Positions 1 to 41,562 of a DNA stretch of 41,562 nt are shown here, in pieces (within the stretch, counting starts at the first letter, position 1; each line of letters begins with the position of its first letter). The stretch is from a virus. Its lineage: Duplodnaviria; Caudoviricetes. The stretch is from positions 1 through 41,562 of the IMG/VR virus record IMGVR_UViG_3300027772_000058. One strand, given 5' to 3'. The notes beneath the pieces are model-generated. The model made no database searches, was not told the DNA's origin, and saw only the letters and a list, made by a program, of their open reading frames with translations. The position numbers and the translations under genes were made by a program.

Positions 1-2518
1 CAGTTCCAACATAAATTTTCTTAGCAACTGATAAACCACCAGACATAACAACACCAGCAGTTCCAAGTGGACCAGCTTCAGTAGTGTTAGTGAAAGTAAT
101 TAAACCAGAACCAGCAATAGTAGTACCGCTGAAAGAAGAAGCAGTAATTGTCTTATTGCTTAGTGCTTCAGAACCAGCTAAAGTAGCAAGAGTACCAGTA
201 ACAGGTAGTGTTAATGTAGTGTTTGCAGTTGCAGTTAACGCAGTAGTAAACGCACCGATAGTGCTTAAATTACCACCAAGTGTAATTGTCTTACCAGTGT
301 TATTAACACCAGTACCACCATATTGACCACCAATTACTGAACCAGTCCAAGTACCAGTTGTGATAGTACCAAGAGTAGTGATAGTAGCTTGACCAACATA
401 ACTTGAAGAGATATCAATCGCATCAGCAGAGATAGATATACGGTTATTAGTACCAACTGCATTTAGAGTGTTACCAGTCTTAGTTAAACCATCACCAGCG
501 ATAACTGAACCAGCACCAGAGAACTGAACGAAAGTAATCGGTGTAGTACCGACAGTAATAGCACCTACGTTAGTACATACGTAACCATTGCTTGCACCAA
601 CAGTACCTTCTTCAACGAAAGTAAACGCACCTGGAGTAATTTCGCTGTTTTCATCAGCATCAGTTGTACGAGTCAATACCCAGTTTGTAGAAGCAGTACC
701 AACAGTAGTTACTCTATAGAAACCATTCTGTAGACCAGTAGTTTGATCTTTAACAAGAACACGATCACCAACAGTAAGAACTCTGCTATCAATAGTAAGA
801 GCAGCTTGAGTACCAGAGTTAGTAAGAGTTGCACCAACACCAGAAGTTCCGTTAGAATATGTTCCAGTTAAGTTACCAGTTGTAGTAACGATAACTGAAT
901 CTTTAACATCAAGACCAGTCTTAACTGCGTCAACATAGTTCTTAGTAGCAGCATCGCTAGACTGAGTAGGTTCAGCAACAGAAGTAATACGCTTGTTAGC
1001 AACGTCAACAGTACCTGTACCAGTCGGAACTAAGTTAACACTGTTATTACCAGATGCAGCACTAACAGACATATTGCCAGAAGTGGCAGTAATGCTAGTT
1101 GCTAGAGCAGCACCAAGAGTTGGAGTTACTAGAGTTGGGCTGTTAGAGAATACTAGAACACCAGTACCAGTCTCATCAGATATAACACCAGCAAGTTCAG
1201 CAGAAGTAGTGGCAGCAAATACGCTTAGTTTGTTTGCTACATAAGCAACAGTACCACCAGCACCAAAAGCAATAGAAGAAGTATCAGTACCAGTTAATGT
1301 TAAAGTGTTGTTTACAGTAAGAGTCTTACCGTCAGCAATAGTTAAAGTAGAACCAGTTGCTGGTGCTGTGATTGTTACTTTGTTAATACTAGTTGCAGAA
1401 GCAACGCCAAGAGTTGGAGTTATTAGAGTTGGGCTAGTAGCAAAAACTAGAACACCAGAACCTGTTTCATCAGAAACCGCAGTCGCCAACTGAGCAGATG
1501 TCATAGTTACGGTATTAGAACCGAAACTAATTGTCTTGTTTGTTAGCGTATCAGTGGTATTTCTACCAACTAAAGTATCAGTAGCAGCTGGTAGAGTTAA
1601 TGTAGTAGAACCAGCAGCTGCAGAAGCTACAACAGTTGTAGTACCTGTGGTACCATTAAAGATTGCGCCAGTAGAAGCAATAACTGGAGTAGTTAATGAT
1701 GGGCTTGTTAATGTCTTATTAGTAAGTGTTTGTGTACCAGTTAAAGTAACAACACTGGAATCGATATCAAAAGTAACGCTAGTTGCAGTACCAACAGCAG
1801 TTACTGCTGAAGTGATACCAGTACCACCAACAAAAGTTATTGTATCTGTTAATAGAGCAACAGAATCAGTACCTGTGTCACCAGCAATATTTAAAGAAGT
1901 TGCTAGAGAAGCTGTACCAGCAGCAGTTAAACGACCAAATGTATCAACAGTGAATGTTGGGATTGCGCTAGAAGAACCATAACTACCTGCAGAAACTGCA
2001 GTAGTTGCTAAAGAAACTGTAGAGGTATTTGCGCCATCAGAGTTAGTAACAACAATCTGTCCTGCAGTACCAGTAACTGCACCACCAACTAGATCATAGA
2101 TAAACTCAGAAAGGGTATCAGTCGTACCATTAATATATGGATTATTAAGAACTAATTTACCAGTACCATTTGGAGTAATATTAATATTACCATTGGTATC
2201 AGTTGATGATAATGTGTTACCAGTTAATTGAGTATTGCCAACTTTCCAAGTATCAATCGTACCAGTTGCAGAAAGAACTGGGATTGAAGATTGGTTAGTA
2301 GTTAGTGTGCCAGCAGTAGAAGCGTCAATTAAACCAGTATAGTAAGTACCACCAATTACAAGGTGGTTAGCAGCATTACCTGAGGTCTCTGACCCCATAC
2401 CGATGTAAAGACGATTACCACCTGCGCCACCAAAAGCTGAGTACGCTAATTCGCCAGTGCCAAGAACAGCTGGGTTTCCTGCAACCGATGAGCGTTTTAT
2501 TCTAATTATTGATGCCAT
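1..2518 (-). CDS. Long tail fibre / adhesin-like virion protein (3' end runs off the window)
   Basis: Not in the ORF track. ATG at 2518 with GGAG RBS. Translates MASIIRIKRSSVAGNPAVLGTGELAYSAFGG..., Thr/Gly/Ser-rich, with LTNKT motifs, two SDETGxGVLVFxxSPTLxTPTLG repeats and a GLDVKDSV...GDRVLVKDQTTGLQNGFY...WVLTR segment typical of phage fibres. Confidence 0.85.
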   Translation of the reverse strand, partial: MASIIRIKRSSVAGNPAVLGTGELAYSAFGGAGGNRLYIGMGSETSGNAANHLVIGGTYYTGLIDASTAGTLTTNQSSIPVLSATGTIDTWKVGNTQLTGNTLSSTDTNGNINITPNGTGKLVLNNPYINGTTDTLSEFIYDLVGGAVTGTAGQIVVTNSDGANTSTVSLATTAVSAGSYGSSSAIPTFTVDTFGRLTAAGTASLATSLNIAGDTGTDSVALLTDTITFVGGTGITSAVTAVGTATSVTFDIDSSVVTLTGTQTLTNKTLTSPSLTTPVIASTGAIFNGTTGTTTVVASAAAGSTTLTLPAATDTLVGRNTTDTLTNKTISFGSNTVTMTSAQLATAVSDETGSGVLVFATSPTLITPTLGVASATSINKVTITAPATGSTLTIADGKTLTVNNTLTLTGTDTSSIAFGAGGTVAYVANKLSVFAATTSAELAGVISDETGTGVLVFSNSPTLVTPTLGAALATSITATSGNMSVSAASGNNSVNLVPTGTGTVDVANKRITSVAEPTQSSDAATKNYVDAVKTGLDVKDSVIVTTTGNLTGTYSNGTSGVGATLTNSGTQAALTIDSRVLTVGDRVLVKDQTTGLQNGFYRVTTVGTASTNWVLTRTTDADENSEITPGAFTFVEEGTVGASNGYVCTNVGAITVGTTPITFVQFSGAGSVIAGDGLTKTGNTLNAVGTNNRISISADAIDISSSYVGQATITTLGTITTGTWTGSVIGGQYGGTGVNNTGKTITLGGNLSTIGAFTTALTATANTTLTLPVTGTLATLAGSEALSNKTITASSFSGTTIAGSGLITFTNTTEAGPLGTAGVVMSGGLSVAKKIYVGT

Positions 2519-2540
2519 CTTTTATTCTCCGATTAAACGA

Positions 2541-2792
2541 TTAATATTCGCCACCTTCCATATTCTGCGCATCAAGCGTAGTGGAAGAGGTCCATTTATT
2601 TGTGTTTGTTTTGTAAACTAGTATGGACCCGTTTACTTTACCATTAGTAGTTACATCGACATCGGCGATGTTTGATATTGATTCAACGAAAGCTGGTGCA
2701 GCTAAGTTTGTCGATGAAAGTGTAAGAACACCTTCCGAAACTGCTACCGATAATGCTTGGTCTGGGGTTACTACTGCTATTGTATCTGCCAT
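2541..2792 (-). CDS. Small tail-fibre-associated protein (83 aa)
   Basis: ORF coupled to its neighbour. The ISNIADVDVT...NGSILVY...NKW pattern and the xGGxY end are seen in fibre-associated proteins. Confidence 0.65.
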   Translation of the reverse strand: MADTIAVVTPDQALSVAVSEGVLTLSSTNLAAPAFVESISNIADVDVTTNGKVNGSILVYKTNTNKWTSSTTLDAQNMEGGEY

Positions 2793-3127
2793 TATATTTG
2801 TGTTATCTGTGGGGTTATAGTTACGATACCCTCTACAACTCTGGTTTTAGCAGCTGCTGCAGAAGTGATCTCCACGTCATATAGCCATCTCCCTGCAGGG
2901 ATAGCCGAAGAACTTGAAGCGGATAGTTGGAGTCTGACTTTACCGTTGGCTGCATCGTAGACCGATGCGGTAAATGCGTATACCGTGGATGAACTGTAGG
3001 ACTTTCTCATTTGAGAAGCCACAGTATACCCACTTAAATTCAGAGGTTGTCCGTTGGTTGAACTTACAGTAATTATGTTACTGTAATCACTCCCAGCGTC
3101 CACAAAAAGATTGCTAATAGTAGCCAT
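2792..3127 (-). CDS. Conserved T4-like virion protein, beta-sandwich/BppU-like (111 aa)
   Basis: NLFVDAGSDY...LNLSGYTVASQMRKSY...GRWLYDVEI...RVVEGIVTITP; preceded by a TATAAATA late promoter. Confidence 0.7.
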   Translation of the reverse strand: MATISNLFVDAGSDYSNIITVSSTNGQPLNLSGYTVASQMRKSYSSSTVYAFTASVYDAANGKVRLQLSASSSSAIPAGRWLYDVEITSAAAAKTRVVEGIVTITPQITQI

Positions 3128-3160
3128 TGACCCATCCTAAACACTATTCTTATACCTCTT

Positions 3161-3168
3161 TATTTATA
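3161..3168 (-). promoter_or_regulatory. T4-type late promoter TATAAATA
   Basis: Exact T4 late consensus, 33 nt upstream of the ATG at 3127. Confidence 0.75.
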
Positions 3169-3194
3169 AGATACGGAACTTGGGTTTTGCAGAA

Positions 3195-4577
3195 TTAAAT
3201 TGCAGCGATTGGGATAATTTTTTTGGCTTTACGAGTATTTTCTGGTTTGCCATTTACCCACCAAAAGATATCTTTACGATCTTGTCTTAGTGGACCATCA
3301 ATATATTGTGGGATATATCCAGTTAATAATTCAATTGCAGCAGTAAACATTACAATATTATCACTGTATGAGTTGTCGCAAGTAGCTTCCCACAAATCAC
3401 CAGATAAAAAGAAACATGCGCCTTTACAAATATGTAAAACTGGGCAATTTGAACATTCTTTCCTATCACTCCAGTGAGTACCAGTTTTAACTTCTACGGA
3501 TGCTAGGTCTGAAACATGACCAATATGATGAGAAACCCCAGCTGGACTACTAGAAACTGTAGAAACATTTTGACAAGTTAATACATTACCATTAAGATCT
3601 ATAGCAAGGTTATCGCTAAGATCCATACCACATTTTTGTGTTAAGGTTTCTTTTCTTTTGCCAGTTTCTAATGATTGAATAAAATTTTTAACTTTCTCAT
3701 GTATGGTAATCCATCTAGTTACACCACCTTCTCGCATTTCATTTAATGATAGATTTCTAAATTTAACCTGATCATTATCATCCATTAAAGAATTTTGTAA
3801 ACCACCAATATCGTAAGCATCAATAAACGTACCCTCACCAATCAATAGGTATTGTAGATATTCTTCTTCAAGGTTATCCGTTATAAATTTTTCAAAAAAC
3901 TGTTGAATATCTCTACGACTAGTATTTTTATTATTAATCATAGAATTAAAACTCATTTTGCCTTTAGAAGCAAGAGTTTTATACGCATAAAGAATACCTT
4001 CTTTACTATTAGTATCTTCTAGTGGATCTGGTCCACGAACAAATTGCCCTGGACCATCATGAGATACTGATAAAGAAAAATCTAGTAAATCAAACCAATC
4101 AACCTTTTCTTTATCTAATAAACTACCATTAGTAATAACTGATTTTTGCGCATTAGGATATTTTTTATGTAATTCTTCTGCAAGAGGTTTTAGAGTTTTC
4201 CAATATACTAATGGTTCTCCACCCCAAAATTCAAATACTCTTCCAGCACCTAATCCATCTTCACCACCATCAAACCACACACTCATATTACTAACGAATG
4301 GTATAACATCGTCTGGGTTTGTAGAATCAGCGTGCGGAACAAATCTTTGGTTGCAATAATCACACTCAAAGTTACAAGATAATCCAAGTTGAATTTTAAC
4401 TCGTTTTGGTTTCTTACCTTTATGAATTTTAACTTGCTCTAATTCTCTAGTATCAAGTTTAGTATTAACAATTGGTGTTCCGTCTTCCCAAGTCAATGTG
4501 CTAATACTAGAATCATAATGAATAAATTTTTGCTCAGAAGTATCTGGTTTAAAGCATGATATTTTAAATAACGACAT
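3195..4577 (-). CDS. Radical SAM/SPASM protein (anSME/peptide-maturase-like)
   Basis: CNFECDYC (CxxxCxxC, 4353-4376), FWGGEPL, ITNGSLL, SVSHDG. C-terminal SPASM cysteines: CGMD...IDLNGNVLTC and CSNCPVLHICKGAC-x11-C. Confidence 0.93.
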   Translation of the reverse strand: MSLFKISCFKPDTSEQKFIHYDSSISTLTWEDGTPIVNTKLDTRELEQVKIHKGKKPKRVKIQLGLSCNFECDYCNQRFVPHADSTNPDDVIPFVSNMSVWFDGGEDGLGAGRVFEFWGGEPLVYWKTLKPLAEELHKKYPNAQKSVITNGSLLDKEKVDWFDLLDFSLSVSHDGPGQFVRGPDPLEDTNSKEGILYAYKTLASKGKMSFNSMINNKNTSRRDIQQFFEKFITDNLEEEYLQYLLIGEGTFIDAYDIGGLQNSLMDDNDQVKFRNLSLNEMREGGVTRWITIHEKVKNFIQSLETGKRKETLTQKCGMDLSDNLAIDLNGNVLTCQNVSTVSSSPAGVSHHIGHVSDLASVEVKTGTHWSDRKECSNCPVLHICKGACFFLSGDLWEATCDNSYSDNIVMFTAAIELLTGYIPQYIDGPLRQDRKDIFWWVNGKPENTRKAKKIIPIAAI

Positions 4578-4590
4578 TTATAGATCCTCA

Positions 4591-4625
4591 AAATGAAAAT
4601 AGACTGGGTTACCAGTCTATTTATG
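4591..4625 (-). promoter_or_regulatory. Terminator-like hairpin overlapped by a late promoter (CATAAATA)
   Basis: - strand AAATAGACTGG-TAAC-CCAGTCTATTT then TCATTTT. CATAAATA (4625-4618) overlaps the 5' arm. Confidence 0.6.
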
Positions 4626-4640
4626 TATATAAAATTAGAG

Positions 4641-5426
4641 TTAAGATAATGTTTTGGTAAATCTACCAACACCAGTATACTGTTTAAAATTAATTTTAGC
4701 ATCAACAATATCACCAGATTGTAGTGATGATGTTAGAATACTAAAAGAGCCAATACCATTAGTAAGTTTAACACGTGTTTTATTAATAATACCAACAATT
4801 GGTTCTACATAAACCATATCTAAAGATGTGTCCGAACTATTTACTGTAATAGTAATAGTATCACCAACAGCAGGAGTTGCTTGTTGTGTAGTAGCAGTAA
4901 TTATTGAGAAAAACTCTTTCCAAGATCTTAGTTCAGTAGAAATGGTGTGTGGAGAATTTACTTCAACATTAATTTCAGCACCACCTACTTCATTATAAAC
5001 CGAATATTCAAAAGTAGTAAAATCACCCAATGCACACGGAATAAAAATTCTCAGTGGTGAGAAATACCAAGTAGTATTAGTATTTGCTAGTATTTCGTCT
5101 TTATTAATTATGGTTGTTAGCAGCGGAAATACAATATTAGATTTACTTAGTGTTACTTCTTCTGGTGAACCTGTAAATCCATTAATAGCAAGGTCAGCAG
5201 GAATTACAAAAGACTGTGACGCAAACATTTCATTAGATTTAAGATCTTCTAATGATATGGTCATATTGTAAATAATATTATTATCATCGGTTCTAATAAA
5301 TTTATAGTTCAGGATATTAGATGTAATATTTAATACGTGTTTGAAACTAGGATTTGTGATTTCTTCTGTGCGGTATGAACTTAATCTACCTGTTATAGTA
5401 GATGAGGTTTTATAAATTTTTGCCAT
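4641..5426 (-). CDS. Hypothetical protein (261 aa) with Ig-like beta-rich C-terminus; partner of the fibre/rSAM pair
   Basis: AGGA RBS just after the fibre stop. C-terminus VGDTITITV...RVKLTNGIGSFSILTSSLQSGDIVDAKINFK looks like a beta-sandwich. Confidence 0.75.
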   Translation of the reverse strand: MAKIYKTSSTITGRLSSYRTEEITNPSFKHVLNITSNILNYKFIRTDDNNIIYNMTISLEDLKSNEMFASQSFVIPADLAINGFTGSPEEVTLSKSNIVFPLLTTIINKDEILANTNTTWYFSPLRIFIPCALGDFTTFEYSVYNEVGGAEINVEVNSPHTISTELRSWKEFFSIITATTQQATPAVGDTITITVNSSDTSLDMVYVEPIVGIINKTRVKLTNGIGSFSILTSSLQSGDIVDAKINFKQYTGVGRFTKTLS

Positions 5427-5437
5427 TGTTTTTCCTA

Positions 5438-6532
5438 TTAGCAGTTACAGTTACAGTTACAATTACAGAATAGCACTGCAGTATTACCTTGTTTAGCGAA
5501 GTTAGTAACAGGACCACGATAGTTTCCTTGTTGATTTAAACTAGTTGCATCCATAAATCCTCCATAGTTACCCAAGTTATTTGAGAACTGTGATAGTGCA
5601 GTTGGAACACCTTGAACGCCACCATATGAAATGTTAGATGCAGTGGCAGCATTACCACCAATGTTTGTAACAATAACAGCACCAGTATTACCTTGAACTG
5701 AAGTAACAGGAACTGAAACAATAACAGCGCCAGTATTACCTTGAACTGAAGTTACGTTGGCAGCAATAGTTGGATTACCAGCAGCGCCATCTCCGTTAGT
5801 AACAGAAATACCAGCACCAGCAGTAATAGTTCTTAAAGCAGCAGTATTAGCAGCAGTCTTAACATAAACACCAGAAGTACCAGTAAGAGCACCGATAGCA
5901 GATAAGTCACCATCGAATGGTTGAACGTCAGTACCGAGAACTAAACCAAGAGTAGAACGAGCAGTGGCAGCATCAGCGTCATCGATAAGACTACGACCAT
6001 ATGCGGAAAGGGTAGTTGTAGTAGCGGTACCAGCTCCACTGAAGTATGGTAATGCGTTAGCAGCAGAAGTAACACCAGCAAGCGCAGCTAGATCAGCATC
6101 ATACGCTTGAACGTCAGTGCCAATAGCAACACCCAAGTTAGTTCTTGCAGCTGAAGCAGTAGTAGCACCAGTACCACCTTTAGCAACAACTAGAGTAGCT
6201 TGTAGGTCAGTAGCAGTAGTAGCATTACCTGCAAGAGCAGCAGTAATAGTACCAGCAGCAAAGTTACCAGAAGCGTCACGAACAACAACAGTAGATGCTG
6301 TGTTTGCAGTAGCAGAATTTAAACCATCAAGTAAGTCAGCGTCAAGACCAGAACCTGAGCCATCAACAGTAATTAGTTTTGCCAGAACGTCAGCTGCAGT
6401 GTAACTGGCAGCAGTTTGGCCAAGTGCAATCTGCGTGGATATATTTGAGAAGTTTGCGTCAACTTCAGCGTTGGTAAGAGGACTACCTTTGGTAGATCTT
6501 AGGGTTAGCGATGGAGCAGTTATAGATGCCAT
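5438..6532 (-). CDS. Tail-fibre-like protein ending in CNCNCNCNC
   Basis: N-terminal [53 protein letters not shown], two GTDVQxxDxDL repeats, two [11 protein letters not shown] repeats. Terminal (CN)4C at 5441-5467. Confidence 0.88.
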
Positions 6533-6552
6533 TTAAGTTTCCTTAGTCAGTC

Positions 6553-6780
6553 TTATTTAGTAGATACCAGCTGCAGAAGAAGCTGTTTTATATCTGATAA
6601 TTCGTTCTTTATGTTATTTATGTCTTCTGTATGTTGAGAAATTTCAGCTTCTCGGGCTTCAGCTTTCCTCGTTCTATCAAGGTATTCTTCATACTCAGTT
6701 CTATTATTATTTAGGATCGCACCAGTAGTTGTATCTCGAACTAAACTGGCGTGACCCTGTACTTTTAAAAATTGCTTCAT
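6553..6780 (-). CDS. Small conserved T4-like protein with coiled-coil C-terminus (75 aa)
   Basis: KVQGHASLVRDTTTGAILN...INNIKNELSDIKQLL; directly follows the VrlC-like gene. Confidence 0.75.
   Translation of the reverse strand: MKQFLKVQGHASLVRDTTTGAILNNNRTEYEEYLDRTRKAEAREAEISQHTEDINNIKNELSDIKQLLLQLVSTK
6554..6560 (-). promoter_or_regulatory. Late promoter CTAAATA for the CNCNC fibre gene
   Basis: TAAATA core about 21 nt upstream of the ATG at 6532, followed by an AAGGA RBS. Confidence 0.6.
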
Positions 6781-9700
6781 TTATTTAACACAAGCAATAA
6801 TTCTAAAATCTTTAATAATAGGAACAGCTGACGTATTGGTAGAATTCATAACGATTTTAACCACGATAGTGTCAAACGAAGGCATACCTGTTAAAGTGTA
6901 AGCAATATCGCTGAAAGTAGGATTACCATTATCTACTTTAGTAACTACACCATCAGCTGTCATCAGAGTATATTTAGTATTATCCAACTGAGCACTGTCA
7001 CCAGTACAAGTCTTATAATAAACAGAAACATCAGCCTCAGCAGGGATATTTGCAGCTAGCATAACTCTTAGGTAAGTAGAAGCGTTTGCAAATTTAACTG
7101 GAGTAGTTACATATTTACTTTGTGAAGTGCTACCAATCGGAGCAATTTCGTCAGCAAATAAGATTCTAGCAGTAATAGTAGTACCAGAAACAGAAGCCTC
7201 GCCAGTAAACGTAGTGTTTAAAGTAAGAGTACCAGTAGTTCCGTTATCGCTGAATGCAGTAACTAAGAAAGTCCCATTATTACCACCAGATGTTGCTCCA
7301 GAAATAGTAACAAATTTACCAATACCTATACCAGCCATTGCAGTTCTAACACCAGCGACAGTGGAAGTAATAGTCCCACCTGACACAAACGTAAACGCAC
7401 CAGTAGCATGAGTAAACGATGTGATATTATCCAGAGCAGATACGTTAACATTGGACTCAGTTGGTTTATTCAACTTATTACTAATTGCAATTAAACTTGT
7501 ACGAGTAGTATCAATAACTGGAGAAACTGAGTCGTTAGTAGTTTTCATCTGAGCAGAGAAAGTTACCGACTTAGCGCCAGCCAATGATAGATTCTCATTA
7601 GTCTCAGAAGCAATCATTCTCGGAGTATAAAAATAATTATTTTCTTTATTTAATGCAGGAGAAAACCCAGAATCGCCTACATATGACGATTGACTACCAT
7701 CAACTGATTTACCAGAAGTAGTTTTAATATTAAATGTAGTTGCTGTATCAGAGAATGTTTGCATCTGAACAGAAGGAGTAATAATATCATATTGAATATT
7801 TCTGCTGGCTTTTACAAAAGTACCACCAGTATATCCGCTAGTGGTAGCTGCAGTAGAGACAGTGAATGTATACGAATCAGGATCAACATTACCAATAATC
7901 TTAGTAGTGAATATTTGAATAGCTGGGATACCATTAATTGGAGATACGTATTGGAAAGTAGAACCAGCAGCAGCTACAACACCAGAATTGGCAGTAAGAG
8001 TTAATGAAGTATTACTTGCAATAGAAGCAACGGATCCAATTAGAACATCAGCAGAGTTATACAAACTTGCTCCAACTGCTAGTTGAGTTGTAAACGCTGT
8101 GCCAGAACCAGTAACAGTAGTGCTGCTTGTTGAAGCAGTAATAGTACCAGTTCCTAAATCGTTGCAGTTAACTGCAGAGATATCTACAGTTGAACCAGTT
8201 GGCATACCATGATCGTAGTGCCAAACACGAACAGTTGTTGAACCTGAAGTAGTTTGGAATGGATCAGTATCTAAAGTATCGTATGGAACAACATCGTTAA
8301 CAAACTCAACATCACCAATTACTGAAGTGTTAAACACAGCACGTTTAATTGTAAACTTAATATCAGCGTTATCGTCTGCAGTCCAAGTAGATGCGTTCTG
8401 TGATTTAAACATTACACCAGCGTAAGGTTGAACCGAAATAGATCTTCCTGAACCTGGGATCTGGTCACCCATATAAGAGATCCAAACATTATAGTTATTT
8501 GAATCAGACTGAAGAACGAAACAGTATTCAGTATTATCCTGAACATAAACTGGACTCTCAAACGTGAATGTTGTTGCAGTATCATAACTACGCTTAGAAG
8601 TGCCGTCAGGCATAGTTACAAAATTAGCAGATAGATTAACTTCTTCTGAACGCAGAGTCACAGTACTAAATGCAAGAATGTTTTTACCTGGAGTCCCATT
8701 TACCATCTCACGAACTTGTAGAGTAACTGGTAGATTATCATCCTTAGTAGCAAAGAACACATCAATGGAAGTTAAGAATGCGCCACCTTTTTGCTGAATT
8801 AAGAATGACTGCGCCAGTGGGTCATACCAACCAGTGTCTGAAGTTACACGATACGTAGTATCAAAAATAGTTTGTTCGCTAGTTATTTCTTCTTGAACTA
8901 ATATTGCGTTTCTTACAGCATTAACAGTTGCTTGTTTAGTAATTAGTGTACCATCAGCAACATAATTAGTAATACCACGTGAAGTGTAATCACCATTATA
9001 TGTTGTAACGTCTACTAATTTAAATTCTCTGGTACCAGTTCTAAAACGAATCGCATCAGTTTCTGGAATATTAAATAAAAATTCTAATTCACCAGCTGCA
9101 TTTGTTACCAGTGTAGATTGTGGTGTTATTGAAACAACAGTACCTTGTGCGCTACTATTTGATCCAGAGATAGTTTGCCCATTGGCAAATGTACCTTTAA
9201 CATTTACAACACTTAAACAATAAGCATCATTTTCGTCAAGATATACGTTAACAACTACCGCTGTTGCAGTACCTGCGTTATTGGTAATAACATCACCAGT
9301 GTTCAGGCACACTTGTGAATCACCTTCGATTCTACGTGCAGTTGCAGAACCTTGACCACCTACGTTTACTTTACTATTGAAGGTACCAGATGTTGGGGTG
9401 TACACCAATTTCTGAGCAGCAGTACAATAACTAGAAACATCGATACCATCAAAATAAGGATAGAAACGTGTAGATGGTTTTAGTTTATAAGCCTGCACAA
9501 GAATATTTCTTGAGCGAATGTATGGAATAACTGTTGTTGAAACTGTTCTATCGTCAACTTGTTCGTAGTCAGTCTTTAGTTCAATTTTTGTACTAACACC
9601 AGTTCTAGATTGACCAACTGTAGTTGCAACTATATCTGCAGTTACTGTACGGGCTGCCCAACCAGCTGCTGCTGGACCAAGACCAAATGTAGCGTCTAAG

Positions 9701-12700
9701 AATGCTCCACCATCACCACCACGACGATCTGCGCTAAAATTTTGACTACCAGTAACAACTGCATCACCAATCCATTGAGTTTTCCAAGCACCCCAAACAC
9801 TACCTAACACTCCATCTTTTTGGGCTTGCGCTTGTATAGAATTATAATTACCTTCTACCTGTTGAATAATATCAGGCATTCTAGCAGTTTCAAACCAATC
9901 ATCGGTTGGAGGATTTAATTGAACATTGCCAAGGAAAGTAAAGATAGCGAATGGGTTAATATTCTCAAGACGAGATGCGTATACTTGTGTAACTATTGGA
10001 GTTGTAGTATATGGTAATGTAATGATATCACCAGTCAACTTATAGTTTGCAGCTGTACGAGCAGAGTCGTTTGAGTATTTTTCCAGTAGATTTGCATTAT
10101 ATACTGTATAGAATGGGCGAAGAGTATTTTCTTTCATGTCAATAGCACAGAAATAATCTTCAGAACCAACATTACCTAATTTATTCCCTGCAAAATTATC
10201 AACAACGAAACCATTCTTCATTCTATCTAAACCAGAACTATCTTTGATAGACAGAGATTGAGTTTCTTGCTCAAGCATACTTAGAGCAGTATAATATTCT
10301 AGAGTATTGATACGCTTATCTAAAACACCGATATCACGCATGGTGTATCTTTTATTATCAACCTTAAAAGAAACAACATTAGATTGTGTTGCATTAAATG
10401 TATATGCACTTAAATCTAGAGTATAAAGGACCATGCCCAAAGATGGGCTTGCTGGGTATCCTGGAGTTAGAGATGAGACACCAGGAATATTAAAAATTAA
10501 ACCATTGTAGTCAATAGCAATTTTATCGTTTCTTGGTAGATAGTAACTATAATCAGCAGTAACCGCTTGACCACGTTTCGGCACGCCAGAAACAATAGCA
10601 CCAGTACCAATAAAGTTTTTAGCACCGACAGATTTATTTGCCACACGTGGGCGAAAATCTAATGCATCTCTTAAAACTGGTGGTATATCTTTATAGTCAA
10701 TACCGCTATATGAGTTAACATTAAAGTAATCTCCAGCCCCATGTTCAAAGTATTGATATGTTACTCTAATTGGGTTTGATGGAGCAGCATAAGATGGTTT
10801 TAATGTTAGCGTTGCCAAATCATAGTGAGTAGATCTTGAACCACTATCAACATCGTAACGATCTGAAATATCAACAGTATATTGATTGCTTGTTGGGGTA
10901 CTACCAAAAGCAACACTTGGAGCCATTGTAATACTTACGATCCTAAACAAATCTGCTTTATCTAGGGAAATAACATTTGCTTGCGCAGCTACAGCTGTAG
11001 TAAACGATTCAAAAGTGTTTGTTAAGGTTTTAGTTTTCTCGAAGCCAGAACCATTACGAATAACTGTTGCAATAACAGAAATTGAACGACCAGATTGAGC
11101 AGAAGGAACAGTAATACTACAAGTTGATCCAGAAGGATTGATTGCAACTGGAGTAATAATAGTACCACCTGCTGCAGCATCATTATCAATAACAATATAA
11201 TTAGTAGGTTCTGCAGTTGGAGCGAAAGTTCCTGACGTACTTAAAGTCAGTGCCACGCCAGTAGCAGTTTGGGTAAACTTCTGTTGAACATAGAAAGTTG
11301 TATTATTAGTACCACCGCTGCCAGCAGTTCTCATAGAACGGATTGCTTGATATGGCAGTGGGAAAATTAATGATTGTTTCTGTGGTTCAAGAATCTCAGT
11401 TGTACACTTAGCAATTGTTGCACCAGTAACTGTAATAGTTGCATCAACAGTAATAGTACCTTGAGCAGATACTGCTGTTACTTTACGGAAAGATCCAGCA
11501 CTACCACCAATAAGAACTAAATCATTAACTTGTAAATCTGTTAAGAAAGATGTGCCATTACCAGTAACTGTTGTTGAAGAAGCAGTTACCGAACCATCTA
11601 ATTGATCAACTACTGGGCTAATATCAGCAGTAAAGTTTAAGTTGGAATCAGAAAGTGCTGTATACGCGAAACCTTTAACATCAGCGTTAAAAGAATATCC
11701 TGGATTCATTTGAACCTCAAACAAACCAAGTTTATAAATTGCAGAGTAACCAAACGGTAAACCATTATGCCATTCTATAAAGCGTGCACGAGCGTAGCCA
11801 ACAATAGTTCCTTGAGGAGATCCTCGATTTGTAGAACCAGTTATGTTGTTATATAATGTAATCTGCGCAAGACTATCAACTGGAGGTAAATTGTTTACGT
11901 TTGTAACTAATACATAATTACCAACAGTAGTATCAACAACTGAAGCAGTAGCCTGAACGAAGTCGCGTGCTTTAGGCACAGGGATATATGTTATTGCAGT
12001 TTTCTCAATTTCATAACCACGAACATACGCTTTGCCCGATTCAATACCAATAGCAAGTTTTGATTCATCCCCATTAATATTAATACCACGATTGTATACT
12101 GGTTTTATTTCATACTGCCAGTTAACACCAGTAGCACCTGGACCATCGAATGCAGATGAAGATGTATGCGTCGGAGGAGTTGTAATTGATGTTGCTGAAT
12201 TTAAAGCAACATAAGTGTAACCACCGTATGAAACGATATCACCAATTAAGAATGCAGTATTAGAAGTCCACGTCCCACGATTATTGTTACGATGTTCACG
12301 AATATCAATACCAAAACCATTAACAGTATAGTCACCAGACTCATCGAATGTACGACGTGCCAGCTCATCGCCAAGAAAAGAATAATCAGTTTTTTCAACG
12401 ATAGTCTTAATTTCACCATTTGTTACACGAATCAATTCTACAAAATTTGAATCTGATACTGAATCAATTGCAAGTTTCTTCAAAGTTAAATCAATATAAT
12501 AACGATGAGCACCTGGAGCAGCATAGTTAAAACTATTTTGCGCATTATCAAGTAGAGTTTCATCTTCTTCTGGAGTAACAATCTCTTCAGAGACGTTAAG
12601 ACCAATACGATATGTTGGTGATGCAGTATATTTGTCAAGAACGATAGTTTGTGTGTCAACTAAACAGAAATTACCATTAATATAATAAACACCAGAATTA

Positions 12701-13227
12701 ACAGTTGCTGTTGAACCCTTACCGATAGAGTCATTTGCAGAACCAACTTGAACAGAATATATACTATCTTCAGTAATTAGAACTTCATTAACAGCAAAAG
12801 TTTTAGTTGTTTTATCTGTACCAGATTGTTGGTAGTTTAAATATAGTGTAGTTGGATCACTGGCTTCTGCGCTTTGAGTAAGAACTACTGTGGCTTTTAC
12901 ACCAGTAGTCTGGCCAATTAAAGTTTTACCAAGTAAATTTGTGCGGAATGTTTCGACAGCAACACCATTATACAAGGAGATTAGTTTTACGTAATCAGCA
13001 CCCTTTCCAGGTTGTGTAATAGTCTGGATTGATGCTTGCCCAGGGATAACCATGGCACCTTGTTTAAAGATCGCATCACCATGGCGCTTAATTTGATTCT
13101 GCAGAATACTCTGCATTTGAGTTAGTTCGCGAGCCTGAACCGCAAATGAAGGGCGATAAAGAATACGGTAAAACTTTTTAGTTTCGTCGTAGTCGTCGTT
13201 ATACGGTTCGGTATTGAAATCTAGCAT
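6781..13227 (-). CDS. Large virion structural protein, VrlC/DUF4815-like (2148 aa)
   Basis: FNTEPYNDDYDETKKFYRILYRPSFAVQARELTQMQSILQNQI N-terminus, NYAAPGAHRY, LARRTFDESGDY, DPLAQSF. Confidence 0.88.
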   Translation of the reverse strand: MLDFNTEPYNDDYDETKKFYRILYRPSFAVQARELTQMQSILQNQIKRHGDAIFKQGAMVIPGQASIQTITQPGKGADYVKLISLYNGVAVETFRTNLLGKTLIGQTTGVKATVVLTQSAEASDPTTLYLNYQQSGTDKTTKTFAVNEVLITEDSIYSVQVGSANDSIGKGSTATVNSGVYYINGNFCLVDTQTIVLDKYTASPTYRIGLNVSEEIVTPEEDETLLDNAQNSFNYAAPGAHRYYIDLTLKKLAIDSVSDSNFVELIRVTNGEIKTIVEKTDYSFLGDELARRTFDESGDYTVNGFGIDIREHRNNNRGTWTSNTAFLIGDIVSYGGYTYVALNSATSITTPPTHTSSSAFDGPGATGVNWQYEIKPVYNRGININGDESKLAIGIESGKAYVRGYEIEKTAITYIPVPKARDFVQATASVVDTTVGNYVLVTNVNNLPPVDSLAQITLYNNITGSTNRGSPQGTIVGYARARFIEWHNGLPFGYSAIYKLGLFEVQMNPGYSFNADVKGFAYTALSDSNLNFTADISPVVDQLDGSVTASSTTVTGNGTSFLTDLQVNDLVLIGGSAGSFRKVTAVSAQGTITVDATITVTGATIAKCTTEILEPQKQSLIFPLPYQAIRSMRTAGSGGTNNTTFYVQQKFTQTATGVALTLSTSGTFAPTAEPTNYIVIDNDAAAGGTIITPVAINPSGSTCSITVPSAQSGRSISVIATVIRNGSGFEKTKTLTNTFESFTTAVAAQANVISLDKADLFRIVSITMAPSVAFGSTPTSNQYTVDISDRYDVDSGSRSTHYDLATLTLKPSYAAPSNPIRVTYQYFEHGAGDYFNVNSYSGIDYKDIPPVLRDALDFRPRVANKSVGAKNFIGTGAIVSGVPKRGQAVTADYSYYLPRNDKIAIDYNGLIFNIPGVSSLTPGYPASPSLGMVLYTLDLSAYTFNATQSNVVSFKVDNKRYTMRDIGVLDKRINTLEYYTALSMLEQETQSLSIKDSSGLDRMKNGFVVDNFAGNKLGNVGSEDYFCAIDMKENTLRPFYTVYNANLLEKYSNDSARTAANYKLTGDIITLPYTTTPIVTQVYASRLENINPFAIFTFLGNVQLNPPTDDWFETARMPDIIQQVEGNYNSIQAQAQKDGVLGSVWGAWKTQWIGDAVVTGSQNFSADRRGGDGGAFLDATFGLGPAAAGWAARTVTADIVATTVGQSRTGVSTKIELKTDYEQVDDRTVSTTVIPYIRSRNILVQAYKLKPSTRFYPYFDGIDVSSYCTAAQKLVYTPTSGTFNSKVNVGGQGSATARRIEGDSQVCLNTGDVITNNAGTATAVVVNVYLDENDAYCLSVVNVKGTFANGQTISGSNSSAQGTVVSITPQSTLVTNAAGELEFLFNIPETDAIRFRTGTREFKLVDVTTYNGDYTSRGITNYVADGTLITKQATVNAVRNAILVQEEITSEQTIFDTTYRVTSDTGWYDPLAQSFLIQQKGGAFLTSIDVFFATKDDNLPVTLQVREMVNGTPGKNILAFSTVTLRSEEVNLSANFVTMPDGTSKRSYDTATTFTFESPVYVQDNTEYCFVLQSDSNNYNVWISYMGDQIPGSGRSISVQPYAGVMFKSQNASTWTADDNADIKFTIKRAVFNTSVIGDVEFVNDVVPYDTLDTDPFQTTSGSTTVRVWHYDHGMPTGSTVDISAVNCNDLGTGTITASTSSTTVTGSGTAFTTQLAVGASLYNSADVLIGSVASIASNTSLTLTANSGVVAAAGSTFQYVSPINGIPAIQIFTTKIIGNVDPDSYTFTVSTAATTSGYTGGTFVKASRNIQYDIITPSVQMQTFSDTATTFNIKTTSGKSVDGSQSSYVGDSGFSPALNKENNYFYTPRMIASETNENLSLAGAKSVTFSAQMKTTNDSVSPVIDTTRTSLIAISNKLNKPTESNVNVSALDNITSFTHATGAFTFVSGGTITSTVAGVRTAMAGIGIGKFVTISGATSGGNNGTFLVTAFSDNGTTGTLTLNTTFTGEASVSGTTITARILFADEIAPIGSTSQSKYVTTPVKFANASTYLRVMLAANIPAEADVSVYYKTCTGDSAQLDNTKYTLMTADGVVTKVDNGNPTFSDIAYTLTGMPSFDTIVVKIVMNSTNTSAVPIIKDFRIIACVK

Positions 13228-13252
13228 TCTTTTACTCTTTAAGTTATTTGTT

Positions 13253-13260
13253 TATTTATG
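13253..13260 (-). promoter_or_regulatory. Late promoter CATAAATA
   Basis: Intergenic, 25 nt upstream of the ATG at 13227. Confidence 0.65.
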
Positions 13261-16077
13261 TTAAAAGTTTATAACAGTTCTTAGAGTCACGTTTTGATCA
13301 GCAGTAGGAGTAAACGCTACTTTGTTATCTATGAATAGTAAGTGTCCTGAATATTTATCTGCTGTTGGAGCTGTTACACCTGATGCAGAGAAAGTATTTC
13401 CTGCAGCATTAACAAATGTATTACCAACTGCGGGAACTACATTATCAATAGATTGTAATAGAACTCCCGTACTTGTCAAAGCAACAATTCTAAATAATGG
13501 TCCAGTTGCAGAACCTAAGTTTACTTGCATATCTTGAGCGAAGTTATTAATATCAATAGTCCCAGCAATAACGTAGCAAGCAGACGCTAAACTAGAAGCC
13601 AAGTTACCAAATGCTCCAAATTTTCTTGGGTTTTTAATAAGTCCAAGTTGACGGAAGTCATTGTTTACAGTAAATCCTTGGTTAGCGTCCTTTGAGATGT
13701 TGCTGTAGAACATTAATTTCTTGGCAAACATACCAGTAATAGGATCTTTGCCGTGGCCACCGTATGGAGCCATTATAGCACGAGCAACAGCACCTTGGCC
13801 ACCACCTTGATTAAACGCTACGTTAGCATAACGATATCCAAGACCATAGTTTAAAACTTCAATCTTATTTACTCTACCATTCACCACTCGAGCCATTGCA
13901 GAAGCACCAGTTCCGTCACCAGTAATAGTAATAGGAAAATCTGCGCCATAACCATAACCGCCAGAGATAACTGGGTAAGCCATAACACGACCATCAGGTG
14001 TCAACAATTCAGTGTTCGCTTGAAGCGTATTAATATCACCTGGAGACAAATCTGCAGTTAACTGAGCCAAAGTACCATTACCAGTTACAGTTAAGTTAGC
14101 GTATGTGTAGCCAATACCACCATCATCAATCTGAACAGATCTAATTTGACCATCAGTAATTAATGGAATAAGTTTAGCTGTGGATTGAACACCAACGAAA
14201 TAAGCAGTGGCACCATTACCAGCAGAAACTGGAGTAATTGTGGCAGTTGGTAAAGTAGAATATCCTGCACCGTATTTTAAGTTAGCAGTACCAGTTGCAG
14301 TTGATCCAGCATATTTTAATGTTGCAGTACCATTGGTAGCAGTTTGTAAAACTGGAGTACCAAGAATCAATCCTGTTCCACCACCGCCAGTGAATGTAAT
14401 TGTCGGTGGATTAATATAACCAGTACCACCGCCAGAAACTGTGATTGCAGTAATTACACCAGCAGAAAACACTGCAGTAACTACCGCATTACTTCCACCC
14501 GTAACATCAGGTGCACTTACTGTAAATGCAGGAGACGAAGTATAACCAGTACCGCCATTTGTTACAGGAACAGAAGTAACAGCACCAGTAATAGTTGGAG
14601 CAACAGAAGCGTGAGTAGTTCCAGATACAGTTACTGTGTAAAGTCTATTTGAGAAAAAGATTTGTTGACCAACAGTTACTGCAGTACTTGCAGTCCATTG
14701 AGTTCCAAAAGTTAGAGTTGGAACTGATGTATAAGAATCCCCTGAGTTGGAAACAAATACTCGCGATACCGAAGTACCATTCATAATCGCTTGACCAACG
14801 AAACCACTACCACCGCCACCAGTCATAGTCAGAGTTGGAGCAGAAGAATATCCAATACCACCGCTGGTTATTGTAATATCTAAAATAGAACCATTTAGTG
14901 TATAACCTGTAACTACACCACTTGTAACAGTTAGTGTACCAGTTGCTCTAGTGCCAATATATTTTAATCCAGCAGTACCATTTGCAACAATACCTGATTT
15001 ATGACTAGGTCCAGGAGTAGCAGTAGTTCCTGAAACTGTACACTCATACATATTATTTAAATATTCTACTTTCTGACCAAGGAGAATGCCAACACCAGCA
15101 ACCCAAGTATTGGCTCCATTAAATGGAGGAGCAACAGTTAAAGTAGCACCAGAAGTATAACCAGTACCGCCTGCAGAAATTGTTAGTGCATTTAATAACA
15201 ATGGATCAGATGCTCTAAATCCATCGCCTGCAACTGTAATGTTTGCGAAACTATAATTCTGGCCAGCGTTGTCAATTTTAATATTTAAAATCTCACCACC
15301 AGAATAAAACTGTGAACGAATAGAGTTAACGACTGGCATATATACGTCAGTCAAGAATTTATTACGCAGAGCAATTGGAATACTGTACAAGTATTTCCAC
15401 ATATATCCATCAGGCATAATAACTGGATCTACAACAGTACCAACTGGTTTATAAGTTGAAATTGCGTTATTGTTATTATCAAGAACTTTGTATACGTTAA
15501 AATCATCAGTAATAGCGTAACAATTTGTATCTTCCAAACGCTGTGCGCCAGAAGGAGCAATATTAACAACTGCAGTTGCAGTAGCAGCTGATCCACCACC
15601 ACCAGAGATAGTAACAGTTGGAATAGCGGTGTAACCTGTACCACGAGAGTTTAGCGTAATGCCAATAATACTACCATTACTAAGAACAGCTGACGCTGAC
15701 GCACCAGTTCCACCACCACCAGTAATAGTAATAGTTGGTATTGAAGAATAACCAAATCCACCCGCAATTAAATTAATACCTTGCACTTCTGTGGAATATT
15801 GATCATCATACATATCCCAAACTTGACCAGTGACCCAGTCTACTCTAGGAATTACGAAAGCCACATCGGTTGAGTTAAGTTCTTTTAAAGTAATAATTTC
15901 ATTACGAGATTGCAATTCGTAATTGAAACTATCGATTGGATATGGAGGATTAGTCTCATCTGTCCAATTAATAGTTTTACCTAAAAAGTAGTAATAACGT
16001 GCACTACGATTCTGGATTTCATTATATACTGCGTTAGCAATAGAGTTGCTTAACGGAGATTTTAGTAATGATGACAT
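13261..16077 (-). CDS. gp8: Baseplate wedge protein gp8-like, expanded with repeats (938 aa)
   Basis: YYYFLGK..W, FVIPRVDWVTGQVWDMYDD, VYKVLDNN, DGYMWKYLYSI, PYGGHGKDP, NDFRQLGLIKNP, YSGHLLFIDN; many GxGYxxxPT repeats. Confidence 0.8.
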   Translation of the reverse strand: MSSLLKSPLSNSIANAVYNEIQNRSARYYYFLGKTINWTDETNPPYPIDSFNYELQSRNEIITLKELNSTDVAFVIPRVDWVTGQVWDMYDDQYSTEVQGINLIAGGFGYSSIPTITITGGGGTGASASAVLSNGSIIGITLNSRGTGYTAIPTVTISGGGGSAATATAVVNIAPSGAQRLEDTNCYAITDDFNVYKVLDNNNNAISTYKPVGTVVDPVIMPDGYMWKYLYSIPIALRNKFLTDVYMPVVNSIRSQFYSGGEILNIKIDNAGQNYSFANITVAGDGFRASDPLLLNALTISAGGTGYTSGATLTVAPPFNGANTWVAGVGILLGQKVEYLNNMYECTVSGTTATPGPSHKSGIVANGTAGLKYIGTRATGTLTVTSGVVTGYTLNGSILDITITSGGIGYSSAPTLTMTGGGGSGFVGQAIMNGTSVSRVFVSNSGDSYTSVPTLTFGTQWTASTAVTVGQQIFFSNRLYTVTVSGTTHASVAPTITGAVTSVPVTNGGTGYTSSPAFTVSAPDVTGGSNAVVTAVFSAGVITAITVSGGGTGYINPPTITFTGGGGTGLILGTPVLQTATNGTATLKYAGSTATGTANLKYGAGYSTLPTATITPVSAGNGATAYFVGVQSTAKLIPLITDGQIRSVQIDDGGIGYTYANLTVTGNGTLAQLTADLSPGDINTLQANTELLTPDGRVMAYPVISGGYGYGADFPITITGDGTGASAMARVVNGRVNKIEVLNYGLGYRYANVAFNQGGGQGAVARAIMAPYGGHGKDPITGMFAKKLMFYSNISKDANQGFTVNNDFRQLGLIKNPRKFGAFGNLASSLASACYVIAGTIDINNFAQDMQVNLGSATGPLFRIVALTSTGVLLQSIDNVVPAVGNTFVNAAGNTFSASGVTAPTADKYSGHLLFIDNKVAFTPTADQNVTLRTVINF

Positions 16078-16089
16078 TTAGATTTCCAA

Positions 16090-16533
16090 TTAGCTGATTG
16101 TAACTACCCATGTAACAGCGATAGAATCACCAGCTGCTTTGTTAACTACAGGGAAGGTTGTGCGACATAGCATAGTACCAACAGATGCTGCGTTTAAAAC
16201 TGCAGCTTCAGTAATAGCACCCGTACCAGTACCAGCTGGGAATGTAGCAGTATAAGTGATAGCATTAGCAGAGTTAGAACCAGAAGCCAAAGTAACACGA
16301 CCAGCCTCAGTACCCAATGTAGTATCTGACGCTCCAGGTGTTGCAGTACCAGTACCAATAGCCATATGTGACATAATACCTGAAGAAGTTCCTACCATAC
16401 GAGAAGCAATGTATGTTTTACCAGCAGAAACTACTAAGTTTTTTGCTTTACGGATTTCTTTAATATTGCCATCTGGTCCACGAACAACTATCTCAAGTTC
16501 GCCAGTTGGTTTGAATGTATCGTTTAAGTTCAT
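16090..16533 (-). CDS. Small tail/baseplate structural protein (147 aa)
   Basis: KNLVVSAGK..IASRM...MAIGTG...TTLGTEAGR...ATFPAGTGTGAITEAAV...CRTTFPVVNK, resembling fibre-attachment N-terminal domains. AAGGAG RBS. Confidence 0.75.
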   Translation of the reverse strand: MNLNDTFKPTGELEIVVRGPDGNIKEIRKAKNLVVSAGKTYIASRMVGTSSGIMSHMAIGTGTATPGASDTTLGTEAGRVTLASGSNSANAITYTATFPAGTGTGAITEAAVLNAASVGTMLCRTTFPVVNKAAGDSIAVTWVVTIS

Positions 16534-16546
16534 AATATCTCCTTAA

Positions 16547-18481
16547 TTAGAAAGTTGTAGGGGTTCCAACATATGAACCACCGTCATTTAAAAAGTAACC
16601 AGCATCAACATATGGGTTAAATAATATCAATCCACCTGAATCTGTTGGTAAAACTGTAGAATTTTCAGTTGGACCTGCTAGAGTAGCATGGGTTCCAAGA
16701 GGTTTAGTTGAAGTAAAGAATGGTAATGTTCTATTTAGTAATGTTCCAGTAAAGTCATTAGTACCTACTGTATCAACGTCAAGGGTTACCCCATTATTTA
16801 AATAATGATTATAAACTTGTGAATTAAGAATTTTAGTTATATTCTTAATCTCTAGATTATTACCTGATACTGCTGAATCTGATACTGTAATAGAAAGAAT
16901 CTTAATTAGAGATTCAATAGCAGTCTGAATTGTAAATTCATTACGTAAATCATACTCACCAAAAACTGCCATACCAGCAGGGTGAATTAAATTCTTAACA
17001 ATAGTTTTATATGTATTTAAAGATTGGTCAATCTTAATAACATACGAAAATGCTTGGTAATAATTACTATCTTGGATGTAAATCGCATCATCTAAGAATC
17101 CGTCATTATTAACATAATACCCTGGATATTTAGCAAGTGGACCAAGGGATACTTTAATAATGGCAGGAGTTGTAGTAGTTGCAACCGAGTTAGCAGAACT
17201 AATACCAAACTCACGAATAGTTAAACCAGCATATGTTCCATCAAGGGCTGCTGGTCGCAAATTAGCAACAGATGTTAGTGAACTAGATGTAGTTCCTGCA
17301 AAATTAGAAACAAGAGTTAAACTTGTATTACTTGCAACACTTAAAACTTTACATTGAACATTATTCAGTGTTATAAGATCGCCGAACTCAACTTGAGTAG
17401 TAAATAATGTTCCAACGCCAGTAACAGTTGCGCTACCATTAGTTGCAGTAAGTGTTCCAGTTAGAACTGAACTTACCGCTAAGTTATAATCAGCAGTATT
17501 AAGTGATCCGCTTTCTGCGAAACCATATGTACTTTCCGTAATACCCAAAGCAACAGATTTATTAGCAGGTGCCAAGAAACTGTCAACACGAGAAATAAGA
17601 ACACCTTCTGTTGAAGCGTTGTCTTGACCTTGCTGTGAAATAATTGAAGATGAAAAATCTGTAGTATATCCAGTTCCATATTTAATGAATTGCGCCAGAG
17701 CAATACCACCAGTGGAATTTACCTCGGAAACTTTCATAATACTTCCGTAACCTTGGAAGTTATTAATATTGTAAAGGTCGCCTACTTTAAATCCAGTTCC
17801 AGGTGCTTCAACTATTAATGAAGATGTTGTTGGTAAAATTAATCCATTGAACACCAAATTATTATTGTTGTCAAGATAACGTAAAGTATCACCAACAGAA
17901 ATTACACCAAAGAAACGACGATCTATAATAAACTCATAAACATCATCAGAGATTCTAATTGCACGATCTACTTCAACCTCAACGTATTGACGACGATCTA
18001 CAAGAACACGAACTACCTTAGTTTGAGTAACAACATCTACTAATTTACCAACAATATCTTGTGGATTACCAATAAGAATTTTTACGAAAATCGAAACGTC
18101 TTGATTCCATTTACCATCAGAAGCACGTAGCATCTGAGTAGATGGATATTGAAGTGTAATATCTTTATTGAATAAAATTCTAAACAGAAGTTTATATGAC
18201 GCTTCACTACCTTTTGCAAGGTAAAGATCTTTAATTCTTGATATTAAGAATCGCTCATCAACAGTTGAATATGGTATCTTTTGCGCTAGTTCATCTTTGA
18301 AGTACGTAATGAATGCATCAAGAGTGGTATCAATATCTCTTAATGTTGTAGGATCTTTCTGCGTTGTTTCTAAAAATTCGTAGTATGCTTTTAGAAAATC
18401 AACGAATGTCTGATACTCATCCCTGATAAATTCAGGTAGCTGTGATGCTACTATGGACGAGACTTTAGGTCTTGTAATCAT
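16547..18481 (-). CDS. gp7: Baseplate wedge protein, gp7-like (644 aa)
   Basis: VASQLPEFIRDEYQTFVDFLKAYYEFLE, DLYLAKGSEASYKLLFRILF, IQDSNYYQAFSYVIK, HPAGMAVFGE; lies between gp6 and gp8. Confidence 0.7.
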   Translation of the reverse strand: MITRPKVSSIVASQLPEFIRDEYQTFVDFLKAYYEFLETTQKDPTTLRDIDTTLDAFITYFKDELAQKIPYSTVDERFLISRIKDLYLAKGSEASYKLLFRILFNKDITLQYPSTQMLRASDGKWNQDVSIFVKILIGNPQDIVGKLVDVVTQTKVVRVLVDRRQYVEVEVDRAIRISDDVYEFIIDRRFFGVISVGDTLRYLDNNNNLVFNGLILPTTSSLIVEAPGTGFKVGDLYNINNFQGYGSIMKVSEVNSTGGIALAQFIKYGTGYTTDFSSSIISQQGQDNASTEGVLISRVDSFLAPANKSVALGITESTYGFAESGSLNTADYNLAVSSVLTGTLTATNGSATVTGVGTLFTTQVEFGDLITLNNVQCKVLSVASNTSLTLVSNFAGTTSSSLTSVANLRPAALDGTYAGLTIREFGISSANSVATTTTPAIIKVSLGPLAKYPGYYVNNDGFLDDAIYIQDSNYYQAFSYVIKIDQSLNTYKTIVKNLIHPAGMAVFGEYDLRNEFTIQTAIESLIKILSITVSDSAVSGNNLEIKNITKILNSQVYNHYLNNGVTLDVDTVGTNDFTGTLLNRTLPFFTSTKPLGTHATLAGPTENSTVLPTDSGGLILFNPYVDAGYFLNDGGSYVGTPTTF

Positions 18482-20316
18482 TATGAACGACTAGGAGTAA
18501 ATGTGTAGTTATATCCACCACGCAAATCACCAGAAGCAGTTGGGTCTGGAAGCGCAGTTACTTTTAAGTGATCTTTGGCAATTTGAGCAATTTGAGTCAA
18601 CGCTGATACCACGTCATTTGATAATGGGCGAATAGAAATTTCTAAATCAATATCAGCAAGAGCAGTAATATGTAAGTTCTTAATGTCAACAACACCTTTG
18701 GCGTAATCAATATTACCAATCGTTGGGTTTACAACAATCTTAATACCATTGGCACCAAATCTAAACAAACGAACATGAGCAACGCCATCATCATCAAGAT
18801 AATGTAATTCGTCGCTGCCTGCCACGTAGAACCCAGTACTTCTAAATGATTCTTCTGCTTGACCAGAACTCCAGATTGGGTTAATCATATTCAATATGTA
18901 TTGAGCAGAAGTATTGTATCGAACATTTAATTCTCTGCGTAACAATACAGTTGTAATGTTATTTGTTATCGCTTGATCAGAGTTATCAATTAACTTACTT
19001 AGTTTGGAATATCTAAATACGCCATCAAATCGACTCAAGTCATTTGCATTATACGCATTGATAGTATTGGTAACGCCAGCTGCGATTTCTGATGCTGTCT
19101 TAGCAGTAGCTTGTTCATTATAGTAAACTGTAACATCTAATGCAATATTGATGAATTCTGGATCAACAATAATAGGCTGAACCGAAACTACATTTCGTTG
19201 ATCCAGAATTGTTGCAATTAACGCTGATTTTTGAGTTGTTGTTAACTTATCCGCATCCTTTGGTTTTATGCAGATATAAACCTTACCATATACTGGAGGA
19301 TTATTATCCTCGCCACCCCAACAAGTCACTGACGCAGCATCAGAGAATTGTGAGTATACAATTGCTTTATAATCGTCTGGGGTAACTGCTCTGTTTTGAG
19401 AAGCGTACATTCTTGGAGCATTGAAACGAATGCTATCGATATCTTCTGCTGCTGCTCCATTAGCAGCAATACCAGTTGTTGTAATAGAGATTGCTGCACC
19501 AGAAATTAAAGTCCCGCCACCATATGTAAATTGACGTGCTTTATTTGGAGCATCTAAACTAGAGACAAAATAATTTAAGTGAACAATATTACCTGTATCT
19601 AATTCAACACCAAGATTACCATCACCGAATGTTAATTCGTATAAACCTTCGTCAATCTCTTTAACGTAAAAACATTTTGTTGCAGAATCAATACCAATTA
19701 AGGTTTCAGCTTTGGTAAATGTAGTATACACTGATGATGAAGCAGAATCTTGAATTCTTACTGTTAGAGTATTTAAATCAATTGCTGAGTTTGGAATAAT
19801 ATAACGTGTATTAGTTCCAACAGTAATATTAAATGTCAGTGGAGTGCCTTCAGTAATTACCAAATTACTAAAAGTAAATATACCAGTTGAACTTGTAGCT
19901 ACAACTGAACCAGTAGTATAGAATGTGTAAGACGCACCATCAATTGTAGTAGTGAAGGGAGTATAGGCTGGTAGAGTTAAAGTAGTTGCACCAGATCCAG
20001 GAGCAGAAACCGTAAGAGTAATTGTTGCTTTGGCGCAAGTAGCAGATCTTGGTGAGTAACCAAGCATCTTAGAAATAGAAACTACACTGTTACGTTTTCT
20101 TGCCGAATCAAGAAACATCTCATTGATAGCAAGATTATTGTAAAGAGCATTATAGTGAGTATTGTAAGCCAGAACGTCCAACATAACAGCCATAGCAGAA
20201 CCTTCAAAATCGTAATCTTGAAATTCTGTTTGCCCACTTAGGAATGTTTTTAAATTCTTTTTAATGTCATCAAAATCTAGTGCTGTAACATTAATCTTTT
20301 TATTTGAAGTTGCCAT
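18481..20316 (-). CDS. gp6: Baseplate wedge subunit gp6
   Basis: LDFDDIKKNLKTFLSGQTEFQDYDFEGS...LAYNTHYNA, FLDSA, FGDG, SQNRAVTPDDY. Confidence 0.93.
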   Translation of the reverse strand: MATSNKKINVTALDFDDIKKNLKTFLSGQTEFQDYDFEGSAMAVMLDVLAYNTHYNALYNNLAINEMFLDSARKRNSVVSISKMLGYSPRSATCAKATITLTVSAPGSGATTLTLPAYTPFTTTIDGASYTFYTTGSVVATSSTGIFTFSNLVITEGTPLTFNITVGTNTRYIIPNSAIDLNTLTVRIQDSASSSVYTTFTKAETLIGIDSATKCFYVKEIDEGLYELTFGDGNLGVELDTGNIVHLNYFVSSLDAPNKARQFTYGGGTLISGAAISITTTGIAANGAAAEDIDSIRFNAPRMYASQNRAVTPDDYKAIVYSQFSDAASVTCWGGEDNNPPVYGKVYICIKPKDADKLTTTQKSALIATILDQRNVVSVQPIIVDPEFINIALDVTVYYNEQATAKTASEIAAGVTNTINAYNANDLSRFDGVFRYSKLSKLIDNSDQAITNNITTVLLRRELNVRYNTSAQYILNMINPIWSSGQAEESFRSTGFYVAGSDELHYLDDDGVAHVRLFRFGANGIKIVVNPTIGNIDYAKGVVDIKNLHITALADIDLEISIRPLSNDVVSALTQIAQIAKDHLKVTALPDPTASGDLRGGYNYTFTPSRS

Positions 20317-20709
20317 TTATCGTGTTCTCTGTAGCGTTAAATCTAGCGTGATTGGAGCAGTCGTATTTAATATTGTAAATTCAATAGTAACATTAATAGT
20401 CTGATCATCTGAAGCTACGACGCAAATTATATCAATGATGTTAACTCTTGGTTCAAACGAAGTAATAACATCCTGTATTGTTCTTTTTAACATAGCACCA
20501 AGCATTGGAGATGCTGGCTCAAATAGAAGTTTTCTAATTGGGCTACCGATCTCGCTATGAAATGGTCGCTCGTAATTACCAGTTAGAATCAAATTCTTAA
20601 GAGCATTCTTTACAGCATCCTCATCAAAACGACGAGTAACATCCATCGTCACGGGATTTTTCGTGAAATTTAGATCTAAATCCGAGAATGTTCTTGTATT
20701 GTTTGCCAT
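20317..20709 (-). CDS. gp25: Baseplate wedge subunit gp25
   Basis: FSDLDLNF, DEDAVKNALKNLILTGNYERPFHSEIGS, FEPRV. Confidence 0.93.
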   Translation of the reverse strand: MANNTRTFSDLDLNFTKNPVTMDVTRRFDEDAVKNALKNLILTGNYERPFHSEIGSPIRKLLFEPASPMLGAMLKRTIQDVITSFEPRVNIIDIICVVASDDQTINVTIEFTILNTTAPITLDLTLQRTR

Positions 20710-20714
20710 ATTCT

Positions 20715-20721
20715 TATTTAG
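20715..20721 (-). promoter_or_regulatory. Late promoter CTAAATA 5 nt before the gp25 ATG
   Basis: - strand CCTAAATAAGAATATG. Confidence 0.6.
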
Positions 20722-20723
20722 GT

Positions 20724-21026
20724 TTATTCTATGAAGGAATTTACAGAACCTTGAGCAATTGCGTCACCACATTGAATACTATCTCCAATTCTAGCTGCTT
20801 TTTTACCCTCAATATAAGTCTTGCTTGCTCCACTACTAGGGATACGAATATCAGAATTATGTGTAGTTATCCCACAAGAATGCGCTGCAAATTTACAATT
20901 AGAATCTACAACCCCAGCTAATTTCCCATTAAAATAAGTCTTGGCCACTGGGGTAGTAATTAATGCAGTAGGCGCAAAACACCCATGCCCAGTACTATTA
21001 TCAGTAATTCTTGCTACAGCTGGCAT
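20724..21026 (-). CDS. PAAR-type spike tip protein (gp5.4-like)
   Basis: MPAVARITD..TGHGCFAP, HSC...H, GKKAARIGDSIQCGDAIAQGS. Confidence 0.9.
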   Translation of the reverse strand: MPAVARITDNSTGHGCFAPTALITTPVAKTYFNGKLAGVVDSNCKFAAHSCGITTHNSDIRIPSSGASKTYIEGKKAARIGDSIQCGDAIAQGSVNSFIE

Positions 21027-21493
21027 TATCTTCCGATCCTAGTTTGAGCGATAGCATTTATTAAAGCAGATTTACCTGTATCCCAGTTAAAAGTAGAAAC
21101 GACAGTATAAGTCTGCTGCACATCTGGTCCAATATCATTATTATCTTTAGCTGTTACGGTATAACTGTAAGTTACAGTTTGTACAGTGGGTGCGGTGAAA
21201 GAACATATTTCATATGAATTTGTTATATCATTAAAATTAGTAACTGTATTATATGTTTTATTTTTAGTCAAATATGTAATACTACTTCCACCATGAGGTT
21301 CCGCATCGTATTGTCCAGAAATACTATTAATATTAACAGTTAGTAGAGCATTAGTTTTATCTGCAACAATTCCTGTAACTGTATAATCTGTTAGTGGATC
21401 TGGATCAACATAAGAAAATGTTTGTGAATAGTTAGTATAAACAGGTAACTCATCCACAATTTTTAAAGAAGTATTAGAAGGTGTCCACGCCAT
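21026..21493 (-). CDS. Hypothetical protein (gp5.1-like position)
   Basis: 155-aa ORF between gp5 and the PAAR gene. Confidence 0.6.
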   Translation of the reverse strand: MAWTPSNTSLKIVDELPVYTNYSQTFSYVDPDPLTDYTVTGIVADKTNALLTVNINSISGQYDAEPHGGSSITYLTKNKTYNTVTNFNDITNSYEICSFTAPTVQTVTYSYTVTAKDNNDIGPDVQQTYTVVSTFNWDTGKSALINAIAQTRIGR

Positions 21494-21494
21494 A

Positions 21495-24400
21495 TTATCC
21501 TTTCACCACTGCTGCTGGAGGAGTAATAGAATCAACTAAAACGAATCCACCTTTAGGATAAGTCCCAGCATAAGATTTATCATTAAGCATAGTGAATGCT
21601 TGTTTACGTTGAGAAGTTCCATAACCCATATGAATCCAAATTTGATCCTGATAACGATACTCTAAAATTATTTGATCGTATGGTAAAATCTTTTCTAGTT
21701 TACCAGCGAGTTCATGAGTTTTTCTTAATCTATCTGGAAGTAATAACGCTATATCAATAGCAAAACCTTTGCAGTGAGATGAATTTGGTGATTCAGTTTT
21801 AATAACACCCTTCAAACGATATCCTGATGTAATCTTCCATTGTTTGTTTCTTCCGCCAATACCACCTGGAAGAACTTCTAATGCTGGCTCAAGAATATTT
21901 TGACAAGTCTGAGCAAGGTTACATACAATTTCTTGAACAGTATATAATCTTATTTTGCCATCTGCGCCTTTCAATTGCTGATCAACTAATTTATGTTTAC
22001 CATTTAAACCACCATCCATTAACATACCTAATGTAAAATTCTTTGACATTCTGTAGTCATCGGTAAAGTTAGTAGTGGCGTAAATAATCTTACAATCAGC
22101 TGGAACTACTACGGTTGAATTACCAGCAGCTGGCACAGGAGGTTCTGCTGCAACAGCTACTGGTGGATTAGCTACACCACTGTCTCTTGATTGTTTAGCA
22201 GACTCTGCCCTACCCTCAGGTGTTGAATAATCTTCAGGTGTTTCAGCAGCAGCACCATCAGCTACTCTACGATCTGGTGGAATTAATTGTGGTACTGTTG
22301 GATTCAATGGATCTCCTACAGGTGGTGGTGGTAAATTAAAGTCAGCTACATCTTGCGCACCTGAAGCACCATTACCAAACTGTCCTTCAGCATAATCAGC
22401 ATTTAATGTACCACCAGCAAGGATATTCATATCTGATGCGGATTCAATCTGAACTGATTCTGATTTAATACTTGTACTAACCCCTGCTTGAAATAATAAA
22501 TTATTTGCAGATTTAAATGTGATATTATCGGCAGCAATATCTAATTCACCAACTGCTTTTAACTGCATATTCCCACCAACTGCAAGAGTAACATCATTTG
22601 CTGCGCCAATATCTAAATTATTACCAACTTGGATAACCGCATTTTGAGAAACTTCAATATTAGCATCAGTGCGACAAAAGATGTTAACATTGCCATCTAC
22701 TGTTAAATTACACTCACCACCAATTGAAATAAATCCATTACGTTCAGTAATCGTAAAGTTATCACCAACAATATAGTTAGTCTGGGTACCCATTGGATCT
22801 ACTTCATGATATGTTCCCGCTCTATGGTATGTATGCAGACGTTCATATCCAGGTGTATCATCAAACTCTTGAATATGACCAGCTTCGGATTCATAAACTT
22901 TGTTGTACGGATATTGCGCACCATATGAAGGTAAGTTTTGATCCCAAGAACCTTGACCAATTGCTTTTGGAACACCTTTACGTATTGAAGCGTCTTTCCT
23001 CTCAACAATTGTTCCTTCAATTAAACCACGAGCCAAACGATTAGTGTCTGGTTCATTAATATAATCTTTTAGTGGGTATTTATTATTTGGATCTCTAAAA
23101 CCAGTATTGTCAGTTCCATTTGCAATTGACGCTTCAGATGGTCCAGGTGTTGGATTACCACCATCTTTTGGTGGTTCAACTGAAGGTGGATTAGCATCTT
23201 TTTCTACTGCACCGCCAGCGATCGTACCATAGAAATACTCATAGTATTTTAATTTTCTTGCTGCAATGTCTGGTGAGTTAACACCAACTGCTTTTTTTGC
23301 TGCAAGAAAAAAGTCAGGATGTGCATTTGGTTTAACACCCTTTGGTACTCTGTCTTTAATATAGAGAGCAGCAACCAATGCTGATACATTAATATCAGCA
23401 TCAAGTGAATCTGGATTATTAACAATATCAATATTCAAACCAGCAGCATTGGCCAGTTTCTGGTAACGTGCATAATTACCTTTACCAGTCAACTGAATAA
23501 ATCCACGACCGAAATACTTACCACCATCAGCATCTGTTTGATTACCCAAAAAGTTTTTACCACGCTGAGACGGACCATATACCCAACTAAAGAATTCTTG
23601 TCTGCTAACACCTTTCTTAGAAGCCTCAGAAAATTTAGCTGCAGTTTCTTCAGTTGTAAACGAATAGATTTGTTTTAAACGTGCTGCACTATAATTATAA
23701 CCTTCTAGCTGAGGAATCCAACCAGACTCACCACCAGCAATACCAAGTAACGCACATTTCTGCTCTTTGGTAGTCAATCCAACTTTGTCACACGCAGCAA
23801 TAAGTGCTTTAATACCATCAGATGCTTTACTTGCATTTGATGAAGACTTTGGTGGCGGAACAGTTGGAATAGAAGTGTTTGTTGCATTTGATGCAGGTGC
23901 GGCAGGAGTAGTTGCGCTTGGAGCAGCAGGTGTAGTCTGAACAGGAGTTCCATCACCACTAAGTACTGGATTGCCACTACTGTCAGTTAATACTGTTGAC
24001 GCTTTACTTTGATTTACTGCAGCTACGTTTGTGGCAGCTGCTTTGAAAGTAATAATATTTTCGCCATAACCAGTAACTTCTTCGCTAATGGTTATTTGAG
24101 TTGCTGAATCTATAGAAACAATAGTACAATTATTAGAAAGACCAAACCCAAGGACTTTCATGTTAGCAGCTAATCCACTTGTAAGATTAGTTCTGTTTGT
24201 TTCTTTATCAATAAAGGTTAGTTGTTTACCAGTAACTGGACCTTGAATAGTTCGAAGAATAATATCTTTAATAGCATATGACTGAATAGCAGTTGCGCTA
24301 TCATCATCAGCAACTGGTTGTGGTGCTTGAGGAATACCACCAACAGTACCAAGCATAACTGGTTGCTGCATATCTGGATCAGCAAACATAATAATAACAG

Positions 24401-24602
24401 TAGTACCTTCAACTGGACCAACTGGAGTATAACCAATACCATTCATAGCAGCAGAACCAATCGGCTGAACTGGAGTTGCCCATGGTAATTGCTGAGTTGG
24501 TAGTTGTGTTTTATCGTGAGTATGTAACCCTACAATACGAACCTGACAACGACCAAGTTCTAATGGGTCTGAACGACTTTCAACTACACCTGTATAAAAC
24601 AT
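21495..24602 (-). CDS. gp5: Central spike gp5 with GH19 lysozyme-like and C-terminal peptidase M15 domains
   Basis: OB-fold start GVVESRSDPLELGRCQVRIVGLH; GH19 ESG...GGKYFGRGFIQLTGKGNY; YPYNKVYESEAGHIQEFDDTPGYERLHTYHRAGT; beta-helix repeats; ITSGYR...SSHCKGFAIDI...WIH. Confidence 0.92.
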   Translation of the reverse strand: MFYTGVVESRSDPLELGRCQVRIVGLHTHDKTQLPTQQLPWATPVQPIGSAAMNGIGYTPVGPVEGTTVIIMFADPDMQQPVMLGTVGGIPQAPQPVADDDSATAIQSYAIKDIILRTIQGPVTGKQLTFIDKETNRTNLTSGLAANMKVLGFGLSNNCTIVSIDSATQITISEEVTGYGENIITFKAAATNVAAVNQSKASTVLTDSSGNPVLSGDGTPVQTTPAAPSATTPAAPASNATNTSIPTVPPPKSSSNASKASDGIKALIAACDKVGLTTKEQKCALLGIAGGESGWIPQLEGYNYSAARLKQIYSFTTEETAAKFSEASKKGVSRQEFFSWVYGPSQRGKNFLGNQTDADGGKYFGRGFIQLTGKGNYARYQKLANAAGLNIDIVNNPDSLDADINVSALVAALYIKDRVPKGVKPNAHPDFFLAAKKAVGVNSPDIAARKLKYYEYFYGTIAGGAVEKDANPPSVEPPKDGGNPTPGPSEASIANGTDNTGFRDPNNKYPLKDYINEPDTNRLARGLIEGTIVERKDASIRKGVPKAIGQGSWDQNLPSYGAQYPYNKVYESEAGHIQEFDDTPGYERLHTYHRAGTYHEVDPMGTQTNYIVGDNFTITERNGFISIGGECNLTVDGNVNIFCRTDANIEVSQNAVIQVGNNLDIGAANDVTLAVGGNMQLKAVGELDIAADNITFKSANNLLFQAGVSTSIKSESVQIESASDMNILAGGTLNADYAEGQFGNGASGAQDVADFNLPPPPVGDPLNPTVPQLIPPDRRVADGAAAETPEDYSTPEGRAESAKQSRDSGVANPPVAVAAEPPVPAAGNSTVVVPADCKIIYATTNFTDDYRMSKNFTLGMLMDGGLNGKHKLVDQQLKGADGKIRLYTVQEIVCNLAQTCQNILEPALEVLPGGIGGRNKQWKITSGYRLKGVIKTESPNSSHCKGFAIDIALLLPDRLRKTHELAGKLEKILPYDQIILEYRYQDQIWIHMGYGTSQRKQAFTMLNDKSYAGTYPKGGFVLVDSITPPAAVVKG

Positions 24603-25891
24603 TATTTCTTCCCATCAATATTTAATTGTAAACTATCTTTAATTAATTCCATATGACATTCATGTCTTTCTCTAGTCACATAATGGTTAATTGCAGATAT
24701 AATATAAAAACCAGAAAACATCTTATCAACTATATCTTGATTATCATCTTCTTTGCTTACTGGTTGAATCTTGTTTAGAGTAACAGAAACTTTCTGACCA
24801 ACTGTGTAATCAGATCTTCCTGGGACAGTAATCTCAATCTTGCTGGCTTCTGCCAAGTTCATTAAAGAAATTCGTTCTTGAGCATATTTGTAATTAGTGG
24901 CATCATCGAATCCACTGAAGTTAGCGTTATGTCTTGGATAATTTAGTATCAGAGAATTGGCTCTGAAGATAGCGTTATCACCAATTAATTTATTCTTATT
25001 CAAGTGATTTAGTTTTTCGTATTTATCTCTTATGTTATAATTTCTAGAATTGTATATTTTTCTATTCAAATCATAAGAAATTAATTTAGAAGAATACATA
25101 CCACCACGAATCTTACTCATATAGTCGTATCCAACAGGAATTGTGATTTCATCTATTCTTCTAAAATCTTCTTCTACGTTTCTAGCATCGCCACCATTTG
25201 GTAGTGAATCTCTAGTGTAGCCGTCTTTAGTAAACGACTGATATAAACCATTAGCATAAAGAGTATCTAGTGATATAAAGTAAAACCCAAATCGGTTTTC
25301 AAAGAACACATAGTTTGGAGCATCGTTTTTATTTACTGCGCTATCAGTAACCCAGTTAATACACTTAGATGGCGACCAAAAATTTGATATGAATTTAATT
25401 TGTTTGTCTGTTGGCTCAACAAATATTTCTTTCTTAGTCTGCAAACCATTTACGTTATCAGTAAGTAGAGATTTAATAATTTCTTCTGGTGTACCAGAAT
25501 ATACTTTGCTAATCTTTTTGTTTAAGTCAATAATCGCTTCGGGTGATATAAAATGCAAAACATATGCAACCAGTTTATCACCAAGTAATACTCTATCAGT
25601 CATCTTATAGATGTAGAATATACCACGTATGTTTTTATTTTCGTCTAGAGTTGGGGTTACAATCTCAATCTCAACCATCTCTTCACCAACGAATGGAAAA
25701 AGATTTACCAAGTCAAAGGACTCTCTTACTGTTAGTGAACCAGATATAAATGGTGAGAATATATCTTCATGAACTGCAATAGCGATTACCTGAGCGGCAA
25801 TATCCTGCCTCAATCCACCACTAGTAAATATGTCGCATTTCTCAATACTAACATCACCAGCAAATCTTAATTCTTTATCTACTGATTGCAT
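24602..25891 (-). CDS. Baseplate hub / tail protein (gp27-like)
   Basis: VHEDIFSPFISGSL, FPFVGEE, YVFFENRFGFYFISLDTL, ITVPGRSDYTVG, FSGFYIISAINH; lies between gp53 and gp5. Confidence 0.65.
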   Translation of the reverse strand: MQSVDKELRFAGDVSIEKCDIFTSGGLRQDIAAQVIAIAVHEDIFSPFISGSLTVRESFDLVNLFPFVGEEMVEIEIVTPTLDENKNIRGIFYIYKMTDRVLLGDKLVAYVLHFISPEAIIDLNKKISKVYSGTPEEIIKSLLTDNVNGLQTKKEIFVEPTDKQIKFISNFWSPSKCINWVTDSAVNKNDAPNYVFFENRFGFYFISLDTLYANGLYQSFTKDGYTRDSLPNGGDARNVEEDFRRIDEITIPVGYDYMSKIRGGMYSSKLISYDLNRKIYNSRNYNIRDKYEKLNHLNKNKLIGDNAIFRANSLILNYPRHNANFSGFDDATNYKYAQERISLMNLAEASKIEITVPGRSDYTVGQKVSVTLNKIQPVSKEDDNQDIVDKMFSGFYIISAINHYVTRERHECHMELIKDSLQLNIDGKK

Positions 25892-26658
25892 TAGATTTCA
25901 TCTTTAAAGTTTTTAAGAATCGTTGATAACAACTGTGCTGATATAATCTTAATTCTACGCTTAGATTCATTTACTTGCGCTTCATAATTTGCATTAGTAA
26001 TTGGAACAGCAGAAGGGTAGTCTGAAGGAACAGTCATTCCTTTAGCATTCTCATAGTGATTTATAGAATTTGCAGTAGAACCATATTTGTCAATAATATA
26101 TTGATCAAGTGCTGCTTGAGTCAATGGCCAGTCGCCAAGATAATCATATCGTTCATTGACAAGCATAACAACCCAGTGATATTGAGCATTACCATAAATC
26201 TTTTCGGCAACTATTTCTGGAGTTTCTCCTTCAACAACATCATAGAAATCATATACCGTAATATTAGCAAGAATGTCTCTGCGAAATCTAATATTTCGTG
26301 TTATATCAGTAAGGATTAGTGCTTTGGTTTGCGTTTCTAAAGTAGTATATGGTGTTGAGATAGTTACAGTTGGAGTTGATGTATAACCTGCGCCACCAAT
26401 GGTCATGACAATTTCTGTTATGGAACCATTATTAACAATAGCAAATCCTTGAGCAGCTGACTGGCTACCTTGATATATTTGATCTGGAGCGGAGAAAATT
26501 ATATCTGCCGAAACATAACCTGTCCCGCCATCATCAATACGAACACCAGTAATTGCTCCGCCACCAATAAACGCTGTAGCTTTTGCTTGAGTTCCAGATC
26601 CTGAGACTTTAGTAATATCAAAGTCATAAAGCATCTTTGGGAAATTTTTAAAATACAT
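25891..26658 (-). CDS. gp53: Baseplate wedge subunit gp53 with inserted GxGY repeat
   Basis: MYFKNFPKMLYDF, GETPEIVAEKIYGNAQYHWVVMLVN...WPL, NESKRRIKII. Confidence 0.88.
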   Translation of the reverse strand: MYFKNFPKMLYDFDITKVSGSGTQAKATAFIGGGAITGVRIDDGGTGYVSADIIFSAPDQIYQGSQSAAQGFAIVNNGSITEIVMTIGGAGYTSTPTVTISTPYTTLETQTKALILTDITRNIRFRRDILANITVYDFYDVVEGETPEIVAEKIYGNAQYHWVVMLVNERYDYLGDWPLTQAALDQYIIDKYGSTANSINHYENAKGMTVPSDYPSAVPITNANYEAQVNESKRRIKIISAQLLSTILKNFKDEI

Positions 26659-27758
26659 TATAGACCATCCTTAACTTTATCTTTAGTCAATAGAGCCAAT
26701 TCACGGAATGATAAAGTAATATCAATTTGAGTTGGCGAACCATCAGGGAATGTACTGAACATGCCGTTTGGTGTATAATTGATTGACATATCAGTGAGAA
26801 CGCAAGAAGTGTGGCGATGCAAGTTTAGATTTTCTTCGCCATCTTGATAATAGAAGATATCAAATTCAGATGGATAGATATAAACGAAATTATTGTTATC
26901 CTTGAATTCAGGATGCATGTGGTATTTAAACTGAGCAATAATGTTACGTATGTTTTGTGCTTCATTCCAGTTTCTTGGGAAGAACTTATAATCAAAACTA
27001 AATGTTCTGAAGTTGACACCTTTAAATACTTGTTCTTTCTTTGGGTTTGCTGCTAATCCAGTAGCAACAGAATTTGCTCCTTGGTTTGGACCATTCGCAA
27101 GAGCAATATTAGTAAGAATAGCTGCACCGACACCACTTACGTCAGTATTTTTACCACCAGTGCTAATTGCTTTTGCTACTTCGTAACCTCCAGCTGCAGC
27201 CATGGCCAGTGCACCAGTATCTTCTTCACTCCAAGACATGCTGTAATTAACTGAAAGATTGTTTGGAATATGTAAAGCGATAGCAGTCTTCAATCGTTTC
27301 TGTGAACGAGACCCCTGCGAGCCAACAATTGCGCCAGTAGCTGCGCCGACGATACCGCCAGTAGCTGCACCAGCTGCCGCACCCTTTACATCACCAGTTA
27401 ATAATCCACCAGCGATAGCACCAGTAATAACTCCTGCTGTAGCATTTGCTGCTGTTAATTGAGTAGCACTTAATCCTTGACCAACTAAATCACCCCTGTC
27501 ATTTGCAGTAAAATCAGCGACTGTTTGAACTCCATCTTCTTTTAATAATTTGGATTCACTAGATACGTTGATATAAAATATAGCATAATTACCACCATAT
27601 GTACCACGATTATCATACAAATCAGATGGATATGAGTAGTTGCTTATATCATATTTACCCTTCTCAAATTGTGACGATTCCCCTCTTGGCGTATAAAGGT
27701 TTGGTTTTGGAGTAGTAGAAGCTGGTGCTGCTTGCGTTGCTGGTGTGGTATCTGCCAT
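26658..27758 (-). CDS. gp48: Baseplate tail-tube cap gp48
   Basis: IALHIPN, ANPKKEQVFKGVNFRTFSFDYKFFPRN, YPSEFDI, CVLTDMSINYTPNG, LSFREL. Confidence 0.85.
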   Translation of the reverse strand: MADTTPATQAAPASTTPKPNLYTPRGESSQFEKGKYDISNYSYPSDLYDNRGTYGGNYAIFYINVSSESKLLKEDGVQTVADFTANDRGDLVGQGLSATQLTAANATAGVITGAIAGGLLTGDVKGAAAGAATGGIVGAATGAIVGSQGSRSQKRLKTAIALHIPNNLSVNYSMSWSEEDTGALAMAAAGGYEVAKAISTGGKNTDVSGVGAAILTNIALANGPNQGANSVATGLAANPKKEQVFKGVNFRTFSFDYKFFPRNWNEAQNIRNIIAQFKYHMHPEFKDNNNFVYIYPSEFDIFYYQDGEENLNLHRHTSCVLTDMSINYTPNGMFSTFPDGSPTQIDITLSFRELALLTKDKVKDGL

Positions 27759-27767
27759 TTAATTTCT

Positions 27768-27807
27768 CTAAATAGTGGGTTATTGGCTATTCTATTACTT
27801 ATTTATG
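27768..27807. promoter_or_regulatory. Face-to-face late promoters for divergent gp4 and gp48
   Basis: + CTAAATA at 27768-27774; - CATAAATA at 27807-27800, overlapping the gp4 ATG. Confidence 0.6.
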
Positions 27808-28248
27808 TTCCATAAAAGATTGTTCAAACCTTTATATCCAGAAAAATATACTGGAGATCCAACCAACATTATCATGCGATCTAGTTGGGAGACTCGTTTT
27901 GCATCTTGGTGTGACAAGAATCCAAGCATTATAAAGTGGCAATCGGAAGAAACGATAGTACCTTATCGTTGCCCAACCGACAATAAAATTCATCGTTATT
28001 TCGTAGACTTTCAGATCCAAGTTCAACAGAAAGATGGATCATTAAAGCGATATCTAGTTGAAGTAAAACCAGCTAAACAATGTGTTCCGCCAGAATATCC
28101 TGGACGTCAAACCAAGAGATATATTACTGAGTCTATGACTTATATCAAAAACCAAGCCAAGTGGAAAGCAGCGACCGAATACTGCAAAGATCGTGGCTGG
28201 GAATTTAAAATCATAACAGAAAAAGAACTTGGGTTGGTTTTGACCTAA
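27805..28248 (+). CDS. gp4: Head completion nuclease gp4
   Basis: PEKYTGDPTNIIMRSSWETRFASWCD, WQSEE, HRYFVDF, LVEVKP, NQAKWKAA, ITEKEL. Start moved to the ATG at 27805. Confidence 0.92.
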   Translation: MFHKRLFKPLYPEKYTGDPTNIIMRSSWETRFASWCDKNPSIIKWQSEETIVPYRCPTDNKIHRYFVDFQIQVQQKDGSLKRYLVEVKPAKQCVPPEYPGRQTKRYITESMTYIKNQAKWKAATEYCKDRGWEFKIITEKELGLVLT

Positions 28249-28251
28249 ATA
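28245..28251 (+). promoter_or_regulatory. Late promoter CTAAATA 6 nt before the gp2 ATG
   Basis: CCTAAATAAAGAATATG. Confidence 0.6.
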
Positions 28252-28257
28252 AAGAAT

Positions 28258-28860
28258 ATGGCTATTAAGAAACCAATTCAAGACGTTTTCGACCAAAACA
28301 AATTTGACCTTACCAATGCGGTAAAGAGATCTAGAGGTTGGTTCGAAAAGCAAGTCGCTGCTATGGCGCAGCAAAACATCACTCCAAATAAAGTGTTGAA
28401 GGGTGAGCCGAGCCACCTAAGATCTGCTATCGTTCCTGGAAACTTATATATGTATGTATATGATCCAAAAACAAAAGACGATCTACCATATTATGACAGA
28501 TTTCCATTAGTGTTTCCTTTTAGAAAAACTCAAGACGGATTCTATGGTTTAAATATGCACTATCTACCATACCACCTAAGAATTAACTTACTGGACCAGT
28601 TGCTAGTATTTAAGAACAATAGTCGTATGGATGAAACAACAAGAATCAAATACAGCTGGGCATTGATTGATGGAGTTTCTCGTTTTGCTCCTGCCAAGCC
28701 CTGCGTAAAACAATATTTATCTGGTCATGTAAGAAGCCAATTTAGACAAATCTATTCAGAAGACTGGGCAACTGCTATGTTATTACCTGTTGAAAGATTT
28801 GTTGGCGCATCCAAACAACAAGTCTGGGCAGATTCCAGAAAAATTATAAGAAGAGCATAA
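28258..28860 (+). CDS. gp2: DNA end protector gp2
   Basis: YDPKTKDDLPYYDRFPLV, GFYGLNMHYLP, CVKQYL, LPVERF. Confidence 0.92.
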   Translation: MAIKKPIQDVFDQNKFDLTNAVKRSRGWFEKQVAAMAQQNITPNKVLKGEPSHLRSAIVPGNLYMYVYDPKTKDDLPYYDRFPLVFPFRKTQDGFYGLNMHYLPYHLRINLLDQLLVFKNNSRMDETTRIKYSWALIDGVSRFAPAKPCVKQYLSGHVRSQFRQIYSEDWATAMLLPVERFVGASKQQVWADSRKIIRRA

Positions 28861-29652
28861 ATGGCACAATCTCCATTAAACGATTTTATATCATTAGTAA
28901 AACTTGGTGGTTTAGCAAGAACTAACAGATACACTGTATTAATATCAAATCGTGGAGAAAGATCACGAGATGTATTAATGCTATGCGACCAAATTCAAAT
29001 TCCAGGAACAAACTTTAACACTTCTGATATGAGGACTTATGGTGAAACTAGAAAAGCGCCATATGAAAGATTGTTTGACGATGTTAATATGTCATTCTAT
29101 GTTGATACATCAATGGCAGTAAAAACATTTTTTGATGATTGGATAACATCAATACAAAATCCAGGTACTAGAAATTTTAATTATTACGATAATTATACTT
29201 GCGATATCGTAATTGAAGTACAAGATTTAAAAAACAATTCTAGATACGGTGTTAAGTTATATGAAGCATTCCCAAAAAGTATTGGTACAATACAATTAGA
29301 TTATGCTGGAAAAGACATAATGAAGTTATCTGTTAATTTTGCTTACAAATACTATTATGTTGGTAAATATACTACTACATATAACGAAGATCAATATGAT
29401 GGTAGTTTCTACCCATATCAATTTGAAGGCGATACACCAAGTGCATATAATCCAATTTTTATTGGAGATACTGTTGTTACTGGCATTCCTGGATATAATA
29501 ATAAGTATAATCCAGTTTTTAACGAAACTCCAAGTGCAACAAAAGTACAAAACGATCCTCTAACTAAGTTCGTGAACAGATTAAAGAATTTCGCAATCGG
29601 TGCAGTTGGTTCCAAAATTGTGACAAAAATTCCAGGTATTTTAAAGAGGTAA
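28861..29652 (+). CDS. gp54: Tail tube initiator gp54 (gp19-like fold)
   Basis: GLARTNRY, LCDQIQIPG, FFDDW, YEAFPKSIG, LSVNFAY. Confidence 0.7.
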   Translation: MAQSPLNDFISLVKLGGLARTNRYTVLISNRGERSRDVLMLCDQIQIPGTNFNTSDMRTYGETRKAPYERLFDDVNMSFYVDTSMAVKTFFDDWITSIQNPGTRNFNYYDNYTCDIVIEVQDLKNNSRYGVKLYEAFPKSIGTIQLDYAGKDIMKLSVNFAYKYYYVGKYTTTYNEDQYDGSFYPYQFEGDTPSAYNPIFIGDTVVTGIPGYNNKYNPVFNETPSATKVQNDPLTKFVNRLKNFAIGAVGSKIVTKIPGILKR

Positions 29653-29655
29653 TGT

Positions 29656-30048
29656 ATGGTAGAAGAAGTTAAAAAAGAAGAAGATTGGATGCAAAAGAAA
29701 TGGCGTCCAGCTATGGGTTGGATGTACATGGTTGTGTGTACTTGCGACTTTGTCATATTTCCTGTACTTTGGTCTATTTTACACGCAGTATTACACACAG
29801 CGAATATGGCGCAATGGAATCCGCTAACACTTCAAGGTGCTGGTTTATTTCACCTTGCTATGGGTGCTGTTCTAGGTATCGCTGCTTTTGGTCGCACGCA
29901 AGAAAAGATTGCAGGGTCAGCAGTAAATGTAACACCAACTTTACCTACACCTGCTCCAGCGCCAGTTCCAAGACCAATGTTATCAGCACAAGTATCAGTG
30001 GCTCTTGATCCTAACGATCCTCCAACTAGAAATACTCGTAACGACTAA
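29656..30048 (+). CDS. Membrane protein, putative 3TM-type holin
   Basis: WMQKKWRPAMGWMY, hydrophobic segments, MGAVLGIAAFGRTQEKI. Confidence 0.65.
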   Translation: MVEEVKKEEDWMQKKWRPAMGWMYMVVCTCDFVIFPVLWSILHAVLHTANMAQWNPLTLQGAGLFHLAMGAVLGIAAFGRTQEKIAGSAVNVTPTLPTPAPAPVPRPMLSAQVSVALDPNDPPTRNTRND

Positions 30049-30049
30049 T

Positions 30050-30466
30050 ATGAAAATTGATGATACATTATCTGAGGTATTTAATATGACACCTCAACAA
30101 AAGGAACTTGAAGTGATTGATAATACCACTGGTGAAATTGTAAAAACACCAGAAGGTAAAATTGAAACTGACTACGAAACTACTAGAGGAAATCTACGTG
30201 AACTTCTAATAACTGGTCAGAATGCTTTATATCATGCGTTAGAAGTTGCAAAACAATCTGAACACCCACGTGCTTTTGAAGTTGTGGGCAACCTTATGAA
30301 ACAACTTGCTGATGTTAACCAACAACTATTGGATATACATCTGCAGAAACAAAAACTAGATGCGCCAAAGAAAGGTGCAGGTGACAAGGTTACAAATAAC
30401 GCTATCTTTGTTGGTAGCACAGCTGAGTTGAATAAGTTAATTAAGAATATGTCTAAAGGAGAATAA
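30050..30466 (+). CDS. gp16: Terminase small subunit gp16
   Basis: DYETTRGNL, ALEVAKQSEHPRAFEV, NNAIFVGSTAEL. Start at the ATG at 30050. Confidence 0.9.
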   Translation: MKIDDTLSEVFNMTPQQKELEVIDNTTGEIVKTPEGKIETDYETTRGNLRELLITGQNALYHALEVAKQSEHPRAFEVVGNLMKQLADVNQQLLDIHLQKQKLDAPKKGAGDKVTNNAIFVGSTAELNKLIKNMSKGE

Positions 30467-30468
30467 TT

Positions 30469-31191
30469 ATGGCATTACCAGTAATGAGCACACCAACGTA
30501 CAACTTGGTGATCCCTTCAACTAAAAAAAGTGTTAAGTATCGCCCATTTTTAGTCAAAGAAGAAAAATCAATATTAATTGCGCAACAAAGTGAAGACATT
30601 GTTGTTATGGTTGATACTTTAAAAGACGTAATTAGATCTTGTATCTTAGATAAGGTAGATCCAGATTCTCTTTCTACGTTTGACCTTGAGTATATCTTTA
30701 CTCAAATTCGAGCAAAGTCTGTTGGTGAGATTATCGAATTGTTCTTCCCATGCGATGTTGATCATGGTGAACAAAATGATAAAGCAAGAGTAAAGATCTC
30801 AATTGATCTTACTAAGATTGAAGTAGAAACACCAGAAGGTCACACTAACAAGATTGACTTGTTTGGTGAAGTTGGTATTATGATGAAATATCCTACTATT
30901 GAGATTATGACTAAATTGGAAAAGACCAATTCAGATGATCTTGATAACATCTTTGATATTGTCGCTGATTGTATTGAACTAATCTACGAAGGCGATAAGA
31001 TTCATTATGCAAAAGAACAAAAGAAACAAGAACTTCTTGACTTCCTTTATAATCTAAACTCTGAGCAGTTTGTTAAGGTTCAAAACTTCTTTGCTACATT
31101 ACCAAGGATTAAAAAAGATGTAGAGTATGATTGTCCAATTTGCAATCTACATCATAAGAAAACCTTGGAGGGTATGCAAAGTTTTTTTTAA
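30469..31191 (+). CDS. gp26: Baseplate hub subunit gp26
   Basis: MALP..TPTYNLVIPST, YRPFLVKEEK, FDLEYIFTQIRAKSVGE, C-terminal CxxC and LEGMQSFF. Confidence 0.9.
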   Translation: MALPVMSTPTYNLVIPSTKKSVKYRPFLVKEEKSILIAQQSEDIVVMVDTLKDVIRSCILDKVDPDSLSTFDLEYIFTQIRAKSVGEIIELFFPCDVDHGEQNDKARVKISIDLTKIEVETPEGHTNKIDLFGEVGIMMKYPTIEIMTKLEKTNSDDLDNIFDIVADCIELIYEGDKIHYAKEQKKQELLDFLYNLNSEQFVKVQNFFATLPRIKKDVEYDCPICNLHHKKTLEGMQSFF

Positions 31192-31373
31192 TGAATCTCT
31201 GTCATGAAAACTTGGCGAACTATTATAAACTAAACTTCGCTTTGATGCAGTACCACAAATACTCTCTGGCAGAGATTGAAAATATGATACCGTTTGAGCG
31301 AGAAGTGTATGTTGCTATGTTGATTCAGTATTTAGAAGAAGAAAAACAACGAATAGAAGCAAACAAGAGATAA
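31191..31373 (+). CDS. gp51: Baseplate hub assembly protein gp51
   Basis: NYYKLNFALMQYHKYSLAEIENMIPFEREVYV. Confidence 0.9.
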   Translation: MNLCHENLANYYKLNFALMQYHKYSLAEIENMIPFEREVYVAMLIQYLEEEKQRIEANKR

Positions 31374-31378
31374 CTAAA

Positions 31379-33361
31379 ATGGCAAAAAGAAAAAGTCCAC
31401 CAAAACAAAAACCAGCTGAGCAAGGGTTTAACCTACAACAGACGATTACTCAATCAGTAGTCGCTTGGGACGATGTTGCTTTTGCTAAGTTACTTGAAAC
31501 TCAAACAATGGCTCTTGGTGAACTTACTTCTATTAAAACTCTACTGAACTTATCTAAAGAAGTTAAGAAAGCTGAAACGACATCTACTGTTGCTGCTCAA
31601 CCAGACTATTCTAAGATCCAAGAAGAAATGTTAAAAGTTGCCAAAGAGCAATTCAAAGGTAGTCGTCGTTACTGGAAAACTCAGGATGAATTTCAAGTTG
31701 AGTGGGATAAAGAAGCAAAGAATATCGCTGAGATGGCAAAAGGTATGAAGACCTTTAAAACGCTTGGCGAAAAGATGGCTGACAAAAAAGAAGGTATCAA
31801 AGAAAAATACGGTATAGCAAGTGGTGGTCTTAAGAAAACTGTTCTTGGTGCTTTAAATGTTGGTGGTGTATTTAATAAAACACTAGAACGTGATAAGTTC
31901 GTTGAGCAACAAAGAGCACTTGGTAGCACTGCTTCTACAAAAGATCTTAAGAAAGATTATGAGGGTGCCCAAGCTGCATCTAAAGCAACAAAGAAAACTG
32001 AAGCACAAATCGAAAAGATAAAAGCTGCAGCTGCAAATGGTGGTCCAGAGATAAGTGAAGAGCAGTTGAAATCATCTAATCCTGAATTTGCTAAACTATT
32101 AGAAAAGCGTCAATCAAATGCAGACGAGTTTGGTAAATATCAAAGAGCAACAGATATTTACAGCCCGACTCCAGTCAATCGCAATTTAGTTCCTACTGCT
32201 GGAGCAGCCAAGATGACTCCTGCTCAAGCAGCAAAAGTGGCAGACAAGAAAGCTACTTCTGGAATGAGTAACTTGGTGCCAACTCCTGCAGTTTCTGAAC
32301 TCGGTAAAACTCCTACCACTACTGCTGCTGAAGCAACTCAAGGTGCTGAAGAAGCTGCAGAAAATATGAAGATGACTCAACAAGAGTTAGATCTTCTCCA
32401 AACAATTGCTGAGAATACTGGTGGTGCTAATAAGAATAGTGCTGATAAGAAAACAGAACCAGCGAAAGCATCTGGTGGTGGTTTCTTAGATACTATTATG
32501 AGTTTCTTGGGCACTGGCTTAATGAAAGCATTTAAATCACTGTTAAATCCAGGAACAATTCTAAAAGCACTAGGAAGAGTATTTGCAATTGGTATGATTA
32601 TTGGTGCCTTGTTTGAAGGTGTTATGGATGGGTTTGATGAATATATGAAAACAGGTGATATCGGAGCAGCATTAATAGCTGGGCTTGCTGGTATTATTGA
32701 TTTCCTAACATTCGGTTTATTTGATAAAGAAATGATTAAAGGAATTATCGGAGACTTCAGCAAATTTATGTATACGTGGTTTGTAGAGCCATTCGTGAAG
32801 TTTTGGGGTCGTTTATTTGATGGCGTTTTTGAAGCATTCGATGTCTTTGCAAAAACAGGAGATATTGGTGCAGCACTTATGACTGGGCTTGCTGGCATTG
32901 TTGACTTCTTAACATTCGGTTTATTTGATAAAGAAAAAATAAAAGCAGTCATTGGTGATTTTGCTAAATGGATTGGAGATCATATTGTTAAACCATTTAC
33001 AGATTTTATGGGTAGTATTAAAGATAGTTTTATGGGATTCATAGAAAAAATTGGTATTCCAAAAGTTATTTTAGCAAATGCAACAAAATTAACGCCAGAA
33101 ATATCAGTTGGTCCATTTTATCCATTTAAATCTGATAAAAAACCTACTGCTGCAGCTGCTGCGCCTACTACTGCAAATCAAGTTGATGCAAAGTCTGCTG
33201 AGAATGCTGGTGCCAAAGAAACCCCTGCGCCATCTAATAAGACTAATGTGGTCAATGCTCCAGTTACTACAAATAATAATACTACTCAAGTTCAGATGAG
33301 ACCTCCAATTAGAAATGTAGAATCTTCTATAGGTAGGTATATGTCTAGTCTATTCACATAA
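31379..33361 (+). CDS. Probable tape-measure / gp29-like protein (660 aa)
   Basis: Helical, Lys/Ala-rich N-terminal half, amphipathic repeats, NVVNAP..NN tail; position after gp26/gp51. Confidence 0.55.
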   Translation: MAKRKSPPKQKPAEQGFNLQQTITQSVVAWDDVAFAKLLETQTMALGELTSIKTLLNLSKEVKKAETTSTVAAQPDYSKIQEEMLKVAKEQFKGSRRYWKTQDEFQVEWDKEAKNIAEMAKGMKTFKTLGEKMADKKEGIKEKYGIASGGLKKTVLGALNVGGVFNKTLERDKFVEQQRALGSTASTKDLKKDYEGAQAASKATKKTEAQIEKIKAAAANGGPEISEEQLKSSNPEFAKLLEKRQSNADEFGKYQRATDIYSPTPVNRNLVPTAGAAKMTPAQAAKVADKKATSGMSNLVPTPAVSELGKTPTTTAAEATQGAEEAAENMKMTQQELDLLQTIAENTGGANKNSADKKTEPAKASGGGFLDTIMSFLGTGLMKAFKSLLNPGTILKALGRVFAIGMIIGALFEGVMDGFDEYMKTGDIGAALIAGLAGIIDFLTFGLFDKEMIKGIIGDFSKFMYTWFVEPFVKFWGRLFDGVFEAFDVFAKTGDIGAALMTGLAGIVDFLTFGLFDKEKIKAVIGDFAKWIGDHIVKPFTDFMGSIKDSFMGFIEKIGIPKVILANATKLTPEISVGPFYPFKSDKKPTAAAAAPTTANQVDAKSAENAGAKETPAPSNKTNVVNAPVTTNNNTTQVQMRPPIRNVESSIGRYMSSLFT

Positions 33362-33363
33362 TG

Positions 33364-33391
33364 AAAAAAGGATCCTTGCGGATCCTTTTTT
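33364..33391. terminator. Bidirectional intrinsic terminator
   Basis: AAAAAAGGATCC-TTGC-GGATCCTTTTTT between convergent genes. Confidence 0.88.
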
Positions 33392-33409
33392 GTTTCTTAC
33401 TTAATTATG

Positions 33410-33481
33410 TTATCGATTCATTACGTACATTGTAATTTCAAAGCCATAACGCATTTCAACTGCAGTTGGTTTAGTCCACAT
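33410..33481 (-). CDS. pqqA: Pyrroloquinoline quinone precursor peptide PqqA (23 aa)
   Basis: MWTKPTAVEMRYGFEITMYVMNR*; MWxKP start and GFExxxY core; AGGAG RBS 6 nt upstream. Confidence 0.95.
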   Translation of the reverse strand: MWTKPTAVEMRYGFEITMYVMNR

Positions 33482-33505
33482 AATTAACTCCTAGAAGATT
33501 AACAG

Positions 33506-33546
33506 AAAATCCTGTCATATATACTTAGTGATAATGACAGGATTTT
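33506..33546. promoter_or_regulatory. 13-bp perfect inverted repeat upstream of pqqA
   Basis: AAAATCCTGTCAT-N15-ATGACAGGATTTT; the spacer contains CTAAGTA on the - strand. Confidence 0.6.
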
Positions 33547-33585
33547 TATCTAGTGAAAACCATTAAACAACAGTAGTGTTAACGC

Positions 33586-34500
33586 TTATTCTTCAGCTGC
33601 AATTTTCTTGAAGTAAGACATAACATCTTCGTCATCATCCACAGCTACTGCTTTTGGAGCAGGTGCTGGCTTAGAAGCAAAGGTAGGTGCTGCAGCAACT
33701 GGACGATCTTCTTGTTCAGCCATCTGAGCAGCAGACTTACCAGCGAATGTATCACCAGAAAGAACTGCGTCTAGTTTCTTCTTCAATTCATCATAAGACT
33801 TGAAGTTGCTACGATCGGTAAACTCAGACAACTTGTACTGAGCATTAACGACACGAACAATTTCTTCATCACTGTCAGCTACAGGACATGGGTCAGAAAA
33901 CACGGACTCATCATAGTTAGCGTAACCATCTTTCTTGCGCATACGCAATTTAAAGTTGGCACCTTCCCACAAATCAAACACGTTTACTGGCTTTTCATCT
34001 TCAAAGGTTGGACGAGCCTTGTCCATAATCTTATCAAAGATTTTCTTGCCAAACTTAAACAAGAATACCTTACCTTCATTCTCAGGGTGCTTTGGGTCAG
34101 ACACAATGAGTACGTTGGCAGTAAAAGACAACTTACGCTTTTGCTTACGAGCGATCTCTTTGTTAGCATCAGAACCTGAGTTCCAAAGCATAGTGTTCAA
34201 TTCACCGACTGGATCATTTTCACCAAGAGTTGTTAGAGAGTTTTCGATATACCATTTTCCAGTTGGACCTTGGAATCCGTGATTGAACATGCGAACCCAT
34301 GGGAGTTCATCGCCTTCAACACGTGGTAGGAATCGGAGAGTAGCTGTTCCGTTGCCAGCTTTATCGCCCTCTAGACGCCAGAAGCGATTGTCGTCATAAG
34401 ACTTCTTTTCGCCACTTTGTGGGTTAGAGATTTTATCAAATTCTCCAGCGATTTTGCTGAAGTCTTGATTGCGCATTTTACGGAGTGTTTGGATATCCAT
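33586..34500 (-). CDS. gp32: Single-stranded DNA-binding protein gp32
   Basis: DNRFWRLEGDKAGNGTATLRFLP, HGFQGPTGKWYIENSLTTLG, FKFGKKIFDKI, FDLWEGANFKL, acidic tail. Confidence 0.96.
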   Translation of the reverse strand: MDIQTLRKMRNQDFSKIAGEFDKISNPQSGEKKSYDDNRFWRLEGDKAGNGTATLRFLPRVEGDELPWVRMFNHGFQGPTGKWYIENSLTTLGENDPVGELNTMLWNSGSDANKEIARKQKRKLSFTANVLIVSDPKHPENEGKVFLFKFGKKIFDKIMDKARPTFEDEKPVNVFDLWEGANFKLRMRKKDGYANYDESVFSDPCPVADSDEEIVRVVNAQYKLSEFTDRSNFKSYDELKKKLDAVLSGDTFAGKSAAQMAEQEDRPVAAAPTFASKPAPAPKAVAVDDDEDVMSYFKKIAAEE

Positions 34501-34523
34501 CGTATGTTTCCTTAGTATTAATA

Positions 34524-34745
34524 TTACGGTTTATTTTTAGTATGTTGTATTTGAATCTTATCATCTAATTCAACGTCATCATTAAAGTCTTCGTCATTCA
34601 AATCATAATCTTCTTCAACATAGTTATTTATAGTTCTCATACCACCAGTCTTTCGACCATTAGCATGTCTAGCAGGTTTCCCCGAACTATTACTAGAATT
34701 CCCATCATCAAAATTCTTTGATGCTTTATAATAAGTGCGACCCAT
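34524..34745 (-). CDS. Hypothetical protein (73 aa, basic then acidic)
   Basis: Fills the gap between gp59 and gp32. Confidence 0.65.
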   Translation of the reverse strand: MGRTYYKASKNFDDGNSSNSSGKPARHANGRKTGGMRTINNYVEEDYDLNDEDFNDDVELDDKIQIQHTKNKP

Positions 34746-34746
34746 T

Positions 34747-35361
34747 TTAATCTAACTCTTCAACAAAATGTGTAAATATCTTACGTAGTTTATCTTTATC
34801 GTATTTAACGAATCCAGTCAACTTCTTAATTCGCAATAACTCATTGCTCCATATATGCTGAACAGTAGGGTTATCAAGCCAGTGTTCAACGATATGATCA
34901 AGTTCATTTATAATTACAAGAGTTTCAATTGAAATCTTATTACCAAGAAACAATTTTAATGCAGCAGGATACTCATTAAAATTAAAATCAAAGATACTAG
35001 AAGTTGGTAGTTTATTTATTTCAACATATGTCAGTAAAGACGCTAGATCATCAATAAAAATCTTAGTAATACTCTGTTTTCTTTTATTCCATTCAGCTAG
35101 ATTATCATCGGCTTCTTGACCTGCGTAAATTGCAGACTCATTACCATAAGCAAAATTTGCAACAAAGAATTGGATGATATCACGATCGTTGCCAATCTTT
35201 CTTGCCAGCTTCTCAAAAATATATCTATCATTTCTCGCTTCAAACGCTTCACGTGATCCTTTAACATTTCCTCTATTTTCGAAGACGTTAAATTTGTCAG
35301 AGGTAAAGTGTAGTTTTAATGCGAGGTAATAGCGATATGCTTTAAATCCGTCCACAATCAA
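34747..35361 (-). CDS. gp59: Helicase loader gp59
   Basis: DGFKAYRYYLALKLHFT, FEARNDRYIFEKLA, ISIETLVI. The start may be the GTG at 35355. Confidence 0.9.
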   Translation of the reverse strand: MIVDGFKAYRYYLALKLHFTSDKFNVFENRGNVKGSREAFEARNDRYIFEKLARKIGNDRDIIQFFVANFAYGNESAIYAGQEADDNLAEWNKRKQSITKIFIDDLASLLTYVEINKLPTSSIFDFNFNEYPAALKLFLGNKISIETLVIINELDHIVEHWLDNPTVQHIWSNELLRIKKLTGFVKYDKDKLRKIFTHFVEELD

Positions 35362-35609
35362 ACATCCAGTTTCGCACGCTTTGGTAAATAGTTTTCATCT
35401 TGAAAGTTTACTTCAAGTTTATCCTTGAGTGATTTATTCACAAGTTTGGCAATATCTTGAGGTTCAATAAAGTTTTCTTTACAATATTGAAGAACCGCAT
35501 CCATATAAGATATCTTTTTATCACGCACAATTTGTTCAATGTGCATAGAGAAATCATTTGAAGATTTAAAAATTGTATTTCGATCTGCAGTAACAAGAGG
35601 ATTAGACAT
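35358..35609 (-). CDS. gp33: Late transcription coactivator gp33
   Basis: FSMHIEQIV...ISYMDAVLQYCKENFIEPQDIAKLVNKSLKDKL...NYLPK. Confidence 0.88.
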   Translation of the reverse strand: MSNPLVTADRNTIFKSSNDFSMHIEQIVRDKKISYMDAVLQYCKENFIEPQDIAKLVNKSLKDKLEVNFQDENYLPKRAKLDV

Positions 35610-35814
35610 ATTTTTTAATCCAATATTCAACATTACGAATTTCTTGATTTAGTTTAGAATACTCATCAGATTTTTTCTTAAACAATTTCCATACTGGAGT
35701 GTTTGGTTTTTCGGAGTCCATCTGTTTTTCAAATTTATCTAGATACAGTGTAAAGAACTTATCTAGTTTCATCTTCTGAATTAGAAGTTCTTGGCGTTTG
35801 TTTTTGTAATCCAT
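35602..35814 (-). CDS. Hypothetical protein (70 aa)
   Basis: ORF with its own sigma70-type promoter; overlaps the gp33 start. Confidence 0.7.
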   Translation of the reverse strand: MDYKNKRQELLIQKMKLDKFFTLYLDKFEKQMDSEKPNTPVWKLFKKKSDEYSKLNQEIRNVEYWIKKYV

Positions 35815-35820
35815 AATGTA

Positions 35821-35849
35821 ATTATACCTTAGTTTTTAATAAAAGTCAA
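35821..35849 (-). promoter_or_regulatory. Sigma70-like early promoter
   Basis: TTGACT-N17-TATAAT, 6 nt before the ATG at 35814. Confidence 0.8.
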
Positions 35850-35850
35850 A

Positions 35851-36198
35851 TCAATTTCTTCGCATAGTTGCAATATCTCTTGCTTGTTCGTCAGAGAAAA
35901 CAGGAACAGCATTTGACTTGTGCATGGTGCCAATACCTTTGATAGCAGTACCAGTGTAAACTGGATTTGGTTTCTTGAAACAAGGCGCACCAGTAAATGG
36001 AAGACTTGGATGCTTAGGTGTCTCACGACAAGCAGGTTTTCCAAGTGAGTATACATCACTGAGTTGTTGCGTAGGTTTTGCAACAGTCTTTGTGGCATAC
36101 TTCTTTAACATCTTCTCCCAACTTGCATTTAACTCACGTTGTTTTGCGTTGGGTTTTTTCTTCTTAGATTTTCCGAGCGATGTAAAAAGCATTTGCAT
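35851..36198 (-). CDS. Conserved T4-like hypothetical protein (115 aa, basic)
   Basis: YTGTAIKGIGTMHKSNAVPVFS...DIATMRR motif. Confidence 0.8.
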   Translation of the reverse strand: MQMLFTSLGKSKKKKPNAKQRELNASWEKMLKKYATKTVAKPTQQLSDVYSLGKPACRETPKHPSLPFTGAPCFKKPNPVYTGTAIKGIGTMHKSNAVPVFSDEQARDIATMRRN

Positions 36199-36231
36199 AA
36201 TATAGTCTCAAAGTAGTTATTCACAGTATAT

Positions 36232-36260
36232 ATTATACCCTAAATTGATATCAAAGTAAA
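36232..36260 (-). promoter_or_regulatory. Sigma70-like early promoter
   Basis: TTTACT-N17-TATAAT in intergenic DNA upstream of 36198. Confidence 0.75.
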
Positions 36261-36293
36261 GGGAAATTTTAGAATCCCCTCAACTTTGTAGGG

Positions 36294-36503
36294 TTATTTC
36301 GCCTTTGCAGCGTATACGGTACACATTGTATTTTGCGGAGAATATGCACATTTTACTGCAACAGGGTCAATTCCCTTTACAATTGCAGACTCAATGTTTC
36401 GCTCCATAGACTTTAATTCTGTATAATTATTATACGCTAGTGAAATAATTAATGCAAGAACGCCAAGCGTAACTGCAATAATAAAACCAAGTTCTGTTTT
36501 CAT
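36294..36503 (-). CDS. Small membrane-anchored protein (69 aa)
   Basis: AAGGAG RBS, N-terminal TM segment, GIDPVAVKCAY...C. Confidence 0.75.
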   Translation of the reverse strand: MKTELGFIIAVTLGVLALIISLAYNNYTELKSMERNIESAIVKGIDPVAVKCAYSPQNTMCTVYAAKAK

Positions 36504-36519
36504 AGTTTCTCCTTAAAAT

Positions 36520-36711
36520 TTACCATGAGCCATCATCTAAAATTGCACGAACAGATAGTGGACCAATTGTAATACTAAATTGATACATTGCTGGGTCTGT
36601 ATCATTAGGTCTATCGAATCTATATGCTAGTCTCCAATGGTATGGATTTATTGCAAAACTAATCCACAAACCAGAGAATTTTAAGTAATCAAGAAAGATC
36701 TTTAATGTCAT
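36520..36711 (-). CDS. Hypothetical protein (63 aa)
   Basis: ORF overlapping the clpP end, same strand. Confidence 0.6.
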   Translation of the reverse strand: MTLKIFLDYLKFSGLWISFAINPYHWRLAYRFDRPNDTDPAMYQFSITIGPLSVRAILDDGSW

Positions 36712-37246
36712 CGCAGAGTCCTAATTTTTTTGCTTCGATTGCGCTTAACCAAATATCTTGAGGTGGCAATAGAACCTCTCTAATTTTTGCTTCAGATAAA
36801 CCAGTGCACTTCTTATAGTGTGCAATCATTTTCTTAGTTGTTAAGTCAAATTCTTTTACAGTGGCAAAAAGTTCATGTTCTTTACCAAACGCACCCCATG
36901 AGTATTGATGACTCAGAATAGAAGTGTTTGGAGTAAGTAAACGATGACCTTTTGCACCAGCAATAAAAATCATAAGTCCAGCTGATGCAACTTGGCCAAG
37001 ACCAATTGTTCTAACTGGGATTGCTGAACCTTTCATAGTATCAATTAATGCAAATGCTGCATTAAGATCACCACCTGGACTTGTAATAATTAAATTAAGT
37101 AGTTCTGGTGGTTCTTCTGAGAAGTTTGCTTCAAAAATCCACTCAACAGCAGTTTTAACGCTGGTAAGAGTAATCTCCTCCATCAGCAGCATAAAAGAGT
37201 GCTTTGTTTGTTCTTCCTTCAATTGCAGATTCATTTTTGACATCAT
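36689..37246 (-). CDS. clpP: ClpP-family protease subunit
   Basis: ITSPGG, GQVASAG (Ser), ILSHQ (His), QDIWLSAIEAKKLGLCD (Asp). Start uncertain (37258/37246/37234). Confidence 0.92.
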   Translation of the reverse strand: MMSKMNLQLKEEQTKHSFMLLMEEITLTSVKTAVEWIFEANFSEEPPELLNLIITSPGGDLNAAFALIDTMKGSAIPVRTIGLGQVASAGLMIFIAGAKGHRLLTPNTSILSHQYSWGAFGKEHELFATVKEFDLTTKKMIAHYKKCTGLSEAKIREVLLPPQDIWLSAIEAKKLGLCDDIKDLS

Positions 37247-37760
37247 TTTGTTTTCCACTTTCTTTATAAAAAATATGTCTACCTATTACAGTAGTCTTTT
37301 CGAGTTTCCATCTTGGATTAACATAATCTGCGTGATAGTACAACGCACCTTTCGTTATATCTTTCAAATTTTCATAATTTGCATAGACATAAACTGCTAC
37401 TTCTTTTGCGTCTTCATAAGCATCTTTATTTTTTATAGAGACTTTATTACAGAACCAAGAGAATTGACACACTGAAGTAGTTCGTTGTTTAACTACTCCG
37501 CATATATCTTTTGGGAATCTAGGATCTTGCATCCTATTAAGTGTGACAAGAGCGACTGCTACTTTGCCATCATTGGGTTCAAAACCTGCTTCATGATAAA
37601 TGTTATCAGCCAAACAATCAACTTGTTTTTGTGTTTCTTTGGTCAATTGATTATATGTTACATCTAACATAATTGCTGCATCAGTAAATGTATTTTTTGT
37701 CAGTAATATAATGCTCAGTATTAATAATATTATTGGTATGTATATACGATATGTACGCAT
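37155..37760 (-). CDS. SleB-like cell wall hydrolase (Hydrolase_2) with N-terminal signal/anchor
   Basis: CLADNIYHEA, AVALVTLNR..DPRFP..ICGVV, CQFSW, GALYYHADYVNPRW, IGRHIFY. Confidence 0.92.
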   Translation of the reverse strand: MRTYRIYIPIILLILSIILLTKNTFTDAAIMLDVTYNQLTKETQKQVDCLADNIYHEAGFEPNDGKVAVALVTLNRMQDPRFPKDICGVVKQRTTSVCQFSWFCNKVSIKNKDAYEDAKEVAVYVYANYENLKDITKGALYYHADYVNPRWKLEKTTVIGRHIFYKESGKQNDVKNESAIEGRTNKALFYAADGGDYSYQR

Positions 37761-37771
37761 ATGATCTCCTT

Positions 37772-37802
37772 AAAAAGAAGACAGGTGCGCAAACACCTGT
37801 CT
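37772..37802 (-). terminator. Intrinsic terminator
   Basis: AGACAGGTG-TTTGCG-CACCTGTCT then TCTTTTT. Confidence 0.8.
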
Positions 37803-37811
37803 AATTCCCTA

Positions 37812-38087
37812 TCAGGTGGACTTTTTGCTAGTCTTTTCTAGTGTAGTTGGGATGTTTGAAACAAAACCATTTAGGGTCTGAGCCTTTGCAATGATTTCAT
37901 TTTCTGATGGATAAGAAGGATATCCTGGATGTGTAGGCATCTCTCCACCATTGATTTTAGCAATTTCTACTTTTGTAAAGTATTCATTACTAATTACTTC
38001 ACGCTTACCGTAGTAGTCATCGTTAAGCATGTCTTTTGCCATTTTTAAAAGTTCTAGGCGAATCTCGAACGGGGTCAAGTTACTCAT
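37812..38087 (-). CDS. Conserved phage hypothetical protein (91 aa)
   Basis: TPFEIRLELLKMAKDML...YPSENEIIAKAQTLNGFVS; AAGGAG RBS; late promoter CTAAATA at 38166-38160. Confidence 0.8.
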   Translation of the reverse strand: MSNLTPFEIRLELLKMAKDMLNDDYYGKREVISNEYFTKVEIAKINGGEMPTHPGYPSYPSENEIIAKAQTLNGFVSNIPTTLEKTSKKST

Positions 38088-38172
38088 GTTTTACTCCTTG
38101 TGTGTTATGAGTTGTGTGTAATGAAGGTTTTATTGGGAACCTACAACCCACTGTACAATTATTTAGGAATAA

Positions 38173-38394
38173 TTATTTCTTTGCTTCTACCTTTGGTGCT
38201 TCAGCTTTCTTCTCTACTTTTTTTGCAGTAGGTTTTTCAGACTTTGGAGCAGGAGGACATTTACCATTCTTGTCCTTAGTTACGCAATTTGCTTCAACTT
38301 TTGCTGGAGCCTTTGCTTCTTCTTTCTTAGCTGGTTCAGCAGCGAAAGATGTCAAAGCAAACGTAGTTACGATTAATCCAATAAGTGTTTTCAT
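38173..38394 (-). CDS. Small exported Lys/Ala/Glu-rich protein with a Cys pair (73 aa)
   Basis: Signal peptide MKTLIGLIVTTFALTSFA; CVTKDKNGKC; AGGA RBS. Confidence 0.75.
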   Translation of the reverse strand: MKTLIGLIVTTFALTSFAAEPAKKEEAKAPAKVEANCVTKDKNGKCPPAPKSEKPTAKKVEKKAEAPKVEAKK

Positions 38395-38476
38395 ATTATT
38401 TCCTAAGTTAAAATTACTTCGTCATCCTTAAGCAATCCAGATCTATACAATAGGTACAGAGGGTGTTGCATCCAGC

Positions 38477-38992
38477 TTAGACTTTACCAACAAAATTGAA
38501 AGATACATCAGGATAGTCGCTCTGCAACTTATCCCAATTCTTTCTCCAATTTACTATACGCTGCATTTCTGAATCAGGATTCTGATCATCAACCAACGTA
38601 TTAGTAAAACTTTCAACAGTATACTTGAACATTGAGTCAACCCCATATATGTCAAGTTCTGTAAAATCATTTTCGCACATAATCTGAGCAGCAACATGAC
38701 CAGCAGAAAAGAATTCTTTAGCATCTGGCATCAAGTCAATAAAGAGATTATTGTTTAATATATATTCACGAATTTTATATTCATCAGTAGATCGCCATGC
38801 TCTGGCTGTAAAAAAAACTGGACAAGAAATCAAATTAAGATCTCTTGACCAGCGTTCTATTACATTACCATCAAGGATAACAGTAGCATCTACTTTGGTC
38901 CAAGGAATATTGCACCCAATAGAATAACTATACCCATCAGAAGTATCAAACCTATTTCTACTTGGACCATTTGCAACTACTGCTCCTCTCAT
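38477..38992 (-). CDS. Putative glycosyltransferase-like protein (DUF115/sialyltransferase-like fold)
   Basis: VVANGPS, IGCN, SAGHVAAQI...ELDIYGVD motifs. Confidence 0.6.
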   Translation of the reverse strand: MRGAVVANGPSRNRFDTSDGYSYSIGCNIPWTKVDATVILDGNVIERWSRDLNLISCPVFFTARAWRSTDEYKIREYILNNNLFIDLMPDAKEFFSAGHVAAQIMCENDFTELDIYGVDSMFKYTVESFTNTLVDDQNPDSEMQRIVNWRKNWDKLQSDYPDVSFNFVGKV

Positions 38993-39008
38993 TAGTCAAC
39001 TACCATAA

Positions 39009-39575
39009 TTAGAATGACCTTGTGTAAGAAAATACTGTTTGTTTATTAGCACCATTACCAGTTAAAACATCATAACCTATAGAGATCTTGTCAACCTTAC
39101 TTAGATCGTAGTTAACAGCATATCTCATAGTATCAGATCTATCAAGATCAGAAACATCATATGAATTACGATAACGATAAGCAACTCTAGCACTAAAACC
39201 ATCAATTGGAAGTTTAACATTAATTCCAGGTTCGATAGAGTAAAATTCTACACCCGCTTTACCAGAAACACTTTTAATGCCAGTAGCGCCACGAATAGTT
39301 GCTTTAGCAAAAGATGTTATTTCATACCCAGTTGATAATCCAATTTCTTTCCTAGAAGTTACTGAATTGGTTACACTATTAATTGCTTGATTGATACCAA
39401 TATCACCATCTATATTAGAAAATAATTTAGTTTTTGCAGATAAGCGAGTTACCCCGACATTTTGTCCATTGCTATCTACAGTTCTATCTGCATAACTAAC
39501 AGTCACGGATGATTGCGCTAGAGCAACTGAAGAACAAGCAAGTAAGGTTGATGCTACTAAAAGTTTTAATTTCAT
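39009..39575 (-). CDS. Small outer-membrane beta-barrel / porin-like protein (188 aa)
   Basis: Signal peptide ending VALA, alternating amphipathic strands (ARVAYRYRN, RYAVNYDL, ISIGYD), C-terminal YTRSF. Confidence 0.8.
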   Translation of the reverse strand: MKLKLLVASTLLACSSVALAQSSVTVSYADRTVDSNGQNVGVTRLSAKTKLFSNIDGDIGINQAINSVTNSVTSRKEIGLSTGYEITSFAKATIRGATGIKSVSGKAGVEFYSIEPGINVKLPIDGFSARVAYRYRNSYDVSDLDRSDTMRYAVNYDLSKVDKISIGYDVLTGNGANKQTVFSYTRSF

Positions 39576-39584
39576 TTTGTTTTT

Positions 39585-39673
39585 CCTTTAAAAATTAATT
39601 TAAAGGTAATTGGCACTTATTGTCCGACATACCTCATAATATAGTATTTGGCACTTATTGTCCGACATACTAA
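39585..39673 (-). promoter_or_regulatory. Tandem 23-nt motif with closing stems plus SD-sequestering hairpin (candidate cis-regulatory RNA)
   Basis: GTATGTCGGACAATAAGTGCCAA at 39670-39648 and 39632-39610; CCTTTAAA/TTTAAAGG hairpin at 39606-39585. Confidence 0.6.
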
Positions 39674-39678
39674 AACGT

Positions 39679-40003
39679 GGTAGGTTATTCTGTTACGAGG
39701 AAACCTACCGAAACCCTAAGCAGTGTTTAGGCTGCTAATGCGAACTGTGCGTCGTTTGCGTTTACGTTGTTTTAGTTTTAACATCTTCTCTGATGGGTTG
39801 TCCACTTCTATACTTGTTACCCTGTCGAAACCTAGTCACCCCCAACGAAACATACTGGAATACAGTTTATAAGCGAATCTTTGAAGTTATCTCTTGACCT
39901 TTCAGCTACATCGCTATCCAATATGCTTCGGTGGAGGTGGGGAGAATCGAACTCCCGTCCAGAATACTTTTCTAGTTGCTTCAAACAACCATTCACCTAT
40001 TAT
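39679..40003 (-). ncRNA. ssrA: Two-piece (circularly permuted) tmRNA; tag ANDAQFALAA
   Basis: The acceptor piece comes first: T-arm GGGAG-TTCGATT-CTCCC, then CACCTCC-A-CC ending at 39930. After an intervening segment, GGGGGTGACTAGGTTTCGAC starts at 39843 (G3-U70 pair). Tag ORF at 39759-39727. Outer ends approximate. Confidence 0.93.
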
Positions 40004-40009
40004 ATATCA

Positions 40010-40016
40010 TATTTAG
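40010..40016 (-). promoter_or_regulatory. Late promoter CTAAATA upstream of the tmRNA
   Basis: Same core as the other late promoters, immediately before the acceptor piece. Confidence 0.6.
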
Positions 40017-40033
40017 TTGCAAAGCAAATTTAT

Positions 40034-41092
40034 TTAATTACCTGCATCATTAAAGGAAAGATCTCCTTTAAATACACTCTTTGTTCCGTAGGCTCCATTA
40101 TACCAAACTACTAAGTTCTTAAGTTTTTTATTGGTAATCTCATTGTATAGTGTTTTTCTAACATCATCAGCCTTTTGACCAACAACCCAATCATACTTAC
40201 CAGTGTCTTCTACGATAGCTGCAATTGCTTCTGGATCTTTCAACATCTTATTCAAAGCATCACGAAGTTTCTGTGTATTGGGATTTCCTTTATTTACCCA
40301 GATAACTTTTTGCAATACATTATTGAATGTACGAGCCATATGATAAGACTCATATAATTCACCAGAAGGTGCTACACCCCAAGTTGCTTTATAAACATCT
40401 TCAAATAACTTACCTTTAAAGTTTGGATTTTCAATTTGTTTACCTGTCTTTAAATCACGAAGTCCATGAGTAAACCAAACAACAGTATTAGCATCATTCT
40501 CGTAGAAACGAACCCATGATGTTGGAGGATCTCTAGTAATGTTTAACTCACCACGTAGATACATTGGACGAATTTGGTTACCAGCAACGCCATTAACCCA
40601 AATCATCTTTTCTTTCCAACAAGCAAGATATGCATTGGTATCTGATTTTGGACCACATAGCATCAAACCAACTGCCAACGCATCAGTCATAGCGTTACCA
40701 CCACCAAACTTTGCTTTATCAATCTTTGGATTAAAGTTCTTATTGTGACCAACAACCAAATCAAGATTCATCAAACCAATAGCATCGTATTGACTAAACT
40801 CATAGTCAACTTCTTCTAACAAATAGTTTACTGCGTGACTACCAAGACTAACTACCATTGTCTTATCATCTTTACGAAACTCTTTGTGCCACTGATTCAT
40901 TCCTGGAATATTTCTTGCGCCTGGAACGTGTTGTAACACAATTGGTTCATCAGTATACTTACTCAAATGTTTTGCCATAACAGAAGCCCAAACTGCTCCA
41001 CCAGATCCTGGAGCGTCTGGAACAATCATTCTATAATCTGCTAAAGCGAACGTACTGCTTAGTAGAAATAGAAAACCAATCAAATACTTCAT
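40034..41092 (-). CDS. tctC: Tripartite tricarboxylate transporter substrate-binding protein (TctC/Bug-like)
   Basis: Signal peptide; MIVPDAPGSGG..WASVMAKHL...PIVLQHVPGA; C-terminal KGNP..QKLRDALNKMLKDPE; coupled to tctA. Confidence 0.8.
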   Translation of the reverse strand: MKYLIGFLFLLSSTFALADYRMIVPDAPGSGGAVWASVMAKHLSKYTDEPIVLQHVPGARNIPGMNQWHKEFRKDDKTMVVSLGSHAVNYLLEEVDYEFSQYDAIGLMNLDLVVGHNKNFNPKIDKAKFGGGNAMTDALAVGLMLCGPKSDTNAYLACWKEKMIWVNGVAGNQIRPMYLRGELNITRDPPTSWVRFYENDANTVVWFTHGLRDLKTGKQIENPNFKGKLFEDVYKATWGVAPSGELYESYHMARTFNNVLQKVIWVNKGNPNTQKLRDALNKMLKDPEAIAAIVEDTGKYDWVVGQKADDVRKTLYNEITNKKLKNLVVWYNGAYGTKSVFKGDLSFNDAGN

Positions 41093-41562
41093 TTATTTCT
41101 CCTTAATATTGTCCAATATAAAATAAAACCTGAAAAGAAAACCAACGCAACAGTAATAGGTCTCTGTATAATTTCAGTAAACGAATACAGAGTATATGCT
41201 TGTTGAGTGAAGTTTTCAAATTTCTCTGCGACTATAAAAGATAATAGTAACGCAGGTCTACTCAAATCAAAGTATTTGGCACCTAGTCCGACAATACTAC
41301 AGATAACGAGGATATACAAGTCATTCATTGTACCAGTATACTGGAAACAACTCCAAATGACTATTGCTAGAATACCACTTGCATAAATCCAATATGGTAT
41401 TTCTAGAATCTTTACTACATACTTTGTTATGAAAATACAAAGTATAAATGTTAGGATAGTTGATGCTACGAAACTTGCTCCAACTGACCAGATAAACTTA
41501 GTGTCAGAAACAAGTTCAGCACTGCCCATGTACATACCAAAATAAACACAAATTGCCATCAT
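41089..41562 (-). CDS. tctA: Tripartite tricarboxylate transporter permease TctA, C-terminal part
   Basis: Polytopic; LSRPALLLSFIVAEKFENFTQQA...QRPI matches the TctA C-terminal pattern. The 5' part probably lies outside the window. Confidence 0.78.
   Translation of the reverse strand: MMAICVYFGMYMGSAELVSDTKFIWSVGASFVASTILTFILCIFITKYVVKILEIPYWIYASGILAIVIWSCFQYTGTMNDLYILVICSIVGLGAKYFDLSRPALLLSFIVAEKFENFTQQAYTLYSFTEIIQRPITVALVFFSGFILYWTILRRNK

Follow-up and report, generated by a model that had tools for sequence, protein, structure and literature searches.

A radical SAM/SPASM enzyme encoded behind a phage tail fibre with a C-terminal Asn-Cys ladder: a candidate fibre-maturation cassette

The tail module of a T4-like freshwater phage carries, all on the minus strand, the genes for a tail fibre, an Ig-domain protein and a radical SAM/SPASM enzyme. 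It is proposed, with a probability of roughly 60%, that these form a mobile three-gene cassette in which the enzyme cross-links cysteines of a C-terminal ladder to nearby carbons and thereby staples the fibre end before the virion is assembled. Most likely the partner of each cysteine would be the beta-carbon of an asparagine. The known substrates of radical SAM/SPASM maturases are peptides and a small number of proteins of cells (QhpC, CrpA), and no paper on the enzymatic cross-linking of a phage's own fibre end was found in the literature searched. If true, a dedicated maturase acting on a virion fibre would represent a type of post-translational modification new to phages and would explain a large family of phage enzymes (at least 573 confirmed matches in IMG/VR) labelled merely 'radical SAM domain protein', while the native form of such fibres would be unattainable without the enzyme. 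Since two siphoviruses in culture, JWF and 2-1, possess the cassette and cross-linking should show up as a mere change in mass, the hypothesis can be tested directly.

The fibre, its ladder and the accessory protein

The window, i.e. the whole stretch of 41,562 nucleotides that was analysed, harbours three same-strand reading frames of 364, 261 and 460 amino acids between positions 3195 and 6532. Both this arrangement and the tail-module setting put forward in the original prediction are borne out, by the ORF coordinates (Table 1) and by the neighbouring T4-type baseplate and tail genes respectively. The 75- and 111-amino acid proteins on either side served as synteny markers of the fibre locus. 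No sulfatase was detected among the 32 ORFs scanned in the window (the record is only 41.6 kb long), and no plasmid match was obtained at E 1e-20.

Table 1. Positions of the cassette genes, their domains and nearby signals in the window
Feature	Positions	Strand	Basis
Upstream flank, 75-aa virion structural protein, phrog_473, locus marker	6553..6780	-	PHROG match
TAAATA late-promoter-like core before fibre gene	6554..6559	-	Motif search
Tail-fibre protein, predicted substrate, 364 aa	5438..6532	-	ORF; tail-fibre PHROG matches; S74 in sister alleles
Conserved motif PxxLSQFxNNLGNYG at the opening of the tip domain, residues 310-324	5561..5605	-	Alignment of 33 tips
C-terminal ladder C356-N-C-N-C-N-C-N-C364, three overlapping N-x-x-C motifs	5441..5467	-	Sequence; conserved in relatives
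Accessory protein, 261 aa, with C-terminal intimin/Big_1-type Ig domain	4641..5426	-	ORF, AlphaFold, VIA
Ig domain of accessory protein, residues 174-261	4644..4907	-	
TAAATA core (4618-4623) overlapping 11-bp terminator-like hairpin (4597-4622), before enzyme gene	4597..4623	-	Motif, folding
Radical SAM/SPASM enzyme, 460 aa, phrog_1802	3195..4577	-	Motifs, profile matches, fold searches
SAM-cluster motif C68-x3-C72-x2-C75	4353..4376	-	
Seven SPASM cysteines	3378..3632	-	
Exact T4-type late promoter TATAAATA	3161..3168	-	Faces downstream 111-aa gene, away from cassette
Downstream flank, 111-aa protein, phrog_1084; phrog_3304 L-shaped fibre assembly, locus marker	2792..3127	-	PHROG match

The best PHROG match of the fibre is phrog_697 'structural protein' (E 2.4e-18), and it also matches the tail-fibre families phrog_24210 (E 1.7e-15) and phrog_2097 (E 7.3e-11). 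As had been predicted, its only cysteines form the terminal (CN)4C run: there are exactly five, all within the last nine residues, and the chance probability of one such alternating run anywhere in 364 residues is 7e-9. The ladder reads as N357xxC360, N359xxC362 and N361xxC364. Sister alleles that share its N-terminus have a Peptidase_S74 chaperone at their C-terminal end (L191, E 2.6e-13), a domain that goes with trimeric fibres, and because of these alleles we infer that the fibre forms a trimer. In the alignment of 33 tips, variable loops separate the motif that opens the tip domain from the ladder, which is the conserved end of the tip. The original prediction took the ladder for the receptor-binding tip itself; since the ladder is conserved whereas the loops before it vary strongly, a structural clamp is more likely, and receptor contact probably resides in those loops. 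All matches of the tip in an ESM Atlas search were below 0.9, and a sequence search of the tip alignment against solved structures gave a single match at E 0.13, which was disregarded.

Proteins carrying a ladder range from 86 to 891 amino acids and are fibre or tip proteins, several of which (L254, L056, L022) likewise match fibre PHROGs, and the ladder either closes the protein or directly precedes a Hint domain that cleaves itself. In eight sister loci the fibre lacks a ladder, which sits instead on a separate protein of 117-133 amino acids encoded behind it; three ladder proteins of about 90 amino acids occur in some phages. Substrate and fibre chain thus do not have to be one and the same protein. 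The 341 residues between ladder cysteines comprise 244 Asn, 35 Asp, 30 Ala, 7 Gln, 7 Val, 5 Arg and 13 others, an Asn excess that is partly circular as the rule defining a ladder itself demanded NCxC; the dominance of Asn and Asp fits a beta-carbon acceptor.

The AlphaFold model of the accessory protein (pLDDT 90.7) consists of a variable, predicted beta domain at the N-terminus, for which a match was not found, and an Ig domain whose best VIA match is intimin (1f02; Z 10.7, rmsd 2.1, 85 residues aligned), tied with other Ig folds. Big_1 matches in homologues are weak and below cut-off, the ESM Atlas yielded no usable match, and the alignment matched no solved structure by sequence. The accessory protein and the enzyme vary together, with a partial r of 0.26 (p 0.0005) for the N-domain and a Spearman coefficient of 0.50 for the C-domain. 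A role as tip-specific adhesin is unsupported, as the tip and the accessory N-domain do not covary (partial r 0.08, p 0.10).

The radical SAM/SPASM enzyme and its relatives

The enzyme matches phrog_1802 with an E-value of 4.8e-64 and scores 34 bits against the SPASM model TIGR04085 (cut-off 27). C68, C72 and C75 of the SAM-cluster motif as well as W118-GGEP are invariant in 75 and in 18 enzyme sequences. The SPASM domain contains seven cysteines (316, 335, 375, 378, 384, 388 and 400) and no eighth, which together with G330 are invariant and make up a C-x13-G-x4-C...CX2CX5CX3C...C pattern; C335 is followed by an invariant Gln where anSME carries Asp. In the ranthipeptide maturases CteB, PapB and Tte1186 the auxiliary clusters are ligated by 3+4 cysteines, which leaves an open iron at auxiliary cluster I that meets the substrate Cys or Se (5WGG; PMC10177961), and CrpC is described as having the same 3+4 ligation (PMC13692751). 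The earlier view of the enzyme as a thioether-type maturase agrees with this seven-cysteine pattern.

Fold and profile searches disagree on the closest relative. VIA puts CteB at the top (Z 23.3, rmsd 4.0, 364 residues aligned, starting at residue 1), Foldseek ranks anSME first (E 7.7e-13) with ChlB, CteB and TigE within about 100-fold, and the profile search favours TigE; identity to anSME, TigE, CteB and the other top matches is 14-18%. Because anSME tops Foldseek, and TigE, which has the same seven cysteines and forms C-C bonds, tops the profile search, fold and cysteine count do not fix the chemistry. All named families score below their cut-offs: PapB (53 of 340 bits), the QhpD family (45 of 453), SCIFF (25 of 425), TIGR04463 (32 of 525) and the anSME family TIGR03942 (45 of 349). 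Although the anaerobic sulfatase maturase anSME (4K36) and the cyclopropyl synthase TigE (8VPO; PMC10878394) share the radical SAM/SPASM fold, the phage enzyme has no counterpart of the second cysteine in the CGMNGTC (CGMxxxC) segment of the former, and the GYW motif of the latter, which supplies a Tyr ligand to auxiliary cluster I, falls on a stretch that does not match it. With its seven conserved SPASM cysteines, auxiliary cluster I may resemble that of CteB; a non-Cys fourth ligand, as in TigE, is conceivable.

The phage system differs from CteB/CteA in several respects, identity being 15%. The enzyme model (pLDDT 89.9) begins with a three-stranded sheet (residues 3-9, 16-22 and 27-30) and has no helix of four or more residues before residue 88, so that the three helices of a full RRE are missing, and the candidate substrate is a structural protein of 364 amino acids that lacks the leader-core layout of a short precursor peptide. 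In Methanococcus voltae the seven-cysteine SPASM enzyme CrpC installs thioethers in CrpA, a neighbouring Cys-rich protein and not a short peptide. Encoded in a cluster on the chromosome of an archaeon, that pair includes a full RRE and a substrate to which no function is assigned (PMC13692751), unlike the phage cassette with its fibre bearing one C-terminal ladder; 'phage', 'viral' and 'tail' do not occur in the main text of that paper, nor do phage terms in three of its supplement files. The streptococcal RaS-RiPP enzyme NxxcB, which forms Cys-to-Asn beta-thioethers in NxxcA, accepts Asn, Ala, Gln and Asp as partners, which are the commonest ladder residues, and NCNC reads as N-x-x-C; NxxcA however is a short precursor peptide with one motif (PMC9389541). 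QhpD also uses radical SAM thioether staples to structure a protein subunit, QhpC, which differs in its Cys-Asp/Glu links, its leader peptide and its non-viral enzyme context (PMC13692751).

Distribution of the cassette, proposed mechanism and alternatives

A ladder protein is encoded upstream of the enzyme in 90 of 91 enzyme clusters (90% identity, at least 4.5 kb of upstream DNA) and downstream at none of 121 loci, the enzyme matches examined being the best 80 of 220 genomic and the best 80 of 573 viral ones. Counted from the fibre, 23 of 28 scorable loci possess both ladder and enzyme, five neither, and none is discordant. The co-occurrence of enzyme and (Cx)n-terminated protein, which the original prediction had set as its check, is thereby confirmed, down to their joint absence at sister loci. 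Counted from the motif, the enzyme is near 28 of 34 scorable NCNCNC-ended ORFs; four of the six lacking it are 184-202 amino acids long, three of which were scanned with no PHROG match. The CNCNC motif alone was rejected as a diagnostic, as 36 of 80 pattern loci have no ORF of at least 30 amino acids ending in this way.

The cassette occurs in T4-like myoviruses, in a podovirus-like contig (L022), in prophage-like regions of Limnohabitans and other Burkholderiales, in the Achromobacter phage JWF and in 2-1, where the ladder is followed by Hint, and in RSP15, a further cultured phage whose ladder is no more than NTNCQCGN. At one and the same T4-like locus two distant clades of the enzyme are found, both accompanied by a ladder. 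At L294 a ladder was not found locally in a disturbed region, and for the enzyme of a Sulfuritalea MAG (L327) neither a ladder nearby nor a CNCNC pattern is present in the genome, which is incomplete. The enzyme did not turn up when ladder-less contigs, 10-25% complete, were searched over their whole records. A distant enzyme of Ralstonia jumbo phage RP12 (22% identity), with four flanking proteins devoid of a ladder, was placed outside the family.

It is proposed that a 5'-deoxyadenosyl radical would abstract hydrogen from a C-H of Asn (or Asp, Ala or Gln), upon which a ladder cysteine coordinated to the open iron in auxiliary cluster I would form the C-S bond, at a cost of 2 Da for each. The modification would take place on a free, still unfolded C-terminus, which would account for ladders being located at protein ends or before a Hint domain, and the stapled end would clamp the base of the variable receptor-binding tip. 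The Ig protein may be a helper or co-assembled partner that is dispensable in some lineages. T4 gp37 and its chaperone gp38 are comparable in that the extreme C-terminus folds back to the tip base and the partner gene lies directly behind the fibre gene (PMC6957217). Extended further, RiPP chemistry in hundreds of phages might join ladder cysteines of all three chains to one another, or to the Ig protein, providing an enzyme-made, reduction-proof lock that perhaps holds metal through leftover thiols and leaves the tip loops free to vary, with fused, stand-alone and Hint-released ladders as three deliveries of one portable tag; this picture is tentative and, taken as a whole, rather doubtful.

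The enzyme may instead act on the ladder by another chemistry or geometry, such as anSME-like oxidation of Cys to an aldehyde, S-to-C-alpha links to a facing strand, epimerisation, or cross-links between trimer chains or to the Ig protein. The divided search rankings and the Gln after C335 speak for such a reaction, as do Val, Arg, Tyr and Thr between ladder cysteines, which a C-alpha link would tolerate, but with the anSME cysteine and the TigE GYW motif both missing, and Asn and Asp dominating as suits a beta-carbon acceptor, it is unlikely. T4 gp37 also inspires a model in which alternating residues bind metal: its needle holds seven irons bound by His (PMC6957217) and is not known to have enzyme-made covalent links or a radical SAM gene. 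The 15 thiols per trimer could form a thiolate counterpart, a metal or Fe-S core that the enzyme loads or matures with no cross-linking, and this would sit well with His-rich strands just before the ladder in several relatives (L014, L015, L035) and with the CC or CCC endings of many prophage ladders. The intact SAM-cleaving motif and the resemblance to peptide maturases make such a core quite unlikely, and we know of no SPASM enzyme that inserts metal into a structural protein. Metal binding and cross-linking could coexist.

If the target were not the ladder but the Ig protein, some small molecule or part of the host, the ladder would be reduced to a fellow passenger in an exchangeable cassette. 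The Ig protein covaries with the enzyme, whereas across 30 T4-like loci the tip sequence does not follow that of the enzyme (partial r -0.05, p 0.73), and 56 of the 91 clusters have 2OG-Fe(II) oxygenase-like genes nearby, while DctP-like and PP-loop genes are near 18 each. Yet the Ig protein was found in 81 clusters and missed in 10, as against one for the ladder, its single cysteine here is not conserved, and in loci of the L069/L071/L210 type the enzyme gene directly follows the ladder gene, which renders this explanation improbable. Chance neighbourhood or mere shared descent, with the ladder as a slipped DNA repeat, could draw on the repetitive codons in the window (TGT AAC x3) and on the kinship of many scored loci. 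It is contradicted by the joint absence of ladder and enzyme and by the persistence of the ladder across unrelated phage types and loci of 33-66% GC; 85 of 99 ladders mix synonymous codons, the ladder being kept as protein and not as a DNA repeat, and this explanation can hardly be entertained. Cross-linking of ladder cysteines to nearby carbons remains the preferred reading.

Transcription signals

The late-promoter motifs ascribed to the cassette hold up in part: TAAATA cores precede the fibre and enzyme genes, but of the two exact copies of TATAAATA in the window (chance mean 5.3), the one at this locus lies after the enzyme gene. Among 31 related T4-like loci, which are kin and not independent, 22 have TAAATA in the gap ahead of the enzyme gene, as opposed to 3.6 expected from shuffles, and 17 have it no more than 60 bases from the start of the fibre gene. 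A sigma-70 promoter scan gave chance level (16 versus 17.2). The cassette enzyme is likely expressed late. Six of the 20 runs containing the sequence are metatranscriptomes; contigs from these cover each of the three genes in part, and the genes may be transcribed. Near the hairpin before the enzyme gene (-14.6 kcal/mol, z -3.0) four RNA contigs stop, at 4607-4665, while two others span it.

The cassette and its promoters

The window covers tail and baseplate genes of a T4-like phage: a scan of 32 ORFs finds homologues of gp6, gp25, gp5, gp53, the tail tube, gp32 and gp59. Sequencing runs containing its DNA are mainly freshwater metagenomes. The lytic module of the gp5-like baseplate hub is a glycoside hydrolase family 19 domain, and a 660-aa ORF between the hub and gp32 genes has no Pfam or PHROG match. 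The original prediction of three same-strand genes within the tail module (fibre, accessory protein and radical SAM/SPASM enzyme, together the cassette) is borne out by the baseplate and tail homologues around them. The 364-aa sequence likewise confirms that the fibre has no cysteine outside its C-terminal ladder, an alternating Asn-Cys run. The accessory protein matches no family in Pfam, NCBIfam or PHROG, and the enzyme scores under the cut-off for all named SPASM maturase families.

The predicted late-promoter motifs hold in part: the exact motif TATAAATA is not enriched (2 found versus 5.3 expected in the window), whereas its core TAAATA precedes both fibre and enzyme and recurs in the pre-enzyme gap of 22 of 31 related loci versus 3.6 expected, which would imply that the cassette is expressed late. 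The window's pre-enzyme TAAATA overlaps a terminator-like hairpin.

Features of the window and of compared loci (L-numbers; locus-internal coordinates)
Sequence	Feature	Coordinates	Strand	Remark
Window	364-aa fibre protein	5438-6532	-	matches tail-fibre PHROGs
Window	261-aa accessory protein	4641-5426	-	ORF
Window	460-aa radical SAM/SPASM enzyme	3195-4577	-	phrog_1802 and many SPASM maturase models
Window	gp5-like baseplate hub	21495-24602
Window	660-aa ORF	31379-33361	+
L327	ladder-less enzyme locus	6224-9149
L003	DctP/PP-loop block	7374-9701
L191	DctP/PP-loop block	12248-14701
L043	oxygenase-like	4160-5998
L022	oxygenase-like	3783-6001
L293	oxygenase-like	7444-8001
L181	desaturase-like pair	11317-12827
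L196	desaturase-like pair	11503-13010
L056	ladder then Hint	5844-7295
L417	ladder then Hint	685-2127
L270	ladder then Hint	5235-6365
L325	ladder then IICA-starting domain	3064-3750
L057	RP12 radical SAM region	2529-10099

Co-occurrence of enzyme and ladder

In a first set of 54 enzyme-bearing viral loci, 42 encode a protein whose C-terminus is a Cys ladder, and the remaining 12 have at most 3.6 kb of upstream DNA. The proposed check for co-occurrence of enzyme homologues with upstream (Cx)n proteins was run on a pool of 212 loci, to which the genomic matches contributed their best 80 of 220 and the viral matches their best 80 of 573. These form 103 clusters at 90% identity, of which 12 were dropped for short context and 91 with at least 4.5 kb upstream were scored, a cluster counting as positive if any one member was. 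Within this pool an NCxC ladder protein lies upstream in 90 of 91 clusters; counted per locus, with some contigs represented twice, the figure is 149 of 151, and none of the 121 loci with 4.5 kb downstream has a ladder there. One of the two ladder-less loci, L294, is a disturbed region. The other, L327, from a Sulfuritalea MAG, is an intact family member that follows HlyD-like secretion genes, and its enzyme is either an orphan or repurposed. Under a looser rule free of the protein end, ladders still lie within 13 residues of the stop with two exceptions, both followed by a further domain (Hint in one).

The NCNCNC motif alone is insufficient, since among 80 flanked loci (of 119 with the NCNCNC-stop DNA pattern) 36 lack such an ORF and six have the ORF with no enzyme found; ten have too little downstream DNA, and 28, which reduce to 20 on comparison of N-terminus and length, carry the enzyme. 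Unrelated enzyme-less phage proteins ending in NCNCNC occur in L070, L119 and L131 (184 aa) and in L073 and L113 (202 aa), that of L073 matching DUF6712.

A stronger test is anchored on the fibre N-terminus alone, whose start is matched by 47 of 79 loci; the 32 shaft-repeat-only matches were dropped and 19 truncated loci excluded. The 28 scored loci comprise 15 with fused ladder, Ig (accessory) protein and enzyme, eight with a ladder-less fibre (bearing an S74 chaperone in L191), a separate 117-133-aa ladder protein and the enzyme, and five with neither ladder nor enzyme; none is discordant. The five represent four distinct proteins and include L193, where the flanking synteny markers are missing. 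For L189 a true absence of the cassette is shown by the downstream marker gene, which comes within about 1.25 kb. Enzymes of the fused and separate types fall into distant clades (quick tree, midpoint root), which suggests that the cassette is exchanged as a whole. We put the probability that enzyme and ladder work together, as a real, conserved and functionally coupled system, at about 0.9.

Chemistry of the enzyme and the fibre tip

CX3CX2C, GGEP and seven SPASM cysteines are invariant in the enzyme alignment, with no eighth. For the structure model (pLDDT 89.9), the VIA fold ranking places CteB first (Z 23.3), ahead of ChlB (20.3), anSME (19.1) and TigE (18.8); Foldseek favours anSME and the profile search TigE. 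The extra cysteine of anSME has no counterpart in the window enzyme and the GYW motif of TigE is absent, so that with the CteB-like fold and cysteine set thioether formation is the best-fitting candidate chemistry. At the position of CteB's RRE domain the enzyme has a three-stranded N-terminal sheet and lacks the RRE helices. The accessible text of PMC10177961 describes auxiliary cluster I of CteB, PapB and Tte1186 as held by three cysteines with the substrate cysteine at the open site, and the authors of CrpC predict the same mode acting on a protein (PMC13692751, in part).

We lean towards placing the thioethers within the ladder. The residues between ladder cysteines in 107 ladder proteins are N 244, D 35, A 30, Q 7, V 7, R 5 and other 13, an Asn excess that is partly circular. 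NxxcB joins Cys to the beta-carbon of Asn, in whose place Ala, Gln or Asp is also accepted (PMC9389541, in part), and the NxxC motif occurs three times, overlapping, in CNCNCNCNC. An alignment of 33 tips (fibre C-terminal domains) shows conservation at an LSQFxNNLGNYG motif and at the ladder, with variable sequence in between; across 30 loci the tip has a median identity of 38%, compared with 64% for the enzyme and 65% for the fibre N-terminus. The last residues of T4 gp37 come back to the needle base (PMC6957217, in part), and by analogy the ladder may act as a clamp with the variable loops as the receptor-binding part. Upstream of the enzyme in L310 and L314, CSY repeats (CSYCSYCSYCTYCNCNCDC) precede the ladder, with two radical SAM matches per locus, possibly a second chemistry.

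The system belongs to no named family; its mode of working would resemble that of ranthipeptide and QhpD/CrpC systems. The literature titles and abstract openings searched, mostly of open-access papers, yielded no description of it. In their accessible parts, PMC7029224 places radical SAM cassettes within a host-recognition cluster and gives no substrate, PMC5468394 only lists the RP12 enzymes, and PMC7159879 is unrelated.

Range, accessory protein and neighbouring genes

Carriers of the cassette are T4-like phages, a podovirus-like contig (L022) and cultured phages, as well as Limnohabitans and other Burkholderiales, where it lies in regions resembling prophages. In the Achromobacter siphovirus JWF, whose enzyme is 43% identical to that of the window, gp28 carries NCNCDCNCNCS and then a Hint domain; phage 2-1 has NCNCDCNCS and a similar domain. 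Ladder-Hint proteins are tabulated above, and such a domain, or the IICA-starting one of L325, would free the ladder to form a new C-terminal end. In RSP15, gp48 ends in NTNCQCGN, and the next gene encodes an Ig-type protein. L043, L390, L395 and L400 each encode three ladder proteins of about 90 aa. Synonymous codons are mixed in 85 of 99 ladders (GC range 33-66%).

The last 88 residues of the accessory protein form an intimin/Big_1-type Ig domain (structure model, fold match). It is found in 81 of the 91 enzyme clusters of the pool and undetected in 10, and covaries with the enzyme, not with the tip (partial Mantel test); it could be either an enzyme helper or a co-assembled virion part.

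In many loci the DNA between ladder and enzyme holds one to four genes resembling 2OG-Fe(II) oxygenases, which might add further tailoring such as Asn hydroxylation; 56 of the 91 pooled clusters have seed matches nearby. A block of three genes (a ~100-aa unknown, a DctP TRAP solute-binding protein and a QueC-like PP-loop protein) often lies beside the enzyme, as in L003, L191 and related loci, and is missing from the window; DctP-like and PP-loop genes are each near 18 of the 91 pooled clusters. L181 and L196 have two fatty-acid-desaturase-like genes between Ig protein and enzyme, the first in L181 being Pfam-confirmed. In the Ralstonia jumbo phage RP12, three radical SAM genes follow virion genes and the gene of a 125-aa Cys-free, Trp/Tyr/His-rich protein; they may form a further phage cassette that modifies proteins, acting on another target.

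Follow-up and report, generated by a model that had tools for sequence, protein, structure and literature searches.

A phage-restricted, apparently uncharacterised and probable cis-regulatory RNA with a predicted translational ON layout at tctA, tctC and porin genes

Gene neighbourhood and motif copies in the window

The window (the whole stretch of 41,562 nucleotides analysed here) belongs to a freshwater T4-like phage, with T4-like genes that include what we take to be gp32 and gp59. Its minus strand carries, in this order, tctA, a TctC/Bug-like exported protein, a two-piece tmRNA, the motif element described here and a 188-aa beta-barrel. The features are as follows:

41089..41562 (-): tctA permease, 3' part (PF01970)
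41271..41298 (-): motif copy 3, loop UAG, within the tctA coding sequence, about 180 nt before the tctC-like start
40034..41092 (-): TctC/Bug-like exported solute-binding protein, 352 aa, following tctA (weak match to PDB 2dvz, E 0.013)
39679..39990 (-): two-piece (permuted) tmRNA (Rfam RF01850, 140.9 bits; RF04321, 122.9 bits)
39679-39709 (-): tmRNA 3' hairpin, whose end lies 6 nt before motif copy 1
39642..39672 (-): motif copy 1, hairpin UAGUAU-GUC-GGAC-AAUAA-GUGCC-AA-AUACUA (covariance model R1, 53.3 bits, training member)
39603..39635 (-): motif copy 2, hairpin GAGGUA-UGUC-GGAC-AAUAA-GUGCC-AAU-UACCUU, whose 3' strand doubles as anti-SD
39585..39606 (-): anti-SD/SD hairpin CCUUUAAA-UUAAUU-UUUAAAGG, predicted OFF state (folding)
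39584..39588 (-): Shine-Dalgarno (SD) AAGGA of the porin gene (sequence)
39575 (-): AUG of the porin gene
39009..39575 (-): outer-membrane beta-barrel (porin-like), 188 aa, with an N-terminal signal-like helix (structure model, look-alike clusters)

The 352-aa TctC/Bug-like protein had no match in a Pfam search. The model of the 188-aa barrel (pLDDT 88.5, 11 strands called) has small monomeric channels such as KdgM and NanC as its nearest natural folds, its look-alike clusters are mostly viral, and its Pfam match to Porin_4 (E 0.028) falls under the cut-off. Full tctA, together with a fourth motif copy ahead of its start, is present in loci L085 and L210. The window tmRNA is closest (74-75%) to two-piece tmRNAs of Burkholderiaceae genomes of 6.5-7.6 Mb.

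The intervening segment of the tmRNA (39844-39928 in the window, plus 24 other versions) is hypervariable, 32-138 nt long, and follows a conserved closing stem. In L213/L214 and L012/L098/L125 the segment contains an SD-like run and an ATG, with a small ORF that ends at the segment end in L213/L214; in L205, the arms of the segment resemble those of the motif. In some relatives, an unannotated ORF family of 220-236 aa is inserted between tctC and the tmRNA (L211:4995-5657, L212:2668-3330, L205:3966-4676). Upstream of tctA/tctC runs a phage gene cluster (L202:459-2941, L210:1-2509, L211:508-2511, and about 131-135 kb in genome G002) encoding two ferritin-like proteins (PaaA/AurF-like, weak matches), a C26 glutamine amidotransferase, a PP-loop protein and 2OG-Fe oxygenases, a set suggestive of a small-molecule pathway that brings its own uptake system.

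An earlier note on this DNA had described two identical 23-nt cores with a 38-nt period, and these are indeed found at 39648-39670 and 39610-39632 on the minus strand, between the two-piece tmRNA and the small beta-barrel porin gene; none of 100 shuffles contained two matches, even at three mismatches. The closing stems it had claimed, UAGUAU/AUACUA (39642-39672) and GAGGUA/UACCUU (39603-39635), are likewise present, as is the alternative helix CCUUUAAA (39599-39606)/UUUAAAGG (39585-39592) covering the SD AAGGA. Taken singly, the hairpins of copies 1 and 2 are weak (-6.0 and -7.3 kcal/mol, z -1.5 and -0.9, respectively). Copy 3 in tctA (pattern match at 41272-41297), for which 100 shuffles gave 0 matches, and the tmRNA directly upstream of the element were absent from the earlier note.

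Hairpin structure and distribution among phages

Altogether, 21 distinct copies define a 27-base consensus, GUA-N4-5-GGAC-N3-5-GUGCC-N3-5-UAC, with 15 invariant columns. Judged from the sequence, the outer part of the hairpin is a GUA/UAC stem with one to five flanking pairs, and the inner part consists of an asymmetric internal loop with an invariant G, followed by GG/CC, a bulged G, AC/GU and the terminal loop. The internal loop often opposes U-U and G-A. Invariant residues gather at the internal loop and the bulge; the terminal loop is variable in sequence and length (3-5 nt), and the motif spans 26-29 nt. The pair outside GUA/UAC is kept in 20 of the 21 copies through four pair types (A-U 13, G-C 3, G-U 3, U-A 1, unpaired 1), and its covariation score exceeded those of 500/500 shuffles and of all slid registers, although kinship among these related phages inflates the score. 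The covariation check suggested in the earlier note thus came out positive for the outer pair, but the signal comes from one or two outer pairs; of nine pairs, six are constant throughout, and the inner helix is invariant.

Porin relatives contributed 160 loci to the comparison, namely the 80 best viral candidates of 225 and the 80 best metagenome candidates of 185, and TctC relatives a further 20. In these loci, porin leaders that follow the tmRNA hold one or two copies, another motif (motif B) or none of these. The motif also lies about 30 nt before tctC in L202-L207 (in tandem in L089) and before the tctA start in L085, L090 and L210-L212. It therefore marks not the porin gene alone, as the earlier note had supposed, but also tctA and tctC of the tripartite tricarboxylate transporter, so that all genes on the list of downstream genes are uptake genes. 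All accepted copies are sense to their gene. Most leaders carry a single copy, with tandems in two different leaders; the tandem arrangement is thus optional, and the need for two tandem aptamers was not borne out. Two porin clades, with about 43-47% identity to the window porin, bear the motif, and motif B occurs in a sister clade. A late-promoter box, TATAAATA, stands just upstream of the motif in 7/10 tctA/tctC leaders, which would place the motif at the transcript 5' end; the box is absent from the window porin leader.

In IMG/VR, a stem-to-stem pattern scan returned 14 stretches, 14/14 in the same phage group. A covariance model run against 591 kb from 100 sources, training members included, recovered known sites only (weakest true match 36.8 bits, next 17.3), and among complete genomes it found one site in G007, one in G008 and none in G002. 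Chance matches of the viral pattern scans were dropped on context (2/11, 19/22 and 13/27), and an isolate phage collection yielded AU-rich SD-region noise only. The core search proposed in the earlier note was thus successful in related phages, but bacteria yielded no convincing copy in searches for the stem sequences of the phage motif: a GTDB pattern scan gave 13 matches, all inside long ORFs; 10 matched among 401 genomes of one bacterial order, fewer than in the backwards control (about 40); and neither eight genomes of one genus, searched by pattern and covariance model with 150 of about 1000 candidates per genome scored, nor 13 loci of bacterial tctA relatives contained a convincing copy.

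Rfam 15 reported the tmRNA only, at gathering and E-value thresholds, and no family for the motif, in agreement with the earlier impression that the class is not a known one. Rfam matches to freshwater-2, DUF2815 and K10_TLS were far under threshold and were rejected. Readings as a kink-turn, a CsrA site (ANGGA) or a sigma54/sigma28 element were dropped, since positions that are key to the respective consensus are not invariant. A literature search found no paper on the motif.

Motif B (UAUGCCAGCCAC-N5-GUGCCAGCCAUA) lies 58-61 nt before the porin start, in the same place behind the tmRNA, in L010-L018, L032, L094 and L097. It has AC-N5-GUGCC and a similar bulged-hairpin fold in common with the main motif, and it may be a specificity variant. 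Between tctC and a ferritin-like gene, a TATAAATA box is closely followed by a perfect GGGCAC-N5-GUGCCC hairpin (G002:C1:132520-132534, L280). Ahead of distant porins (L042, L043, L045, L052, L075, L077), a hairpin UAUGUUGGAC-N4-GUCCACAU follows a TAAATA box about 40 nt before the gene and is like the main motif but without the bulged G.

Shine-Dalgarno sequestration and the copy inside tctA

Folding predicts that the SD is sequestered in 18/22 leaders, which are not independent of each other: its unpaired fraction does not exceed 0.23 when the ensemble is free and rises to 0.34-0.87 once the hairpin is enforced. These 18 leaders (7 porin, 6 tctC and 5 tctA, several of them near-identical) pay 2.1-5.1 kcal/mol for enforcing the hairpin. 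Little or no sequestration was predicted in four porin leaders (L022, L023, L030, L121). Among the controls, the SD was sequestered in 2/16 motif-less porin leaders behind the tmRNA, in 2/56 other porin leaders and in 2/15 genes of the window, one of which is the porin itself. The anti-SD helix comprises 7-11 contiguous pairs in 13/17 leaders, G-U wobbles included, and it is kept in leaders that differ in their SD (AAGGA, AAGGU, AAGAGU). In the tandem leader of the window, at 37 C, enforcing copy 2 raised the unpaired fraction of the SD from 0.18 to 0.85, and enforcing copy 1 alone left the SD closed (0.25). An expression platform mutually exclusive with the conserved hairpin is accordingly predicted in 18/22 leaders and not in the remaining four. 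As in riboswitches generally, a conserved structured element stands in the mRNA leaders of genes that are related in function. In 5/8 lake RNA libraries, contigs identical to the window extend without a gap from the tmRNA 3' hairpin across both motif copies and into the porin gene, although contigs are silent on strand and start and DNA may be present; in runs X2, X7 and X8, the contigs do not reach across both copies.

With a covarying outer pair and SD sequestration predicted to be conserved in three gene types, the earlier proposal of an undescribed cis-regulatory RNA with an ON-switch layout appears sound. We conclude that the motif is real and that it is probably a cis-regulatory RNA, apparently uncharacterised and confined to phages, whose translational ON layout is conserved.

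Among seven close tctA genes, some of them near-identical, 26 of the 27 bases of the tctA copy are invariant, and it is the most conserved of 467 windows scored along these genes (mean 17.8). The sole base change, A to G in L213/L214, retains a G-U pair. All nine third positions are fixed, in codons rare for this phage (joint 1.4e-6), and three distant tctA genes retain a similar peptide but not the motif. For these reasons the copy is, as far as sequence comparison can tell, under nucleotide-level selection. The copy faces a hairpin that competes with it, UACUU/(G,A)AGUA, and no start codon follows the copy. At about 41225-41260 on the minus strand of the window, the 3' region of tctA contains more conserved rare-codon stretches (AGACCUGCG ... 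GUCGCAG) for which CUGCG/CGCAG pairing is possible, and this suggests that further RNA structure may lie behind copy 3.

Candidate mechanisms and comparison with known systems

That the motif acts as an RNA translational ON switch, whatever its partner, we consider probable. Our preferred version, held tentatively and with somewhat less than even confidence, is a small RNA hairpin that serves as translational ON switch of the uptake genes tctA, tctC and porin and whose partner is most likely a protein. In the unbound RNA, the hairpin is predicted to be 2-5 kcal/mol less stable than the helix of its 3' strand over the SD, pairing that would begin at the invariant C of UAC in this strand; with the SD-covering helix the more stable one, translation would be off. 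The partner, putatively a phage-encoded RNA-binding protein, would read the invariant internal-loop and bulge residues, stabilise the hairpin and free the SD, and a second upstream copy would add a binding site without itself opening the SD. We prefer a protein to a small molecule in view of the very small size of the motif, its restriction to phages and the conserved copy within a coding sequence. However, neither gene presence/absence with Pfam nor 109 small shared proteins of G007 revealed an RNA-binding family or candidate partner specific to motif-bearing genomes, and the translational regulator RegA binds unstructured AU-rich RNA according to sections of a T4 review (PMC3014915). The remark in the earlier note that the ligand could be a protein is thus the favoured option, but no specific partner gene emerged from the genomes compared.

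A true riboswitch strikes us as rather unlikely: in it, the internal loop and bulge of the same RNA switch would recognise an ion or small molecule, for example the solute that TctA/TctC/porin import or a compound made by neighbouring phage enzymes. Confinement to a permease, a solute-binding protein and a porin is the kind of all-uptake gene set typical of metabolite riboswitches, invariant residues sit at the internal loop and bulge with the terminal loop left free, tandem copies occur in two different leaders, and tctA/tctC adjoin 8/8 motif-bearing porin loci with more than 1.5 kb upstream vs 2/17 motif-less tmRNA-porin loci, a comparison that kinship confounds. Yet neither the GTDB scan nor the 401 genomes of one order gave a bacterial copy, no start codon follows the conserved copy within tctA, and, to our knowledge, 27 nt without a pseudoknot is smaller than any stand-alone natural aptamer. 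Riboswitches of known classes have been reported in phages, as parts of PMC9004378 describe. Given the single copies, the copy in a coding sequence and the lack of a bacterial copy, a protein-bound operator fits at least as well as a riboswitch, and we do not uphold the riboswitch status proposed earlier. A phage-only riboswitch class, whose 27-nt aptamer senses a solute imported by phage TctA/TctC/porin, possibly the product of the adjacent diiron-oxidase/amidotransferase cluster, is unlikely; if true, it would amount to a phage-encoded make-import-sense circuit with an aptamer below the size of known stand-alone natural ones.

The element might instead act in DNA, as a sigma70-type promoter, or an operator, in which TTG[A/T]CG ... 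TACnnT enclose the loose palindrome SSSAC-N5-GTGCC; transcripts would then start inside the anti-SD hairpin, as in T4 genes e, soc, 49 and I-TevI, so that read-through RNA alone would be silenced. SD hairpins of T4 are relieved by promoter position in this manner, as passages of PMC3014915 state. We give this DNA-level reading a low probability. Copies of the tctC type do read TTGACG-17-TACTTT, TACnnT occurs in 18/21 rows, an internal promoter would explain the tctA copy ahead of tctC, and motif B and the perfect GGGCAC-N5-GTGCCC of G002 have AC-N5-GTGCC in common; but the spacer ranges over 14-17, the -35 of the window copies is ATGTCG (3 of 6), a promoter scan flags no motif-aligned site (11 sites vs 9.9 expected), the 5' and 3' flanks change jointly, something not required of a promoter, core spacing varies between 3 and 5 nt, and the asymmetric core is never inverted. 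Improbable, in our view, is a signal for the processing or stability of the RNA, be it a nuclease site, a protective hairpin or a small-RNA target, that segments the tctA-tctC-tmRNA-porin transcript and frees the SD by cleavage, not binding. It would account for copies at segment borders (where the transcript starts, some 180 nt ahead of tctC, and immediately after the 3' end of the tmRNA) and for the competing hairpin of the tctA copy, but most related tmRNA-porin junctions lack the motif, its stem is short for the preference of RNase III, and no complement of at least 12 nt to the motif was found elsewhere in G005, G007 and G008.

As a protein-bound or otherwise partnered ON switch, this phage-restricted RNA would tie three uptake genes into one regulon; transporter and porin genes carried by the phage would then be translated conditionally in the course of infection. 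Its partner would be either a novel translational activator of phages or the ligand that an orphan phage TctC binds.

In phage Mu Com/mom, in the RAT of BglG/LicT and in the dual hairpins of ANTAR systems, a protein stabilises a small irregular hairpin and so excludes an overlapping inhibitory helix. The present motif differs from all three in sequence, and no such protein was found in the phage. It resembles the RAT in its internal loops and is about the same size, but the RAT overlaps an intrinsic terminator, whereas the window minus strand has none; ANTAR target RNAs are paired hairpins with conserved hexaloops, whereas here loops are variable (3-5 nt) and single copies suffice. Guanidine-II, NAD+-II, Na+/Li+ and glutamine-I are small translational ON riboswitches with which the motif has much in common (a small hairpin, transporter genes, an SD platform, sometimes a tandem); unlike these, it has no Rfam match, a variable terminal loop and no bacterial representative found. 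Guanidine-II (mini-ykkC) has two hairpins with an invariant ACGR loop each, in contrast to the variable loops and mostly single copies seen here. Freshwater-2 RNA (RF02980) is similar in its CAAUAAG loop, AAGG SD tail and freshwater habitat, but the match reaches 18 bits against a gathering score of 49.9, and the common loop is the variable part of our motif.

Related motifs such as freshwater-2 may be described in the supplement of PMC5737381. An unnamed 70-nt candidate, DNAVirus_2108 (Fremin et al. 2023, PMC10690425), comprises 24 sequences, 23 of them freshwater; its table rows give one sequence within 25 bp of a TctC gene and no function, and by this table description it could be the same motif. 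The phage riboswitches treated in the relevant parts of PMC9004378 are glutamine-class elements known from bacteria, and passages of the 2010 review state that T4 had no functionally characterised riboswitch at that time (PMC3014915). As described there, T4 genes e, soc, 49 and I-TevI hold the SD in a helix on long transcripts, and a late promoter in the hairpin 5' strand avoids it. The leaders described here are alike in that the SD is predicted to be sequestered in a helix in a T4-like phage; they differ in the conserved second hairpin that competes for the anti-SD strand and in the position of TATAAATA, which, where present, lies upstream of the whole motif and not within the 5' strand of the helix.
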